Source: Christensenellaceae bacterium (GTDB lineage Bacteria; Bacillota; Clostridia; Christensenellales; Borkfalkiaceae). Taken from it: a DNA stretch of 64,000 nucleotides. Position 1 is the stretch's first letter; the number at the start of each line of letters is the position of its first letter. Of the stretch, positions 1 to 64,000 are shown one piece after another. The notes under the pieces are model-generated. The model was given only the letters and a program-made list of their open reading frames with translations. It ran no database searches and was not told where the DNA came from. The position numbers and the translations under genes are program-made. The stretch is taken from contig JAZLBD010000001.1 of NCBI GenBank assembly GCA_045613545.1, positions 27,332 through 91,331 of the forward strand, given 5' to 3'.

Positions 1-3000
1 GAATGTTACCATTATTATCGTAAGAGAACAAAACGGTTTTATTCATTACCTTGTTATCTTCACGGATAAGGCGATTAAGTGCATCGTATTGATAACGCAT
101 TGCAAGTTCACCGTTTTCATATACCTTTTCGATATTACCCATTACATCGTAAGCATATCTCAAGCTATCCACAAGCGCAAAGTTTTCACCATGCTTGTTG
201 CCAAAACGAATCGTTGCAGGCATATTCGTTGCATGGTCTCCCACCTTATGATATACAATACTTTCTTCGGCAATCTTATCAGTGCCAATGCAAATTGCTT
301 TACCCTTATTTCTACCTATAACGTCAAGTTTCGGTTTTACAGTACTACCGTTAACGGTAATAGTTTCCAACGCCTGCGTAGAATCGGTTTTATAACTGTA
401 AGTATATTCTTGCGGAACTGTACCTACAATCGTTTTCTTTGCAAGTTTCCCCGCAGAATTATAAGCATACGCTTCTCCATAACCGCTGGAAATTTGCACA
501 TCGCTACTATCTACTTCGTAAACTGCCGTTACGTTATCAAGCTCATCACGTTCAAACTTATAGTTTTTACCCGTAACTTTATCTTTTAACGTGTCAAGTT
601 GACCTTTCTTATCATAAACGTTTTCAAGTTGAACAACGTTATTTGCCGTCAATTTTAGCAAATTACCCTTACCGTCTTTTTCGCTTACAAATACGTCACC
701 TGCTTTATACGTTGCATTTATGGTTTCCTTCGCTACAGCGCCGTAACTATCCTGCGTTTCCGCATAACTGTATTGAACATAATCCACAACACCGTTAAGT
801 TCAACTGCTTTCAGTTTACGCTTATGGTTATACGCATATTTCACGTTATTATTACCGCTCTTGAGTTCAACGACTGCACCATAACGATATACTTTTTGCG
901 TGCTGTTTTCTTCGCCGTCTTCCGTGCTTTGCGAAATTGCCGTAACCGTATCGTCGTAATCTCTTCCGTAAGCAAATTTACTACCGTTGGGGAGGATTTC
1001 TTCTCGAACAGTGCTCGTTCCGTCTACATAACCGAATTTCTTCTTATTTTCGCCCGTTTCGTCTATTTCGGCAAGAACTTTACCATTGTCATCATATTCC
1101 GTTTCGGTATAGAACTTGCTACTCGTATCCAAAGAATTATACGTATACGATTTGATTACGTTTCCCTTATCGTCGTAAACGCTTTCTTCTATCGTTTTAC
1201 CCGTCGTATATTCCTCGCCTTCCACATAGCTTTCCGTTCTGATTACGTCGCCGTATGCGTTATAATTGTATTTCTTATACGAAACAATTGGATCTGCAAG
1301 ATTGCTGTACGTAACTTCCGCTCTTTCTTGGATAAGCTTTTGATTATCGTCGTACGTATAGTCCACCACCGTCGTTTGCGTAGTTTGTTGTTCTACGCCG
1401 CTTGTATCTAACCATTCGGAAATCAAAATTTCGCTTGTCGTTTTACTTACAGGATTGTTAAATTGGTCGATAACCGTTGTTTCCATATCTCCGCTTTCAA
1501 ATACATACGAATCCAATGCGGTTTTATAAAGCGAAGAACAAGCCGCTCTAATAACGACTTCTTTCGGGTCGATTTGCTGTTCGCTACCAATCCAATAAGG
1601 GTTATGCGTATATTGTTCTGCCGTGCAGACAAGATATTGATTACTTGCCACGTCAAAATCCGCTTTGCGATAGCCTGTACAGTTACCGCTTTCATCGAAA
1701 TAATATCTTTCAGCCACAAGATTTTCCGTTACGGTCGTAGAAGTAATCGGATAGCTGCTATAAGGGGTATAGGAAATATTCGCTTGAGAAATAAAGTTAT
1801 TCCCCGTCGTTTGCCCATCTACGGCAATATTATCTACCGTTGAATAGTGAGAAATTTGTGTAGGACGATTGTAGGAATAATTAATATTCGTCAACAAGCC
1901 GTTTTTCGTTTCTTCCAACGAATAAATATTATTTCCAGAGTAGTTAATCGTAAGGTTTTCTCCCGTATCATATGCAATATTCGTTACGACATTGCTACTG
2001 TTATAAGTAAAACAAGTTTTTCTGCCTCTCGTGTCGATAATTGCCGTCAACTGATTTTGTTCGTTATAACTGAACACAACCTGTTTTTCGGTGTTATCAT
2101 ATACACGAGCAATACGACTCTTATCCTCGGTTCCTTCGTAATAACTTTCATATTCGATAACCGTATAATTTTCGTATCTATCATATAAAGCAACAAATTT
2201 GCCCTTGGCATTAAATCCTTTGATGTATTGCCCGTCGGTTAAGAAATTTACAGCCAATTGAAGTTGCATCTTTTTATATTGTTTTTCAATAGACAAATAC
2301 TCCACGACCATTTTTTGGAATTGGTCCAAATAATAGTCCTTTTTCTCGCAAATGAGCTCCATTTGCGAATTATAATGCTCAACTTGTTTACCGTTTTCAG
2401 TTTGTATATTAGCAATATTCGCACATTGGTCTTGCAAAATATATTTTTGATCCGTTAATTCATTGTACTGATTTTCAATTTCCGTCTTTTTTACCATAAG
2501 ATAATCTTTCTGTTTTTTCAAATCAGTTCTTTGTGCACCAATTTTACCCTCAAGGCTTGAAAAATAGGTTCTTGAATATCCCTGTTGATGGTCACTATCG
2601 CTAGCCGCACTATTATAATACGTTTCTTGAATATCAAGAATTGATTTTTGAGTTTCCATAGCCAATTCTTGGTCATCAAGATACCCCAATTCGTCTAAAC
2701 AAAGACCATTTTTATTCGCAATTGAAGTTAATTGTAGGTCAATCGAACGTTCCTCCTGAGAATACGAAGTATTTTGATACCCTAAAACACGTACTTGCAA
2801 TAACGCTGAAATATAATTCATTGCTTCACTTACAGGCAAAATCATTTCACTTTTAGCTAAGCCAGCTTTAAATTCTTCACAACTATAAGCACTCAATTCA
2901 TGGTTAGAAAACTGGTCAACGATAGTTCCCGTATTCGTATTAAACCTAACAAATTCTTTTAAACCGTACTCATATTCCTTAAAAGCATTTTTAACTTTTT

Positions 3001-4846
3001 TGTATTCATCTGTTCTGTGTTCGAAATAATCTACGTTTTTAACGCCCTCAAGCTCCGTCATTGCTTTTAAGCCCGCCGTAGACTTATATTCGCAAGTTAC
3101 AGGATACGTTTGATTGCTCTGGGTATACGTCATTCTTCCTTCTGCGTCTACAACAATCAAACTCTTATCTGCAATGTATTTTTTAGTTCCCGAATTGTTG
3201 ATATAATAGTAATAATCATGAAAACCGTGCTTGTCCCCACTAGCGTCGGTGTAAATATAGTCCCCATCGGCATATTTTACAAGCGTTTCATTCAAATTCA
3301 ATCTAAAATTGCCACCCAACAAATAATTGTCGGCATTTCTCTTATGAATATGATAAATCCCCATACCCATAACTGAATTTTCCGGTTTAACGTCGCAAAT
3401 CGACGTTACCATACTACCCGTTGCAAGATTAACTTCACCCGTTGCAATGCCTGCAAGCGTAAACGTTTTCTTTGTCGGACGAACGTTTTCATTCGTCAAA
3501 TACTCAATTTCAATCACGGGCAGAGTATTAGTCATTGAAAATTCTATTTCGTAATTATTATATTGATAAGGCGTTAAGTAGACAATAAAATCCCCTGCGC
3601 TTGCTTTAAATTGCGAAGTAATATCCAACTGCACTTCATCATCCGCAGACGCGTGATACGATTTATTGTCACAATAAAAATATCCACTGCTCTTTACTGT
3701 TTTTAGAATTAATTTCACATTGGAAATAGAAGCTTCCATCAAATTGATTAAGCTCTTTTTGATTGTAAGATCCGTTTTATATTCATACGAAGAAGTTCTT
3801 GAGACTCGGATATTACTATAACTATTATTAGTATACCAAGGACCATAGTTAATTCCCGAACCATAACTCGAATAGATGTCTCTATAATACGTTTGCTTGG
3901 TAACAAGATTGTTTTGACTCGTCACAACTTGTGGGTCAATCATAACGGGGAACGCTCTATCGGCAGCATTCACCCATTCTTCGTTCGCAACGACAGCAAA
4001 CATAAACTTTCCGTCTTCAGACGGCTCCAACTCATAATAAACGTCGTCGCTCGCAACGCCGTTTGCATCGTACATATAAGGACTGGGAATGGTGAACTCT
4101 ACCTTTTGTTCTACCGTTCCGTCTTCTTTTTCCTTTTCGGTATAAAGTTCCAAGCTTTCGTTATCATCCGAAAGACGAAGTTTCAACCCTTCCGTTTTCA
4201 ATGCGAAAAGGTATCTATAATCCGCAGATTTTTCTTTAACGATAATATTTTCTTTAAGGTTATTCCCCAGCAAGCAATATTCAAGGTCGGTATCCTTCTC
4301 AATATTTTCGTAAACAGCCGAACTATTGATATGTTTTGCTACGCTTTGCGTACCGTTATTTACCTTCAAAACCGTTTCTGCTACGTCTTCAACGTTTTTA
4401 TTGGCAACAGAAGCAACCTGTTTTCCAAGATACTCCCAAGAAAGTTGCTTGTCCGATTTAGAAATTGCAACTTTTTTACCTTTATGTACTTTGGAAATTC
4501 GGGTTTTAAACTTACCGCTTTTAGTTTCAAACGCATCCTCTTTTTCCTCCAAAGAATTATCGATATGCTTCCATTTCTTTTCTTCTTCGTCAAAGAAGCT
4601 CACCGATTCCGCATTAAACACAGACTTAACCGTGCCGTTATTTAAAACGTAGTGTCGAGAGTTTTCATCTGTTCGCGTTTCGTCCTCATGCAATACAGCA
4701 GGGTCATCCCATTGTTCATGTTCCTCTTGCGGAACTTCTGCACCCACTTGTGCCTCAACAGCCAGTTTATACGCCTGTTGTTCTTCCAAAGCAGCGTTTT
4801 CCGCCGTTTGCTCATCGTTCGCATTTTTTAATTTGATAATTCCCAT
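1..4846 (-). CDS. RHS/YD-repeat family protein (polymorphic-toxin type), N-terminal ~1615 codons; the C-terminal (toxin) end lies beyond the window start
   Basis: I translated the minus strand by hand from ATG at 4846-4844, with AGGAGG about 10 nt upstream: MGIIKLKNANDEQTAENAALEEQQAYKLAVEAQVGAEVPQEEHEQWDD... The three minus-strand ORFs listed in 1-4846 are all in another frame, so I infer this frame stays open to position 2; I translated only spot segments. Spot checks: 3478-> PTKKTFTLAGIATGEVNLA (DUF6531-like), 1378-> QTTVVDYTYDDNQKLIQER, 1198-> KTIEESVYDDKGNVIKSYT, 58-> DNKVMNKTVLFSYDNNGNI (YD repeats). It is absent from the ORF track because it has no in-window stop. Confidence 0.85.
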   Translation of the reverse strand, partial: MGIIKLKNANDEQTAENAALEEQQAYKLAVEAQVGAEVPQEEHEQWDDPAVLHEDETRTDENSRHYVLNNGTVKSVFNAESVSFFDEEEKKWKHIDNSLEEKEDAFETKSGKFKTRISKVHKGKKVAISKSDKQLSWEYLGKQVASVANKNVEDVAETVLKVNNGTQSVAKHINSSAVYENIEKDTDLEYCLLGNNLKENIIVKEKSADYRYLFALKTEGLKLRLSDDNESLELYTEKEKEDGTVEQKVEFTIPSPYMYDANGVASDDVYYELEPSEDGKFMFAVVANEEWVNAADRAFPVMIDPQVVTSQNNLVTKQTYYRDIYSSYGSGINYGPWYTNNSYSNIRVSRTSSYEYKTDLTIKKSLINLMEASISNVKLILKTVKSSGYFYCDNKSYHASADDEVQLDITSQFKASAGDFIVYLTPYQYNNYEIEFSMTNTLPVIEIEYLTNENVRPTKKTFTLAGIATGEVNLATGSMVTSICDVKPENSVMGMGIYHIHKRNADNYLLGGNFRLNLNETLVKYADGDYIYTDASGDKHGFHDYYYYINNSGTKKYIADKSLIVVDAEGRMTYTQSNQTYPVTCEYKSTAGLKAMTELEGVKNVDYFEHRTDEYKKVKNAFKEYEYGLKEFVRFNTNTGTIVDQFSNHELSAYSCEEFKAGLAKSEMILPVSEAMNYISALLQVRVLGYQNTSYSQEERSIDLQLTSIANKNGLCLDELGYLDDQELAMETQKSILDIQETYYNSAASDSDHQQGYSRTYFSSLEGKIGAQRTDLKKQKDYLMVKKTEIENQYNELTDQKYILQDQCANIANIQTENGKQVEHYNSQMELICEKKDYYLDQFQKMVVEYLSIEKQYKKMQLQLAVNFLTDGQYIKGFNAKGKFVALYDRYENYTVIEYESYYEGTEDKSRIARVYDNTEKQVVFSYNEQNQLTAIIDTRGRKTCFTYNSSNVVTNIAYDTGENLTINYSGNNIYSLEETKNGLLTNINYSYNRPTQISHYSTVDNIAVDGQTTGNNFISQANISYTPYSSYPITSTTVTENLVAERYYFDESGNCTGYRKADFDVASNQYLVCTAEQYTHNPYWIGSEQQIDPKEVVIRAACSSLYKTALDSYVFESGDMETTVIDQFNNPVSKTTSEILISEWLDTSGVEQQTTQTTVVDYTYDDNQKLIQERAEVTYSNLADPIVSYKKYNYNAYGDVIRTESYVEGEEYTTGKTIEESVYDDKGNVIKSYTYNSLDTSSKFYTETEYDDNGKVLAEIDETGENKKKFGYVDGTSTVREEILPNGSKFAYGRDYDDTVTAISQSTEDGEENSTQKVYRYGAVVELKSGNNNVKYAYNHKRKLKAVELNGVVDYVQYSYAETQDSYGAVAKETINATYKAGDVFVSEKDGKGNLLKLTANNVVQLENVYDKKGQLDTLKDKVTGKNYKFERDELDNVTAVYEVDSSDVQISSGYGEAYAYNSAGKLAKKTIVGTVPQEYTYSYKTDSTQALETITVNGSTVKPKLDVIGRNKGKAICIGTDKIAEESIVYHKVGDHATNMPATIRFGNKHGENFALVDSLRYAYDVMGNIEKVYENGELAMRYQYDALNRLIREDNKVMNKTVLFSYDNNGNI

Positions 4847-4887
4847 TGTTTTTAATCCTCCTGATTTTGTTTTTCTATATGGCAATT

Positions 4888-5445
4888 TTAATTTTCTAAA
4901 GTCATCGCAAAAATATGCGTAAACATATTATCTGGCAAAACTATTTCTTTTATAATTTTCCTTTGCATAATCTCACAGTTGATATGATGGAAATGGACAA
5001 GATGTGTAGAAGCTCCAGACGTTATAACCGTTCTTACTGTAGACGTGTTTTTCCCATACCAATCGGTATTTTTCTGATCACTATACGGCATATGCGACCA
5101 ATCTATAAACGGAACCCTAATGATTTCCTCGCTTAAATCATCATATACGATTTTGAAATATTCGTTGGTGTCGCCCCAATATGCAAATCCGATGAGATGC
5201 AATTTTGTAGCAAGATCGTTTATCGCTATTTTTTGCCTATCACATACAACGTTATCAAACTGTCCAAAATTAAAGCAAAACTCTACGTCTTCCAAAACGT
5301 CTTGTTCCTTCAATTTTACGTCCGATTTCAAAATACAAATGTTATCAAGCCCAAACTCTTTTCCTTCAATTTCTTTCGGCAACTGTCTATAAACCATTTT
5401 GTGGTTGTAATGCTCTTTAAGATTTATTGGAATAAAACGGCTCAT
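4888..5445 (-). CDS. hypothetical 185-aa protein, translationally coupled to the upstream gene and immediately preceding the RHS gene
   Basis: ATG at 5445 overlaps the TGA of the upstream ORF (ATGA at 5442-5445). There is no TM segment or signal peptide, and I recognise no family (MSRFIPINLKEHYNHKMVY...IFAMTLEN). Confidence 0.55.
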   Translation of the reverse strand: MSRFIPINLKEHYNHKMVYRQLPKEIEGKEFGLDNICILKSDVKLKEQDVLEDVEFCFNFGQFDNVVCDRQKIAINDLATKLHLIGFAYWGDTNEYFKIVYDDLSEEIIRVPFIDWSHMPYSDQKNTDWYGKNTSTVRTVITSGASTHLVHFHHINCEIMQRKIIKEIVLPDNMFTHIFAMTLEN

Positions 5446-6383
5446 TTTTCCTTTCGCACCTCCAAAAGAAAATCGTAAACAACCTTTTCAAGTTCTTCTA
5501 TTTCTTCTAACTTCCTTAAAACGCTATCCAAACGTTTCGTTATATAATCGTAATTATTCTGCGCTTTAACCTTCCAGAAAAGCGATAAAATGTTTGAATA
5601 TCCGCTTACCAAAGACATTATCGACTCTTGTTTTTGTTGGTTTGTGAGGAAAAATTTAGTCTTTGCCAAAGTGTAATAAAAAGTTTTCAAATCGTTTAAA
5701 TAACTCGTTATTTTTTCAATATTTTCACGTGCAGCATCTAAATCATAAGAAACTATTCTGCGCAATTCGTTTAAGTTTTTCAACGAGTTTTCACGGTTAT
5801 CGTTAATTTTTTCTTCGTCAATATATTTCCAAATATCAAACGTACCAACGTTCTTCTTTTTCTTAAGAATATAACAAGAACGTTTCCGATTCAAAATGCC
5901 CTTTCTAAACATCGCATTTGCCAACAATAAATTATCCAGAGAAATAATTTTTTCTTGATACTCATAACTGTTTCGATATTCATGGTCAACTACGTTAGCT
6001 TCCTTATTTTCAACGTCATAACCATACGCCAAAATAAAATGTGGAACATGCTGAATTTGATAAGTTTCTGGACGACTTTCCAAATAATAACAATCCACGC
6101 CCATAATAACAGGATACCCTTTATCAATACAACGAATCAATTTCGCTCTATTAACATTGCAGTGCTCCCTTTTATAACCCAAAAGTTTTTCCAATTTTTC
6201 TTCATATAAGAAACCTTCTTTACCTGCATTAAAATTATTTTGAATTAACGTGAACGCATTGAGCAGAATAGCATCCCTGTCAACTCCAAAGCACGCAATT
6301 CCCGCCATTAATTGATGGTAATAACAACTCTTAAAAAAGAAGTCGTTAAACGGTCTAACCCCAATCATTTTATTCTTTTTCAT
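5442..6383 (-). CDS. BtrH-like papain-fold (Cys/His) protein with a helical C-terminal half; putative carrier-protein-dependent acyltransferase or peptidase
   Basis: N-terminal Cys in FKSCYYHQLMAGIACFG, then GYPVIMGVDCYYLESRPETYQIQHVPHFILAYGYDVENKEANVVDH. This matches my memory of the BtrH_N (PF14399) pattern. GGAGG lies 9 nt before ATG 6383. Confidence 0.5.
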   Translation of the reverse strand: MKKNKMIGVRPFNDFFFKSCYYHQLMAGIACFGVDRDAILLNAFTLIQNNFNAGKEGFLYEEKLEKLLGYKREHCNVNRAKLIRCIDKGYPVIMGVDCYYLESRPETYQIQHVPHFILAYGYDVENKEANVVDHEYRNSYEYQEKIISLDNLLLANAMFRKGILNRKRSCYILKKKKNVGTFDIWKYIDEEKINDNRENSLKNLNELRRIVSYDLDAARENIEKITSYLNDLKTFYYTLAKTKFFLTNQQKQESIMSLVSGYSNILSLFWKVKAQNNYDYITKRLDSVLRKLEEIEELEKVVYDFLLEVRKEK

Positions 6384-6606
6384 TTACTTTTTCCTCCACG
6401 TTATTCGCTATATCCCCCACGGTTTTCCAATCGAAAACGCCAAGTTCGTCAAGTTCAAATTCTATTCCGAACTCTTCTTCCAATTCCACAACAATACTCA
6501 CAAACGTCAAGCTGTCCAAACTTAATAATTTTAGTTCACTATCTAACGTTACTTCTTCGTCTATTGCACAGGCATTCCTAATTATTTCTACAACTCTATC
6601 TTTCAT
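6370..6606 (-). CDS. acyl/peptidyl carrier protein (second copy)
   Basis: 78 aa and acidic, with the phosphopantetheine-site motif LSLDSLTFVSIVVELEEEFGIEF. ATGA overlap with the adenylase stop (6603-6606). Confidence 0.8.
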   Translation of the reverse strand: MKDRVVEIIRNACAIDEEVTLDSELKLLSLDSLTFVSIVVELEEEFGIEFELDELGVFDWKTVGDIANNVEEKVNEKE

Positions 6607-7859
6607 ATTCGCAACTTCTTTCCGCTCGCAGTTCGAGCCAGTTCCTCCACTTTTTCTATTTTGCTTGGTACAATATTAGGATTTAATCTTCCAACGAGTT
6701 GTTTACGAAACTCCTTAATTTCTAAATCGCCAATATATTTCATACAAATTACCGTACCCGCGTCCGTAAATTCCCCAAAAACCAAGCAATCGATTATTCC
6801 GAAAATTTCCTTAACGACATTTTCAATCTCTTCAGGATACACGTTTATCCCTGCTTTTATCAGCATCCCGTCTTTCCTGCCGTCGATATAAAGATACCCA
6901 TCTTTATCAAAATGCGCAGAATCCCCGGTACGCAGCCAACCCTCTTGAATCTTTTCTTGCGTATTTACTGTATCCAGATAATACCCTTTCATTACGCTCG
7001 CCGACCGAACCCAAAGTTCTCCTTCTACTATTTTTAATTCTACGCTGCCTATGGCTTTTCCCACACTTCCCAATTTTTTCGCAAAATCATCAGGCAATAA
7101 TGCGCTTACGCGCGGACTGTGTTCCGTTAAACCATAAACGTTATAAAACTTTGTATTAGGAAATGCCTTAGCTACATTTTCGCTTGTACGGCGGGTTAAA
7201 ACCTCCCCGCTTAATACCCCAACTTTAATAGGGAACGCTTTATCCTTAGCTATAATCGCCAACGTTTGATATAAGGTCGGCGTGGCGCAAAACACGTCTA
7301 TATCCTTTTGCTGAAAAAAGGTTAAAAGTCGCTGTGGCATAAATGCTTCTTCGTAAAAATATATCGTCAACCCACAACATAAGGCATACAATATTTCCCC
7401 AGTTAAGACTGCAATGTGGACAAGCGGACGTGCAACACAAATCGTTTTTAAACCTTGCAAATCAAAATACGTTTCGATGTATTGCAGATTTGAAATAATG
7501 TTCTCGTGCGTCAACATTACGCCCTTGGGTTTTCCCGTCGTACCACTTGTAAACATTAAAAAAGCCAAATCTTCGCTCGGCGCCTGCGGAGAATTAAAAA
7601 CTACGTTTTGAATATACTCGTAATTCTTTTTCCCATATTCTTTCGTTATAGGAACCGCAACGTTACCGCCTGCAATACAAGTCAATATAGAAAGAGCTTG
7701 TCTCTCACGTGTTTCGCCTTCGCATAACACAAAGCGTCTTTCTTGTTTAACCGTCTCCGAAAGATTGAGCAAATCCTTATAAGTCAATCCACTATTGGCA
7801 AATGCTATTCTATCCGCGTACCGTTCCATTTTTGACTTTAGGTATTCCCAGAGTGTCAT
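6603..7859 (-). CDS. stand-alone class I adenylate-forming enzyme (AMP-binding family), short 418-aa form
   Basis: Core motifs LMFTSGTTGKPKGVMLTHENI, YGLTE, GWLRTGDSAHFDKDGYLYIDGRKDGMLIKAGINVYPEEIE and C-terminal SGKKLR. ATGA overlaps at both ends. Confidence 0.9.
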   Translation of the reverse strand: MTLWEYLKSKMERYADRIAFANSGLTYKDLLNLSETVKQERRFVLCEGETRERQALSILTCIAGGNVAVPITKEYGKKNYEYIQNVVFNSPQAPSEDLAFLMFTSGTTGKPKGVMLTHENIISNLQYIETYFDLQGLKTICVARPLVHIAVLTGEILYALCCGLTIYFYEEAFMPQRLLTFFQQKDIDVFCATPTLYQTLAIIAKDKAFPIKVGVLSGEVLTRRTSENVAKAFPNTKFYNVYGLTEHSPRVSALLPDDFAKKLGSVGKAIGSVELKIVEGELWVRSASVMKGYYLDTVNTQEKIQEGWLRTGDSAHFDKDGYLYIDGRKDGMLIKAGINVYPEEIENVVKEIFGIIDCLVFGEFTDAGTVICMKYIGDLEIKEFRKQLVGRLNPNIVPSKIEKVEELARTASGKKLRI

Positions 7860-8089
7860 AAGTATTTCTCCGTTAACGATATAAGACTTGACAGGGTTTG
7901 TAAATTTTCCGGTTGCAAATCGTCGTCCAAAAACGCTACGCTGAAGGCTTCTTCTATGGATACGACAAGCGTAACCAACGATAAACTATCCACGCCGCTT
8001 TCCATTAAAGGCTCGTCTTCTTCTAAATACGCGCCTATCGTTTCTTCTGCTATCTTTACGATTTTTTCTTTGATTTCTTCTCTATTCAC
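7856..8089 (-). CDS. acyl/peptidyl carrier protein (first copy)
   Basis: 77 aa with motif ESGVDSLSLVTLVVSIEEAF. GTG start at 8089 preceded by AGGAG at 9 nt. Confidence 0.75.
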   Translation of the reverse strand: MNREEIKEKIVKIAEETIGAYLEEDEPLMESGVDSLSLVTLVVSIEEAFSVAFLDDDLQPENLQTLSSLISLTEKYL

Positions 8090-8909
8090 CTTTTAACGCT
8101 CCTGAAATTTTTCGTTCAATATCAATGATATAAACGATTTTTTGATACAAATCGCTATAAGCTTTGACCTTATCCACTTCTTCCTTTTTGATTTCTTTCA
8201 ATCTTCGAAGGTGTACGTCAAAATAAATTTTATCCATATAAGTGATTTCTTCACGCAATAGCGCTTTCACTTTCGCATTTACGCTATAATATTGCTCCAA
8301 ACGTTTTCTGGATACTCTCAAAACGCCAATCGCCGATTCCAACGCACCTAGGCTATTCGGCAATTCTTGTACGTCAAAATCTTGCATCGTATATTGCAAC
8401 GTCGCATAATCAGGCAAAGTCATCGTTCTATCTTCCATCCTGTAAATGCAAACGGCGCCGTCGTATACTTCCATAAACCTTTCTTCGGTAAAAGTCCCCT
8501 CAGAAAGTGGATATTGATTAATCCATTCCAAATTTCGATTTACGCAAATATAGTGGTCTTCACGCCAAGAAGAGCGCTTATAGTCCGTAAAAAAGGCGGT
8601 ATTTACGCGAATTAAATACAAATCGTCATCCGCTTGGTTTCTCAACAGTTCTAACGCCTCTTTAGCGGAACAAGCACGATATTCGTGTCTTACTACACCG
8701 TATTCTTCCGCAATATCTTGCAATCTCGGTAAATAGCAATAGTTTTGATACATAGCCCCGTGTGAAAAATCATCAAACGCTTGTTTCAAACTGATAAATG
8801 AATTTCCGTATAAATTAGAAACATCGTAATATCGATTTAACCAAGCGAGAAAATAACTCTCCACACAAGACAACGCCAACGCTTCGGATATTTCTTTTTT
8901 ATTAATCAT
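8082..8909 (-). CDS. divergent BtrH-like Cys/His protein (second paralogue-like member)
   Basis: N-terminal Cys in ALSCVESYFLAWL, later LYLIRVNTAFFTDYKRSSWREDHYICVNRN, and a helical C-terminal half like the 313-aa neighbour. The similarity is weaker, so confidence is lower. Confidence 0.35.
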   Translation of the reverse strand: MINKKEISEALALSCVESYFLAWLNRYYDVSNLYGNSFISLKQAFDDFSHGAMYQNYCYLPRLQDIAEEYGVVRHEYRACSAKEALELLRNQADDDLYLIRVNTAFFTDYKRSSWREDHYICVNRNLEWINQYPLSEGTFTEERFMEVYDGAVCIYRMEDRTMTLPDYATLQYTMQDFDVQELPNSLGALESAIGVLRVSRKRLEQYYSVNAKVKALLREEITYMDKIYFDVHLRRLKEIKKEEVDKVKAYSDLYQKIVYIIDIERKISGALKGE

Positions 8910-16923: not shown

Positions 16924-18447
16924 TTACTTTTTGCTTTCATTCGGTTGCGGAGCAATCTTACCGGAAACTACCGCCAATACCTCTTCTTCCACTTTTTTAC
17001 TATCTGCAGGAACGACGTTTTTGAAACGGGGTTGCAAATAACGGAAACTTAAAAGAAATTTCGGAGGCTTTGCCGCCGTGAGCAAATTCAAACGCTTAAT
17101 CCCCTTAAAACTGTCTTTGACGTCCCCCGCCGCGAGGGTATAGAGGGATTCTTGCGGGAATTTATAGAAGTTTGCCACCGACAAAATCACCACTTTCGTC
17201 TTGTCCTTTTCGTCGCGTTTTTCCAACACCTTATCGCAAACGGCGGACGCCACGCCCGTGTGCGGATCCATCGCGTAGCCGTACTCTTCAAACACCTCGT
17301 AAATGGAATCCACCATTTCGTCCTCGGCGGAATACCCGGGGTAAATATCTTTGGTTATTTTTTGCCGTTCCTCTTCCGTCATAAGCTCGGCGCCGTCGGT
17401 AAGGAAGGCGTCCATCTTCTTTTTTGTCGCCGTCGCGTTTCTATCGGTCGCCTCAAAGAGGAAACGCTCCAAATTCGTGGGCAAACTCACGTCCATAGAC
17501 GGGGACATGGTATGGCGGAACACTCTGCTTAAATCAATCGTTCCTTTCTTGAAAAAGTCGAAATAAGCGCGGTTGCGATTGGTTGCGGAAAGAAGTTTGC
17601 GAATGGGAAGCCCCATTTTCTTCGCGTAGTAGCCCGCAATGAGTCCGCACCCGTTCCCAGCAGGCACGGAGACGTCGATGCGTTCTCCCTCTTTAATCTG
17701 CTCGGAGGACAATAAATCTAAATATGCGGAAAAATAGAAAGCGATATCGGGAAGAATACGTAAAATATTCGCAGAGGACGTCGTGGAAAGCGCGACGTTC
17801 TTTTCTTGCAACGCGCTTTCTAAGGTTTTTGAGAAAAACGCCTCTTTCACTACTCTATGGCATTCGGCAAAACCGCCGTCCACCCCCGTCACCGAGAGGT
17901 TGTCGCCGTCGGAAATACAAAGGCAAAGTTTTTGGAATCTGCCGATATTTTCTTCGGGATAGAAAGTAGCGACTTTCACGTGCGGATCGTCCTTAAAAAT
18001 TTCGGTGGTCGCCTTGCCTGCGTCTCCGCTCGTCGCGAGCAAAAACACGCGGTCACGCACGTCGCCCGTCGCTTCTTTACACTTCTCAAAAATCGGCGCG
18101 AATAGACAAAGGGACAAGTCCTCTTTAGCGCAAGTAGGGCCGTGGAAAAGTTCCAAATAATATTTACCCTCGTCCACGCGGATTAAGGGAACGGGATCTG
18201 TGCCCTCGAACGTCGCATAGGCTTTTTCGCATACCTCTTTCAAAAACTTCTCGTCGAAATCGAAGAATTTTTGCAAAATACGAGCGGTGCGCTCAGCGTA
18301 GCTCTCTTCGAGCATTTGATCGAGTTCTTCTTTGGAAATTACGGGAAAGGTTTCGGGCACGAACAAACCGCCGTCCTTAGGGTATCCCATAAGAACCGCC
18401 TCTTCTGCGCGTACTTTTTCTTTACTTCTCGTACTGATAAAATACAT
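16924..18447 (-). CDS. thrC: threonine synthase (long form)
   Basis: MYFISTRSKEKV...GGLFVPETFP N-terminus. About 500 aa, consistent with the long ThrC form. Confidence 0.8.
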   Translation of the reverse strand: MYFISTRSKEKVRAEEAVLMGYPKDGGLFVPETFPVISKEELDQMLEESYAERTARILQKFFDFDEKFLKEVCEKAYATFEGTDPVPLIRVDEGKYYLELFHGPTCAKEDLSLCLFAPIFEKCKEATGDVRDRVFLLATSGDAGKATTEIFKDDPHVKVATFYPEENIGRFQKLCLCISDGDNLSVTGVDGGFAECHRVVKEAFFSKTLESALQEKNVALSTTSSANILRILPDIAFYFSAYLDLLSSEQIKEGERIDVSVPAGNGCGLIAGYYAKKMGLPIRKLLSATNRNRAYFDFFKKGTIDLSRVFRHTMSPSMDVSLPTNLERFLFEATDRNATATKKKMDAFLTDGAELMTEEERQKITKDIYPGYSAEDEMVDSIYEVFEEYGYAMDPHTGVASAVCDKVLEKRDEKDKTKVVILSVANFYKFPQESLYTLAAGDVKDSFKGIKRLNLLTAAKPPKFLLSFRYLQPRFKNVVPADSKKVEEEVLAVVSGKIAPQPNESKK

Positions 18448-18485
18448 ATTCCACCTTTTACTCTACTTTATTTTTCAAACGGGTT

Positions 18486-18514
18486 AAAAAAAGCCGGACG
18501 GAACCCGTCCGGCT
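18486..18514 (-). terminator. intrinsic terminator
   Basis: 10-bp GC-rich stem agccggacgg / ccgtccggct with a 3-nt loop and a U-run on the minus strand (A-run 18486-18491). Confidence 0.7.
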
Positions 18515-18559
18515 TTCGTTCCTTGAATTCCAGCCGATCGAAACCGATGGGCAGGTTGA

Positions 18560-18967
18560 TTAGATGTACTTGTTTACGAAATCGGGAAGTTCTTCCTTAG
18601 ACGCGGACACGGATACGCAAATCGTCAAATCGTTTTCAGCCGCTACCTTGTCGAGCATATAGAAGAAACCGCCCATTTCAGCGATCGGCTTGCCTGCGAT
18701 ACGCATAGCGCCGTCGATATAGATATATTCGTTGTCGTGGTTTCCTGCAACGACCCCTTTCACGAATCCGCACAAAGCAGACTCGCCTGCAATATCGAAA
18801 TCAGAAGTGTCGATAAAACGGATTTCTCGTTCCAAATCATACATACAACGCTTGGTGTCGGTAATAAAGATCAAATGGCCTTTCGCCACGTCCACTGCTG
18901 CGTTTGCCGCATCTATCATTTGTTTCGTCTTACCCGTTCCTTTGGAACCGTAAATCACTTTTATCAT
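18560..18967 (-). CDS. small P-loop ATPase, unknown function
   Basis: 135 aa with Walker A YGSKGTGKTKQM. Confidence 0.45.
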   Translation of the reverse strand: MIKVIYGSKGTGKTKQMIDAANAAVDVAKGHLIFITDTKRCMYDLEREIRFIDTSDFDIAGESALCGFVKGVVAGNHDNEYIYIDGAMRIAGKPIAEMGGFFYMLDKVAAENDLTICVSVSASKEELPDFVNKYI

Positions 18968-19036
18968 ACTAAAAATCCTCCAACTAATTTTGGCTAAATT
19001 GCCGACCGATTTCTTGTTTTTCTTTCGGTCAATCTC

Positions 19037-19065
19037 ATTATAGCAAATTTTATTGCAAATTTCAA
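19037..19065 (-). promoter_or_regulatory. candidate sigma-A promoter for the 18967 gene
   Basis: Minus strand TTGAAA (19065-19060), 17-nt spacer, TATAAT (19042-19037). Confidence 0.45.
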
Positions 19066-19109
19066 GTCTTTGGAAAAAAATTTTTTATTTTTTTTCTTTA
19101 CTCCTTTTT

Positions 19110-20309
19110 TTACACGAGTTCCCTTACGAATTTAGCAATCCTTGTCGTCCCTTTTACGATCTCCTCTTCGGAAAGGGAATAGGAAAGGCGCACGCAATCG
19201 TCCGCGCCAAACGCCACCCCAGGGATAACCGCCACCTTTTCCCCTTCCAATAACAAAGAGGAAAAATCAACGGAATTTTCAATCGTTTTGCCGTGATAAC
19301 TCTTGCCGTACAAATCCCCCACTACGAGCATTACGTAGAAAGCGCCGTTCGGCTTTACGTAGCGCACTTCGGGGATTTTATCCAGCTCTCTTAAAATAAA
19401 TTCTCTTCTCCTCGCGAATACTTGCACCATACCGTCGATCTCTTCGCTTGTAGAGGCGAGCGCCTCAAGGGTTGCGTACTGCGAAATCGAACAAGCGTTG
19501 CTCGTCGAATGGCTTTGGAAAGAATCTATCGCTTTCGCCACGTCCGTAGGGGCGGCTAAATACCCCACCCGCCAACCGGTCATTGCGTACGTTTTGGAAA
19601 CGCCGTTGACCGTAATCGTCAAATCTTTCATCTTCTCTGAACAACGTGCAATCGAAAAAGGCTTGTACCCGTCGTAGCAAAGATGTTCGTAAATCTCGTC
19701 GGAAAGGACGAAAATATTATGCTTTTCGCACACTTTGGCAATCGCGCGCACCTCCTCTTCGGTATAGACCGCGCCCGTAGGGTTCGACGGGGAATTGAAA
19801 ATCAAGAGTTTCGTCTTGTCCGTGATCCCCTTTTCCAGCTCTTCCGCCGTCATTTTGAACCCGTTTTCTTTTTTCGTTTGCACGTATTTCGGAACGCCAC
19901 CGCACACTTTGACCGCCTCGGGATAGGTAAGCCAATAGGGAGCGGGAATAATCGCTTCGTCCCCCTCGTCTAAAAGAGCAAAACAGACGTTGAAAACGGA
20001 ATGTTTCGCGCCGTTTGACACGATAATTTGATCGGGGGTATATTCCAATCCGTTTTCCCGCAAAAACTTGTCGCAAATCGCCTTGCGAAGGGCGGGAAGC
20101 CCCGAAGACGGGGTATATTTCGTATATCCCTTGTCCATTGCCTCTTTCGCCGCTTGCACCACCCTTTCGGGCGTGTTAAAATCAGGCTCGCCAACCCCAA
20201 ACGAAACGACGTCCTCCCCTGCAAGTTTCAACGCTTTCGCTTTCGCCGTGATGGCGAGCGTGAGAGAGGGCGACACCGCCGATATTCTTTTCGCTACTCT
20301 TCTTTCCAT
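19110..20309 (-). CDS. aspB: PLP-dependent aspartate/aromatic aminotransferase (class I)
   Basis: 399 aa with VSKTYAMTGWRVGY (PLP-lysine region), SNGAKH and NSPSNPTG. Confidence 0.8.
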   Translation of the reverse strand: MERRVAKRISAVSPSLTLAITAKAKALKLAGEDVVSFGVGEPDFNTPERVVQAAKEAMDKGYTKYTPSSGLPALRKAICDKFLRENGLEYTPDQIIVSNGAKHSVFNVCFALLDEGDEAIIPAPYWLTYPEAVKVCGGVPKYVQTKKENGFKMTAEELEKGITDKTKLLIFNSPSNPTGAVYTEEEVRAIAKVCEKHNIFVLSDEIYEHLCYDGYKPFSIARCSEKMKDLTITVNGVSKTYAMTGWRVGYLAAPTDVAKAIDSFQSHSTSNACSISQYATLEALASTSEEIDGMVQVFARRREFILRELDKIPEVRYVKPNGAFYVMLVVGDLYGKSYHGKTIENSVDFSSLLLEGEKVAVIPGVAFGADDCVRLSYSLSEEEIVKGTTRIAKFVRELV

Positions 20310-20535
20310 ATTCTATAACCTCTGCCCGTGAAAATCCACCGCTATCTGCGAGATTTTTCTTTCGCATTTTTCTTTCTCGTATATTGTAGCTTGTTTTACA
20401 AAATAAAGCAATCATTCCCACCCCGTTTTTGCAAAGTTTTTTCATTTTTTCGATAAAAAACTACTTATCAATCGAAAAAATAAATTGATGTAATCAAAAA
20501 AATGGCGCGGGAGGAATTTCGCGCGCAAAATACAA

Positions 20536-20568
20536 CAAAAATCCCGTCGCACGACGAGGCGACGGGGG
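20536..20568 (-). terminator. intrinsic terminator after prfA
   Basis: Stem cccgtcgc (20543-20550) / gcgacggg (20559-20566), then a U-run on the minus strand. Confidence 0.6.
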
Positions 20569-20577
20569 ATTGCGTTT

Positions 20578-21648
20578 TTATGCAAGCGAAGAGGTGAGGA
20601 GCGCCTCTCTGTCGGCGAGAGAGAGCGCTTCTACCATTTCGTCGATTTCGCCCATAATGAATTTGTCGAGGTTGTATTCCGTTCTGCCGATTCTATGGTC
20701 GGTGACGCGATTTTGCGGAAAGTTATAGGTGCGAATACGCTCGCTACGATCCCCCGAACCTACGAGGGTTTTGCGGTTTTGGTCGCGCTCCGCCGAAGCC
20801 GTTCCGTTATAGAGGTCGTACAGTCTCGATCGCAACACCTTAAAAGCGCGCTCTTTGTTTTTCAGTTGCGAGCGCTCGTCTTGGCAGGTGACTACGATCC
20901 CCGACGGGAAATGGGTGATACGAACGGCAGACGCCACTTTATTGACGTTTTGCCCGCCTGCGCCTCCCGAATGGAAGATGTCGATACGGATATCTTTGTC
21001 CGCGATCTCCACTTCCACCTCTTCCGCCTCGGGAAGAACGGCAACCGTCGCCGTCGAGGTGTGGATACGACCTTGCGTTTCCGTTTCGGGTACGCGTTGC
21101 ACCCTATGCACCCCACTCTCGAATTTGAGGAGTTTATACGCCTCTTTCCCGGTCACGTTATACACCGCCTCTTTGACGCCTCCAAGTTCGGTGCGATTGA
21201 CGTACATCTCTTCGAGTTTGAGTTTGTGGCGCACACAATAATATTCGTACATACGGCAAAGGAGGGAGGCAAACAGCGACGCCTCTTCTCCGCCCGCGCC
21301 ACCGCGGATTTCCAAAATGCAATTCTTTTCGTCTCGCTTATCCTTGGGAAGAAGCAAAATTTTAAGCTCCTTTTCCAGTTCCACAAGCTTTTTTTTGCAA
21401 AGTTCGCCCTCTTTATAAAGCAACGTTTTCATTTCTTCGTCCGATTCCTCTTCGCTCATCGAAAAGGCGTCTTGCATTTCTTGACGGACTTTGCGGTATT
21501 CACGGTATTTTTCCACCGTTTCCAAAAGGTCGGCTTGCTCTTTCGATTCCTTTTGCCAAACGGTCATATCCGCAAGCACGGTCGGATCGGAAAGTCGTTC
21601 GGACAGATATTCGTATCGCTTTTCCATTTCGGCAAGTTTCAAAAACAT
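20578..21648 (-). CDS. prfA: peptide chain release factor 1
   Basis: GGAGGQNVNKVASAVRITH (GGQ motif) and the RF1-type tripeptide region RVPETETQGRIHTS. Confidence 0.95.
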   Translation of the reverse strand: MFLKLAEMEKRYEYLSERLSDPTVLADMTVWQKESKEQADLLETVEKYREYRKVRQEMQDAFSMSEEESDEEMKTLLYKEGELCKKKLVELEKELKILLLPKDKRDEKNCILEIRGGAGGEEASLFASLLCRMYEYYCVRHKLKLEEMYVNRTELGGVKEAVYNVTGKEAYKLLKFESGVHRVQRVPETETQGRIHTSTATVAVLPEAEEVEVEIADKDIRIDIFHSGGAGGQNVNKVASAVRITHFPSGIVVTCQDERSQLKNKERAFKVLRSRLYDLYNGTASAERDQNRKTLVGSGDRSERIRTYNFPQNRVTDHRIGRTEYNLDKFIMGEIDEMVEALSLADREALLTSSLA

Positions 21649-21663
21649 CGCCCGAGCCTCCCT

Positions 21664-23490
21664 TTAATATACGATTTTCACAAAACGATCGACGCCCTGC
21701 ATATCTTTGATGATGAGCGCGTAATCGCAATATTTGAACAGTTTTACAACTTGCTTTGCCTGACCTTGCCCCACTTCCGCGATGACCATACCGCCTTTGG
21801 CGATATACTTGCTCGCGTGTTCGGCGATTTGGCGATAATAATCGAGTCCGTCCTTCCCGCCGTCGAGCGCGAGTCGAGGCTCGTGGTCTTTCACTTCCCG
21901 TTGGAGGGTTTCAATTTCCGCCGACGGGATATACGGGGGATTGGTGACGATGATATTATATCTACCGCGTACCCGTTTGAATAAATCCGATTGCACGAAC
22001 TTGATTTCCGCCTCGTTAAACCGCGCGTTTTCTTGCGCGAGGAGGAGCGCCCCCTCGCTGATATCCGACGCCGTCACCGAAACCGTTTTGCCTTGTTTTT
22101 GCGCCTCTTTGAACACGGAAATCGCGATCGCGCCACTACCCGTGCAAAGATCGAGGATTTGATCGCCGTCCTCCGAGGCGTTGACGACCATCAACGCAAG
22201 CTCTTCCGTTTCCCTACGAGGAATAAGCACCCGTTCGTCCACTTTGATCTTATAGCCGTAGAAATCGGTGTCGCCAATGATATACCAAAGCGGTCTACCC
22301 GTTAAACGCTCTTCTACAATCTTCAAAATCTCTTTGACTTTTCCAAGCCGTAAAACTCTCTCTTCCGAGGCTACCGCGCTTTTTGGGATACCCATTTTAA
22401 TCGAGAAAATCCATTCCGCTTCGTCCTCTTCGATTTGCGAGTCCGCAAAGCGTTTTTTTGTATTCTCCAACAGCTCCGACATTTTACAAGGGGTGGCGAA
22501 AATCGTTTCGGGGAGGGACGGATCCGCGTCCATCGCAAGCACCCTTTCAAACGCCGTGACGGCGCATTCGATCATATCGTCCGTCGGCTCTTTCGTCGTC
22601 AAGCGTTGCAATAAAAGCCCCGGCCACTTGAGAACGAGAAAGAATTTCGATTTTGTCTTAGAAAGGGAGCGTAAAATTTCATAAGAAATCCCTGCAATCA
22701 CTGGCAATAACGTAAGCTTAAACGCAAAACGAATAAGGAAATCCCACGCTTTATTCCCCACGTAGATAAACGAACCGATGAAATAGTTCGCCAAGGAAAA
22801 CACGAGTACGCTCACGAGCATTACGAGGAATAAAAAGGTCGTACCACAACGGTCGTGCACCCGCGAGCAAGCACGGACGTTTTCCGTCGTGAGCGATTTG
22901 CCCTGTTCGTAGCAAGCGATCGTCTTATGCTCGGCGCCGTGATACATAAATACCCGTTTCAAGGTGGGAATGAGAGATATAAGCAAAATGTACAGCACGA
23001 AAATAGCGATGCGAATACCACCTTCTATCAAGTTAAACCATAGCCCGTCTTTGCCCGTCGTCCGCAATCCCGTAAATCCAACGATCCATTGCGGAAGCGC
23101 GATGAACAGCCCCAGCGCGAGCAAGATGCCGAGCACCATAGCGATCGTGTTGAAGATGCCGTCCACATTGATTTTATGTTGTTCCGCAAGCCATTTTTCC
23201 GCTTTCGTCGGCGTGTCGTCCACCGTTTCCGCGACCTCCGCCGAACGGAGAAGTACGCGGTTGCCAACGACGAGTGATTGCACGAAGTTTACGACGCCAC
23301 GAAGAAAAGGCAGTTTCGACGCCTTACTTCTTTTTTCGGGGGGAGCGAATCGCTCGCTTTCTACTTGGATTTTCCCCTCGGGGTCACGCACCGCCGTTGC
23401 CATAGACGCTTTTCCGCGCATCATAACCCCCTCTAAAACGGCTTGACCGCCGATCGAGGTTTTGTTGTTGTTTTTTTGATCTTTCGCCAT
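21664..23490 (-). CDS. prmC: fusion protein: DUF1385 membrane domain plus release-factor glutamine N5-methyltransferase PrmC
   Basis: The N-terminal ~310 aa are IGGQAVLEGVMMRG...YHGAEHKTI (DUF1385-like). The C-terminal half has ILDLCTGSGAIA and IVTNPPYIP (NPPY motif). Confidence 0.85.
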   Translation of the reverse strand: MAKDQKNNNKTSIGGQAVLEGVMMRGKASMATAVRDPEGKIQVESERFAPPEKRSKASKLPFLRGVVNFVQSLVVGNRVLLRSAEVAETVDDTPTKAEKWLAEQHKINVDGIFNTIAMVLGILLALGLFIALPQWIVGFTGLRTTGKDGLWFNLIEGGIRIAIFVLYILLISLIPTLKRVFMYHGAEHKTIACYEQGKSLTTENVRACSRVHDRCGTTFLFLVMLVSVLVFSLANYFIGSFIYVGNKAWDFLIRFAFKLTLLPVIAGISYEILRSLSKTKSKFFLVLKWPGLLLQRLTTKEPTDDMIECAVTAFERVLAMDADPSLPETIFATPCKMSELLENTKKRFADSQIEEDEAEWIFSIKMGIPKSAVASEERVLRLGKVKEILKIVEERLTGRPLWYIIGDTDFYGYKIKVDERVLIPRRETEELALMVVNASEDGDQILDLCTGSGAIAISVFKEAQKQGKTVSVTASDISEGALLLAQENARFNEAEIKFVQSDLFKRVRGRYNIIVTNPPYIPSAEIETLQREVKDHEPRLALDGGKDGLDYYRQIAEHASKYIAKGGMVIAEVGQGQAKQVVKLFKYCDYALIIKDMQGVDRFVKIVY

Positions 23491-23512
23491 ACTTTACCCT
23501 TTTTCAAAATGG

Positions 23513-23546
23513 AAAAAAGGGCTTTAAGATAATCACCTTAAAGCCC
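23513..23546 (-). terminator. intrinsic terminator after rpmE
   Basis: Stem gggctttaag (23519-23528) / cttaaagccc (23537-23546), with a U-run on the minus strand (A-run 23513-23518). Confidence 0.65.
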
Positions 23547-23561
23547 ACTTTCGTTCTTTTC

Positions 23562-23765
23562 TTACATACCGTATCTTTTCTTGAATTTATCGATACGTCC
23601 ACCAGCGTCTACCAGTTTTTGTTTGCCCGTAAAGAAAGGGTGGCAGTTGCTACAGATATCCACTTTCATGATATCGCCGTCTTTCGTCGTGCCCGTTTTG
23701 AACGTAGCACCACAAGCGCAAGTAACCGTGACTTCGTGGTAATTAGGATGTATTTCAGCTTTCAT
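23562..23765 (-). CDS. rpmE: 50S ribosomal protein L31 (Zn-binding type)
   Basis: [19 protein letters not shown]...[12 protein letters not shown]. Confidence 0.95.
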
Positions 23766-23982
23766 AATATTTCACCTCACTATTCGATTCGTGTGCTTTT
23801 CCATATAAATGCTCAATCATTATACCGCTTTTTTCGCGACTCGTCAACTGTTTTTGCGTGAATTTGTAAAAAATACTTGCAAATTTAGAAAAAATGCGGT
23901 ATACTGTTTTTGTTCGAAACTATTTCCGCGCTACCTCGCGAGAAAAAGTTTATATCAATTGAAACAAAAAGGACTTTTTGGT

Positions 23983-24972
23983 ATGAAATTTTGGCAACTT
24001 ACTTCCCCCAAACACTTACAGCACGCTTTAGACGATTCCGAACGGAAGCTCGTAGGTGGCGACGCAAAAGCAAAGATTACCAAGGCGCTCTTATCCGACT
24101 GGGACGTGAGCGGTTTCTTAGGGGAGCAAGACGGGAAATACCCCCGTTCGATCGGGCGGTTTGCGATCGGGCAAGTGACGGAAGCAAGCGACGATTGTTA
24201 TTTGAAAAAAGGCGATCGCGTATATCTTGCCGACGTGACCGAAGAAGACCACGAAATTTCTATTGCCGGCGCTACCGCCGAGGGTAGATTCGTCGATTTC
24301 GCCCTCATCAACGATACGAACGCCTACGTTCTCCCTTCGTCCGTGCAAGACGAATCGGCGTTTTTGATAGACGCCGTTGCCCTTGCAGAACACATCATCG
24401 ACGAGGCGCATATCTCTATCGGACAACACGTTCTCGTGGTCGGCGGAGGATTGTACGGCAACGTTTTATGCCAAATCCTCATCTATCATAGAGCAGTTCC
24501 CATCTTAGCGGATAACAACCCCGAACGGTTGGAGCGAGCGAAAAAATCGGGGATTTATTACACCTTCCCCAACGACGATACTCTTAAAAAGAACTTGCTC
24601 CAAGTGACGGGTGGAAAGCTTGCCGACGCCGCCGTATACTTAGCGTTTTCCAACAAAAGCGACCCCTCCGCACTCTTCTCGCTCGTATCGAGAAACGCTT
24701 GCGTGACGATCGCTTCTATGGCAAAGGAAAACCTTTCCGTAAATATGGAAAACGCGCTTAAAAACAACCTCACGGTGAAAGGAATTTCTTACAGCCACGA
24801 ATACGTGTCAACGGCGATCAATCTCCTTGCCAACAAAGCGGTCAGCTATAAAGAATTCTCCTATTTTACCCACCCCGAAGAAGAGCTCCCCTCCCTTTTG
24901 GACACGTATAGCACGCCGGAAAAGAGAGCCCAACTCACCGAGGAAATACACCTCGTAAAATTCGTTATTTAA
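23983..24972 (+). CDS. MDR (alcohol dehydrogenase-like) superfamily protein, apparently lacking the catalytic Zn ligands
   Basis: Rossmann motif VLVVGGGLYGNVLCQIL. I prefer ATG 23983 (MKFWQLTSPK) over the upstream-extended track ORF. Confidence 0.5.
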   Translation: MKFWQLTSPKHLQHALDDSERKLVGGDAKAKITKALLSDWDVSGFLGEQDGKYPRSIGRFAIGQVTEASDDCYLKKGDRVYLADVTEEDHEISIAGATAEGRFVDFALINDTNAYVLPSSVQDESAFLIDAVALAEHIIDEAHISIGQHVLVVGGGLYGNVLCQILIYHRAVPILADNNPERLERAKKSGIYYTFPNDDTLKKNLLQVTGGKLADAAVYLAFSNKSDPSALFSLVSRNACVTIASMAKENLSVNMENALKNNLTVKGISYSHEYVSTAINLLANKAVSYKEFSYFTHPEEELPSLLDTYSTPEKRAQLTEEIHLVKFVI

Positions 24973-24974
24973 GT

Positions 24975-25529
24975 ATGGAAAAATATATTATTGCATCGGA
25001 TATTCACGGCTCTAGTTATTGGTGCGCCCGCCTTTTGGACGCCATCGCGTTGGAAGAACCGACCAAAGTTATTTTGCTTGGCGATTTGCTCTACCACGGA
25101 CCTCGCAACCCCCTTCCCGACGGGCACAATCCCCAAGAAGTGGCGAAACTTTTGACGAGCGTGAAAAAAAAGCTCGTTTGCGTGCGTGGAAACTGCGACG
25201 CGGAAGTCGATCAAATGGTGCTTCCGTTCCCGATGATGGCGGATTACGCCCTTCTTTCCTTGCAAAACGGAAGAACGGTGTACGCCACCCACGGACATCT
25301 TGCCAACCCGAAAAATATCCCCCCGCTTGAAAAAGGAACTCTCCTCCTCAACGGACACACCCACGTCCCCACTTTTGAGAAATTAGACGGCGGAATTTTC
25401 TACGCCAACTGCGGATCGGTCGCTCTACCCAAAGAGGACACCCCCCACTCCTATCTCGTCCTTGAAGAGGATACTCTCTCTTGGAAAGATTTAGAAAGCG
25501 GTGGCGTTTTCGATATCGTAAAACTCTAA
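24975..25529 (+). CDS. yfcE: YfcE-type metallophosphoesterase
   Basis: IIASDIHGS, LGDLLYHGPRN, VRGNCD, THGH and NGHTH metallophosphatase motifs. Confidence 0.75.
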   Translation: MEKYIIASDIHGSSYWCARLLDAIALEEPTKVILLGDLLYHGPRNPLPDGHNPQEVAKLLTSVKKKLVCVRGNCDAEVDQMVLPFPMMADYALLSLQNGRTVYATHGHLANPKNIPPLEKGTLLLNGHTHVPTFEKLDGGIFYANCGSVALPKEDTPHSYLVLEEDTLSWKDLESGGVFDIVKL

Positions 25530-25538
25530 AATACTCCC

Positions 25539-25567
25539 CCACCCGTTTTTCGGGTGGATTTTTTTTG
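25539..25567 (+). terminator. intrinsic terminator after yfcE
   Basis: Stem ccacccg / cgggtgg with a ttttt loop, then a T-run at 25559-25566. Confidence 0.7.
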
Positions 25568-25680
25568 CATCTTTTCGCTTGCGCCGTTTTGCATATGCTT
25601 TTTTGCTCATTCGACGGGTTTTTCCCTTTTTTGATAGGAATTTTTTGTCGTATGCGCGCGCAGGCATACGAAAGAACAAT

Positions 25681-25707
25681 AAAAAAAATGACGAGAGATT
25701 TCGTCAT
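25681..25707 (-). terminator. weak intrinsic terminator overlapping the queH stop
   Basis: Stem atgacga (25688-25694) / tcgtcat (25701-25707), with a U-run on the minus strand (A-run 25681-25688). Confidence 0.4.
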
Positions 25708-26327
25708 TTTTCTTCTTTCTTTTTCCGTTTTTCTTCCGCCTCGATTTTGGAAAAACTGCAACCGCAAAAATCCTGCCGATAAAGACCGAACCGTTTGCTC
25801 CATTCCTGCGAGCGGTAATATCCGCCCCGTTTTTTGAAATCGGCAGGCAAAAACTCCACACCCACCTCTTTTGCATATTTCTCGCCGAGTTCGTTGAGCC
25901 ATTCGGCGTTTTTATAAGGACTCACGGAAAGGGTCGTCGCAAACATAGTAAACCCCTTTTCTTTTGCTACCTCCGCCGTCTTTTTGAGGCGTAGTCCGTA
26001 GCAAAGATAACAACGTTTTCCTCGTTCGGGTTCTTGTTCAAGTCCCTTGGAAAGCTCTAAAAACGCATCGACGTCGTGATCACAATCGAGGAATTTCGCC
26101 CAACCCGTCTCTTCTAAAAGACGAATTTGTTCCGCTTTACGTTTTTCATATTCCTCTTTTTCGTCGATATTCGGGTTGTAATAAAAAACCGTCACGTTCG
26201 CGTAGTCCTTGATTCGTTCTAAACAAGTAGTAGAACAGGGCGCGCAACAAGAATGTAGCAACACCGTTTGCGTTTTGCCCTCGCTTTGCAAGCGCTCCAT
26301 CATTTTTTCATCTGCGTTTACTCTCAT
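25704..26327 (-). CDS. queH: epoxyqueuosine reductase QueH (DUF208)
   Basis: VLLHSCCAPCS at the N-terminus and the conserved Cys pattern CYLCYGLR. About 200 aa. Confidence 0.75.
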   Translation of the reverse strand: MRVNADEKMMERLQSEGKTQTVLLHSCCAPCSTTCLERIKDYANVTVFYYNPNIDEKEEYEKRKAEQIRLLEETGWAKFLDCDHDVDAFLELSKGLEQEPERGKRCYLCYGLRLKKTAEVAKEKGFTMFATTLSVSPYKNAEWLNELGEKYAKEVGVEFLPADFKKRGGYYRSQEWSKRFGLYRQDFCGCSFSKIEAEEKRKKKEEK

Positions 26328-26388
26328 GGCCCTATTATATTCCTTTTCAAAAAAAATGTCAAGTTTTTAGAATTTTTTTTCTCTCCCC

Positions 26389-26417
26389 TTGACAAACGAG
26401 CCGAAAACGAGTATAAT
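26389..26417 (+). promoter_or_regulatory. sigma-A promoter of the rubredoxin gene
   Basis: TTGACA (26389-26394), 17-nt spacer, TATAAT (26412-26417). Confidence 0.6.
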
Positions 26418-26448
26418 AAGTATAATCTTAAATAGGAGGAAAAAAACG

Positions 26449-26604
26449 ATGAAATATATCTGCTCGGTTTGCGGATACGAATACGACGAAGAAGTCGGCT
26501 GTGAAGAAGCAGGCATTGCCCCCGGCACGACTTGGGAGAACGTTCCGGAAGATTTCACTTGCCCTCTTTGTGGCGTTGCAAAAGAAATGTTCGAAGCCAA
26601 CTAA
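26449..26604 (+). CDS. rubredoxin
   Basis: MKYICSVCGYEYDEE...DFTCPLCGVAKEMFE (two CxxC pairs). AGGAGGA lies 8 nt before ATG 26449. Confidence 0.9.
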   Translation: MKYICSVCGYEYDEEVGCEEAGIAPGTTWENVPEDFTCPLCGVAKEMFEAN

Positions 26605-26710
26605 TTTCCACGCATAGAAAAAACGAGCTTTCGCTCGAAAAATTTTTAGGCAAATAAAAAAGTCTAACATACTTTTTAGGGCGTCCAATAGAGATGATTC
26701 TCTTATAGGA

Positions 26711-26750
26711 AGTGGCACGGCGCAAAGCCGTGCCACTTCTCTTTTATTTT
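26711..26750 (+). terminator. intrinsic terminator after rubredoxin
   Basis: Stem agtggcacgg (26711-26720) / ccgtgccact (26728-26737), followed by tctcttttatttt. Confidence 0.75.
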
Positions 26751-26757
26751 AAGAGCC

Positions 26758-27364
26758 TTGTGGGATTGCGCCCACGCCGTTGTAGAATATTTCTACCGCT
26801 TGTTTTCTTTTGCCATCCTTCTTTCCCACTTTATAAACGACGAGCATATCCATACGGATTCTACAAAATCGGGCGTCATAGCCGAGTCCCTACAAGGGAT
26901 TCGGCAACTAAATAAATCCTTGCGGATTTGTGATATTCGTCTAACGACGAGTGATATTGCCTTTCGGCAGTTATATTTGCCTACGGCAAGTTGTGGATTT
27001 ATTTAATATCACTTCTTCGAGAGAAATATAAGAACCTGCTAAAGCAGAACCTTGAATTTTTCTCTCGAAAAATATAACTGCTTGTAAAACAAGCAATATA
27101 ACTTTTAGCCACAAGGCTAAAAATAAAACTAAATTATCTTAATCTTTTGTGGTAAAGATAAAGCCCACCATATTTCGCCTTAAAGCGAAGTATAGTGGGC
27201 TACACTTTTGTTATAAACTAAAAATCCCTATATGTCATAGTGAGAATCTGCTGTCAACAAAATATATACGAGCGATACAAAGTTTCTATTATAAAAATTT
27301 TTATACGTAAGCAATACGCATAAAGAAGGATTCGGAATTCTATATCCGAATCCTTCTTTTCGTT
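26758..27364. other. ORF-poor, hairpin-dense intergenic block; candidate large structured RNA, strand unresolved
   Basis: There is no ATG on the plus strand between about 26700 and 27231. There are more than 12 stems of 6-17 bp (listed in findings), and the block ends in a 15-bp hairpin at 27322-27359. Confidence 0.3.
27322..27364 (+). terminator. strong hairpin, terminator-like on the plus strand
   Basis: Stem aaagaaggattcgga (27322-27336) / tccgaatccttcttt (27345-27359), followed by tcgtt. No plus-strand CDS lies upstream of it. Confidence 0.45.
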
Positions 27365-27437
27365 GATTCACTCGAAAGAGCGTATGCCTATGTGATTTTA
27401 ATTTGTTTGTAAAAAAACCTATGCGAATAAGCCTTTT

Positions 27438-28379
27438 TTATTCCTCTTTTTTTTCGTCTTGCTTTCTCTGATAGCGGACGAGGAGATACGCTCCGATCAC
27501 GCCTACCGCGAATAAGACAAGTCCCAAAATCAAATCCACCCAAACGATACCGCTTTTCGCCCAAGCTTTATACACGGCGAAGATATCGGGGTTATAAAAC
27601 ATTGCCAAAATAGAGCCGAGCGAAAGCCCTACGATCATACTGTACGACGTTTCTCTCGCTTTTCCAAAGAGCTGGGTGAGGAGCTTTGAAAAGGTGAATA
27701 TCCCCAAAAGGAAACCCACGAAAAGACCGCCATATACGAGCAAGACGGTCGGGTTTTGCGACCAAAGCGTCCAACTGACGCCGTCCATTAACGTTCCAAA
27801 CCAACCGATCGCCATTAAAAACGCGCTCGCGGAAAGTCCAGGCACGATTTGCGTGACGCCCACGGCGTAGCCGATGGGAATCGCCAAAAGAATTTGCCAA
27901 ACGTGTACTTTCGCAAGAGTAAATCCGCTTGAGCCGATCCCTACGGACGCGATCCCAAATACGACGGGAATCAAAACGCCCAATCCAAATAGCAATATTC
28001 TCGGCGTGGTTTTTTCCGCGTTTTTGAGTTCATCCTTGACGGCGGGAAACGCTCCGCACATTAGCCCTGCAAACAGTCCCACTACCGCAAACGGCAAGAC
28101 GTCTAAGAGCTTTTTCACCGTAATAAACCCGAGCAAAACGCCCAAAACAATCCCCAGTCCGATCGGCAACAAGAACGCAAAGCACCGCTTAAATTTCTTA
28201 AATAAATTACCGAGGGCGTATAAAAATTGATCGTACAGTTTGAAAATAATCGCCACCGTGGAACCGCTAATCCCCGGCACGATCACGGCAAGTCCAACGA
28301 AAAAGCCTAAAAGGGCGCTTTTGAGCCAACTTTTTTTATCGTATGTTTCAAGCTCGATTTCCGCGCGATCCGTTCCCAT
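27438..28379 (-). CDS. DUF368 family membrane protein (family recently linked to undecaprenyl-phosphate translocation)
   Basis: VPGISGSTVAIIF and a second VPGLSASAFL repeat, polytopic, 313 aa. Confidence 0.75.
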   Translation of the reverse strand: MGTDRAEIELETYDKKSWLKSALLGFFVGLAVIVPGISGSTVAIIFKLYDQFLYALGNLFKKFKRCFAFLLPIGLGIVLGVLLGFITVKKLLDVLPFAVVGLFAGLMCGAFPAVKDELKNAEKTTPRILLFGLGVLIPVVFGIASVGIGSSGFTLAKVHVWQILLAIPIGYAVGVTQIVPGLSASAFLMAIGWFGTLMDGVSWTLWSQNPTVLLVYGGLFVGFLLGIFTFSKLLTQLFGKARETSYSMIVGLSLGSILAMFYNPDIFAVYKAWAKSGIVWVDLILGLVLFAVGVIGAYLLVRYQRKQDEKKEE

Positions 28380-28580
28380 ATTTTGCCCTCCTTTTCCTTC
28401 CTCTTTCCATTATATACGTCAAAGGTAAAGTTGTCAATCGTTTCTTCCCCACTCTTTTTTCAAACCATACGTATCCCCCTTATATTTTATCACAAAATCA
28501 GTTCTTTTTTGCAGAAAATCGTCAAAATTCGCTTCGGCCTATCATATATAATGAAAAAAAGAATATAGGTAGGTAGGCGT

Positions 28581-29519
28581 ATGGTATTCATTAAAAAAAT
28601 GTGTATATTACGACAAATCAAGCAAGGGTTTTCCAGCGACGGAAAGTCCCTTTCGGGACTCATCAAAGTGGAACAGTACGGAAAAAATATTTCGATAGAG
28701 GTTTCCGTCATCAATTTCGCACCCCTTTCCTCCGGCGAATATTATTGTATCATCGCCGACAGTCAAGATAGAACGGAAATTTTACCCATGCACGGGAAAA
28801 GCATCTTCAACATCGTGTCCGACCTCGATTTATCGGGTGGGTTTTGCGGGATTATATGCTTTGCGAAAAAAGAAATCGTACCGATCGCGTGCGGAATTCA
28901 AGGCAATCGCACCTACGAATTTCGAAAACTCGTTCAATCCATTTTCCCCGTCGAAAGGGAGTCTGCGTCGCCCAAATCGCCAACCCCTCCCCTTTCGACT
29001 TCCTACGAGGACGAACAAATCGCAAGCGAAAATTACTACGCGCAGGAGGAAGAAAATGAACGCGTCCACTCTATTGAAAGTTGCAACCATGTACCAGTTG
29101 AAACAGAAAATCAAACGCAAGAACAAGCCGTCGCTGACGTACCCGAAAATGACGATGATTCTCCGCTACGCACAGCGTTTGCGGTGGACACGGACGGATA
29201 TTACCAATCGGTCAAACACGAAATAGACGAGCTTTTTGAAAAATACCCCAAAGACGAGAGCTTAAAGGAAGTGTTCCCTTATTCCGACTGGGTGAAAGTG
29301 ACGGAGGGAGAAAGCTTTTATTTGGTAGGCGTTTTGTATGAGAACTTGAAAGCGAAATACATATGCTACGCGCTTCCTACGACGGAAAAAAAACCGCCGG
29401 AAAACATCGCCGAAGTTTGCGTGTACGTCCCCACCAGCCTTTTTGAAAACACGTCGGGGTTTTTCGTGATTTTCCAAAGCACCACGACGGGGGAATGTAT
29501 TCGCCCCGAAAAAGTATAA
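28581..29519 (+). CDS. hypothetical protein
   Basis: 312-aa ORF with ATG 28581 after AGGTAGG, and an acidic low-complexity middle. No family recognised. Confidence 0.45.
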   Translation: MVFIKKMCILRQIKQGFSSDGKSLSGLIKVEQYGKNISIEVSVINFAPLSSGEYYCIIADSQDRTEILPMHGKSIFNIVSDLDLSGGFCGIICFAKKEIVPIACGIQGNRTYEFRKLVQSIFPVERESASPKSPTPPLSTSYEDEQIASENYYAQEEENERVHSIESCNHVPVETENQTQEQAVADVPENDDDSPLRTAFAVDTDGYYQSVKHEIDELFEKYPKDESLKEVFPYSDWVKVTEGESFYLVGVLYENLKAKYICYALPTTEKKPPENIAEVCVYVPTSLFENTSGFFVIFQSTTTGECIRPEKV

Positions 29520-29552
29520 AAAATCGCCTACGATTTTCGTAGGCGATTTTGT
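29516..29552. terminator. bidirectional intrinsic terminator between convergent genes
   Basis: Stem aatcgcctacg (29522-29532) / cgtaggcgatt (29538-29548), with an A-run on the left and a T-run on the right. Confidence 0.7.
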
Positions 29553-30163
29553 TATTCTTCCTCTTGTTTTTGCGCTATCACAGAAGCGATTTTATCAAGC
29601 ACGTCCTCTTTGCCATACCCCGTTTCCGAGCTCGTGGCAAGGAGGTTGTTTTCCGTCAAGTATAAGTCGTTCGCGATCGCGCGCTTATGTTCTTTGAGTT
29701 TCATTTTGGAAAGCTTATCCCCTTTCGTCAAAACGACGGTGAACGGGATAATGTGATAGTTCAAAAATTCCAGCATTTGCACGTCGTCCGCCGTAGGGTC
29801 GTGGCGAGAATCCACGAGCATAAACACATGGGTAATTTTTTCCTTATCTTTGAAAAACAAATCGAGCGTTTTCGCCCATTTCGCCTTTTCCGTTTTCGAA
29901 ACTTGCGCAAACCCGTAGCCGGGTAAATCGGCAAGGATAAACGCGCCGAAATCAAAATAGTTCACTAGCCTCGTTCTTCCCGGCGCGGCGCTCGTTTTCG
30001 CGAGCTTTTTTTGATTTGCTAGCATATTGATAAACGAACTTTTCCCCACGTTGGATTTTCCGCAAACGGCGATCATAGGCTTTGTGGGCGCTATGAACTG
30101 CTTTTCGTTTGCCGCAGACGTGATAAAAGTCGCGTTGCCTATTTTGAGTTTTTGGTTTTCCAT
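29552..30163 (-). CDS. engB: ribosome biogenesis GTPase YsxC/EngB
   Basis: VCGKSNVGKSSFIN (G1), DLPGYG (G3), TKGDK (G4). Confidence 0.9.
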   Translation of the reverse strand: MENQKLKIGNATFITSAANEKQFIAPTKPMIAVCGKSNVGKSSFINMLANQKKLAKTSAAPGRTRLVNYFDFGAFILADLPGYGFAQVSKTEKAKWAKTLDLFFKDKEKITHVFMLVDSRHDPTADDVQMLEFLNYHIIPFTVVLTKGDKLSKMKLKEHKRAIANDLYLTENNLLATSSETGYGKEDVLDKIASVIAQKQEEE

Positions 30164-30167
30164 ACCC

Positions 30168-32600
30168 TTATTTCCTTTGACATGTCGCGCCTACGCCGTG
30201 GCTTTTCTCCTTAATCGGAGGCAAAAGTTTTTCCTTCTTTTTGACCGTCTTTTTTCTTTCGCTTTCTATTTCCTTGGCAAACGCTTCCGCAAATACTTCT
30301 TTCACGTTCGACACGGGAATAAAATGAATTTCGTCGCGAATCGCTTGCGGAATTTCTTCCAAGTCCTTTTTGTTATCGATAGGGATAATGATATTCGTAA
30401 TCCCTACCCTACGCGCCGCGAGCGCTTTTTCTTTAAGCCCGCCAATCGGTAAGACTTTACCACGCAAGGTGATTTCCCCCGTCATCGCGATATCGCTACG
30501 AACCTTTTTCCCCGTAAACACGGACAAAATGGCAGTGGCGATGGTAATACCCGCGCTCGGCCCGTCCTTGGGCGTTGCCCCCTCGGGAACGTGGACGTGA
30601 ATATCCGTAGAAGAGAACGCGTCGGGGTCAATCCCGTAAATATCCGCGTGGGAACGAATGAACGTGATCGCCGCCATAGCCGATTCTTTCATTACGTCGC
30701 CGAGTTTCCCCGTCAAGCGCACTTCCCCTTTGCCACGCGTTGCCGTCGCTTCCACCGTCAAGGTCGTTCCGCCGACCGCCGTCCAAGCAAGCCCCGTCAC
30801 CGCGCCCACTTCGGGCGTTTTTCTCTCTTCGTCGGGGTTAAACCGAGGCGCGCCTAAATATTCATGCACCTTGGCTTTATTTACTTCTACTTTCGATTGG
30901 TCGCGATTGTCCGCGTATTGCACTGCAATTTTACGGCATAGCGTACCAACCGTTCTCTCGAGCGTTCTTACCCCTGCCTCCATCGTATAACCCTCGATCG
31001 CCAAGCGAATTCCTGCGTCCGTAAAGGTGGCGTTCTTTGTCGAAAGCCCGTTTTCTTTGAGTTGTTTGGGGATTAAATACCGCTTTGCGATTTCCTTTTT
31101 CTCTTCGAGCGTATAACCGGAAAGTTCGATAATTTCCATACGGTCGCGAAGAGGCCCAGGGATCGTGTCGAGGGTGTTTGCCGTCGTGATGAACAACACT
31201 TTGCTCAAATCGTACGGCACTTCCAAATACCGATCGCGGAAAGAAACGTTTTGCTCGGGGTCGAGCACTTCTAAAAGCGCGCTCGCAGGATCGCCACGCA
31301 TGTCCGAAGAAATTTTATCAATCTCGTCGAGTAAGAATACGGGGTTGATTGAGCCCGCCGTTTTCATCGCGTACAAAATTCTACCCGGCATAGCCCCGAT
31401 ATACGTTCTTCTATGCCCTCGCACTTCCGCCTCGTCCTTGACACCACCGAGACTCATTCGAACGTATTTGCGACCGAGCGACCGAGCGATCGAACGGGCG
31501 ATACTCGTTTTTCCGACTCCGGGAGGCCCCACCAAACACAAAATGGGCGCTTTCATACTGCCGGTCAATTTCAAAACCGCCAAGTATTCCGTAATCCGTT
31601 CTTTGATTTTTTCAAGACCGTAGTGGTCCTCTTCGAGAACTTTCACGCAGTCGGACAGTTTTTCCGTATCCGCCGTCTCTTCCGTCCAAGGCAAGTCGAG
31701 TACCCAATCCAAATAGCCGGTAATCACCGTATATTCGGGGGAGCTTTGATGCATTTTGCTCATACGATCGATCTCTTTTAGGCATTTTTGTTCCACTTCT
31801 TTGGGGAGATTTTTCGCCTTGATTTTTTCGCGGTATTCGTCCTCTTCCTCCCCGTCGTCCCCAAGCTCCGAATGAATGGCTTTAAGCTGTTCGCGGAGGA
31901 AGTATTCCTTTTGCGATTTGTCTATGTTTTGACGGACGACGGAGGCAATCTTCTTTTCAATCTTGGAAATTTCCGCCTCGTCGTTTAAGCAACGCTCCAA
32001 CATTTTCAAGCGGGTGATCACGTTCGTTTCTTCTAAAATTTCCTGTTTTACTTCCAATTTGACGCGCATATGGTGGCACACCAAATTCACGTAAGAATCG
32101 GCATCCTCGCAACTGTCAAGGCGCGCGGAAATTTCTTTGGCAAGTTTTCCGTCCACGAACAAAATTTGTTTCGCCATCTCTTTCGTCGCTCTAAAATAAG
32201 CCTCTTCCATCGTTTCGTCGCCGTGCACGGGCAAGGCTTCGTCGACTACGGCGTAATAATACCCCGAATCAAACCCAAACGCGCGCGCTTTTGCGCGATA
32301 CAGTCCCTCAACGAGCACGCGAAACGCACCGCCGGGGAGTTTATTCGTTTGGCGAATACGAGCAACCGTCCCTACCTCGTACATATTTTCCGCCGTCACC
32401 CTTTCCTCGTCGGAATTTTTTTGCGAGCATATAAAGACGAGCTTTTCCTCGGAAAGGGAAGCTCTATCCAGCGCTTTGATCGTTAAATCCCGCCCTGCGT
32501 CGAAGGGTAAGAGGACGTTTGGGAACGCCACTTTCCCTCGAAGAGGAATCACGGGAAGTAAGTTTGTTCTTTTGTTTTGCTTTTCCATACTTTTTTCCAT
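30168..32600 (-). CDS. lon: ATP-dependent Lon protease
   Basis: LPVIPLRGKVAFPN (LON N-domain), GPPGVGKTS Walker A, and PKDGPSAGITIATA (catalytic Ser). The start is probably ATG 32600 or 32588. The track's 32750 start would overlap clpX. Confidence 0.9.
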   Translation of the reverse strand: MEKSMEKQNKRTNLLPVIPLRGKVAFPNVLLPFDAGRDLTIKALDRASLSEEKLVFICSQKNSDEERVTAENMYEVGTVARIRQTNKLPGGAFRVLVEGLYRAKARAFGFDSGYYYAVVDEALPVHGDETMEEAYFRATKEMAKQILFVDGKLAKEISARLDSCEDADSYVNLVCHHMRVKLEVKQEILEETNVITRLKMLERCLNDEAEISKIEKKIASVVRQNIDKSQKEYFLREQLKAIHSELGDDGEEEDEYREKIKAKNLPKEVEQKCLKEIDRMSKMHQSSPEYTVITGYLDWVLDLPWTEETADTEKLSDCVKVLEEDHYGLEKIKERITEYLAVLKLTGSMKAPILCLVGPPGVGKTSIARSIARSLGRKYVRMSLGGVKDEAEVRGHRRTYIGAMPGRILYAMKTAGSINPVFLLDEIDKISSDMRGDPASALLEVLDPEQNVSFRDRYLEVPYDLSKVLFITTANTLDTIPGPLRDRMEIIELSGYTLEEKKEIAKRYLIPKQLKENGLSTKNATFTDAGIRLAIEGYTMEAGVRTLERTVGTLCRKIAVQYADNRDQSKVEVNKAKVHEYLGAPRFNPDEERKTPEVGAVTGLAWTAVGGTTLTVEATATRGKGEVRLTGKLGDVMKESAMAAITFIRSHADIYGIDPDAFSSTDIHVHVPEGATPKDGPSAGITIATAILSVFTGKKVRSDIAMTGEITLRGKVLPIGGLKEKALAARRVGITNIIIPIDNKKDLEEIPQAIRDEIHFIPVSNVKEVFAEAFAKEIESERKKTVKKKEKLLPPIKEKSHGVGATCQRK

Positions 32601-32698
32601 ACTATATTTGTAAACGGATTTCCCACCGTCTAAACAAATTTCTTTTTCTTTTAAGCAACGGGCGTAAGGATTCCCTACGCCCGTATCCGTCTTTGTAT

Positions 32699-33934
32699 TT
32701 ACGCCGTTTGTTTGCGAACGAGACGAGGCTTTGCTCCGCTCGTCAAACATTCTTTGGTGACGATGACTTCTTCAATATCCTCCTCGGAGGGGATCTCGTA
32801 CATCACGTCCATCATTACCCCCTCGATGATCGTGCGAAGCCCTCTCGCGCCCGTTTTCAAGCGAATCGCCGTCTTTGCAATTTCGTGCACAGCGTCCTTT
32901 TCCACGGAAAGTTTTACGCCGTCGAATCCGACGAGTTTTTGGTATTGCTTGACGATCGCGTTCTTCGGCTCGGTCAAAATTTTCACGAGCGCCTCTTCGT
33001 CTAAGGGGTTCAAGTTCACGACGATGGGAAGCCTACCCACGAACTCGGGGATTAAGCCGAATTTCGTCAAGTCTTGCGGTTGTACGTCTTCGAGCGCCGC
33101 GTAATCCACTTCGTCCGCACCAAGTTTGACCTTTCCGCCAAACCCGAGCGTGGAATCGTCCTTTCTCGACGCCACGATCTTGTCGAGCCCCACGAACGCC
33201 CCACCGCAAATAAAGAGGATATTCGTCGTATCAATCCGCAAACATTCCTGTTGCGGGTGTTTTCTACCCCCTTGGGGAGGCACGGATGCGAGGGTGGATT
33301 CGATGATTTTCAAAAGCGCTTGTTGTACTCCCTCGCCCGATACGTCGCGCGTAATCGACACGTTTTCGCTCTTTCTTGCAATCTTGTCGATCTCGTCGAT
33401 ATAAATAATGCCTCGTTGCGCGCGCTCCACGTCGTAATCGGCGTTTTGAATGAGTTTGAGCAAAATATTTTCCACGTCTTCCCCTACGTATCCCGCCTCC
33501 GTGAGCGTAGTGGCATCACTAGATGCGAACGGTACGTTCAAGATTTTTGCAAGCGTTCTTGCAAGCAACGTTTTCCCGCTACCCGTAGGGCCGAGCAACA
33601 AAACGTTGCTCTTTTCGATCTCCACGCCGTCCTCGCCCTTTTTGTTCTTGGGCATAGAATTGATCCGCTTATAATGGTTATACACGGCGACGGAAAGCAC
33701 CCGTTTTGCCTTGTCTTGTCCTACGATATATTCGTCCAGCTCCGCTTTAATTTCGGCGGGTTTTTTGAGGGGGACTTCCTCTACGAGGTCCTCCTTTTCC
33801 GTCTCGTCGAGCATCGACTTGCAAATCTCCACACAGCTATCGCAAATAAACGCGCCGTCGGGGCCTGCGATCATTTTTTTCACTTCCTCTTTCGTCTTTC
33901 CACAAAAGGAACAATGTTGTTCGTGTCTTTCCAT
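32699..33934 (-). CDS. clpX: ATP-dependent Clp protease ATP-binding subunit ClpX
   Basis: CSFCGK...CDSC zinc finger, [20 protein letters not shown]. Confidence 0.95.
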
Positions 33935-34035
33935 ATTCTACTCCAAATTTTACGCCTTGCAATATTGCCATTTTGAAAAATCCGCACAAAACCAAGCGCT
34001 TGGTCTTGTGCGTATCTTCTCTTTCGTATATCCTT

Positions 34036-34629
34036 TTATCTTCTTACAAACACTCTGTCGATGAGTCCGTAAATTCTCGCTTCTTCCGCGGACATATAAT
34101 TGTCGCGGTCGGTATCGCGTTCGATGACGGATAAATCTTTACCGGTGTTTTCAGATAAGATGCGGTTGAGTTTCGCTTTGGTACGAAGGATATGTTCCGC
34201 TTGAATCTTGATATCGCTCGCTTGACCTTGCGCACCGCCCAAAGGTTGGTGGATCATAATTTCCGAATTGGGAAGAGCAAAACGCTTGCCTCTTGCCCCG
34301 CTCGAAAGGAGGAACGCGCCCATAGACGCCGCAAGACCGATACAGATCGTGGACACGTCGCATTTAATATAATTCATCGTGTCGTAAATCGCCATACCCG
34401 CCGTCACGCTTCCGCCCGGGGAGTTGATATAGAGGCTGATATCCTTATTCGGATCTTTGCCCTCTAAATAAATGAGTTGCGCCACGACGGTGTTTGCCGT
34501 TGCGTCGTCAATTTCACCGCTCAAAAAAATGATTCTGTCCTCTAAGAGCCGAGAATATAAGTCGTACGAGCGTTCGCCCGTCGAGGTGCGTTCCACCACG
34601 TAGGGGACCAAAACATTTTTTTCGTTCAT
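34036..34629 (-). CDS. clpP: ATP-dependent Clp protease proteolytic subunit ClpP
   Basis: [29 protein letters not shown] (catalytic Ser), IMIHQPLGG (His). I prefer ATG 34629, with GGAGG 6 nt upstream. Confidence 0.95.
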
Positions 34630-34630
34630 T

Positions 34631-35929
34631 TTATTCCTCCACATACATTTCGTTGTTTGCTTTCAAGAAATCAAAGAGCTTCGTGATGATGATATCGTTG
34701 CGGATATAGTCGAATTGACGGGGATCCATTGTCTTTTTGTATTCTTCCGCCGTCTTTTCCACCGATTGTGCTTGCTCGGCAACTTTTGCGTCCACTTCTT
34801 CTTCGGTTGCCGTAATCTTCTCTTCCTTAATAATATGAGAGATGATAAGTTGGCTTAAAACGTTCTTTCTTGCTTGTTCTTCATAGTTCTTCTTGAACTC
34901 GTCTTCCGTCACTTTCAAGAACGAAAGGTAATCGGAAAGTTTCAAGCCTTGATACATGAGTTGGTATTCAAACTTCTTCACGAGGTTGTTGACTTCGGTA
35001 TCGATCATCGCTTGGGGAATTTCCGCCGTAGCCTTTGCGGAAATTGCCTCTAAAATGCTGTTTTCCGTTTGATCGAGCGCGTTTCTGTCCGCTTGTTTTT
35101 GCAAACGTTCTTTCGCTTTCGCTTTGTATTCTTCGATCGTTTCGCTACCCGTTGCGTCCTTGATAAACGCGTCGGTGAGTTCGGGAAGTTCCTTTCCTTG
35201 CAATTTATTGAGGGTGACTGCAAATACGGCGTCTTTCCCCTTCAAATCTTCCGCTTGGTAGTCTTCGGGGAAAGTGACGTTTACGTCCTTCGTTTCGCCG
35301 ATATTCATACCTACCACTTGATCCTCAAACCCAGGGATAAATTGACCGCTACCGAGGGTGAGATCAAAGCCTTGCGCTTCCCCACCGTCGAATTTTACGC
35401 CGTCCACCGTACCGACGAAGTCGATGTTGGCAACGTCGCCGTTTTGCGCGGGACGATCTTGTACGTCCACTTTACGCGCGTTTCTGTCGAGGAGGCGTTC
35501 CACTTCTTTTTCCACGTCTTCGTCGCTAACAGTATACGCGTACTCTTTGATTTTAATGCCTTTATACGACTCGATTTGCACATCAGGTTTTACGGGCGCA
35601 ACGGCAACGAGAACGACGCCCGTATCGTCAAGCGTTTCCACCGACACGTCGGGATCGCCAACGACGACGTATTTCTCTGCGTTCTTCTCTAAAACTTTAC
35701 CGTAATTTTCCGCAAAGAGCGCGTTGAGCGCGTCTTCAAAGAAAACGCCTTTCCCGTAAACGTTTTCAATGACGTTTCTCGGCGCTTTGCCCTTACGGAA
35801 TCCGTTGACGGAAAATCTTCCGCGCATCTTCAAATACGCTTTTTGGATCGCTTCTTCCCATTCTTCGGGGGTGAAGGTCATCTTGATTTTTACCGTGCTT
35901 TTTTCTGCTGCTTTGGTCGTGTACTTCAT
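34631..35929 (-). CDS. tig: trigger factor
   Basis: 432 aa with [13 protein letters not shown] (ribosome-binding signature) and an FKBP-like middle [14 protein letters not shown]. Confidence 0.95.
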
Positions 35930-36032
35930 ATTATATTTCTCCTATTGCCTAACAATTATTCCATTTTTTCGGATCTTTTTAATCCGTATAAAACATTTTA
36001 ACATATTATTTCAAGAAAAGAAAGCATTTTTA

Positions 36033-36061
36033 TTTACAATTTTGCATTTTTAGGGTATAAT
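36033..36061 (+). promoter_or_regulatory. candidate sigma-A promoter of rqcH
   Basis: TTTACA (36033-36038), 17-nt spacer, TATAAT (36056-36061). Confidence 0.5.
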
Positions 36062-36142
36062 TTATAAAAAATATCCCTCGTTCGTCCATTTTTGTTTTTT
36101 CGACGAATTTCGCAAAGACGACGTTGGGGAAAGGGAGGGCGT

Positions 36143-37798
36143 ATGCCTCAAGACGCTTTGCATATTCATAGGCTTTCAAGAGAATTATCCTCTAGTCTCG
36201 TCGGCGGGCACGTCAATCGCGTCTCGCAAGTCGATAAGGACGAACTTACCTTTATTATATACACCGGTTTTCAAACGGTTAAACTTATTTTAAGCACGAA
36301 CGCTTCTTTTGCGCGCGTTTGTTTGTCGGAGCAGGAAAAAGAACCTGCGCCCACCCCGCCGAATTTTTGTATGCTACTTAGAAAACACCTTTTGGGCGGT
36401 GAAATTTTAGAGGTGGAACAAAAAGATTTCGAGCGGATTATCGAAATTAAAATTTTGTGCAAGTCGGATTTCTCGAACGCGGAAAGAGTGCTAATTTGCG
36501 AGCTTATGGGGAAATATTCCAACCTTATTCTCGTCGAAAACGGAGTGATTTTAGGCGCGCTCAAAACCACCTCGCTCGAGGCCTCCTCCCACCGCGTTTT
36601 ATTCCCGGGCGCAAAGTACGTTTATCCTGCTCCGCAGGACAAACTCTCGCCTTTCGACGAAAGTCTCTCCGCAAGGGAACGCGATTTCTTCGCGCTCGAT
36701 CCCTCGCGTAGCGAAGAGAGAATCGCGCAATTTTTATTCGAGAACGTATCGGGACTCGCGCTTCCCACCGCAAGGGAAATCGCAAAGCGCAGAAAAGAAA
36801 ATTTTTCGCCCTTTTTGAAACATTTCCTTTTGGAAGAACACCAACCGCATCTGCTTTATGAAAACGGCGAGCCGAAAGACTTTTTCGCTTTCCCGGTCGA
36901 GGGAGGCGTTCCCGTCTCCTCGCTTATGGAAGCGGAAGATATCTTCTACTCCTACAAAGAAACCGAGAAAATATTCCGTGAAAAGAAAGCGAAGCTTTTT
37001 TCGAGCGTGAAAAACTTGCAAAAGAAACAGCAAAAAAACAAACAGGATATTTTAGAGCGTTTATTGACGGCGGAAAAAAGCGAAAGCAACAAAATCAAGG
37101 GAGAACTTCTCACCGCCAACCTCTATCGCTTGGAAAAAGGTATGGATCGCTTCCAAACGGAAAACTGGTACGCCGAGGGCGAAACGATCGAAATTCCGTT
37201 AGATCCGACTCTTTCCCCCTCCCAAAACGCGCAGAAATATTTCAAACTCTACAACAAGCAAAAAAGGACGAAAGAAGCCCTTTTGCCTCGCCTTGCTATG
37301 GAAGAGAAAGAGGAAGAATACGTAAGTAGCATCCTTTTTTCCATCGTAAAAGCGGAATGCCTACAAGACTTAACCGAGATCGAGACGGAACTTATCGAAA
37401 TTTCCCTACTCCGCGCCCCCAAACAAAAGGCAGTCGGTAAGAAAAAAGCACCCGTCCCCTTTAGACAATTTGAAAAGGACGGGTTTACGATTTTGGTCGG
37501 ACGCAACAATTTACAAAACGACCGACTTTTGCGCGAGGCAAACGGAGACGACGTTTGGCTACACGCCCAAAAATACCATTCTTCGCACGTGATCGTCGTA
37601 AGCGGAGGGAAGAAAGTCCCCGAATCCGTTCTCCTTTACGCCGCCAAGCTTTGCGCACGCTATTCGGCGGGAAACGGAGACAAAATCCCCGTGGATTATA
37701 CCTTGCGGAAATACGTGAAAAAACCCTCGAAAGCAAAGGCGGGATTCGTCACCTACGTCAACGCCAAAACAATTTTCGTTTCCCCTTACGCGCCTTAA
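36143..37798 (+). CDS. rqcH: NFACT-family ribosome quality-control protein RqcH (FbpA-like)
   Basis: MPQDALHIHRLSRELSS...GKYSNLILV, a central coiled coil, and C-terminal FTILVGRNNLQNDRL...WLHAQKYHSSHVIV. ATG 36143 follows GGGAGGG. Confidence 0.8.
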   Translation: MPQDALHIHRLSRELSSSLVGGHVNRVSQVDKDELTFIIYTGFQTVKLILSTNASFARVCLSEQEKEPAPTPPNFCMLLRKHLLGGEILEVEQKDFERIIEIKILCKSDFSNAERVLICELMGKYSNLILVENGVILGALKTTSLEASSHRVLFPGAKYVYPAPQDKLSPFDESLSARERDFFALDPSRSEERIAQFLFENVSGLALPTAREIAKRRKENFSPFLKHFLLEEHQPHLLYENGEPKDFFAFPVEGGVPVSSLMEAEDIFYSYKETEKIFREKKAKLFSSVKNLQKKQQKNKQDILERLLTAEKSESNKIKGELLTANLYRLEKGMDRFQTENWYAEGETIEIPLDPTLSPSQNAQKYFKLYNKQKRTKEALLPRLAMEEKEEEYVSSILFSIVKAECLQDLTEIETELIEISLLRAPKQKAVGKKKAPVPFRQFEKDGFTILVGRNNLQNDRLLREANGDDVWLHAQKYHSSHVIVVSGGKKVPESVLLYAAKLCARYSAGNGDKIPVDYTLRKYVKKPSKAKAGFVTYVNAKTIFVSPYAP

Positions 37799-37836
37799 AC
37801 ACTCCCCCTATCGCAACCTTGCGATAGGGGGATTTT

Positions 37837-40743
37837 TCATTCTTTACGGATAAGTTCTACAGGTTTTTCCTTTGCGATCCGCACGATCGGGAACAAGGAA
37901 GAAGCTACGCCCGTCAATATGCTCGCCGATAGAATAATCGAGATTTGCCGAATTCCGAAGAGAGCAAAACTCATTCCAAGGCTCATCACTTCTATGATAT
38001 ACGCGTTGACGAAGGTACAGGCGATCGCCGCAACGATAGAAGCTAGCACCCCGTTAAATAGCGCGATGACGAGGCTTTCGACGAGGAACATACAAAAAAT
38101 ATTTTTTCCACTTGCGCCTAGCCCTCTAAGCACGCCGATCGAACGACGCTTGGAGATAATACTCGTCGAGATGTAGTTAAACAGCATGAACACCGAGAAT
38201 ACGGCTAGCGCTAAGGAAACGTACAAGAATAAGTTGGCGAATTGATCGATAAATTCTTCGTTGAGTTCAATCGTTTCCAAAACGCTGTTGTTAAACCAGT
38301 GAAGGGTAAGTCCACTCTTTTTCGTCATCATTTTTCCAAGTTTACCAGCGCCGAAATAGTTATTAAACAAAGGAGACGTGATACGCGAATACACCCCTTG
38401 CTCTTTCGTAATTTCCATTCTATCAAACCCGCCTTCGCTGAGAACGAATGGTTTATACGTATTGTCGTATCTATAATACGACCCGACGTACATATACACG
38501 CCGACGATCTTAAAATCTTCGTTTTGACGGGTAGCGCCCACTTCATGGCCGGTAATATTCGCTTTGAAATTCTCCTCGAACGCAGCGGGGAATCCCTCGT
38601 ATAATTCCAACGTCATTTCATAGACTTTTTTCAAGGATTCTTTACGTTCTTGGTAGCTATACGAGTCGTTTTGGAGAACCAACATATGGGAATAATACTC
38701 CGTACGCTTTTCCTCCGACGGCAACAAATTCCTTTCGTCTTCAAAAACAAACTCGACTAAATCTCGAATTTGAATTAGCATTTCGTTGTCCGCAAGGACG
38801 GGTGTTCTACCTTCCGCCTCGTATAAATCGTCGAAAAAAATCGTATTCGTGTTGTCAAATTCGTCTACGTTATAAAAACGGAAAGAAGAACGGTTTACCC
38901 AACCGCCGACCGTAGTGACGTATTCCATATCCGTATAATTGGCAACGTAAGTAGTTTTAATCTTTCTTTCCGCGCGCACGTGTTCTACGTATCCGTCTGC
39001 CGCAAACAAATTTAAATATCCGCCCGCATACAGATAGGTACTGAAATCTTGCGCGAGCATATGTTCTTCGCCTCCGCGTTTTTCTTGTAAAATCTTATAT
39101 CTGGAAGGGATATCTCCACAGTCTAAAATACCACAAATGACAAACTCTCCACCGTTGATATAGTAATTCGCAAAAGACAATTTCGCGCCGATCAAATCTT
39201 CTATGGATAGAACCGTTTTTCCGCCAAACTGACTCACTTGTTTCACGTTCATCCAATGAAGTATGCTTTCGGCGAAATAGGAAGAGATTGCAACCTGATT
39301 GAACGGATCGGGATTCATTTCCGTCACCATCGGATAGCTTCCGTACAAAATGGTGTAGTCGAACCCTTTCGGATCTACGACGTCCCCCACGATTTCATCC
39401 GGCGAAAACTCGATAATCCCGTTTAAGGTACGGAGGTAATAATCTTTCCCCGTATAACTCATAAACCCATCCACTTGCGGTTCAGCGAGGGTATAACCCC
39501 TATTGAAGTTATTTCTGGCACCGTTGTTATCCACAAGTTCGTCGTCGTTGATATCGTACACTCCACGGAATTTATACCCCGTTTCTTTATTGATCTTATC
39601 AATTTGCGATTGATTGAGTTTTATATTCGCTTTCGTGTAGGCGTCGCTCGAATAGGTCGCGTAAGCAGATACCGCCGTGTAATCCCCGTCGCGAAGCAAC
39701 GCCGTCAACGCTCTGTCGTCTTGGAAGGACGCCACCGCGTCGAACAATCCGAACACCGCAAACGCCACCACGGAAAGCAAGATCGTCAAAAATAGACGAA
39801 CGGGTTTTACGAACAACGATTTTAAGCCGAGCCCTGCAACCGAAGAAAATTTCATTTTGCTTTTAATGAGGGCGGGCGGAACGTCGGGGTGTACGCTTTG
39901 AATGTTTCCCGTCGCTTGTTTTTGCCGAACGGAAATCTTTTCGCTGACTTGAATCTTTTTCTTATTTTTAATCGCGCGCACGAGGACTTCCGTCTCGGAA
40001 GCGGAAAGTTCTCCGCCCAATTTCACGGATACTTCCTCCTCGCCGTCGTACACACTCCCCGTCATTTCCACGTCGGTAAGCGTGATATCTTCCACGACGT
40101 TGCCGTCCACCACTTTGAGGATTCGATCGGCGTATTTTTCCGCAAACTCCATTTCGTGTGAAACGACGATGACGAGCTTTTCCTTGGACAACTTTTTCAA
40201 AAGCTCCATCACTTGAATCCCCGAAGCGCTATCGAGCGCGCCCGTAGGCTCGTCCGCCATAATAATCTTCGGATTTTTAATGACGGCACGCGTGACCGAG
40301 ACTCTTTGGCGTTGTCCCCCCGAAAGTTGGGTGGGTTTCCGATCGTTATACCCGTCGATTTCAACCGCATGCAACATTTCGTTCAAATGCACTAAGGAAG
40401 TTTTTCTTCCCTGCAGCTCGTCCGCGATGCGGATATTTTTCTCTACCGTATATTCGGGTAGCAAGTTATATTCTTGGAAAATAAACCCTACGAACGTATT
40501 GCGATAACTGTCGTAATCGGCGGGGGTAAATTCGGAAAACTTTTTACCATCGATGATAATTTCCCCTTCATCTACGCCGTCAAGCCCCCCGATTACGTTG
40601 AGCATCGTCGTTTTTCCGCTTCCGCTCTTCCCCGTGATAAACACCATTCCCTTGTCGGGGAATACGACGTTCACGCCGTTTAACGCCACCGTTTGCCCGG
40701 CTTTCGTCACATAGGTTTTCTTTACGTTGATAAGTTCTAACAT
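37837..40743 (-). CDS. fused ABC transporter ATPase plus FtsX/MacB-type permease with a large extracytoplasmic domain
   Basis: GKSGSGKTT, LSGGQRQRV, IIMADEPTGALD, then a TM segment, a ~500-aa loop and C-terminal FtsX-like TMs. Confidence 0.8.
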   Translation of the reverse strand: MLELINVKKTYVTKAGQTVALNGVNVVFPDKGMVFITGKSGSGKTTMLNVIGGLDGVDEGEIIIDGKKFSEFTPADYDSYRNTFVGFIFQEYNLLPEYTVEKNIRIADELQGRKTSLVHLNEMLHAVEIDGYNDRKPTQLSGGQRQRVSVTRAVIKNPKIIMADEPTGALDSASGIQVMELLKKLSKEKLVIVVSHEMEFAEKYADRILKVVDGNVVEDITLTDVEMTGSVYDGEEEVSVKLGGELSASETEVLVRAIKNKKKIQVSEKISVRQKQATGNIQSVHPDVPPALIKSKMKFSSVAGLGLKSLFVKPVRLFLTILLSVVAFAVFGLFDAVASFQDDRALTALLRDGDYTAVSAYATYSSDAYTKANIKLNQSQIDKINKETGYKFRGVYDINDDELVDNNGARNNFNRGYTLAEPQVDGFMSYTGKDYYLRTLNGIIEFSPDEIVGDVVDPKGFDYTILYGSYPMVTEMNPDPFNQVAISSYFAESILHWMNVKQVSQFGGKTVLSIEDLIGAKLSFANYYINGGEFVICGILDCGDIPSRYKILQEKRGGEEHMLAQDFSTYLYAGGYLNLFAADGYVEHVRAERKIKTTYVANYTDMEYVTTVGGWVNRSSFRFYNVDEFDNTNTIFFDDLYEAEGRTPVLADNEMLIQIRDLVEFVFEDERNLLPSEEKRTEYYSHMLVLQNDSYSYQERKESLKKVYEMTLELYEGFPAAFEENFKANITGHEVGATRQNEDFKIVGVYMYVGSYYRYDNTYKPFVLSEGGFDRMEITKEQGVYSRITSPLFNNYFGAGKLGKMMTKKSGLTLHWFNNSVLETIELNEEFIDQFANLFLYVSLALAVFSVFMLFNYISTSIISKRRSIGVLRGLGASGKNIFCMFLVESLVIALFNGVLASIVAAIACTFVNAYIIEVMSLGMSFALFGIRQISIILSASILTGVASSLFPIVRIAKEKPVELIRKE

Positions 40744-40898
40744 CTCTTGATCCTTTTCCCTAAAAATACTCGACTTATTATAGCACGCTATACTTTACCT
40801 TGTCAAACGTTTTTTTTCCGTTTCCCGTTCTATATCAAAAAAAAGAGGTATGTTTATCCGCAAGGAAACACACCTCTTTTTTTGCTGAATAAGACTTG

Positions 40899-41159
40899 TT
40901 ATTCAACCTCTTTCTCTTCCGCCACGGCAACTTCTTCTACCGTTTCTTCTACGGGCGAAGATTCCTCGTCTAAAATGACCAAGTCCTCTTCCACTTCTTT
41001 GTTGGCATTTTCGTCGATGTGCAAAGTCTTTTGCACCCCTTTTTTGAGCTTACGCCAAAGAATGATGAACGTAGCGCCACACGCCACGGCGATAGCCGTG
41101 ATAGACGAGAGCAACACGGTGGTTGCAGCAGGATCAATATACAATAAATTGGTAAACAT
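40899..41159 (-). CDS. small single-TM protein with an acidic tail
   Basis: 86 aa, TM segment TTVLLSSITAIAVACGATFIILW, tail rich in E/V. Coding status is plausible but unproven. Confidence 0.35.
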   Translation of the reverse strand: MFTNLLYIDPAATTVLLSSITAIAVACGATFIILWRKLKKGVQKTLHIDENANKEVEEDLVILDEESSPVEETVEEVAVAEEKEVE

Positions 41160-41179
41160 AATTTATTTCCTCCAAATAA

Positions 41180-43282
41180 TTATTTTTTCTTTTGTTTAAG
41201 CGACTGTAAAATATACTCCGCGCCCTTTTCCGCCGCATTGCCGGGGTTGAAGATCATGGCGCTTTGTTTTTCCGTGATAATTTGCTTGTATTCTTCCGAC
41301 TTTTCTTCCAGCTCTTTGAGGGTCGTTGCAAGGTTTGCGATTTCCTCTTTGTCGATGGCTACGCCGATCTCCGAACGCAAAGAAATTTCCACGGGCAACG
41401 TACTGATTTTCGTGTAGTTGGGGTTGGGGCATTTCATAAGGGTGTTGACGAACACCGCGGGGCGCTTGGTCGCAAAGCAGAACTCGGTAGCCACCCCCGA
41501 CCAGTCGGTGATTAAAACGTCCGACGAATAAATGGATTTATTCGTTGCGAAATTGAGTTCAAAGCGAAGCTTGTCCTCGTCGTAACCTTGGTAGCGATCG
41601 ACAATTTGTTGCATCGCCGCGCCGTAGCGTTTCACATATTCGGGATGCGGGCGAACGATGATTTTATAATCGGTGGGCATAAGCGCCGAGATTAAATCGT
41701 CCACGCAAGAATCGAGTAAATTATCCTCTTGCCAAGAGGGAGCAATCAGTACCTCTTTGGGATCGGTCGGCTTTTTATCCTTATTTGCCTTTTCGCCGTC
41801 AACGACGAGGGAATCCGCCAAAGGATACCCGAATTCTACGAGGGTCTTTTTCTTAAGTTTGTAAACTTTCTCGATTTCTCGAAGTTCGCCTACCGTGTGC
41901 GGACCGGTGCAGAAAATCGTGTCGAACGCGTCGAACGCGCCCTCTCTAAATCCCATATGCGCACTCATCATATCGTGCGGGATATAGATATACTCCGTGT
42001 CCTTTTTCATCATCGAACGCTTCAAATAATATTTGTCGAGGTCGGGCGTGGTCATTATAAAAATGTCCGTTTCCACCATCATCATCAAAATCGGCGTTTT
42101 CTTCAAAGAGATATAATAGGGTTTAATCTTCGGTTGCTCCTTTGCAATCTCGAAAATGACGTCGTCGGGATCGTTCGTCACGTAGTGAATGGATAAGTTC
42201 GAACGTTTCAAAAGTTGTTCGATGAGCGCTTTGTAATATTTATAAAATCCGCTCTTTTCCGAATAGATCACGACGTGTTTATTGACGATGTTTTTGAACC
42301 GTTTATAGTCCTCTTTTTCCCGTTGTTTATTCGCTTTATATTGCTCGCTGTTTTTATCCTCTTTGCCGAACTCTTTCATGTCGGCAAGCGCTTTTCGGCT
42401 CGCTTCGAGCGCCTCGTAATCCACGTATTTTTTCGGATTGATCGCCATGTTCAAAAGGTACATTTGCGCCACCGAGAAAAGGTTGCTCGCAATCCAATAA
42501 AGGGCGATCCCCGCAGGCACGAACAAGCCAAGATAGAGAGACAGCGCCACGGAAAGGGTCATAATCCCGTATTTGTTGAGTTTGCCTTGTTCCGATTGAA
42601 TGACGTTGGAAAGGTTTTGCGTAAAGCACATTACCCAAGACGAAAGCCCTGCAAGAATGGGAACGATAACGTATATCCCCCAAGCGAGGCTCGGCACTTC
42701 ACTCAAATTAAGTCCGAGGAAGTTGAGTTTGAATCCGTCCACCCTTTCGATAAGCGCCGTGAGAGATTCTATTTCCATACCTGTCGCAGATGCAAGCTCG
42801 GGCGTTGCGGTAAGCGTGCCGTTTTGCATCGCTTCGACGATGGCAAGTTGGAAAGAAGAATCGCTCGTATTCGCACCGATCGCTTCCGCCAGTTTCAAAA
42901 TAGCCGTCTCGTCGCACCCGAACAAATAGGTAAGAGGGTGGTAGATAATAAACACCACGCCAAGCAATAAAACGATTTGGAGCACGAGCGGAATGAGGGT
43001 TAAAATCGGATGATAATGCTCCCGTTTGAACAGTTTCATTTGCTCGTCGGCGATCATATCCGCGTTCCCTTGATATTTCACCTTCAAGTTATTGATTTCC
43101 GGTTGCAATTTGACCATTTGAATGGAATTTTTCTGTATCCACACCGACACGGGAAGAAGCACGATCTTCGTCGCCAGCGTGAACAAAATAATGGCGAGCC
43201 CATAGTTCTCCACGAGCATCCAGCACCATTTCATCAAATACCCAAGCGGTATGCAAATGTAATAAACGATTGTGTCCATCAT
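41180..43282 (-). CDS. fusion: YidC/Oxa1-type membrane insertase (N-terminal) plus CDP-glycerol glycerophosphotransferase TagB/TagF-like domain (C-terminal)
   Basis: The N-terminus ENYGLAIILFTLATKIVLLPVSVWIQKNSIQMVKLQPEINNLKVKY is a YidC signature. The C-terminal ~400 aa, with ...SDVLITDWSGVATEFCFATKRPAVFVN, is typical of Glyphos_transf. Confidence 0.7.
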   Translation of the reverse strand: MMDTIVYYICIPLGYLMKWCWMLVENYGLAIILFTLATKIVLLPVSVWIQKNSIQMVKLQPEINNLKVKYQGNADMIADEQMKLFKREHYHPILTLIPLVLQIVLLLGVVFIIYHPLTYLFGCDETAILKLAEAIGANTSDSSFQLAIVEAMQNGTLTATPELASATGMEIESLTALIERVDGFKLNFLGLNLSEVPSLAWGIYVIVPILAGLSSWVMCFTQNLSNVIQSEQGKLNKYGIMTLSVALSLYLGLFVPAGIALYWIASNLFSVAQMYLLNMAINPKKYVDYEALEASRKALADMKEFGKEDKNSEQYKANKQREKEDYKRFKNIVNKHVVIYSEKSGFYKYYKALIEQLLKRSNLSIHYVTNDPDDVIFEIAKEQPKIKPYYISLKKTPILMMMVETDIFIMTTPDLDKYYLKRSMMKKDTEYIYIPHDMMSAHMGFREGAFDAFDTIFCTGPHTVGELREIEKVYKLKKKTLVEFGYPLADSLVVDGEKANKDKKPTDPKEVLIAPSWQEDNLLDSCVDDLISALMPTDYKIIVRPHPEYVKRYGAAMQQIVDRYQGYDEDKLRFELNFATNKSIYSSDVLITDWSGVATEFCFATKRPAVFVNTLMKCPNPNYTKISTLPVEISLRSEIGVAIDKEEIANLATTLKELEEKSEEYKQIITEKQSAMIFNPGNAAEKGAEYILQSLKQKKK

Positions 43283-43314
43283 AACAATCTACGTCCTTTA
43301 TAAAAATTTTTTCG

Positions 43315-45135
43315 TTAGTTAGCAAATAAGGGGTGGTTAAAGTATTCTCTTTTTACCACCGACCAATGATCGAAATCTCTCGCAGAGCCGATAATTTCGT
43401 AGGTGATCGAAGTGTATGCGCTCATATTGAGCTTTCTACAGTTCCAAATAAACTTGCGCTTAAATGCATCCCAAAGCGAGGGATCCATTCGTTCGATCGT
43501 AAACACCGAAGGCGCAAAAGCGGTCGTATCGTAAGAAATCCCCTCCGATTCGAAAATCGTAGGCCATAAATTTTCGTGGGAAACGGGCGCGGAGGAAAAT
43601 TTAAGTTCTCCGCTATCCACCCCGCTCGGCTTGACGAACATGGAAGTGAGCATACTTCTATCGAATTCCGAGAAAATATTCTTCACTTTTCCGTGATCGC
43701 CTAAAATCACGATCGTCGCGTTCTTGTAAGCTTCGGGCGATTGTCGTTTCATTCCCTCCAAATAGGAGGCGATAAGCTCCATACTGTTTCTCGCCGAAAG
43801 GACGAAATTATTCTTTTCTTTCTTGCTTTTTTTGAAGTTTTTATCGAGTCCTGCCGCGTGGCAACCGTTCAAATGAATGAAGGAAAAGTTCTTTTCCCCC
43901 TGCATAGAAAACTCGTTTACCTTTTCTTGGAATTGGCGATACACTTTATCCGTATCGTAATTATATTCCACGTAGTCGCCTAAATCGTTACTATGGTATC
44001 TTGCATACGAATTGCAAACGTTCGCGTCAACGTTCCCCGAAATCCCTTTCAGGGCGTAGGGAAGAGTGCGATACAGTGACATCAACGTAAGATTCCTCGA
44101 AAGTCCCCAAGGCTTGCGATAGGACACCCAAAGGGAATCGCGCTCAGCCTCGATAGAATTTTCGATATAATCGGGCAATTCCCGCCCGTCGCGGTAGTCG
44201 TAGTAATACTCGGCGAAGAGGTTGATTTTATACCCCTCCTCGTGCAATCTTTCGATCGTTTGATTGTCGTTATACACCTTAGCAAGCCACTCATCGCCGT
44301 CGCCGTTGTCGTATTCCGTGTTTGTGAGGAAATATGCGACGGACGGGAAGGTGTTGCCATAGAGGGAAATCGCGTCTTCGTAATAGGTAAATCCTTCGAA
44401 TTTCGCAAACGTTTCGGGATATTTTTGCATCGCGGGCTCGGTATAGAATTTCCCATCCATTTTATCCACGCAAAAAACGATGACGTTTTTATCTTCCGCA
44501 AAGCTCGTTAAATTTTTATTCGTCAAAAACCGCGGATTGCCAAGTTCGTCGCCCTCAAATTTCCGATCGATCGGCGATGCGAACACCCCATCCGTCGTCA
44601 TGGCGAGCACGCCGAAACTCAACGCTTGCGGAACGGCGAGCGTGAACGTTAAAATGAGCGCGATCGTCTTGGTTAAATCGTGTTTTTTGAAGTATTTATA
44701 CAGAAAGACGACGCCCCCTAAGACGATTACCCAAACCGCCGTATTCCAAACGTACGTCCACGCGGAAAATCCGTCTGCCGTATCGCCGTTGAGCGTTTCC
44801 AAACCGCCGTTTAAGTAGTTGGATTGTACGAACGTCATTAAGAAACTGCCAAGCAATATCGGATAGAGGATCTCATACACGCACCTTGGCAAGAAGAACA
44901 ACAGGCAAAAGGTCAACGCGACGAATATCAACGCCGAATAAAACTGATAGGGTAAAAACGCGCCTGCCGAAAAGTAAAACTCTTTTACGTTGCTAGCAAA
45001 AATCTCGAACGGTGCGACGAAAAACACCATGAACGGAAAAAAGAGCGAAAGAGCCGCGCTCGGTAAAATTCGCTTTTTTCTTTCTTCGCTAAAAAATTTC
45101 TTTTTCGTCTTTTGTTGTATCTTTTTTTCTTTCAT
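43315..45135 (-). CDS. LtaS-like sulfatase-family phosphoglycerol transferase, polytopic N-terminus (paralogue 1)
   Basis: Multi-TM N-terminus, then NVIVFCVDKMDG and ILGDHG. High similarity to the adjacent ORF. Confidence 0.65.
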   Translation of the reverse strand: MKEKKIQQKTKKKFFSEERKKRILPSAALSLFFPFMVFFVAPFEIFASNVKEFYFSAGAFLPYQFYSALIFVALTFCLLFFLPRCVYEILYPILLGSFLMTFVQSNYLNGGLETLNGDTADGFSAWTYVWNTAVWVIVLGGVVFLYKYFKKHDLTKTIALILTFTLAVPQALSFGVLAMTTDGVFASPIDRKFEGDELGNPRFLTNKNLTSFAEDKNVIVFCVDKMDGKFYTEPAMQKYPETFAKFEGFTYYEDAISLYGNTFPSVAYFLTNTEYDNGDGDEWLAKVYNDNQTIERLHEEGYKINLFAEYYYDYRDGRELPDYIENSIEAERDSLWVSYRKPWGLSRNLTLMSLYRTLPYALKGISGNVDANVCNSYARYHSNDLGDYVEYNYDTDKVYRQFQEKVNEFSMQGEKNFSFIHLNGCHAAGLDKNFKKSKKEKNNFVLSARNSMELIASYLEGMKRQSPEAYKNATIVILGDHGKVKNIFSEFDRSMLTSMFVKPSGVDSGELKFSSAPVSHENLWPTIFESEGISYDTTAFAPSVFTIERMDPSLWDAFKRKFIWNCRKLNMSAYTSITYEIIGSARDFDHWSVVKREYFNHPLFAN

Positions 45136-45171
45136 TGGCGTTCCCTCTCATTCTCGCGAAAAATCCATTCT

Positions 45172-47001
45172 TTATTCGGCAAGCCCTTGCGCGAACAAGG
45201 CGTGATTGATTTTTACGCGACCGACCTCCCTCCAGTTTTTCCACACTCTCGCTTCGCCCACGATCTCGTAGGTGATCGAATAGTACGACGCGATGTTCGG
45301 CGTTCTCATATTCCAAATAAACCGACGAGGAGGACAAGGAAAACCTTTTTCGTAAGCCTCTTGCACGGCGAAAATCGACTGCGCCCAAGCCTCGTTTTCA
45401 TACGCGATTCCCTCGCTCTCAAAAATCGTCGCCCACAAATTGTCGTGGGAAACGGGCGCTTTGGATTTTTTAAGTGGCGTTCCGCTCTCCCCGCTACGCT
45501 TTACGAACAAGGAAGTAAGCATACTGTCCTTGATCTCTTTCGAATGGTTTTTGATTTTTCCGTGATCGCCTAAAATAATAATGGTAGCGTCCTTATAAAG
45601 CTCGGGAGAAATCGCTTTCATACTTTCCAAGTACGAGGCGATAATTTCCATACTGTTTCTCGCCGAAAGGACATAGTCCTTTTTGTGTTTTTTGCTCGTT
45701 TCGAAATTCTCGTCGAGCCCTGCCGTGTGGCAACCTGCCATATGAATGAACGTGAAATTTTTCTCGCCCGTGGTGGAAAATTCGTTTTGTTTTGCCTTGA
45801 TTTGTTTATAAATTCCTTTCGTGTCCGCTTTGAATTCGCTATACCCTTGCAAGTCGTCGCTCACGTATTGGGCGTAGGCGTTGCAAGTTGCCGAATCAAT
45901 ATTGCCTGCTAAATTTTTCAAAGCGAAAGGCAAGGTTCGATAGAGCGCCATCTGCATCATGGAACGGTTAAACTTTTGAGGATTTTTAATCACGAGTTTC
46001 AAGGACTCCCTACTCGTTTCCACGGCGTTGTCGATATAGTCTGGCATTTGCCGAGCGTCGTAATAATCGTAGTAGTATTCCGCGAACAGATTGATATCGT
46101 ATCCGTTTTCGTGAAGAACGGACAAGGTCGAGTTTTGGTTGTAAACTTTATCGAACCAGTCCTTGTGGTTTTTGTTGTCGTATTCAATTTGCGACAGCAT
46201 ATACCCAATGGCGGGGAAGGTGTTCCCATAGAGAGAGGTTGCGTCCTCGTAGTAGGTAAACCCGTCGAATTTATCGAACGTTTCCGGATACGTTTGCATA
46301 GCCGGTTCGGTGTAGAGTTTTCCGTCCATTCGATCGACGCAAAACACAATCACGTTGCGCGAAGAGCCAACCGTCGTCAAATTTTTGTTGGTGATAAAGC
46401 GAGGCTCGCCGAAATCGTCGCCGTCGAATTTCCGATCGATCGCCGAGCCGAACGCGTCTTCCGTCGTCATCGCAAGCACTGAAAAATTGATCGCTTGTGG
46501 CATCGACAAGGTAATGGTTAAGATGAGGGCGATCGTTTTGGTTAGCTCTTTCTTTTTGAAAACTTGAAAGAGAAAAACGAACAAGGCGATTCCGATCACC
46601 CAAACCGCCGTATTCCAAACGTACGTTCCCGCCGAGAAATCTTTCATATCGTCCCCACCCAGCGAATCGAGTCCGATATTCAGATAATTCGATTGCAAGA
46701 AGAACATAAAAAATACCCCTAAAAAGAAGGGATATACGAAATGGTAAACTTTCTCCGGAATTAAGAAAAGCAAAAGAAACGAGAGCGCGGAAAAGATAAA
46801 GGCTATTCCCAATGTGAAAAACACGAAATCGGTAGCGGAAAAATAAAACTCCCCGATATTATTACAGAAAATTTCAAAAGGAGCAACGACGAACAACATA
46901 ACGTTCAAAAATACAACGAGAAGAACGCTCGGAAAAATACGGGAGCGTCGCTCCGCATTGAAGTACGTTTTTTTGGTTGCTTGCTCTTTCTTGTTCGTCA
47001 T
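45172..47001 (-). CDS. LtaS-like sulfatase-family phosphoglycerol transferase (paralogue 2)
   Basis: NVIVFCVDRMDG, ILGDHG, collinear with 43315-45135. Confidence 0.65.
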   Translation of the reverse strand: MTNKKEQATKKTYFNAERRSRIFPSVLLVVFLNVMLFVVAPFEIFCNNIGEFYFSATDFVFFTLGIAFIFSALSFLLLFLIPEKVYHFVYPFFLGVFFMFFLQSNYLNIGLDSLGGDDMKDFSAGTYVWNTAVWVIGIALFVFLFQVFKKKELTKTIALILTITLSMPQAINFSVLAMTTEDAFGSAIDRKFDGDDFGEPRFITNKNLTTVGSSRNVIVFCVDRMDGKLYTEPAMQTYPETFDKFDGFTYYEDATSLYGNTFPAIGYMLSQIEYDNKNHKDWFDKVYNQNSTLSVLHENGYDINLFAEYYYDYYDARQMPDYIDNAVETSRESLKLVIKNPQKFNRSMMQMALYRTLPFALKNLAGNIDSATCNAYAQYVSDDLQGYSEFKADTKGIYKQIKAKQNEFSTTGEKNFTFIHMAGCHTAGLDENFETSKKHKKDYVLSARNSMEIIASYLESMKAISPELYKDATIIILGDHGKIKNHSKEIKDSMLTSLFVKRSGESGTPLKKSKAPVSHDNLWATIFESEGIAYENEAWAQSIFAVQEAYEKGFPCPPRRFIWNMRTPNIASYYSITYEIVGEARVWKNWREVGRVKINHALFAQGLAE

Positions 47002-47045
47002 ACTACTCTCCTCAAACGCCTATACTTTCGCATTATAATGTAAAC

Positions 47046-47075
47046 ATTATACCACCCGTCGCAAGTTCTTGTCAA
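47046..47075 (-). promoter_or_regulatory. candidate sigma-A promoter of the LtaS-like/YidC-TagF cluster
   Basis: Minus strand TTGACA (47075-47070), 18-nt spacer, TATAAT (47051-47046). Confidence 0.5.
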
Positions 47076-47249
47076 GCGGACGGACTACGCAATGAAAGGA
47101 TTTTTTGTAATTCTACACACTAAATTTTCCCTTTCTTGGGCGCAAAAAACAAGACAAATCGTCGCATTTTACGTAAAAAAGAGGGGTAAGGCTACGTTCG
47201 ACGCATACCTGCCCCCTCTCTATCCTATTTTTTTCCTTTTTTCGCTCAC

Positions 47250-48419
47250 TCAGTAGCAACTTTCGAAGATTTCTTTCACCTCTTTCGTTCCGAGCGCGCG
47301 ATATCCCTTGATGACAACCGTGCCACCACGGGTGCAAGCGTTTGCTAAATCGTCCAAGCGGTTTTTAGGAACGCCGAACGAGGAAATCTTGGAGGGCATT
47401 CCAAGTCTTTGGAAGAAATCTTCCATCGCCTCTATCCCTTGAACGGACGCTTTCTCGTCGTCCGCCTCGTCTATCCCCCACACCTTACGTGCAAACCGCG
47501 CAAAACGAGGTAAGTTTTCCCGATACACGTACCGCATCCAAGCGGGATATAACACGGCAAGTCCCGCCCCATGCGCAATTTCGTCGAAGAGTCCGCTTAA
47601 AGCGTGTTCGAGTTGATGCACCGCCAAATAGTTCTCTCTCCCACACCCCGTAAGGCCGTTGTGCGCCAAACTTGACGCCCACATAAGAAGGGAGCGAGCC
47701 TCGACGTCTTGTAAATTTTGCGTTAGTTTTTCCCCCGCCCATACCACGGACGAGAGCAAGCTCTCCGACAGGCTGTCGGTGAGCAAGGTGTCGGGGAGGG
47801 GCGTGAAATACCGTTCCAAGGTATGCGACATCATATCGACGATCCCACAGCCCGTTTGAAAACTTCCGACCGTGAGGGTAAGTTCAGGATCTAAAACGGC
47901 GAAAAGCGGTCTGTTCCATTCGCTGTTGCACCCTTTTTTGATTTGCAGATCCTCATTCGTGAGAACGGCGGAATTGCTCATTTCACTGCCCGCAGCCGAA
48001 ATGGTTAAAACTACGCCCACGGGCAAAGCGTCTTTCGGGGTCGCCCTGCCCATTGCATAGTCCCAAACGTCCGCGTCGGTTTTTACGCCAAGCGCGGTAT
48101 ACTTGGAAGAATCAATGACGCTTCCACCTCCCACCGCTAAAATCATTTGTACGTTTTCTTCTTTTGCCCGCGCGATCGCCTCGCGCACGAAACCGAGCTT
48201 AGGATTGGGCTCTACTCCGCCAAACTCGACCACGGTTATGCCGTTTGCGTGCAAAGACCGCATAATTTCCTCGTAAAGTCCGCTCTTTTTTAAGCTGTTT
48301 TTGCCGTATTGCATCATAATCTTCGTAAAGCCGTACGAAGCTATGATCTCGCCCACGGTATGGCGCTTTCCATTTCCGAAGAATACTTTCGTCGGGGTGT
48401 GGTAGGTGAAGTCTAACAT
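47250..48419 (-). CDS. iron-containing (group III) alcohol dehydrogenase
   Basis: LAVGGGSVIDSSK and the His cluster HQLEHALSGLFDEIAHGAGLA. ATG 48419 is preceded by AGGAG. Confidence 0.85.
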   Translation of the reverse strand: MLDFTYHTPTKVFFGNGKRHTVGEIIASYGFTKIMMQYGKNSLKKSGLYEEIMRSLHANGITVVEFGGVEPNPKLGFVREAIARAKEENVQMILAVGGGSVIDSSKYTALGVKTDADVWDYAMGRATPKDALPVGVVLTISAAGSEMSNSAVLTNEDLQIKKGCNSEWNRPLFAVLDPELTLTVGSFQTGCGIVDMMSHTLERYFTPLPDTLLTDSLSESLLSSVVWAGEKLTQNLQDVEARSLLMWASSLAHNGLTGCGRENYLAVHQLEHALSGLFDEIAHGAGLAVLYPAWMRYVYRENLPRFARFARKVWGIDEADDEKASVQGIEAMEDFFQRLGMPSKISSFGVPKNRLDDLANACTRGGTVVIKGYRALGTKEVKEIFESCY

Positions 48420-48443
48420 ATTTTCTCCTTTTTCGTTCAATTG

Positions 48444-48477
48444 AAAAAAATCCCCCCTAACAAAAAGTCAAGGGGGA
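48444..48477 (-). terminator. intrinsic terminator after pepO
   Basis: Stem ccccct (48453-48458) / aggggg (48471-48476), with a U-run on the minus strand (A-run 48444-48450). Confidence 0.55.
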
Positions 48478-48483
48478 AAGGTT

Positions 48484-50382
48484 TTACCAAATAATCACGC
48501 GTTTCGAGGGCGCAAGATACATTTTATCCGTCTTTTTCACTTGGAAAGTGTCGTACCATTCTTGGAAGTTTCTCGGTTGCATATTTGCGCGCAAGATTGC
48601 AGGTCCGTGTACGTCCACGCGAAGTAAGAGTTGCGAATATTCGGGTTTTGCTTTCACGCACCAAACGCGCGCCCAGTTTTTGAAATATTCTTCAAACGAA
48701 GCATTTTCCGTCTTGTTCATAATGTCGATCGTCACAGCCATGCCCCCGTTGTCGGCAATATTTTCACTCACGGTGAATTTGCCGTTGCATTTACCCCAAG
48801 GTAATTCGATACCGTCGAATTCTTTCACCATCGCTTTGATTTGCGCTTTGAATTTCTTGGTATCCTCTTTCGTCCACCAATTGTTCAAATTCCCGTTCTC
48901 GTCGCACTTCGCGCCGTTGCTGTCGAACGCGTGGGAAATTTCGTGGCCGATGACCGCCCCAATTCCACCGAGGTTTTCGCTTCTCGTTTGCTTGATCGAA
49001 TAGAAAGGCGCTTGTAAAATCGCCGCCGGGAATGTGACGTCGTTGACGAACGGGTCGTAGCAAGCGTTGACCATATGCCCGGGCATCGCCCATTTTTCGC
49101 GGTTGACTTCCTTATCGAGTTTCGAGAAAGAATCGGCAAGTCTAATTTTATTCAAGGTTTGTACGATATCGAAAAGGGAATCGTTTTCGTCGAAAACAAG
49201 TTTTTCATAGATCTCTTCAATCTTATCGGGATAGCCCATTTTTACGCCGATCTTGGAAAGTTTCAGAATAGCTTTTTCTTTCGTTTCCTTTTCTAAGAAA
49301 TCGTTCTTTTCGATTCGTTCTTTATACGTATCGACGATTTGGTGAACGATGCTGACGATATCTTTTTTCGCCTCTTCGCCGAAATATTTTTCGCCGTAGT
49401 AAAGTCCGACTGGTTCTGAATACATACCGGACGCCAATTGATAAGCGAACTTTTCGACGGAGGCAGGTGCTTGAATTCCCGAAAGAGCGCGATGGAACAT
49501 ACCGCCGATCGATCTCAATTCCTCACTCAAAAGAGAGCAAGCATTAAGCAAGCCTGTCACGTAAGCCCAATGTTTATACAACGCGAACGTATCGGCGTTG
49601 AATACTTGCGCAAAGCCTTTGAAAAATCTCGTTTCCGCCAAGATGATTCTTGCGGGAACTTTCCCGAACAAGCCTTTCAAAAGACCTTTTAAGTTGAGAG
49701 GTTGCACCATAGCCGAAACGCGCGCGGTCGACGTCGGATTGTACATTTTGACGTATTCCGACCATTCTTCACGGCTCTTGACGAGGGTGGAAAGCAATTT
49801 ATCGAATGCAAGCGCGTCTTGTATGTATTGATTTTGCTCTTCATCGGAAAGAGGGGTCTTGGCAAGAACGAGTTTCGCCATATTCGACCACAAGCCCAAA
49901 AGCGCGTCGCGTTGTTGCGCCATTTCGTCTTTGTAATAGGATACGTCGGGGAGAATGACCCCAGGCCCTTGCATCATAACGCAATGACGGGCGGTGTTCT
50001 TCATATCCGTTTCCACGAAAATAGAAAACGGTAGAGGAAGTCTATTCAAAACGAAATCTTTCAAAGCGTCGTTGAGTTCGTCGATCGAGTTTACTTTCTC
50101 CAGCGCGGATAATTTTTGCAAAGCGGGCGCAATCCCGTCCGCCTCTTTTTTCTCTACGTTTTTCGCCGCTTTGAACAAGGCGCACGCTCTTTTCAAATGC
50201 TCGTTGGGATAGTTTTCGCTACCGCTCATTTCGTTAAATTCGCCGATCATTAATTTTTCAACGTCGGTTGCAAGGCTAGAAAATCCGCCAGCCACTGGCA
50301 TATCGTCGGGAATGACCAAGGAATCTATTTTTTCTTGATTGACGTGATGATATAAATCGTCTTGAATACGTACTTTTTCCAT
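48484..50382 (-). CDS. pepO: M13-family neutral endopeptidase (PepO-like)
   Basis: VIGHEISHAFD (HExxH), ENIADNGG, C-terminal ...RVIIW. Confidence 0.9.
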   Translation of the reverse strand: MEKVRIQDDLYHHVNQEKIDSLVIPDDMPVAGGFSSLATDVEKLMIGEFNEMSGSENYPNEHLKRACALFKAAKNVEKKEADGIAPALQKLSALEKVNSIDELNDALKDFVLNRLPLPFSIFVETDMKNTARHCVMMQGPGVILPDVSYYKDEMAQQRDALLGLWSNMAKLVLAKTPLSDEEQNQYIQDALAFDKLLSTLVKSREEWSEYVKMYNPTSTARVSAMVQPLNLKGLLKGLFGKVPARIILAETRFFKGFAQVFNADTFALYKHWAYVTGLLNACSLLSEELRSIGGMFHRALSGIQAPASVEKFAYQLASGMYSEPVGLYYGEKYFGEEAKKDIVSIVHQIVDTYKERIEKNDFLEKETKEKAILKLSKIGVKMGYPDKIEEIYEKLVFDENDSLFDIVQTLNKIRLADSFSKLDKEVNREKWAMPGHMVNACYDPFVNDVTFPAAILQAPFYSIKQTRSENLGGIGAVIGHEISHAFDSNGAKCDENGNLNNWWTKEDTKKFKAQIKAMVKEFDGIELPWGKCNGKFTVSENIADNGGMAVTIDIMNKTENASFEEYFKNWARVWCVKAKPEYSQLLLRVDVHGPAILRANMQPRNFQEWYDTFQVKKTDKMYLAPSKRVIIW

Positions 50383-50497
50383 ATTTTTACTCCTTACTTA
50401 CGTTAATTACTTAGTAGTATAGCACTTCAAAAAAAGAATGTCAAGCCTATGAAAAAGATTCTTTAAGAAACCACAAAAAAGAGCCCCTTTCAACGAC

Positions 50498-50530
50498 AAA
50501 AACGGCTTGTCGCTCAGACAAGCCGTTTTT
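50498..50530 (-). terminator. native ppdK terminator, now separated from ppdK by the islet
   Basis: Stem acggcttgtc (50502-50511) / gacaagccgt (50517-50526), extended by A:T pairs. Its right arm lies inside the left direct repeat. Confidence 0.65.
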
Positions 50531-50572
50531 TGTTAGGCTAAATTAGTTTCTAGGATTTTTAATATTCGCTTG
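50516..50572. repeat. left direct repeat (att-like): last 9 codons plus stop of ppdK and 27 nt downstream
   Basis: agacaagccgttttttgttaggctaaattagtttctaggatttttaatattcgcttg. Identical to 53878-53935 except for one T in the T-run. Confidence 0.9.
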
Positions 50573-50908
50573 AAGAGATGTGTATAGTGAAAAGTTGGTC
50601 GTGTATATTTATACCCTTTTTCGAGCGTTTTGTTTGTCTTATACATACATGTTGCATATTTTGTCGAATTATGTATATTTATACAAAATGCGGTAGCTGT
50701 AGGTTTTTGGTGGTTTTTCACCCAATTTTTCGTAGCTGGTCTTGACAGTCCTTGGTATTTTGAAAGTGCGTTAATCCCTTATAAAACCTAACTTTTTCAG
50801 CATTTTTCAAGTGCTTTTTATTGCTAGCCTTAACAACACCCACAATCACCGCAAGTCTTACTATTTTTAAGGTTCTAAAAACGCCCTTATTTTTAGTTCT
50901 CATCAACG

Positions 50909-51060
50909 CCTAAAACGTTGATTTTCTTTTTCTTGAGCAAGAACACGTACGCCACGAGAGATACGATTGCATCAAACGCATTGCCGATGCCGAATAACAA
51001 CGCTATGCCGATAAGCGTAGGTTGCCAAGCCCGTAGAACGTGGAATCGAACACGTTTTGG
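50909..51060. repeat. 152-bp direct repeat, copy A
   Basis: 151/152 identical to 52935-53086 by hand alignment (a/c difference in ...cgagAgatac...). Confidence 0.9.
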
Positions 51061-51171
51061 AACGCGTAAAGCATAATGAACACCCATTCAAAATAATACA
51101 GATAGCCGACGGAAAAAATCCCGACGGCTATCTAAAAAGTGAGGTGAAACAACAATGTTAATACTTAATTT

Positions 51172-51927
51172 TTATTCTATTTCCAAAAACGGTTTCAATT
51201 TCCATAATTGTCCGTAAACAAGTTTCCTTGCATTTGCTCCATCAAAAGGCGTTACCACCCCGATTTCTTCAAGCCCTTCAATAATTTCCCCTGCTTTGTT
51301 ATAACCCATCTCCATACGACGTTGGATCATTGAAATTGACGCACTATTCGTTGCCATAATTAACTTACAGAGATATGTAACGCTTTCTTTTATCGCCTCG
51401 TTTTCCGCTAAATAGTTAGACAACTTCGCGCCATCTTCATTATCTACGATAACCGATTTTGCAATTTGGAAAAATTCTTTATATTTTTCTATCGAGCAAT
51501 CTCTTTGTTTCGGGCTTTTAGGCAAATCCGCACGTGCCACGTACCACTTACCATCGTTTCCTATTTCCAGCTTCTCTTTAATTTCTTCAATTTCTTCTTC
51601 TACCCTTTCTACTTCCTGCTCCCATTCTTCATAGGCTTCTTCGTCATCTTCGTCGGGTTCTTCACATTCGAGTTCTTCCACCCTTTCTTCAAGCTCTTTC
51701 AACTCTTTTAATAACGCTTCTATATTCGCCGTATTCTGTTCTTCAAAAAACGAGTTGATATCACAATTATAAAATTTTGCGATTTTCGGCAAATATTCCA
51801 ATGATGGTAACGCCTCGCCTTTTTCCCATTTTGATACGGACTGCGGACTTATATTCAAATAATCCGCCAAATCCTTTTGCGTTTTCTCACTCTGTAATCT
51901 TATTGCTTTTAATCTTTCGTGAAACAT
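51172..51927 (-). CDS. XRE-family HTH protein with an acidic coiled-coil linker and a C-terminal FtsK-gamma winged-helix domain
   Basis: N-terminus LKAIRLQSEKTQKDLADYLNISPQSVSKWEKGEALPS (HTH_3). C-terminus SASISMIQRRMEMGYNKAGEIIEGLEEIGVVTPFDGANARKLV; compare the SpoIIIE/FtsK gamma pattern ASxSxLQRRxRIGYxRAARLIDxMExxGVVxPxxGSKPREVL. GGAGG lies before ATG 51927. Confidence 0.75.
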   Translation of the reverse strand: MFHERLKAIRLQSEKTQKDLADYLNISPQSVSKWEKGEALPSLEYLPKIAKFYNCDINSFFEEQNTANIEALLKELKELEERVEELECEEPDEDDEEAYEEWEQEVERVEEEIEEIKEKLEIGNDGKWYVARADLPKSPKQRDCSIEKYKEFFQIAKSVIVDNEDGAKLSNYLAENEAIKESVTYLCKLIMATNSASISMIQRRMEMGYNKAGEIIEGLEEIGVVTPFDGANARKLVYGQLWKLKPFLEIE

Positions 51928-51963
51928 ACTATACCTCCGATTTTTTCCATTGTAAATATTGTA

Positions 51964-52473
51964 TTATATCCGTAAAATGGACGCTTTTTCATAAACAACC
52001 TTTAATGTTCCTGCAAACGGTATTACTATTCCCAGAGCTTTAATCCCTTCAATAATACAATTCGCCAAGTCAAAATCAATTCTTAATTCCACCTTTAATA
52101 AACCAAGAGAAACCAAACTATTCTCTATCAAAAATTGATAAATGCTCACCAGCATTTCTTTAATATTTTGATTGTTTTCCAAATAAAAACTTAATTCTTG
52201 AATATCTTTTTTTTGGTCAACAACGTCTTTTGCTAATTGAAAAAAAGCATCTAACATATCTACGCTTATATTTTCCGAGCTTTCTTTCTCAAAAAATATA
52301 TTCATATCACAATTATAGAACTTTGCGATTTTAGGTAAATATTCCAATGATGGCAAAACCTCGCCTTTCTCCCATTTTGATACGGACTGCGGACTTATAT
52401 TCAAATAATCCGCCAAATCCTTTTGCGTTTTCTCACTCTTTAATCTTATTGCCTTTAATTGTTCGTGGATCAT
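51964..52473 (-). CDS. XRE-family HTH protein, paralogue with a degenerate gamma-like C-terminus
   Basis: The first ~60 aa are almost identical to the 51172-51927 product. The C-terminus NSLVSLGLLKVELRIDFDLANCIIEGIKALGIVIPFAGTLKVV is collinear with the gamma domain but has lost the QRR/GY residues. Confidence 0.7.
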   Translation of the reverse strand: MIHEQLKAIRLKSEKTQKDLADYLNISPQSVSKWEKGEVLPSLEYLPKIAKFYNCDMNIFFEKESSENISVDMLDAFFQLAKDVVDQKKDIQELSFYLENNQNIKEMLVSIYQFLIENSLVSLGLLKVELRIDFDLANCIIEGIKALGIVIPFAGTLKVVYEKASILRI

Positions 52474-52934
52474 ACCACACCTCCGCGTTTTTCATTGTAA
52501 ATATTATACCATATCCACAAAACGCCGTCAATGACCGATTATTTGAGTTTTACCACTCACAAATCAACCACAGGTTGATTTCCCTTACGGGAGTGGGATA
52601 GCAAACGAAAAAACCATAAACCCATTTGCTACCCCACAAAGAGGTGTAAACGCAAACGACATACTATAAACAACTTTATTTATTCCCGTTCATTAGGAAT
52701 TTGAAAAAATAGAACACCAACAATATGGGAAACAATAACCACATAGCGTATCTCCTTGCAACTTATTTACAATGGAATTATAACATAGAAAATATGACAA
52801 CATCCGTCAGGTTTATAAAAATTTTTGAAAATTTTTATTCCCCCATTATATTCAAAACAAAAATCTTTACTCTATAAATCACTTTGAACTGAAAAGTAAA
52901 GATTTTTGTTGTCGTATAAAGTTTTTATTCAATC

Positions 52935-53086
52935 CCTAAAACGTTGATTTTCTTTTTCTTGAGCAAGAACACGTACGCCACGAGCGATACGATTGCATCA
53001 AACGCATTGCCGATGCCGAATAACAACGCTATGCCGATAAGCGTAGGTTGCCAAGCCCGTAGAACGTGGAATCGAACACGTTTTGG
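52935..53086. repeat. 152-bp direct repeat, copy B
   Basis: See copy A. Start-to-start distance is 2026 bp. Confidence 0.9.
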
Positions 53087-53162
53087 GACATCTGACCTCT
53101 TTTGTAAAAATATTTAATTTTTCGCTCGGCTTATCTATAGCATATTCATAAATTGGGATTTG

Positions 53163-53723
53163 TCAATATCTACTGCCATAAATCAATTTCGCTTTTTCAG
53201 TATATTTCCGTACAAACTCGGTCTTTGCGTTTGTATAAGCATCTCTGTTATGCTCGTACTTTTTCCATAAATTTAATTTCAATACTTCGTATTGTTTTGC
53301 TACATCCGAATGTTCTATTAGATAATCCCTAAAATACAATTCATTGTTATCGCCAGCATATCTTAAGTGCAAATGAAACACTCGTTTGGCAAATCCATTC
53401 TCAGTATATCCTTTATTAAAGGACAACCCGTTCTCACTTTGCGACATACAAATATAACCGCAATTTATTATCTCCGCTTTGTAATCAAGCAAATTTGTCC
53501 CCTTTGGAATCTCCACAAGAATATCTACAATAGGTTTTGCCCAAATAGAAGGAATAACGGTGCTTCCGATATGACTGATTCTCTCATTGTTCGTTAAAAC
53601 TCTTTTCAATAGTTTTTCTTCTTCCAAATACCATTCTTTCCAACACTCTTGATGTTCTGTTAAAATGATAGGAAACAACTGCCACAGTTCTTCTAAACTC
53701 ATTTCGGTTAATTTTTTGCTCAT
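53163..53723 (-). CDS. GrpB-family (nucleotidyltransferase-fold) protein
   Basis: IGSTVIPSIWAKPIVDILVEI, FHLHLRY and the C-terminal AYTNAKTEFV are typical of GrpB/UPF0157. I prefer ATG 53723 (GGAG 7 nt upstream). Confidence 0.7.
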   Translation of the reverse strand: MSKKLTEMSLEELWQLFPIILTEHQECWKEWYLEEEKLLKRVLTNNERISHIGSTVIPSIWAKPIVDILVEIPKGTNLLDYKAEIINCGYICMSQSENGLSFNKGYTENGFAKRVFHLHLRYAGDNNELYFRDYLIEHSDVAKQYEVLKLNLWKKYEHNRDAYTNAKTEFVRKYTEKAKLIYGSRY

Positions 53724-53877
53724 TATACACTCCGTCAAATTCTTATTTATCGGTGAGTTTATTATAACATAAAATAAAATTTAATTCAATTTGTTTTGCG
53801 TGGGCAAAAGAAAACTCGACTTTTCCAAGTCGAGTTTTATAAATTATTCAATTTAAATCCCTAAGAGTGACGCCCTT

Positions 53878-53935
53878 AGACAAGCCGTTTTTTTGTTAGG
53901 CTAAATTAGTTTCTAGGATTTTTAATATTCGCTTG
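53878..53935. repeat. right direct repeat (att-like), functional 3' end of ppdK
   Basis: See the left repeat. Confidence 0.9.
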
Positions 53936-56539
53936 TGCTGCTGCAAGGCGTGCGATGGGCACGCGGAACGGCGAGCAAGATACGTAATCCAAACCGATTT
54001 CGTGGCAGAATTCTACCGACGTAGGATCACCGCCGTGTTCACCGCAAATACCTACGTGGAGGTGGTTGTTTGCAGGTCTACCAAGCGAGATTGCCATCTT
54101 CATCAATTTGCCAACGCCCGTTTGGTCAAGTTTTGCGAACGGATCGTTTTCGAAGATCTTCGTGTCGTAGTAAGCGTTCAAGAACTTACCAGCGTCGTCA
54201 CGAGAGAACCCGTACGTCATTTGCGTCAAGTCGTTCGTACCGAAGCAGAAGAAGTCAGCGTTTTGCGCGATTTCGTCAGCCGTCAAGCAAGCTCTGGGGA
54301 TTTCGATCATCGTACCAACTTCATAATCAAGTTTCACGCCAGCCGCTTTAATTTCAGCTTCTGCCGTTGCAACCACTACTGCTTTGACGAACTTCAATTC
54401 TTTCACGTCGCCAACGAGCGGGATCATGATTTCGGGTTTCACGTTCCAATCAGCGTGCGCTTTTTGAACGTTGATAGCCGCGCGGATAACGGCAGCCGTT
54501 TGCATCTTCGCGATTTCGGGATACGTCACGGCAAGACGGCAACCACGGTGACCCATCATCGGGTTGAATTCGTGCAAGGAGGAAATGATCGCTTTGATCG
54601 TTTCCACGCTCTTGCCTTGCGCGTTTGCAAGAATTGCGATATCTTCTTCCGTCGTAGGAACGAATTCGTGAAGAGGGGGATCGAGGAAACGGATACATAC
54701 GGGCGTGCCTTCCAATGCTTCGTAAAGCGCTTCGAAGTCAGCTTGTTGCATAGGAAGAATCTTTTGAAGAGCGACTTCTCTTTCTTCCACCGTTTCGGAG
54801 CAAATCATTTCGCGGAACGCATCGATTCTGCCTTCGCCGAAGAACATATGCTCGGTACGGCAAAGACCGATACCTTCTGCGCCGAGTTCGCGCGCTTTCT
54901 TAGCGTCCGTAGGCGTATCAGCGTTCGTTCTTACTTTAAGCTTTCTATATTTATCAGCCCAACCCATGATCACGCCGAAGTTACCGGAAATTTCTGCGTC
55001 AACGGTGGGAATGATACCGTCGTAAATAGCGCCCGTCGAACCGTCGATGGAGATGTAGTCGCCTTCGTGGAATACTTTTCCTGCAAGCGTGAACTTCTTG
55101 TTTTCTTCGTCCATCTTGATTTCACCGCAACCGGATACGCAACACTTACCCATACCGCGAGCAACAACGGCTGCGTGGGAGGTCATACCGCCACGAACGG
55201 TGAGGATACCTTGCGCCGCTTTCATACCCGTAATGTCTTCGGGGGAGGTTTCCAAACGAACGAGGACTACTTTCTTTCCTGCGTTGTTCCAATTTTCAGC
55301 GTCTTCTGCCGAGAACACGATTTGACCGCAAGCCGCACCGGGGGACGCGCCAAGACCACGACCCATAGGCGTTGCAGCCTTGATGGCTTTCACGTCGAAT
55401 TGAGGGTGCAAAAGAGTGTCGAGGTTTCTGGGATCGATCATAAGCACTGCTTCTTGTTCCGTCTTGTGTCCTTCTTTTACGAGGTCCACTGCGATTTGAA
55501 GAGCTGCTTGCGCCGTTCTCTTACCGTTACGGGTTTGCAACATATAGAGTTTCTCGTTTTCCACGGTGAATTCCATATCTTGCATATCGTGATAGTGATT
55601 TTCAAGGATTTCGCAAACTTTCTTGAATTGCTCGAAAGCTGCGGGGAATTTTTCCGCCATTTGCGCGATGGGCATCGGCGTACGAACACCTGCAACCACG
55701 TCTTCGCCTTGCGCGTTCGTCAAGAATTCGCCCATAAGTTTCTTTTCTCCCGTAGCAGGGTCACGCGTGAACGCAACGCCCGTACCGCAATCGTCACCCA
55801 TATTACCGAATGCCATTGCTTGTACGTTTACTGCCGTACCCCAAGAATAGGGAATATCGTTATCACGGCGATATACGTTTGCACGAGGGTTGTCCCAAGA
55901 ACGGAACACGGCCTTTACGGCGCCCATAAGTTGTTCTTTCGGGTCGGAAGGGAAATCCTTACCGATCTTTGCTTTGTATTCTGCTTTGAATTGGTTAGCA
56001 AGTTCCTTCAAATCGTCCGCTGTCAGGTCAACGTCGAGGGTCACGCCTTTTGCTTCCTTCATTTCGTCGATGAGTTCTTCAAAATATTTCTTACCAACTT
56101 CCATAACGACGTCGGAATACATTTGAATGAATCTTCTATAACAGTCGTAAGCCCAACGAGGGTTGCCCGACTTCTTTGCGATGGTTTCCACAACGTCTTC
56201 GTTCAAGCCGAGGTTCAAGATGGTGTCCATCATACCGGGCATGGACGCTCTTGCGCCCGAACGAACGGAAACGAGCAAAGGATTTTCCAAATCGCCGAAC
56301 TTCTTGCCAGTGACTGCTTCCATTTTGTCAACGTAGCTCATAATCTCTGCTTGAATGTCGGGATTAATTTGCTTTCCGTCCTCATAATACTGCGTGCAAG
56401 CTTCCGTCGAAATGGTAAAACCTTGAGGCACGGGAAGACCGATCTTCGTCATTTCCGCAAGGTTCGCGCCCTTACCGCCGAGCAATTCACGCATGTTTGC
56501 ATCGCCTTCTGTGAAAAGGTAGCAATACTTCTTTGCCAT
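53906..56539 (-). CDS. ppdK: pyruvate, phosphate dikinase
   Basis: MAKKYCYLFTEGDANMRELLGGKGANLAEM, GGMTSHAAVVARGMG (phospho-His), and GICGEHGGDP near the C-terminus. ATG 56539 follows GGAGG. Confidence 0.95.
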   Translation of the reverse strand: MAKKYCYLFTEGDANMRELLGGKGANLAEMTKIGLPVPQGFTISTEACTQYYEDGKQINPDIQAEIMSYVDKMEAVTGKKFGDLENPLLVSVRSGARASMPGMMDTILNLGLNEDVVETIAKKSGNPRWAYDCYRRFIQMYSDVVMEVGKKYFEELIDEMKEAKGVTLDVDLTADDLKELANQFKAEYKAKIGKDFPSDPKEQLMGAVKAVFRSWDNPRANVYRRDNDIPYSWGTAVNVQAMAFGNMGDDCGTGVAFTRDPATGEKKLMGEFLTNAQGEDVVAGVRTPMPIAQMAEKFPAAFEQFKKVCEILENHYHDMQDMEFTVENEKLYMLQTRNGKRTAQAALQIAVDLVKEGHKTEQEAVLMIDPRNLDTLLHPQFDVKAIKAATPMGRGLGASPGAACGQIVFSAEDAENWNNAGKKVVLVRLETSPEDITGMKAAQGILTVRGGMTSHAAVVARGMGKCCVSGCGEIKMDEENKKFTLAGKVFHEGDYISIDGSTGAIYDGIIPTVDAEISGNFGVIMGWADKYRKLKVRTNADTPTDAKKARELGAEGIGLCRTEHMFFGEGRIDAFREMICSETVEEREVALQKILPMQQADFEALYEALEGTPVCIRFLDPPLHEFVPTTEEDIAILANAQGKSVETIKAIISSLHEFNPMMGHRGCRLAVTYPEIAKMQTAAVIRAAINVQKAHADWNVKPEIMIPLVGDVKELKFVKAVVVATAEAEIKAAGVKLDYEVGTMIEIPRACLTADEIAQNADFFCFGTNDLTQMTYGFSRDDAGKFLNAYYDTKIFENDPFAKLDQTGVGKLMKMAISLGRPANNHLHVGICGEHGGDPTSVEFCHEIGLDYVSCSPFRVPIARLAAAQANIKNPRN

Positions 56540-56602
56540 AATGTTATCCTCCAATAGTAATTTTTTCTTTTTCTGTTTCGCTTTTATTTTTTGCCATATA
56601 TT

Positions 56603-56631
56603 ATTGTAATATAAACGCAAAAAAATATCAA
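56603..56631 (-). promoter_or_regulatory. candidate sigma-A promoter of ppdK
   Basis: Minus strand TTGATA (56631-56626), 17-nt spacer, TACAAT (56608-56603). Confidence 0.5.
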
Positions 56632-56692
56632 GCCTTTCTCACGGGTTTTTTTTGATTTTTTTAAGATATTTTCACTCGTAAAGGAGCAAAGC

Positions 56693-56724
56693 AAACGGAC
56701 AACCTTGTAAAAAATTGTCCGTTT
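56693..56724 (-). terminator. hairpin terminator after the GtrA-like gene
   Basis: Stem aaacggacaa (56693-56702) / ttgtccgttt (56715-56724). Confidence 0.5.
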
Positions 56725-56729
56725 GTATT

Positions 56730-57128
56730 TTATTCCGTTGTATTTTCACGAAAAACCACGAACCGTTGGAAGAGATATTCCGTGGAAAAGTTCAAAAGCA
56801 TATTGATACCCGTCACCAAATACTCGTTCCAACCCAAGTCCCCCACCAAGAAATTCCCTAAAAGGGTGGAAAGGGGGATAAACGCCAAATAATACCCGAG
56901 CACTTTCAGCATCGCGATCGGCACGTTCGTCGCCGATTGGAAAGTGAATTTCCGATTGAGGGTAAAATTCCACACCACCGAAAGAGTGAGAGATATCAAA
57001 TAGCACGGCCAATAGGACATTCCCGAAAGCTCGTTCAGTAGGGTAAACGATACGATTTGTATACCCCCTGCGCTGATGGAAAACAGTACGAATTTAATGA
57101 TTTTTATCCATTCTTTTTTATTCTTCAT
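56730..57128 (-). CDS. GtrA-family membrane protein
   Basis: IIKFVLFSISAGGIQIVSFTLLNE and NRKFTF, 4 TM segments. ATG 57128 follows AGGAG. Confidence 0.7.
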   Translation of the reverse strand: MKNKKEWIKIIKFVLFSISAGGIQIVSFTLLNELSGMSYWPCYLISLTLSVVWNFTLNRKFTFQSATNVPIAMLKVLGYYLAFIPLSTLLGNFLVGDLGWNEYLVTGINMLLNFSTEYLFQRFVVFRENTTE

Positions 57129-57142
57129 TCGTAGAAAACTCC

Positions 57143-58309
57143 TTAAAAAAGCTCGAAAAACGCCTTTTCTCCCGAAAGCAGTTTTTCGTCGAGTTGCCAC
57201 TTCCCGTCCTTAAAAAGCAAACCGAACTGACTCTCTTTCGCCGTTTCAAACACGTCGTCGCAATCGTACGCGACGAATTCGTCATTCATATCTTGCAAAA
57301 TCTCTTTTACCGCTTCGTGGAAATGACTCGTCGTGATAAAAATCCCTCGACATTTGCTTTTCCCGTCGCGCACTTTTCGCCACTGTACCGCGCCGACGAA
57401 CTGTTGAAAGTCGGTGAGTTTTACCTTCCATTTGTCTCCGCCTTTCGTGTCATCCCAGTTTTTTGCCTGTATGTAGATGACCTCGTAAAAACCGAATTTA
57501 TCGCAAAGTTCCAATTCGCCGTCGATCCCCCCGTCGTTTTCTCCGCCGGAGATACGAAACGCTTCCACCCTTCTACCATTTTTGAAAGCATGACGTTCGA
57601 GCAAATATACCGAATAGTATTCAAAATATTTTCCCCCAAGCGAGCGCAAACGTTTCAAAAACGCCTCTTTTAGAAGTTCTTCTTCCGTCTTTTTCCCTTT
57701 TGCCGTTTTGACGGCGCGGGGTTTCGTTTCCTTTTTGACCGTTTTCTTCCCCTCTTTTACCGGTTTTTCCTCTTTCTTTTCCTCTTTTTCTTCCGTCGGT
57801 TTTTCTTTGGATTCTTCCTGTTTTTTTGCGTTGCCTAAGAATACGACGTCGCCTAAATCCACTTCCTTTTTTTCTGCGACGGGGCGTTTTTTCGTTTCTT
57901 TCTTCTCCTCGACGGACGGTTTCTCGACTTGTTTATCCTTTGCCGATTTTTTAGCCGTCTTTACGGACGGTTTGTCCGTTTTTTCGACGAGTTTTTCCGC
58001 GGTCGAAAGAGTCTCTTTCTTCTTGCGACCGCGTTTTTTCTCTTTTTCCGCCGTCCATTTGCAAAGATCGCTCGGCTTGTCGTAGGCGACTTCTCCCGCC
58101 TTTTCCATTTCCGAAAACACCGACCCGAATTTTCCCTTAATATCGGCGATATCGTGCTCTTCGCCCTCGTACGCCGAAACGTAGGCGTTGGTCGAAACCA
58201 TCAACAGATCGTTCCATTTATACTCTTTTTCTCTGAGTAGGTCGCGCAAAATCGTTTTGAAACGCTCCACCTTTTCTCTTTTCGTAGGTCTTTTCTCTTC
58301 TTGTGCCAT
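57143..58309 (-). CDS. Mrr-like restriction-endonuclease-fold protein with a long Lys/Glu-rich linker
   Basis: C-terminal GGENDGGIDGELELCDKFGFYEVIYIQAKNW (D...(D/E)xK, Mrr_cat-like). The middle ~130 aa are K/E/T-rich low complexity. The start lies 1 nt after the recO stop. Confidence 0.6.
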   Translation of the reverse strand: MAQEEKRPTKREKVERFKTILRDLLREKEYKWNDLLMVSTNAYVSAYEGEEHDIADIKGKFGSVFSEMEKAGEVAYDKPSDLCKWTAEKEKKRGRKKKETLSTAEKLVEKTDKPSVKTAKKSAKDKQVEKPSVEEKKETKKRPVAEKKEVDLGDVVFLGNAKKQEESKEKPTEEKEEKKEEKPVKEGKKTVKKETKPRAVKTAKGKKTEEELLKEAFLKRLRSLGGKYFEYYSVYLLERHAFKNGRRVEAFRISGGENDGGIDGELELCDKFGFYEVIYIQAKNWDDTKGGDKWKVKLTDFQQFVGAVQWRKVRDGKSKCRGIFITTSHFHEAVKEILQDMNDEFVAYDCDDVFETAKESQFGLLFKDGKWQLDEKLLSGEKAFFELF

Positions 58310-58310
58310 A

Positions 58311-59033
58311 TTAGTCCTCGATTAAGCGAATGAGTTCGCTCAAACAGGGGTATTCCCCCTCCGTTTTTTCTTTGATATATTCTTTCATGAGCCGAAGCGC
58401 TCTCTTTTTTCCCCGCTCACTCTTTTCTTCGTCGTGGGAAAGCCCTTGACAGCGCTTGAGCCACTCGTAGGTGCTTTCGCTGGCACGCACGCCACGGGCG
58501 CACGAAGGACAGGTAAACTGACCCGTTGAAAAGTCGAAATAGGGCGTTTCCCCCACTTCGCCTCCACAATCCGCACAACCGCTCGCGTCGAGCATATATC
58601 CACCCTCTCGCAAAGCGACGAGCAAAAAGGTCGTCACGGTCTCCACGGGGTCCTCCTCGGTAAGCGTGAGCGCTTTCAAGGCCTCGATCGCGGCGATAAA
58701 AAATCCCTCTTGTCCCTCATCGTAGATGACGAGCGCGTCGCAAACTTCCGCGATCACGCACGCAGAATAATAGCGCACGACGTCCGTTCGAAGCGCGTAA
58801 AACCCGTCGTATAAATAGGCGCTGACAACGGTATTGCGCCCGCCTTTTTCCGCCAGCACGTATTCGCAAAAAGCAAAGGGTTGCGAAGCAAAGTTGAGCT
58901 TTGCCGTCGGTTTTTTCACCCCTTTCATAAAAGCGGTCACCTTCCCCCTCGACGGGGTGAGCAAGGTGACTATTTTATCATTTTCTTGATAGTGCGTGGT
59001 TCGAATGACCAGCCCTTCCGTTTTGCTTTCCAA
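58311..59033 (-). CDS. recO: DNA repair protein RecO
   Basis: EGLVIRTTHYQENDKIVTLLTPSRGKV OB-fold N-terminus and the Zn-finger CADCGG...FTCPSC. TTG start. Confidence 0.85.
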   Translation of the reverse strand: MESKTEGLVIRTTHYQENDKIVTLLTPSRGKVTAFMKGVKKPTAKLNFASQPFAFCEYVLAEKGGRNTVVSAYLYDGFYALRTDVVRYYSACVIAEVCDALVIYDEGQEGFFIAAIEALKALTLTEEDPVETVTTFLLVALREGGYMLDASGCADCGGEVGETPYFDFSTGQFTCPSCARGVRASESTYEWLKRCQGLSHDEEKSERGKKRALRLMKEYIKEKTEGEYPCLSELIRLIED

Positions 59034-59035
59034 CG

Positions 59036-59155
59036 CTATTCGTCCTTCTTTCGTTTTAACTCGTGATAGAGCATATAGTAACTGATATTCCCCGTTTTTT
59101 CAAACAGTTCCCACGCAAGCCCCATCGCGTCTTTTCCGCCTTCTTTCTCGCGCAT
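59036..59155 (-). CDS. yqzL: YqzL-like small protein (39 aa), not in the ORF track
   Basis: Own translation: MREKEGGKDAMGLAWELFEKTGNISYYMLYHELKRKKDE. GGAGGG lies before ATG 59155. The era-yqzL-recO position matches Bacillus, and the W..F..TG....Y.L pattern matches my memory of YqzL. Confidence 0.55.
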   Translation of the reverse strand: MREKEGGKDAMGLAWELFEKTGNISYYMLYHELKRKKDE

Positions 59156-59202
59156 ACTTCCCTCCTACCATTAGCTTGCTTTTCGGTAGGATTTTTATAC
59201 GC

Positions 59203-60096
59203 TTAAACCTCTTTGAACTCTTCGTAGCCGTACTCTTTCAAAAATTGCGGTCTATCCCGCCAATCTTCTTTTACCTTAACGTAGGTCGTCAAGAACACTT
59301 TCGCGCCCAAGAATTTTTCCATATCTTGCCGAGCGAACGAGGAAACTTCCTTAATCGCTCTGCCTTGCTTCCCTATCAAAATCGCCTTGTGCGCTTGCTT
59401 TTCGCAGACAATATCGAGATTCACCTCGTACATCCCCCGTTCGTTGCGTTCAAACGTATTGATAACCACCGCTACGCCGTGGGGAATTTCCTCGTCGAAT
59501 TTGAGCAGGATTTTTTCGCGCATAATCTCGGAAATCATAAACCGTTCGCTCTTATCGGACACGATCTCTTCCTCGAACACCTTATCCCCCTCGGGGAGCG
59601 CGTTTGCCAAAAATTTTTCGAGTGCGCGGAGGTTTTTCCCTTTCCTTGCCGAAACGGGAAAGACGTCTAAATCAATCCCTGCCTCGGAAAATTTCAAAAG
59701 ATCGAGCGGAATGTTTTCCTTGGGCATAATGTCGATTTTCGTGTAGGCGATCGCCATCGGGATCCCAAGCGAAAGGTAGTTTTGAATGATGGATAAATCC
59801 TCTTCCTTCACCCCTTGGTGACCGTCGAGGACGTAGAGGATAAAATCGACGTCTTTTGCGCTCGTTTCCGTCGTCTTTCGCATCATATCGGTGAGCGCGT
59901 TTCTCGCCTTATACAGCCCCGGCGTGTCCACGAACACGATTTGATAATCCGCTTTGGTAAGCACCCCTAAAATGCGGTCTCTCGTCGTTTGGGGTTTGGG
60001 GGACACGATGGACACCTTTTCTCCCACCAAAACGTTGATGAGGGTGCTTTTCCCCGCGTTTGCTTTTCCGATGACGGCAACGTATCCGCTTTTCAT
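59203..60096 (-). CDS. era: GTPase Era
   Basis: SGYVAVIGKANAGKSTLIN, DTPG, TKID and a KH-domain C-terminus. I prefer ATG 60096. Confidence 0.9.
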   Translation of the reverse strand: MKSGYVAVIGKANAGKSTLINVLVGEKVSIVSPKPQTTRDRILGVLTKADYQIVFVDTPGLYKARNALTDMMRKTTETSAKDVDFILYVLDGHQGVKEEDLSIIQNYLSLGIPMAIAYTKIDIMPKENIPLDLLKFSEAGIDLDVFPVSARKGKNLRALEKFLANALPEGDKVFEEEIVSDKSERFMISEIMREKILLKFDEEIPHGVAVVINTFERNERGMYEVNLDIVCEKQAHKAILIGKQGRAIKEVSSFARQDMEKFLGAKVFLTTYVKVKEDWRDRPQFLKEYGYEEFKEV

Positions 60097-60113
60097 AAAT
60101 CTTGCTCCTTTCG

Positions 60114-60599
60114 TTATTCTCTCGTAATTCCTAATTTTTGAAGAATTTTTTCTTCCATTTCGCGCATTTGCGCTCTCTCTTCGTCCGTTTCGTGATCGAA
60201 CCCAAAGCAATGCATAATCCCGTGTACGAGCAAATAATGGAGTTCCCGCTCGTAGGAATGTCCGTATTCTTCCGCTTGCTCTTTCGCCCGTTTCACGCAG
60301 ACCGCTACCGACCCTATCAAAAGGTTTTTTTGCTCGTCTAAATCTCCGCTAAATTCCTCTTTCGTGATCGGGCAATCGAAAAGTTTTTCATAAGAGGGAA
60401 AACTTAAAACGTCCGTCGTTTTGTCGATCTTTCTTTGCGCGAGATTGAGCCGACGAATCTCTTCTTCGTCCACGAAAATAAACTCAACGGCAAGGGGAAG
60501 CTCCGTATCCGCAAACCCCCTCATCGCCTTTTGCAAGCGTTTTCTCTCTTTTTTGGAAAATTCCACGTCCTCGCTATAGACGACGAATTTCTTACTCAT
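60114..60599 (-). CDS. ybeY: rRNA maturation endoribonuclease YbeY
   Basis: HYLLVHGIMHCFGFDH metal-binding motif. Confidence 0.9.
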   Translation of the reverse strand: MSKKFVVYSEDVEFSKKERKRLQKAMRGFADTELPLAVEFIFVDEEEIRRLNLAQRKIDKTTDVLSFPSYEKLFDCPITKEEFSGDLDEQKNLLIGSVAVCVKRAKEQAEEYGHSYERELHYLLVHGIMHCFGFDHETDEERAQMREMEEKILQKLGITRE

Positions 60600-62116
60600 A
60601 CGTTTTCCCCCGTCGTTTTTCCGTTCGAGCGTTTATACCGCACCGACGGGTATTTGACGCGGTGGTGGTAAACCCCCGAAAGCGTTTCGATGATCGTCGC
60701 CTTGATTTTGGTAAGATCCGCCATCGTGATGTCGCAATCGGAGAATTGATCGAGTTCCATTCTCTCTTCGATCACGCCGTCCACCGCTTGTTCGACCGCC
60801 TCGGGCGTACGCGTTGCAAGCGCTCTGCAAACCGCTTCCGACGCGTCGCAAAGCATAATGATGACGGCGATTTTCGTTTTCGGTTTCGGACCAGTATACG
60901 AGAAGTCCTCGATGTTTAATTCCCCGTCCGTCATTTTAAGCGCCTTAGCGTAGAAATAACGAATCGGCATCGTGCCGTGATGCTCCAGCGCCGTCTCCGC
61001 CAAAAATTCGGGGAGATGGTTGGCGCAAATGAGTTTATACCCGTCGAGGGTGTGCGAACGAATAATGTCCGCCGAAAGCTCGGGAGTGAGCTCGTCATGC
61101 AAGTTGTAATCCCCTTGGTTTTCGGTGAAATATTCCGGTTGGTGCAATTTGCCCACGTCGTGATAGAACGCCGCGGCGCGCGCGTAGTCGGCGTCCTCGC
61201 CGATCGCCTCCGCGCACGCTTCCGCAAGTTGCGCGACTTGTACCGAATGGTTATACGTGCCGGGCGCCTCTTCTTTTAACTTCTTCAAAAGTTTCGCGTC
61301 CGACGCCGTAAGTTCGCGTAGACGGAAAGGAGTCAAACGATTGAATACGCCCTCGTAAATCGGCAAGAGCGCAAGGAATAAAACGGCGGAAAGCAGACCG
61401 CCCAAAAGCCCGTAGCCCATTTCCGCAAAGATGCCGAACATCGTCGCTTTGGTAATCACGCCCGCCACCACTTCTTGCGTTTCGCCGAGCGAACAAATTT
61501 CCAAAAGGAAGATGATGAGTTCAATGGGGATAACGACGATCACGCCGATACGGACCACTTGAAAACGGGTCTTTGCCGTCTGCCCTAAAAAGATGGCGAA
61601 CATACCCGCAACGAACGTGATAACGAACGAGGAATAAATACTCTTATCCGATTCGCCGAGCGTGGAGAAGTTGTCTACGAGGAACATAAGTACCGCAAAA
61701 ATAATATTGACGAAAATCGCCGTTCTTCTACCCAAAAGCATCAAAACGAGCAGGGCGAGAAGCGCCACGGGACGGGCGTAAATTCCTACGAATTCACCGA
61801 TCCCCGCGGACAACAGAATACACACGTCTATCGCGATAAACACGAGCGCGATGGATTTTCCTTCCGTTAGCACCGCCCGATCTTCGAAAAAGAAATAGGC
61901 GTACATAATACACACCAACAAGAACGCGCACAAAGCGATATACAAATAATTCGCGCTATAATCCCAAAACGTGCTGGAAAACTCGCCCTGTTTTTGGCGC
62001 ACTAACACGAGCAGTATTACCGCGCAGAGCAAAATAAATTGTCCAATGAACGCGAAGATACTTTTTACCCACGTATTATGCGTCCATACGACGTTTTTTT
62101 CCGGTTTTTTATTCAT
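60596..62116 (-). CDS. pgpH: 7TM-HD phosphohydrolase (PgpH/YqfF-like)
   Basis: Multi-TM N-terminal half, HD domain HSVQVAQLAE...AFYHDVGK, position between phoH and ybeY. I prefer ATG 62116. Confidence 0.75.
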   Translation of the reverse strand: MNKKPEKNVVWTHNTWVKSIFAFIGQFILLCAVILLVLVRQKQGEFSSTFWDYSANYLYIALCAFLLVCIMYAYFFFEDRAVLTEGKSIALVFIAIDVCILLSAGIGEFVGIYARPVALLALLVLMLLGRRTAIFVNIIFAVLMFLVDNFSTLGESDKSIYSSFVITFVAGMFAIFLGQTAKTRFQVVRIGVIVVIPIELIIFLLEICSLGETQEVVAGVITKATMFGIFAEMGYGLLGGLLSAVLFLALLPIYEGVFNRLTPFRLRELTASDAKLLKKLKEEAPGTYNHSVQVAQLAEACAEAIGEDADYARAAAFYHDVGKLHQPEYFTENQGDYNLHDELTPELSADIIRSHTLDGYKLICANHLPEFLAETALEHHGTMPIRYFYAKALKMTDGELNIEDFSYTGPKPKTKIAVIIMLCDASEAVCRALATRTPEAVEQAVDGVIEERMELDQFSDCDITMADLTKIKATIIETLSGVYHHRVKYPSVRYKRSNGKTTGENV

Positions 62117-63059
62117 CTTTCGTTTTCTCCTTTTGGGCAGACGACTCCGCCTTCTCATATGCGCGGATGATTCGCATCACGAGGGGGTGCCTTACCACGT
62201 CTTTATCGGTAAGATGACAAACTTCCACCCCTTCCACGTCCTTCAAAATCCGAACGGCGTGCAAAAGTCCGCTTTTCTTCCCTTCGGGCAAGTCGATTTG
62301 CGTGACGTCGCCTGTGACGACCACTTTACTCCCTTCTCCCATACGGGTTAAAAACATTTTCATTTGTTCTTTCGTCGTGTTTTGCGCCTCGTCTAAAATG
62401 ATGAACGCCGACGAGAGAGTGCGTCCGCGCATGTACGCGAGGGGAGCGACTTCGATCACGCCCCTTTCCATAAGTTTCGCGTACGTTTCTACGCCGAGCA
62501 TCTCTTGCAAAGCGTCGTAGAGCGGGCGCAAATACGGATCGACTTTCGTTTGTAGATCCCCCGGCAAAAAGCCTAGCTTTTCTCCTGCCTCTACGGCGGG
62601 GCGAGTGAGAATAATCTTTTCCACCTGCTTATTTTTGAATGCCGCGACGGCAAGGCAAACGGCGAGATAGGTCTTCCCCGTTCCGGCAGGTCCAACGCCA
62701 AACACCACCGTCTTTTGTTTAATCGCGTCCACGTAGTTTTTTTGCCCTACCGTTTTCGCGCGGATTTGTTTCCCTTTCGACGTGACGGCAACGACCCCCG
62801 AGGGCAACGAGCAAATCTCACCTGCTCTACCCTCCTTGGCAAGCTCGATGCAATAAAGCACCCTGCTCTCGTCGATCCGCTCCCCGTTTCTTGCCATTTG
62901 GGCGAGCGCGGAAAAAACGGCAAGTCCCACTTCCACGTCGGCGCTTTCCCCCTCCAAGCGAAGCTTCATTCCCTCCACGTACAAGACGAGAGAAAGCTCT
63001 CTTGACACGAGCGTTAAATTTTCATCGAACGTCCCAAGTAGCAAGGACATTTCATCCAT
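62109..63059 (-). CDS. phoH: PhoH-family ATPase
   Basis: VFGVGPAGTGKTYLAV Walker A, IILDEAQN, and VVTGDVTQIDLP. Confidence 0.9.
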   Translation of the reverse strand: MDEMSLLLGTFDENLTLVSRELSLVLYVEGMKLRLEGESADVEVGLAVFSALAQMARNGERIDESRVLYCIELAKEGRAGEICSLPSGVVAVTSKGKQIRAKTVGQKNYVDAIKQKTVVFGVGPAGTGKTYLAVCLAVAAFKNKQVEKIILTRPAVEAGEKLGFLPGDLQTKVDPYLRPLYDALQEMLGVETYAKLMERGVIEVAPLAYMRGRTLSSAFIILDEAQNTTKEQMKMFLTRMGEGSKVVVTGDVTQIDLPEGKKSGLLHAVRILKDVEGVEVCHLTDKDVVRHPLVMRIIRAYEKAESSAQKEKTKDE

Positions 63060-63131
63060 CGAATCTATTTCGATCGAGCGTGTTATCTTTGACGTATCGT
63101 ACTCCTTTTTTCGTCGCTTGGACGAAATTTA

Positions 63132-64000
63132 TCATTCTACGTATCCGAAATTCATCGTTTCCACCGCCTCGTACACGATCGTGACGATCGCGCCTTCGTC
63201 GGTGCGTTCCACTTTTTTCTCCACCACTTCGCCGTCCACGGGAAAGGACGGGTCCACCTGCTCCCCCTCCAAAAACCGCTGTTCGGTGACGAGGATTTTC
63301 ACTTTTGCCACGGGATAGCTCTCTTGCCATTTCCCGTCCTCTAGCAGAAAATATCCGCCGACGAGAACGTCGCCCACCTCCACGCGCATCGAAGGCGCTT
63401 TTAGCGCCGTTCCGCGAAGCACCAATATTTGCGAGATGGTTCCACTGTGTTTTGCGATCATGTCCCCGTAAACGAGTTTTTCCTCGCTAAAGGGGGAAGT
63501 TCGTATTTCTACCGTCACGCACATCCCCTTTTTTTGCACGGTCGCGAACGTGACGAAAGGTAGTCCCATCAGTTCCGCGCTCGCCTTTTTCGAGGCGTCT
63601 TTGGGATAGAGGGAAAAGGGGGTGATCCCGTACCTATGTAAAATTGCTTGCCCCTCTTTTTGATAGTCCGCCGTCACAAATTCAACGCGGAATATAAGTG
63701 ATTGACAAAAGGTGACGTTCGCCAAAAACAGAGCGATCCCCAACGCGATTCCGAAGCGGTTTTTTAGAAGGTGTATATATTTATATATACCCACTTTTCC
63801 CGCTTTTCTTGCGACGTACGCTTTTTTATTATTCTTATTATAACACAAGTCGGGATAAATTGCAAAAACTTTTTCGCTATCTTTTTTGCTTACGAGTAGC
63901 ATTATTTGATTTTTTTTGATTTTTTTTGCCCAAAAAACGGTAATTCCGCTTTTGACGAGCCGTTTTAGAGCCCTCTCGGGGTGCGCGCCCTCCAAGACGA
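63132..64000 (-). CDS. yqfD: sporulation protein YqfD (partial; N-terminus probably just beyond the window end)
   Basis: PERALKRLVKSGITVFWAKKIKKNQIMLLVSKKD, a single TM, and a position upstream of phoH as in Bacillus/Clostridium. The 63995 'M' is a TTG and the frame is still open at 64000. Confidence 0.65.
   Translation of the reverse strand, partial: VLEGAHPERALKRLVKSGITVFWAKKIKKNQIMLLVSKKDSEKVFAIYPDLCYNKNNKKAYVARKAGKVGIYKYIHLLKNRFGIALGIALFLANVTFCQSLIFRVEFVTADYQKEGQAILHRYGITPFSLYPKDASKKASAELMGLPFVTFATVQKKGMCVTVEIRTSPFSEEKLVYGDMIAKHSGTISQILVLRGTALKAPSMRVEVGDVLVGGYFLLEDGKWQESYPVAKVKILVTEQRFLEGEQVDPSFPVDGEVVEKKVERTDEGAIVTIVYEAVETMNFGYVE

Follow-up and report, generated by a model that had tools for sequence, protein, structure and literature searches.

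A probable CtaG/BtrH-type transacylation module in an operon leading into a giant RHS toxin gene of gut Christensenellales

A series of minus-strand genes in a 64,000-nucleotide window (the whole stretch of DNA analyzed) from a Christensenellaceae bacterium probably encodes a CtaG/BtrH-type module for thiotemplated transacylation. The module is carried in a conserved operon of 11 genes that probably serves a signal-less RHS polymorphic toxin in Christensenellales as its accessory system. The original prediction called attention to five ORFs at positions 5442-8909. All five are present on the minus strand with exactly the limits claimed, and each of the quoted strings (GVDSLS, LDSLT, SCYYHQ...HFILAYGYD, and SCVESY...DHYICV) is found in their translations. 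In order, they encode a 275-aa protein, an acyl carrier protein (ACP), a 418-aa adenylase, a second ACP, and a 313-aa protein. These genes do not form a self-contained unit but are part of the 3′ half of an operon that reads straight into an RHS toxin gene. The setting of such chemistry, a conserved operon of gut Christensenellales with a giant RHS toxin gene at its end, has not been described previously. The novelty originally claimed for the architecture is only partly borne out, as the logic of the module is known from antibiotic pathways.

Adjoining ORFs of the module overlap by 4 to 14 nt, which suggests that they are translationally coupled, and the 313-aa gene also shares a 4-nt overlap with a 185-aa gene that the original prediction omitted. 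A synteny comparison revealed that the operon is kept in about 20 Christensenellales/Clostridia loci. Chance does not account for this gene order, which recurs in about 20 independent loci, even where identity falls to 30-40%. Upstream of the module and its 185-aa gene, the operon encodes a regulator, a beta-helix-like protein, a membrane protein, a Tmk-like kinase, and an NTP_transf_5 protein, all on the minus strand. Its leader carries a perfect 20-bp hairpin (12799..12843), a possible operator or attenuator. A TTGACA...TATAAT-like element lies immediately upstream of the hairpin, and the arm recurs a third time after it.

The first gene (12384..12758) is conserved in 10 loci and encodes a small putative regulator of 124 aa from an ATG at 12758; an alternative TTG-start ORF of 146 aa would read through the hairpin. 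Searches of Pfam and PHROG gave no match for this protein, whose C-terminal YYRLKRK motif may resemble ArpU/sigma region-4 proteins. The 417-aa protein encoded next (11116..12369) lacks a signal peptide and has Asn/Gly-rich repeats that might form a right-handed beta-helix, and one member only of its family has a Beta_helix match (E 0.026). It is followed by a 174-aa membrane protein (10579..11103) with two to three N-terminal hydrophobic segments and a highly charged tail of 74 aa, a topology that may be holin-like. The thymidylate-kinase-family P-loop kinase (9960..10604; TIGR00041, 99 bits versus a cutoff of 83) is the best-conserved protein of the cassette, and it precedes the nucleotidyltransferase-fold protein (8902..9960; NTP_transf_5, PF14907).

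The two small proteins of the module are indeed carriers. Carrier A (77 aa, 7856..8089, GVDSLS) and carrier B (78 aa, 6370..6606, LDSLT), both on the minus strand, match Pfam PP-binding (1e-12 and 6e-9), have the Ser attachment motif, and give weak AsbD matches. Between them lies the 418-aa protein (6603..7859, minus strand; Pfam AMP-binding, 9e-48), an intact, stand-alone ANL adenylase of the acyl-CoA-synthetase type, again as predicted. Its core motifs (FTSGxTGxxKGV, YGLTE, TGD, GR..G..P.E.E, and GK..R) are kept across orthologues. Compared with solved relatives, its N-terminal subdomain is shorter by about 50 residues. The A4 motif, RPLVHIAVL, has the acyl-CoA-synthetase form in the cassette orthologues and lacks the alpha-amino-binding Asp, and therefore the substrate is likely to be an acid rather than an alpha-amino acid. 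In agreement with the prediction, Pfam and NCBIfam searches of the operon proteins found no condensation (C), thioesterase (TE), or KS domain.

An adenylase paired with a small carrier is also the logic of DltA/DltC, and carrier B matches DltC below threshold (1.4e-8, 34.6 bits versus a cutoff of 68). Perhaps the activated acid is placed on an envelope polymer such as teichoic acid or a polysaccharide, for producer protection or toxin passage, in keeping with the presence in the operon of a membrane protein and a possible beta-helix, carbohydrate-active-like protein. We consider this unlikely because the same searches found no homologue of DltB (MBOAT) or DltD, the adenylase is missing the amino-acid-type A4 motif, and neither a signal peptide nor a membrane segment is present in the 275-aa and 313-aa proteins.

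Those two proteins were predicted to be BtrH-like Cys/His proteins with a papain fold. Both are supported as Cys/His enzymes of the BtrH/CtaG fold, though by different routes. The 313-aa protein, transacylase 2 (5442..6383, minus strand), passes Pfam BtrH_N (E 4e-10, 40.5 bits versus a cutoff of 29.7), with a helical C-terminal half that we infer from weak coiled-coil matches. Among 22 homologues, Cys20 and His115 are invariant and Asp133 nearly so. The 275-aa protein, transacylase 1 (8082..8909, minus strand), matched nothing in sequence searches of Pfam, NCBIfam, and the PDB. However, its AlphaFold2 model (pLDDT 92.3) has a BtrH-like fold, comprising a papain-like N-domain and a three-helix C-domain, and its 13 best PDB matches are all CtaG, AziU2-U3 complex, or CcbD entries (E 8e-5 to 2e-2, prob 0.97-1.0; AziU2-U3 chains at the top, CcbD at ranks 12-13). 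All 32 homologues retain Cys15 and His119, and Asn131 is likewise invariant. DUF4872 was not detected by Pfam in the window proteins. The TM scores of these fold matches are moderate (0.45-0.55), and profile-profile comparison found no sequence link between the 275-aa and 313-aa families; we count both observations against our main reading.

The BtrH_N family lies near the C39 family, a weak Peptidase_C39_2 match (E 0.002) was also seen with Pfam, and PCAT1 C39 domains appear at ranks 14-15 of the fold matches of the 275-aa model. The pair could in principle be peptidases akin to C39 bacteriocin-processing enzymes that cut the tag and linker at the N-terminus of the RHS protein (see below) at export, with the carriers and adenylase serving another purpose. 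This seems very unlikely to us. The top fold matches are transacylases or CtaG-like proteins and not peptidases, both papain-like genes are translationally coupled to carrier genes with one adenylase in between, and the sequence after the tag has no conserved double-glycine site. Furthermore, the profile of the 313-aa family matches, over its full length, a C-terminal domain of NRPS megasynthases, which is the position for chain off-loading.

The symmetric layout proposed for the module does not hold, because transacylase 2 has a presumed partner and transacylase 1 has none. The partner is the 185-aa protein (4888..5445, minus strand), a beta-sandwich subunit whose model has AziU2 as its sole strong structural match (TM 0.82, rmsd 2.5 Å, E 1e-10; next match E 0.013). 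Natural fusions of BtrH-like and AziU2-like domains are known (516-537 aa), and a block comprising the 3′ end of the carrier B gene, the 313-aa gene, and the 185-aa gene has been swapped between two operons that are otherwise 97.7% identical. The 313-aa and 185-aa proteins are thus presumed to be an AziU3/AziU2-type pair. As a separate observation, which we count against our main reading, the only characterized heteromer of this kind, AziU3/AziU2, catalyzes aziridine formation rather than transacylation.

It is conceivable that the pair also works as AziU3/AziU2 does, displacing a leaving group on a carrier-bound substrate to create a strained or electrophilic warhead that the 275-aa enzyme then off-loads. 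AziU3/U2 acts once a hydroxyl group is sulfated (PMC12559475, PMC9570651). Here, the kinase or nucleotidyltransferase conserved just upstream might add phosphate or NMP as the leaving group, where azinomycin biosynthesis uses sulfate. The AziU2 match and the AziU2-U3 chains heading the fold matches of the 275-aa model agree with this idea. We nevertheless assign it a low probability, since the Cys/His pair and nearly invariant Asp of the 313-aa family fit acyl transfer, the operon has no sulfotransferase or amino-group carrier protein, the adenylase motif speaks against an amino-acid substrate bearing a nucleophilic amine, and a reduced core (L024) persists without the kinase or nucleotidyltransferase.

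In almost all loci, an RHS gene lies directly downstream of the operon. In the window, the first 1615 codons of this RHS/YD-repeat toxin are present (1..4846, minus strand) before the gene runs off the end. The signal-less toxin is about 2000 aa long, and close relatives have 1957 aa, with a small gene and orphan C-terminal RHS fragments downstream. Codons 1-7 (4826..4846), with an AGGAGG ribosome-binding site 8 nt upstream, encode the conserved tag MGIIKLK. Its consensus, MG(I/T)IK(L/I/M)K, occurs 19 times in all DNA searched, every time at an RHS start, and is followed by 40-60 unconserved and largely acidic residues.

Perhaps the module is instead a self-contained small-molecule pathway, making an acyl-amine or short oligomer as for petrobactin or closthioamide, that merely shares a mobile weapon island with the RHS gene without being biochemically connected to it. 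The region is indeed a low-GC island, and typical biosynthetic loci that also encode ABC exporters carry related modules with BtrH-AziU2 fusions (L037). A nitroreductase gene separates the 185-aa and RHS genes in two loci (L013 and L027), and L024 also lacks RHS. Full cassettes are found without an adjacent RHS gene (L003/L020). Moreover, the substrates of BtrH, AsbE, CtaG, CcbD, and AziU3/U2, as of all characterized members of the fold, are small molecules or intermediates bound to a carrier. We regard this alternative as possible but doubtful. The operon encodes no exporter, acceptor-biosynthesis gene, or tailoring enzyme, and in the reduced core of L010 the adenylase is degenerate (TGD to TGI). 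Only 41 nt, with no terminator-like site, separate the 185-aa and RHS genes, and the operon-RHS junction is kept across loci even though the RHS proteins are only 31-47% identical.

The transacylation we favor would begin with priming of both carriers by a host phosphopantetheinyl transferase, as the operon encodes none. Judging from its family and motifs, the adenylase would convert a carboxylic acid, not an alpha-amino acid, to acyl-AMP and thioesterify it onto carrier A, carrier B, or both. The acyl group would then move from the adjacent carrier to Cys15 of the 275-aa enzyme, and the 313-aa enzyme, as a heteromer with its AziU2-like subunit, would accept an acyl group on Cys20. Both enzymes would hand the group to an amine, either on cargo held by the other carrier, in a CtaG-like sequential transfer, or on a final acceptor, in the manner of BtrH/AsbE off-loading. 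The carrier-to-amine transfer invoked by the original prediction is documented chemistry of the BtrH/CtaG fold: CtaG moves the group from one carrier protein to another by a ping-pong mechanism using Cys11/His128/Asp144, and the acceptors of BtrH and AsbE are free amines (PMC7183216, PMC12865890).

As the final acceptor, it is reasonable to speculate about the toxin's own N-terminal tag, at the Gly2 alpha-amine after Met removal or at the invariant Lys5, and about a small amine metabolite; we hold each tentatively and to an equal degree, and a cell-envelope acceptor or something else takes the remainder. The loci without RHS (L024) or without an adjacent intact RHS gene (L003/L020) and the small-molecule habits of the fold, all noted above, we also count against the toxin tag. 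The same holds for a full cassette that likewise has no intact RHS gene beside it (L021), for one beside an RHS remnant only (L018), and for the fact that the swapped 313-aa/185-aa alleles adjoin an essentially unchanged RHS N-terminus.

The architecture was thought to be undescribed, but closthioamide (CtaI/CtaH/CtaG/CtaE), petrobactin (AsbC/AsbD/AsbE), and butirosin share the logic of the module. In the closthioamide system of Ruminiclostridium cellulolyticum, likewise a Clostridia host, CtaI is a stand-alone acyl-CoA-synthetase-type adenylase, CtaH and CtaE are separate carriers, and the papain-like ligase CtaG is an enzyme of about 300 aa with a papain-like N-domain, a helical C-domain, and a Cys/His/Asp triad. 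C, TE, and KS domains are absent from both systems, and CtaG structures rank among the closest folds to the 275-aa model. No sequence similarity to CtaG was detected. Unlike that antibiotic cluster, the RHS toxin operon has two CtaG-fold enzymes for one loading enzyme, an AziU2-like partner on one transacylase, and no ATP-grasp, decarboxylase, or thioamide synthetase. In the petrobactin (AsbC/AsbD/AsbE) and butirosin (BtrI/BtrH) systems, too, a BtrH/CtaG-fold enzyme moves an acid or acyl group from a small stand-alone carrier to an amine. However, each system has one carrier and one transferase, in a recognizable siderophore or aminoglycoside cluster with spermidine or ribostamycin as the free-amine acceptor.

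AziU3/AziU2 (Vzb10/11; PDB 7WUW, 8GS1), the heteromeric aziridine synthase of azinomycin/vazabitide biosynthesis, resembles the module in having adjacent genes for a CtaG-fold subunit and a beta-sandwich subunit of about 200 aa. It eliminates sulfate from an amino acid supplied by an amino-group-carrier-protein pathway, forming an aziridine, and has been described as functionally unrelated to CtaG. In contrast, the CtaG-fold subunit here keeps its invariant Cys/His and nearly invariant Asp, alongside phosphopantetheine-type carriers and an adenylase. The lincosamide amide synthases CcbD/LmbD (PDB 7YN2, 9DKS) have a CtaG-like fold, and the solved complex includes a PCP domain, but they use an amino-sugar acceptor and a donor carrier within a multidomain NRPS-like protein. 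They share no sequence similarity with the module.

The toxin-activating acyltransferases HlyC/CyaC acylate the lysine amines of a large RTX toxin from the same operon, with acyl-ACP thioesters as donors. This chemistry is that proposed above for the toxin tag, as a functional analogy only. HlyC/CyaC have an unrelated fold, occur in Gram-negative type I secretion operons, and draw on the housekeeping acyl-ACP pool, whereas the RHS operon has a dedicated adenylase and carriers.

The five open reading frames of the module lie on the minus strand at the limits first proposed for them, and encode the 275-aa transacylase (8082-8909), the 77-aa carrier protein ACP-A (7856-8089), the 418-aa adenylase (6603-7859), the 78-aa carrier protein ACP-B (6370-6606) and the 313-aa transacylase (5442-6383). 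Adjacent frames overlap by 4-14 nt, and each transacylase gene overlaps a carrier gene. Pfam recovered the carrier and adenylase domains that had been expected, with PP-binding in both small proteins and AMP-binding (9e-48) together with a weak AMP-binding_C match in the 418-aa protein. NCBIfam matched both carriers to ACP, DltC, AsbD and AmcB models, in every case below threshold.

The core motifs of the adenylase are intact, as the original prediction held. The ANL motifs FTSGTTGKPKGV, YGLTE, TGD, GRKD..G..P.E.E and SGKKLR (A3, A5, A7, A8 and the A10 lysine) are kept across the cassette orthologues. The AMP-binding profile covers only residues 89-294 (model positions 155-384), which indicates a divergent N-terminal subdomain. 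Furthermore, residue ~96 aligns with residue ~146 of solved relatives (8WEV), so this subdomain is about 50 residues shorter than theirs. The best solved relatives are feruloyl-CoA synthetase, FadD5, FadD13, MenE and 4-chlorobenzoate-CoA ligase, and NCBIfam places the protein closest to long-chain-fatty-acid and o-succinylbenzoate CoA ligases.

Substrate class can be read from the A4 region. In amino-acid-activating A domains, the Asp of the FDxS-type A4 motif binds the alpha-amino group of the substrate. This motif is absent from the cassette adenylase, which carries RPLVHIAVL in the window and RPL(V/A/M/I)H(I/V)... in all cassette orthologues, an acyl-CoA-synthetase form comparable to the PLFHxxG of FadD5 and feruloyl-CoA synthetase. 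More distant adenylases from two unrelated loci (L037 and L039) have the amino-acid form, as FFDVS or FDIF. The A4 sequence, taken with textbook knowledge of A-domain motifs, therefore points to a carboxylic acid lacking an alpha-amino group as the likely substrate.

Both flanking proteins had been proposed to be BtrH-like enzymes with a conserved Cys/His pair, and both parts of this proposal are borne out, although by different routes. The 313-aa protein matches Pfam BtrH_N at 40.5 bits (4e-10; curated cutoff 29.7). Its family is small, with 56 clusters of ~313 aa each from Christensenellales/Clostridia metagenome-assembled genomes (MAGs), and C20, Y21, Q24, D97, H115 and N138 are invariant among 22 homologues, with D133 nearly so. 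The C-terminal half is predicted to be helical. This family's profile also aligns end to end with the C-terminal ~320 residues of NRPS megasynthases from other Clostridia, a position that implies chain off-loading. Such NRPS-like megasynthases are encoded in loci L028-L035 (e.g., L028:2465-11017 and L029:7767-10625), which come from Lachnospiraceae, Zhenhengia, Clostridium and Neobacillus, and there the terminal domain appears to stand in for a thioesterase as the release domain.

The 275-aa protein was identified by structure prediction alone. A Pfam domain is found in 0 of the 110 clusters of its family, and searches with Pfam, NCBIfam, PHROGs, PADLOC and PDB profiles yielded no sequence link. 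Likewise, profile-profile comparison (hhalign) did not connect it to the 313-aa family, and neither family profile matched a solved structure by sequence. The AlphaFold2 model, built from a 32-sequence alignment (pLDDT 92.3, pTM 0.87), begins with an alpha/beta domain and continues into three long helices. Its 13 best Foldseek matches in the PDB (E 8e-5 to 2e-2, TM 0.33-0.55) are the AziU2-U3 complex (8GS1, 7WUW), CtaG (including 9QUZ and 9QVQ) and CcbD (7YN2, 9DKS), which represent the BtrH-like fold, and C39 peptidase domains rank directly below them. S14, C15, E17, D118, H119 and N131 are invariant across the 32 homologues, so that the Cys/His pairs of the two enzymes are C15/H119 and C20/H115, respectively. 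One apparent fusion of a 275-aa protein to an ACP (P0162) was rejected as a frameshift artefact whose middle part resembles out-of-frame junk.

The gene immediately following the 313-aa frame, with a 4-nt overlap, encodes a 185-aa protein (4888-5445) that has no Pfam match. Its family profile gave a weak PDB match to AziU2 (E 0.08), and its AlphaFold2 model (pLDDT 94.7) superposes on the AziU2 chains (7WUW_A, 8GS1_A) with TM 0.81-0.82, an rmsd of 2.5 A and E 1e-10, the runner-up structure being at E 0.013. AziU3, which has the CtaG fold, pairs with AziU2, and on this basis the 313-aa and 185-aa proteins can be regarded as an AziU3/AziU2-type pair.

Four independent observations favor this pairing. 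First, a ~188-aa gene of the 185-aa family comes after each of the three BtrH_N genes in one homologous locus (L001). Second, the 1122 relatives of the 185-aa family found among 1.84 billion representatives searched include natural fusions of 516-537 aa, in which a BtrH-like N-terminal part matching BtrH_N, DUF4872 or the 313-aa profile is joined to an AziU2-like C-terminal part; P0303, P0312, P0336, P0350, P0352, P0353, L037:11055-12665 and L039:15830-17452 are fusions of this kind, at 516-540 aa. Third, two operons (L007 and L023) with 97.7% identical DNA over 6.3 kb lose all DNA similarity across a block (L007:9884-11437 vs L023:6321-7858) that spans the 3' part of the ACP-B gene, the 313-aa gene and most of the 185-aa gene, and return to 92% identity from the RHS start. 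Protein identity between the two is 69% for ACP-B, 31% for the 313-aa protein and 32% for the 185-aa protein. Carrier B, transacylase 2 and the partner subunit thus move as one exchangeable unit, and the sequences are best described as a block replacement of the transacylase sub-module, resembling an allelic specificity cassette. The fourth observation is the 313-aa-type domain at the C-terminus of NRPS proteins.

Some relatives occur in other settings. In Clostridium tepidiprofundi (L037), the fusion gene lies beside an ACP, a second BtrH-like gene, the FDxS-type adenylase and two ABC exporter genes. In proteins of 800-1900 aa (P0237, P0244, P0255 and similar), the C-terminal two-thirds of the AziU2-like domain is repeated in tandem 3-6 times. 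These proteins give faint Rib-domain matches, and the fold may also serve as a surface-protein repeat.

Loci were gathered with the 313-aa alignment from a one-genome-per-species collection (n=35), and nearly all come from Christensenellaceae, Candidatus Scatosoma or unclassified Clostridia MAGs. About 20 of them have the same eleven genes in the same order. These encode a small regulator-like protein, a 417-aa Asn/Gly-rich repeat protein, a ~170-aa membrane protein, a thymidylate-kinase-family kinase, an NTP_transf_5 protein, then the 275-aa transacylase, ACP-A, the adenylase and ACP-B (genes 6-9), and finally the 313-aa transacylase and the 185-aa subunit (genes 10-11). The kinase is a true Tmk-family member and the best conserved protein of the cassette. 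PDB profile searches with the 417-aa and NTP_transf_5 proteins gave no matches, nor did Pfam and PHROG searches with the 417-aa protein and the 174-aa membrane protein; among 14 members of the 417-aa family, Pfam returned a single marginal Beta_helix match. As had been foreseen, Pfam and NCBIfam reveal no condensation, thioesterase or ketosynthase domain in any operon protein.

Two other readings of the operon were considered and rejected. For anti-phage defence, PADLOC matched only the kinase, and weakly. For a phage origin, PHROGs matched only the kinase, and a search of 2.9 million viral contigs gave no relatives of the 275-aa family.

The operon leader (12766-12895, minus strand) has a TTGACA...TATAAT-like element followed by a perfect 20-bp hairpin (12799-12843), and a third copy of the hairpin arm occurs just before the regulator ATG at 12758. 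This arrangement may represent an operator or attenuator, and the listed 146-aa TTG-start frame probably over-extends a 124-aa regulator. No riboswitch or tRNA is found near the operon. GC content is 35-39% across 1-12.8 kb vs 45-50% in the remaining window. The conserved chromosomal edge of this low-GC island is a gene for a TRAM plus RumA-type U5-methyltransferase with an extra ~100-aa C-terminal extension (12986-14689, minus strand), which occupies the same position in the homologous locus L040. A second low-GC patch (50400-53800, 34-38% GC) includes a gene for a 191-aa protein (53163-53738), and paralogous XRE-type HTH proteins with near-identical N-termini are encoded at 51172-51927 and 51964-52473. 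The sole Rfam match in the window is a Gut-1 RNA (RF01706) at 26905-26981 on the plus strand, with 53.4 bits (above the gathering score), and the search for tRNA genes across the window gave none.

Only 41 nt separate the end of the 185-aa gene from the AGGAGG-ATG start of an RHS frame, which is rich in YD repeats and runs for 1615 codons before leaving the window. Where sequence beyond the cassette is available, almost every locus continues into a gene for an orthologous ~2000-aa RHS/TEN_YD-shell protein, with RHS_repeat and TEN_YD-shell domains. The 3' layout is taken from close relatives, given that the window copy ends at the window edge. In L040, a 1957-aa RHS gene is followed by a 117-aa gene and then by fragments of 301 aa and 923+ aa. 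This succession of a small gene and orphan RHS C-terminal fragments is the usual layout of polymorphic toxins.

The association with RHS has exceptions. The full cassette lacks an adjacent RHS gene in L003/L020 and an intact downstream one in L021, the RHS gene of L018 is reduced to a 25-codon remnant that retains its N-terminal tag, and L024 has the core without RHS. Inserted between the 185-aa and RHS genes are nitroreductase-family genes in two loci (L013:11451-12020 and L027:11489-11998) and a gene for a 353-aa protein in a third (L009:11516-12577). The MAG that holds L009 also has a second, reduced module (L010:7636-11493), which keeps both transacylase genes, the adenylase, the 185-aa gene and one ACP, and has no ACP-B, kinase, nucleotidyltransferase or RHS. 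We do not accept it as an RHS-independent module, since TGD and other motifs are missing from its adenylase and the copy is probably decaying.

The RHS proteins lack a signal peptide. Among orthologues that are 31-47% identical overall, residues 1-7 read M-(G/S)-(I/T)-I-K-(L/I/M/F)-(K/R/M), with M1, I4 and K5 invariant and only small residues at position 2. Conservation is then lost over a largely acidic stretch of 40-60 residues, after which comes a conserved block, DPAVL.EDE..TD..SRHY.LNNGT.KSV. A six-frame search of the window and the collected loci found the heptapeptide motif 19 times, always at an RHS start: once in the window (4826-4846, minus strand) and 18 times in other loci, with the consensus MG(I/T)IK(L/I/M)K. 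The RHS N-terminus is accordingly a conserved tag on a flexible linker. After presumed removal of Met, the tag would offer an alpha-amine in addition to its invariant lysine, which is the kind of acceptor used by BtrH-type enzymes.

These domain identities, folds, conserved catalytic residues, gene couplings, synteny and sub-module exchange are the observed basis for a mechanism whose individual steps are borrowed from the biochemistry of CtaI/CtaH/CtaG/CtaE, AsbC/D/E and BtrI/BtrH (PMC7183216, PMC12865890). By analogy, the adenylase would load its acid onto one or both holo-carriers, and each transacylase would form an acyl-Cys intermediate and hand the acyl group to an amine. That amine might be the cargo of the other carrier, making the transfers sequential, or a final acceptor, making them parallel.

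It is tempting to speculate that the module is a dedicated toxin-acylating machine whose transacylases place an acyl group, supplied by the adenylase and carriers, on the tag of the signal-less RHS toxin, although we consider this possibility tentative and somewhat doubtful. We infer the tag as a candidate acceptor from its conservation and chemistry. Attachment would occur at the Gly2/Ser2 alpha-amine after methionine removal or at the invariant Lys5, with one transacylase guided by its AziU2-like beta-sandwich partner. Membrane association, entry into target cells or holin-like release via the upstream membrane protein might then depend on the resulting lipid or aryl mark. This membrane protein has 2-3 hydrophobic segments and a charged tail, and is holin-like in topology only. 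Together with a signal-less toxin, this topology faintly recalls holin-dependent toxin release, for which TcdE (PMC3369941) and T10SS release of Tc toxin (PMC10847048) are precedents. We grade this resemblance as weak because no recognisable holin or peptidoglycan hydrolase (lysin) family was detected in the operon.

If the toxin were indeed modified in this manner, the BtrH/CtaG class would gain its first protein substrate, RHS toxins their first covalently acylated example, and polymorphic toxins of Gram-positive gut bacteria a new route of export or activation. The conserved accessory operon and N-terminal tag provide testable handles on how signal-less RHS toxins mature or are released in Gram-positive gut anaerobes. 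Christensenellales are prominent but poorly studied human gut commensals, and the system may shape competition among them. The block-wise exchange of transacylase, partner and carrier in operons that are otherwise identical suggests ongoing diversification of specificity, an unusual trait in a biosynthetic enzyme.

Neither the chemistry nor the enzyme class is new, and the original claim that this architecture was undescribed is too strong in light of closthioamide and petrobactin. Modular NRPS/PKS systems differ in their use of condensation, thioesterase or ketosynthase domains. Dlt D-alanylation relies on DltB (MBOAT) and DltD, both absent from the operon, and the DltC models reach only 34.6 bits against a cutoff of 68. 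As in AziU3/AziU2 systems, an AziU2-like subunit is encoded beside a CtaG-fold subunit; however, that pathway includes a sulfotransferase and an amino-group carrier protein and forms its aziridine by eliminating sulfate, and by Pfam and NCBIfam the operon has neither a sulfotransferase nor a LysW-type carrier. Literature on RHS operons with an ACP, kinase or nucleotidyltransferase, and on PF14907, provided nothing relevant. Neither the solved-structure matches nor the literature searches offered a precedent for three features: a pair of CtaG-fold enzymes that share one adenylase and two carriers and are the only other bond-forming enzymes present; a BtrH_N enzyme that keeps Cys/His/Asp and has an AziU2-like partner; and the constant presence of such a module in an RHS toxin operon with a conserved N-terminal tag. 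CtaG-like thiotemplated ligases have been recognised as an enzyme class only recently. The operon is a minimal natural version of such a system, in which a single adenylase is joined by two carriers and a pair of transacylases, the second forming a presumed heteromer with its AziU2-like subunit, and it connects the CtaG/BtrH and AziU3/U2 branches of the fold.

Follow-up and report, generated by a model that had tools for sequence, protein, structure and literature searches.

How did an AT-rich islet come to lie within the 3′ end of ppdK with no recombinase gene of its own? The locus belongs to a 64-kb stretch of DNA from a Christensenellaceae bacterium, which was analysed as a whole and is called the window here. 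A preliminary description had read the islet as the product of a site-specific integration that regenerated the end of ppdK, and as either a decayed element or a cis-mobilisable one that relies on a recombinase provided in trans. We examined its boundaries and interior and compared both with related loci from other genomes and metagenomic contigs (L numbers).

Boundaries of the islet

The target gene, ppdK, occupies 53906-56539 on the minus strand (Pfam PEP-utilizers_C, PPDK_N and PEP-utilizers), with its stop codon at 53906-53908. Two direct repeats, read on the same strand, bound the islet. The proximal repeat (53878-53935, 58 nt) comprises the ppdK tail in use (nine codons, QANIKNPRN, plus stop) and 28 nt downstream; the distal repeat (50516-50572, 57 nt) holds the displaced last 30 nt of ppdK and 27 nt of its native 3′ UTR. 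Both read AGACAAGCCGTTTTTT(T)GTTAGGCTAAATTAGTTTCTAGGATTTTTAATATTCGCTTG and differ solely in the length of the T run, which is T7 in the proximal and T6 in the distal copy. A repeat search returned a perfect core of 47 nt, and a 41-mer from this core occurred in exactly two copies in the window with three mismatches allowed (0 expected from shuffles). The duplication of the gene end as 57/58-nt direct repeats was thus exact, at the coordinates given in the preliminary description. The two copies are identical even over the 27 nt of species-specific 3′ UTR, where an imported tail copy would be expected to differ. Such perfect identity would require a conspecific donor or gene conversion, and both are candidate explanations.

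The distal repeat had also been described as attached to an orphaned native terminator. A hairpin with a U tail was found there, at about 50496-50533 on the minus strand (−22.9 kcal/mol, z = −6.0; 0 of 200 shuffles folded as well), and it overlaps the repeat. The ppdK-proximal copy retains just half of the native stem. The present terminator of ppdK is an element-borne hairpin at 53811-53838 (minus strand, −19.2 kcal/mol, z = −5.8). GC content was 31-39% in the interior versus 45-54% in the flanks, which bears out the reported AT-rich interior of 3.3 kb.

Genes and deletion scars in the interior

All interior genes detected with Pfam lie on the minus strand, and they encode GrpB and two XRE-type proteins, as the preliminary description had listed. 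The GrpB-family gene (53163-53738; PF04229, 2e-43) has a promoter-like site at 53761-53789. It was absent from all other family members fetched, and the only GrpB similarity among the fetched loci was to a GrpB gene located elsewhere in the L015 locus (about 60% amino acid identity). XRE1 (51172-51927) is intact, has a GGAGG ribosome-binding site and joins an HTH_3 domain (1e-16) to a C-terminal FtsK_gamma winged helix (4e-16); the FtsK-gamma structure 2j5o matched at 2e-7, and the XerD-FtsK-gamma fusion 5dcf was also among the PDB matches. A terminator hairpin lies downstream of XRE1 (51099-51134, minus strand, −23.9 kcal/mol, z = −7.5). Its paralogue XRE2 (51964-52473; HTH_3, 2e-16) has a divergent C-terminus with a sub-threshold FtsK_gamma match, and its 5′ part is 86% identical to that of XRE1, the 5′ parts of both genes being spanned by a 227-nt repeat. 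The promoter-like site of XRE2 (52503-52531) came closest to the consensus in the region scanned. Since GrpB, XRE1 and XRE2 are all intact, with good predicted promoters and ribosome-binding sites, the term 'decayed' fits the mobility functions of the islet but not its cargo.

A second direct repeat, of 161 nt (50903-51063 and 52929-53089, 98% identity), flanks the XRE pair. The preliminary description was silent on this repeat and on the 227-nt one. In tblastn searches with the MatE-like protein of L107, the 161-nt repeats aligned to residues 353-445 at 85-86% identity, the body of the gene being absent. They belong to two minus-strand 3′ stubs of a MatE-like gene: copy A (50890-51080), which holds the repeat at 50903-51063, and copy B (52928-53089), upstream of which the rest of the gene and everything preceding it in full-length relatives is missing. 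The stub therefore marks a deletion scar and, because this 3′ end of the family's MatE-like gene was retained, the islet is clearly a deletion derivative. Both stubs have an identical internal deletion, which suggests concerted evolution of the two copies.

In L095 the MatE-like gene is complete (7408-8532 of that contig), and the duplication around XRE is again present. The XRE cassette forms a self-contained module of 1.2 kb that occurs in several contexts and is nested in the MatE 3′ end in L095 and in the window; it is thus a secondary acquisition. Homologues of XRE1 (96% amino acid, 94% nucleotide identity) lie inside L085-type elements that have a tyrosine integrase, and window positions 52262-52851, the XRE2 region, match 9623-10214 of L085 at 92%.

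A six-frame Pfam scan of 50400-54000 (E ≤ 1) detected neither a recombinase, of the tyrosine or the serine type, nor a transposase, in keeping with the earlier claim that the islet has no recombinase in any frame. The domains recovered were HTH_3, FtsK_gamma and GrpB, together with a non-significant HTH_Tnp_1 match (E 0.039) that falls on the XRE HTH. The window gave zero tblastn matches to the recombinases of the ppdK element family. No relaxase was found either, by the same six-frame scan or by tblastn with the L107 relaxase. The islet is incapable of excision or transfer by itself.

Target site, related elements and empty sites

The insertion boundary is a ppdK Gln codon, at which the conserved ...ARLAAA|Q meets the variable C-terminal tail; in the window it is the Gln codon of ...AAAQ|ANIKNPRN. 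The same codon bounds all family members as well as three unrelated Lachnospiraceae-type islets (L017, L065 and L068), in which the two repeat copies are 73-91% identical. Junctions at this codon were present in more than 20 independent contigs with differing tails. The CA of the codon was invariant at every junction, and inverted-repeat symmetry around this putative crossover was not evident by eye. Repeats measure 35-57 nt because a copy of the tail is duplicated.

Larger elements at the same attachment site, which the preliminary description had proposed to look for, do exist. L095 (>10 kb) and L099 (>8.7 kb) have the far end of the islet in common and adjoin an orphan ppdK tail, and the sister elements described below (L107, L114, L116 and L120) are further examples. 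L105 is a complete 2.4-kb member on a single contig, with both junctions, a 35-nt repeat, a tandem structure and no recombinase.

Empty ppdK sites, likewise proposed as a check, were found in relatives. From exactly the Gln codon onwards, the flank of L098 aligns at 92% identity with the 3′ region of the L005 ppdK, which is uninterrupted, and L005 is thereby identified as an empty site. Relative to L098 both L005 and L009 are empty, and relative to L068 so are L040 and L072. L001, with a ppdK 92% identical to that of the window and the same QANIKNPRN tail, has no insert. These empty sites come from relatives; the window's species is a singleton in the databases, and for that reason no same-species empty site was found. 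The preliminary description had named two findings that would count against it, a recombinase inside the islet or the same arrangement with diverged repeats in all relatives, and we encountered neither. No description of ppdK as an integration hot spot was found in the literature searched, and the element family, which is widespread in gut bacteria, appears to be undescribed.

A conserved non-coding arm at the far end

The far end of the islet is a non-coding arm of about 290 nt (50573-50864, minus strand) that shares 88-93% identity with the ends of L095, L098 and L099-L106. Identity is 90% between window positions 50542-51017 and L095 and 93% between 50550-50864 and L098, and the homology to elements of other hosts extends right up to the junction base. 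A motif taken from the arm retrieved 8 further contigs. The window-type arm has 11 members, namely the window and 10 other metagenomic or MAG contigs. Ten of the 11 arms end in ...CACTATACACAyyCCTT, followed by the CAR GCN AAY... of an orphan ppdK tail that differs between hosts. Nine of the 10 non-window arms adjoin such a host-specific orphan tail at the same Gln codon; the arm of L105 adjoins other sequence.

Mean pairwise identity was 89% for the arm versus 68% for the adjacent ppdK tails. Every ORF in the arm is broken by indels, and neither RNA covariation nor an Rfam match was found for it. The near-palindrome GTATAAATATAC occurs in the arm at 50603-50614 and 50673-50684, its only two copies in the window. 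The arm is a candidate cis-acting recombination site. A recombinase was not seen in any of the 11 members, most of which are known from short contigs only.

Sister elements with a serine recombinase

A sister subfamily shares a core (70-aa, Bcp and MatE-like genes) at 85-92% nucleotide identity and has its junction at the same codon (...TCATA|CAR); the last ~150 nt of its arm differ from the window-type arm. Four of its members (L107, L114, L116 and L120) encode a NikA-like protein, a relaxase (PF03432) and a 597-aa Resolvase+Recombinase protein, which in the PDB most closely matches 3g13, the recombinase of a C. difficile conjugative transposon (7e-32). TnpV was matched in L107 only, and weakly. 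In L119 a paralogous recombinase gene starts ~200 nt past the orphan tail and terminator, where the first gene of a tandemly integrated element would be expected. In the recombinase-bearing members the ppdK-proximal junction is over 10 kb away from the anchor gene, and their adjacency to ppdK is inferred from the orphan tails.

Since 0 of 11 members with the window-type arm show a recombinase, the assignment for that arm rests on the sister subfamily. A large serine recombinase, missing from the window islet, is present in L107, L114, L116, L119 and L120, and a tyrosine integrase was found neither in the window nor in the elements ending at the ppdK junction. The relatives indicate that the enzyme was probably a large serine recombinase and not the tyrosine integrase hinted at by the 'classic attL/attR' signature of the preliminary description. 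L107 and L112 share 99.55% identity along the 4.2 kb that precede the junction, beyond which their orphan tails and flanks differ. This indicates a recent transfer into the same site in different hosts. In near-identical sister copies a defence module replaces the mobility module; such modules of the family comprise Z1, DUF6339, DUF4420, a PLD-helicase and Vsr.

Origin of the islet

We consider it probable, at roughly three chances in four, that 50573-53877 is what deletions have left of an integrative mobilizable element (IME) at ppdK, its recombinase gone. The larger elements, the empty sites and the host-specific orphan tails all agree with the site-specific integration first proposed; the homology of the arm and the MatE-like stub to larger elements, with the recombinase absent, agrees with decay. 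The IME family would insert site-specifically into ppdK of Christensenellales-like Clostridia, always at the Gln codon. An incoming element would give ppdK a new tail and terminator and displace the native ones to its own far end. Full-length sisters hold the large serine recombinase, the relaxase and the NikA-like protein; the window copy would have lost this module and most of its cargo, keeping both junction repeats, the ~290-bp arm, the MatE-like 3′ stub and the GrpB gene. The cassette with the XRE-FtsK-gamma regulator would have been acquired and then duplicated. We infer that a serine recombinase made the junctions, with the crossover inside the Gln codon, at its invariant CA, and that the islet may still be mobilisable in trans. 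If it still moves, any such movement would need a cognate recombinase in trans. IMEs with serine recombinases are described as having very short flanking repeats (PMC5704250), and the 57-nt repeat of the window counts against this explanation, as does the perfect identity of its two copies.

It is possible, though doubtful, that the islet instead belongs to a live non-autonomous cargo or defence lineage that the serine recombinase and relaxase of sister IMEs routinely excise, transfer and re-integrate, in a relation like that of MITEs to transposons or of pseudo-SCC to SCC. No recombinase is visible in any of the 11 arm members, of which the window's islet, and L105 up to its arm, are covered from end to end; the arm is far better conserved than the neighbouring neutral tails, adjoins at least 10 different host tails, and accompanies intact cargo genes. 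However, most members are on short contigs whose recombinase may be off-contig, and the conservation of the arm might reflect a promoter or operator function. Moreover, neither a circular junction nor a tandem intermediate was seen for the window-type arm, and the window's genome has no known co-resident recombinase. A more elaborate proposal strikes us as rather unlikely. It holds that the window islet and its 10 arm-sharing relatives, without a recombinase or relaxase of their own, spread across species through the enzymes of sister IMEs, the ~290-bp arm with its two GTATAAATATAC palindromes being the sole cis requirement. The Gln codon would then be a pan-Clostridia docking site for several unrelated families of recombinase-less cargo islets, some with defence or toxin-type genes, and the host-matched repeats would hint at a host-templated copy of the tail, beyond simple conservative recombination.

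Long blocks of identity at gene 3′ ends are typical of tyrosine integrases, and the 57-nt block regenerating the end of ppdK could on that account be the trace of a tyrosine-integrase element from which the XRE-FtsK-gamma cassette also came. The closest homologues of XRE1 do lie in L085-type elements, with a Phage_int_SAM_3/Phage_int_M integrase and PcfJ. We nevertheless regard this origin as improbable: the integrase-side end of L085 adjoins an FAD-oxidoreductase gene with no ppdK tail seen, L085 lacks the window arm and has only the XRE cassette in common with the islet, that cassette is a secondary acquisition, and elements ending at the ppdK junction yielded serine recombinases only. It is very improbable that no site-specific event took place. 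A local duplication or a Campbell-type homologous insertion by single crossover would give copies identical even in the host-specific 3′ UTR, and an assembly artefact at a k-mer-sized repeat has to be considered for a metagenomic contig of a singleton species. But the identical boundary codon recurs with different tails in more than 20 contigs and in the three unrelated Lachnospiraceae-type islets, the far end is homologous to elements of other hosts up to the junction base, and an assembler could not create a second repeat copy together with a foreign arm. The FtsK-gamma domain activates XerD, and XRE1 has a bona fide one (Pfam 4e-16; 2j5o and 5dcf in the PDB). An IMEX-like element whose FtsK-gamma proteins activate the host XerCD or XerS at dif-like sites in the repeats would explain the missing integrase, yet this seems to us extremely improbable. 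At best the repeats match the B. subtilis dif site at 17 of 28 positions, with 6 of 11 in the XerD arm, a level also reached at 19 other sites of the window; they are 57 nt long, not 28; the target is a coding 3′ end and not a terminus dif site; and the XRE-FtsK-gamma gene is absent from most members, including L099, L105 and L107.

On its own, the islet read as an IME remnant is an ordinary relic, and the comparison it prompted matters more. That comparison defines a precise integration hot spot in gut Clostridia, the first codon of the variable ppdK C-terminal tail. Its user is a family of IMEs that encode both a large serine recombinase and a relaxase; this family has near-identical copies in different hosts, exchanges its mobility module for defence modules and has many recombinase-less derivatives. 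An orphan ppdK tail downstream of ppdK can serve as a simple marker for delimiting islands in the poorly studied genomes of Christensenellales and Lachnospiraceae. The family's serine recombinase is a candidate site-specific enzyme whose natural attB is defined, and the family also provides a natural system for studying how non-autonomous islets persist and spread.

Comparison with known systems

Integrative elements exploiting Xer (IMEX) include CTX-phi, TLC-phi with XafT, and the gonococcal genetic island. Like them, the islet lacks an integrase and encodes a small protein with an FtsK-gamma domain. Unlike them, it has no dif-like XerC/XerD site at its boundaries (the 17/28 match to the Bacillus dif equals the window background), its target is not dif, and most family members lack the FtsK-gamma protein.

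In staphylococci, SCC and pseudo-SCC elements occupy the 3′ end of rlmH (orfX) through the large serine recombinases CcrAB or CcrC. The ppdK family resembles them as a set of serine-recombinase elements at the 3′ end of a conserved housekeeping gene, with repeats that include the last codons, frequent same-site recombinase-less derivatives and composite tandem arrays, and a hot spot for cargo and defence genes. It differs in host phylum, target gene and recombinase lineage, and the SCC repeats are of ~15-18 bp.

CIMEs (cis-mobilizable elements) derived from the ICESt1/ICESt3 family lie at the 3′ end of fda in Streptococcus thermophilus. The ppdK islet is likewise bounded by attL/attR-type repeats at the 3′ end of a housekeeping, glycolysis-related gene, lacks recombination and transfer genes, and is deletion-derived from an integrative element. 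Its parent family apparently has a large serine recombinase, not a tyrosine integrase, and the parent, with just a relaxase, is an IME and not an ICE; mobilisation of the islet, in cis or in trans, is hypothetical.

The clostridial mobilizable transposons Tn4451 and Tn4453 encode the large serine recombinase TnpX, TnpV and a Mob protein (PMC5704250). The sisters L107, L114, L116 and L120 resemble Tn4451 in pairing a large serine recombinase with a relaxase in Clostridia, with the weak TnpV match of L107. Tn4451 has low target specificity, 2-bp repeats and a relaxase reported as MobV, whereas the ppdK family targets a single precise codon of ppdK, brings along a substitute end for that gene, hence its 35-57-nt repeats, and encodes a relaxase of PF03432 together with a NikA-like protein. 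The window copy lacks the relaxase, its NikA-like partner and the recombinase.

Both the definition of CIMEs and a model of their accretion are available (PMC5704250), and by its sequence features the islet fits the definition. Its attL/attR-type ends are attributable to site-specific integration, given the 57/58-nt repeats, the >20 contigs and the empty-site relatives; genes for integration, excision or transfer were found neither by six-frame Pfam nor by tblastn; and descent by decay from an ICE or IME is indicated by the homology of the arm and MatE-like stub to L095, L099 and L107. A CIME can moreover be excised or transferred, through accretion or in trans, once a cognate element provides the recombinase; for the islet this is a prediction. 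Tandem accretion with incoming elements, as in CIMEs, is seen in the islet's relatives L105 and L119.

Junction repeats and the 3' end of ppdK

The islet (50573-53877) is bounded by direct repeats of 57 and 58 nt, exactly at the positions that had been claimed for them: 50516-50572 (left, distal) and 53878-53935 (right, proximal). A T6 versus a T7 run is the sole difference between the two copies. A 41-mer derived from the repeat, with up to 3 mismatches allowed, had only two sites in the window (0 expected by chance). With ppdK encoded at 53906-56539 on the minus strand, the right repeat comprises its last nine codons (QANIKNPRN) and stop codon, plus 28 nt of 3' UTR. On the left side, the repeat runs into a strong U-tailed hairpin (-22.9 kcal/mol, z = -6.0), which is the displaced native ppdK terminator; the terminator-pattern scan missed it and direct folding was used instead. 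The proximal repeat retains only half of the native terminator stem, and a second terminator of equal quality, distinct from the native one, comes after it (53811-53838, -19.2 kcal/mol, z = -5.8). No tRNA, tmRNA or Rfam family was detected within the islet or close to it.

The species is a database singleton. No exact match was obtained for ppdK, GrpB or XRE1, nor for a 34-mer from the repeat searched against metagenome and viral contig collections. With the neighbouring M13 peptidase as a conspecific probe, no homologue above 76% identity was found besides the window's own copy, and M13-ppdK synteny was not conserved. No empty site could therefore be demonstrated in the same species. The closest ppdK, in the Christensenellaceae MAG L001 (92% amino acid identity), likewise ends in QANIKNPRN and is followed directly after its stop codon by the terminator, with no insert. 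In L001, ppdK also comes directly after recO. In the window, two extra genes (56730-58309) separate ppdK from recO (58311-59033), a GtrA-family membrane protein (56730-57200) and, in an overlapping ORF, a lysine-rich Mrr_cat restriction-endonuclease-like protein (57143-58309); the 5' side of the window's ppdK may therefore hold an insertion as well.

Contents of the islet

The interior was confirmed to be AT-rich (31-39% GC, versus 45-54% outside) and to encode, by Pfam scan, GrpB and two XRE-type regulators. All of the genes are on the ppdK strand: GrpB at 53163-53738, XRE2 at 51964-52473 and XRE1 at 51172-51927. An FtsK-gamma winged-helix domain is clear at the C-terminus of XRE1 (Pfam, 4e-16; PDB FtsK-gamma structure 2j5o, 2e-7), and the corresponding match in XRE2 is sub-threshold. 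Promoter-like sites lie upstream of GrpB and XRE2, and a terminator lies downstream of XRE1. Scanned against Pfam in all six frames (E<=1), positions 50400-54000 gave nothing beyond GrpB and the XRE/FtsK-gamma proteins, and in particular no tyrosine or serine recombinase or transposase domain, as the preliminary description had held. Regex screens for recombinase motifs had been dropped in favour of Pfam and tblastn because they missed the integrase of L085. Nor did the recombinases of the element family described below have any tblastn match in the window. Searches of the islet against phages and plasmids by blastn gave trivial matches only.

Two further repeats had escaped the preliminary description. 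A 161-nt direct repeat flanks the XRE pair (50903-51063 and 52929-53089, 98% identity), and the two XRE genes share a 227-nt repeat in their 5' parts. A T-arm-like string in the 161-nt repeat was rejected as a tRNA trace; it is MatE-like coding sequence. Elsewhere in the window, a pair of neighbouring paralogous ORFs, each about 606-609 aa long (43315-45135 and 45172-47001, spanning 43315-47001), had no Pfam match at E<=1e-5; a YidC-like/glycerophosphotransferase fusion protein (41180-43282) is encoded next to them.

The XRE genes form a separately acquired cassette

XRE1 is conserved elsewhere far better than the host's own genes. A homologue 96% identical in protein and 94% in DNA occurs within L085-type elements, which carry a tyrosine integrase, PcfJ and a restriction/defence module. 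What is common to them is a discrete unit of about 1.2 kb, consisting of a promoter, the XRE-HTH/FtsK-gamma gene and a terminator. Copies of the cassette (window 51102-52851; L085 9623-10827; L095 8529-9732; L098 2028-2829; L121 735-1490) are 87-94% identical in nucleotide sequence and stand in at least three unrelated contexts: beside PcfJ in tyrosine-integrase elements, downstream of an IS21-like HTH fragment, and nested within a MatE-like gene, at its 3' end, of which 161-261 nt are duplicated. The nested arrangement is found in both L095 (261-nt duplication) and the window (161 nt). As a discrete unit nested in this way, the cassette is a secondary acquisition and not the key to the islet's arrival. 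Both window duplicates of the MatE-like 3' end lack the same internal segment, suggesting that the two have evolved in concert. The HTH_3 plus FtsK_gamma architecture is rare (about 17 of 120 among the protein clusters listed), and in the related proteins P0163, P0170, P0171 and P0183 the same HTH is fused to an FtsK/SpoIIIE ATPase domain.

A family of elements shares the far end of the islet

The far end of the islet is common to L095 and L098 (50542-51017 and 50550-50864, respectively; 90-93% identity), and the homology reaches into the distal repeat. It ends at the junction, and beyond it both contigs continue into an orphan ppdK tail, the displaced native C-terminal end, written in another host's codons: CAAGCGAACATCAAGAACCCCAGAAATTAA, encoding QANIKNPRN*, in L095 and CAAACTAATATTCGTAATCCTAGGGGCTAA, encoding QTNIRNPRG*, in L098. 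L095 thus answers the expectation that larger elements would be found at the same att site. From the Gln codon onwards, the L098 flank matches the uninterrupted ppdK 3' regions of L005 (92% over 428 nt) and L009 (87%), so that the predicted empty site does exist in related species. In these two Christensenellaceae MAGs (L005 and L009 10812-15119) a truncated HTH_23/HTH_7 protein lies directly downstream of the empty site, with counterparts at L098 1744-1959 and L103 3521-4072. It looks like the N-terminus of an IS21-like transposase, and the gene pair that follows looks like AbiEi/AbiEii; in L009, type I restriction-modification genes come next. The HTH alone was domain-tested, and the names of the following genes were read from the sequence.

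A search with the motif of this shared end yielded eight further contigs. In 10 of the 11 members, the exception being L105, a non-coding arm of about 290 nt (window 50573-50864) ends in ...CACTATACACAyyCCTT and abuts CAR GCN AAY..., whose first codon is the Gln with which the variable ppdK tail begins. Pairwise identity averages 89% for the arms versus 68% for the adjacent tails. The arm was rejected as a small ORF since frameshifting indels among members break every frame, and as a structured RNA since RNAalifold found no supporting covariation (1 compensatory pair, positive covariation term); no Rfam family matched it. The near-palindrome GTATAAATATAC has two copies in the window, both within the arm, and we read the arm as a probable cis-acting DNA site. 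In the member L099, a CoA-disulfide-reductase-like gene contains an antisense, sub-threshold Rfam match to Vibrio RNA AS7 (4270-4438, minus strand; 61.6 bits versus a gathering score of 90, E = 1e-9), which probably reflects conservation of the coding sequence.

L105 holds the ppdK 3' end and both copies of a 35-nt repeat on one 4-kb contig. Between them lies a complete 2.4-kb member (a 70-aa gene, Bcp peroxiredoxin, a truncated gene, a NERD protein and the arm), then a further remnant, and then the second repeat copy with the native terminator. No recombinase was found in L105; a reading of one fragment as a serine-recombinase C-terminus was dropped, having neither Pfam support nor a tblastn match to the family recombinases. 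In both L105 and the window the proximal and distal copies are identical, and in the window the identical stretch includes 27 nt of 3' UTR specific to the species. Such identity could stem from a conspecific donor or from gene conversion.

Some members of a sister subfamily carry a serine recombinase

Bcp, the most widespread core gene of the family, was used as the anchor of a second search, which recovered L107-L120. This sister subfamily has a core of the 70-aa, Bcp and MatE-like genes (85-92% nucleotide identity) and an arm that ends in ...CACTCA(T/A)TCATA at the same Gln codon, next to at least eight different orphan tails. Ahead of the core, L107, L114, L116 and L120 carry a NikA-like protein, a PF03432 relaxase and a 597-aa Resolvase+Recombinase protein; a weak TnpV match was seen in L107 only. 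The best-matching solved structure for the 597-aa protein was the C. difficile conjugative-transposon recombinase 3g13 (7e-32), and SPbeta SprA ranked next. In L112, L113, L115 and L117 a defence-like module (Z1, DUF6339, DUF4420, PLD-helicase with DUF3427, and Vsr) takes the place of the mobility genes. When L107 (1-9032) was compared with L112 and L113 (1-13611), the cores (70-aa gene, Bcp, HTH, 328-aa gene, MatE-like gene and arm) were about 99.5% identical (99.55% for L107 versus L112), and the switch from mobility to defence genes fell in the recombinase gene, inside its final ~40 nt. L107 and L112 match to the junction base and then diverge, with different tails (QANIKNPRK* versus QANIKNPRA*) and different flanks. 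The pair provides direct evidence that transfer into this one site has taken place recently in different hosts.

Accretion at the site, both tandem and nested, was seen in L119 (1338-4595 and 9004-9681). A paralogous recombinase gene (69% identical) begins about 200 nt past the orphan tail and its terminator, where one would expect the first gene of a resident element to lie if a second element had integrated into its junction. The 597-aa recombinase gene is itself interrupted by a 540-aa serine recombinase element (Zn_ribbon_recom, DUF4368) and its N-terminus is truncated. The fetched flanks were 10 kb, and the proximal junction of the recombinase-bearing members lies farther out. No recombinase was seen alongside the window-type arm in any member.

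Unrelated islets occupy the same codon

In a wider survey of 80 fetched ppdK loci from other Clostridia, three, all from Lachnospiraceae- or Eubacterium-type MAGs, had islets of 2.3-3.6 kb (L017 10594-13042; L065 10594-14061; L068 10594-14272). Their bounding repeats are diverged (73-91% identical, 106-136 nt), start at the same Gln codon and consist of ppdK tail, UTR and terminator. The cargo is ToxN in L017, a methyltransferase in L065, and an Mrr-like nuclease with a RelA/SpoT-like protein in L068; the larger ORFs scanned held no recombinase domain, and no sequence is common with the arm-bearing family. The distal copy in L068 is the native one, matching the empty sites of L040 and L072, and the proximal copy is only 73% like it, a divergence explained by an element-borne replacement tail. 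Since unrelated islets start at this one codon, the beginning of the ppdK tail seems to be a general docking site.

Origin of the islet

The homology of the arm and of the MatE-like stub, together with the absence of a recombinase, supports the proposal that the islet is a decayed element. It is a deletion derivative of this ppdK-targeting IME family and has kept both junction repeats and the arm. The MatE-like gene is cut to its last ~53 codons, now in two copies, and the stretch between this stub and the proximal junction has been replaced by GrpB, which occurs in no other fetched family member. The relatives point to a large serine recombinase as the probable enzyme, and the invariant CA of the Gln codon would be the obvious candidate for its 2-bp crossover.

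An origin through a tyrosine integrase would draw on the XRE cassette, its one line of evidence, but the cassette is nested and secondary. The FtsK-gamma domain brings to mind an Xer-dependent, IMEX-like mechanism; this is not supported, as the repeats match the B. subtilis dif sequence no better than background, and most family members have no XRE-FtsK-gamma gene. Neither local duplication nor an assembly artefact can account for a foreign arm whose end falls on one and the same base in over 20 contigs.

Our literature searches found nothing relevant on ppdK as an integration site, and neither the family nor this target was found described there, although the type of islet is already known. 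Serine-recombinase IMEs are described as having very short flanking repeats (PMC5704250), and the 57-nt repeat of the window is a misfit in this respect. A CIME is a decayed IME or ICE that keeps attL and attR (PMC5704250); judged by its sequence, the islet fits this published definition and, as a decayed IME, is of a kind already known.
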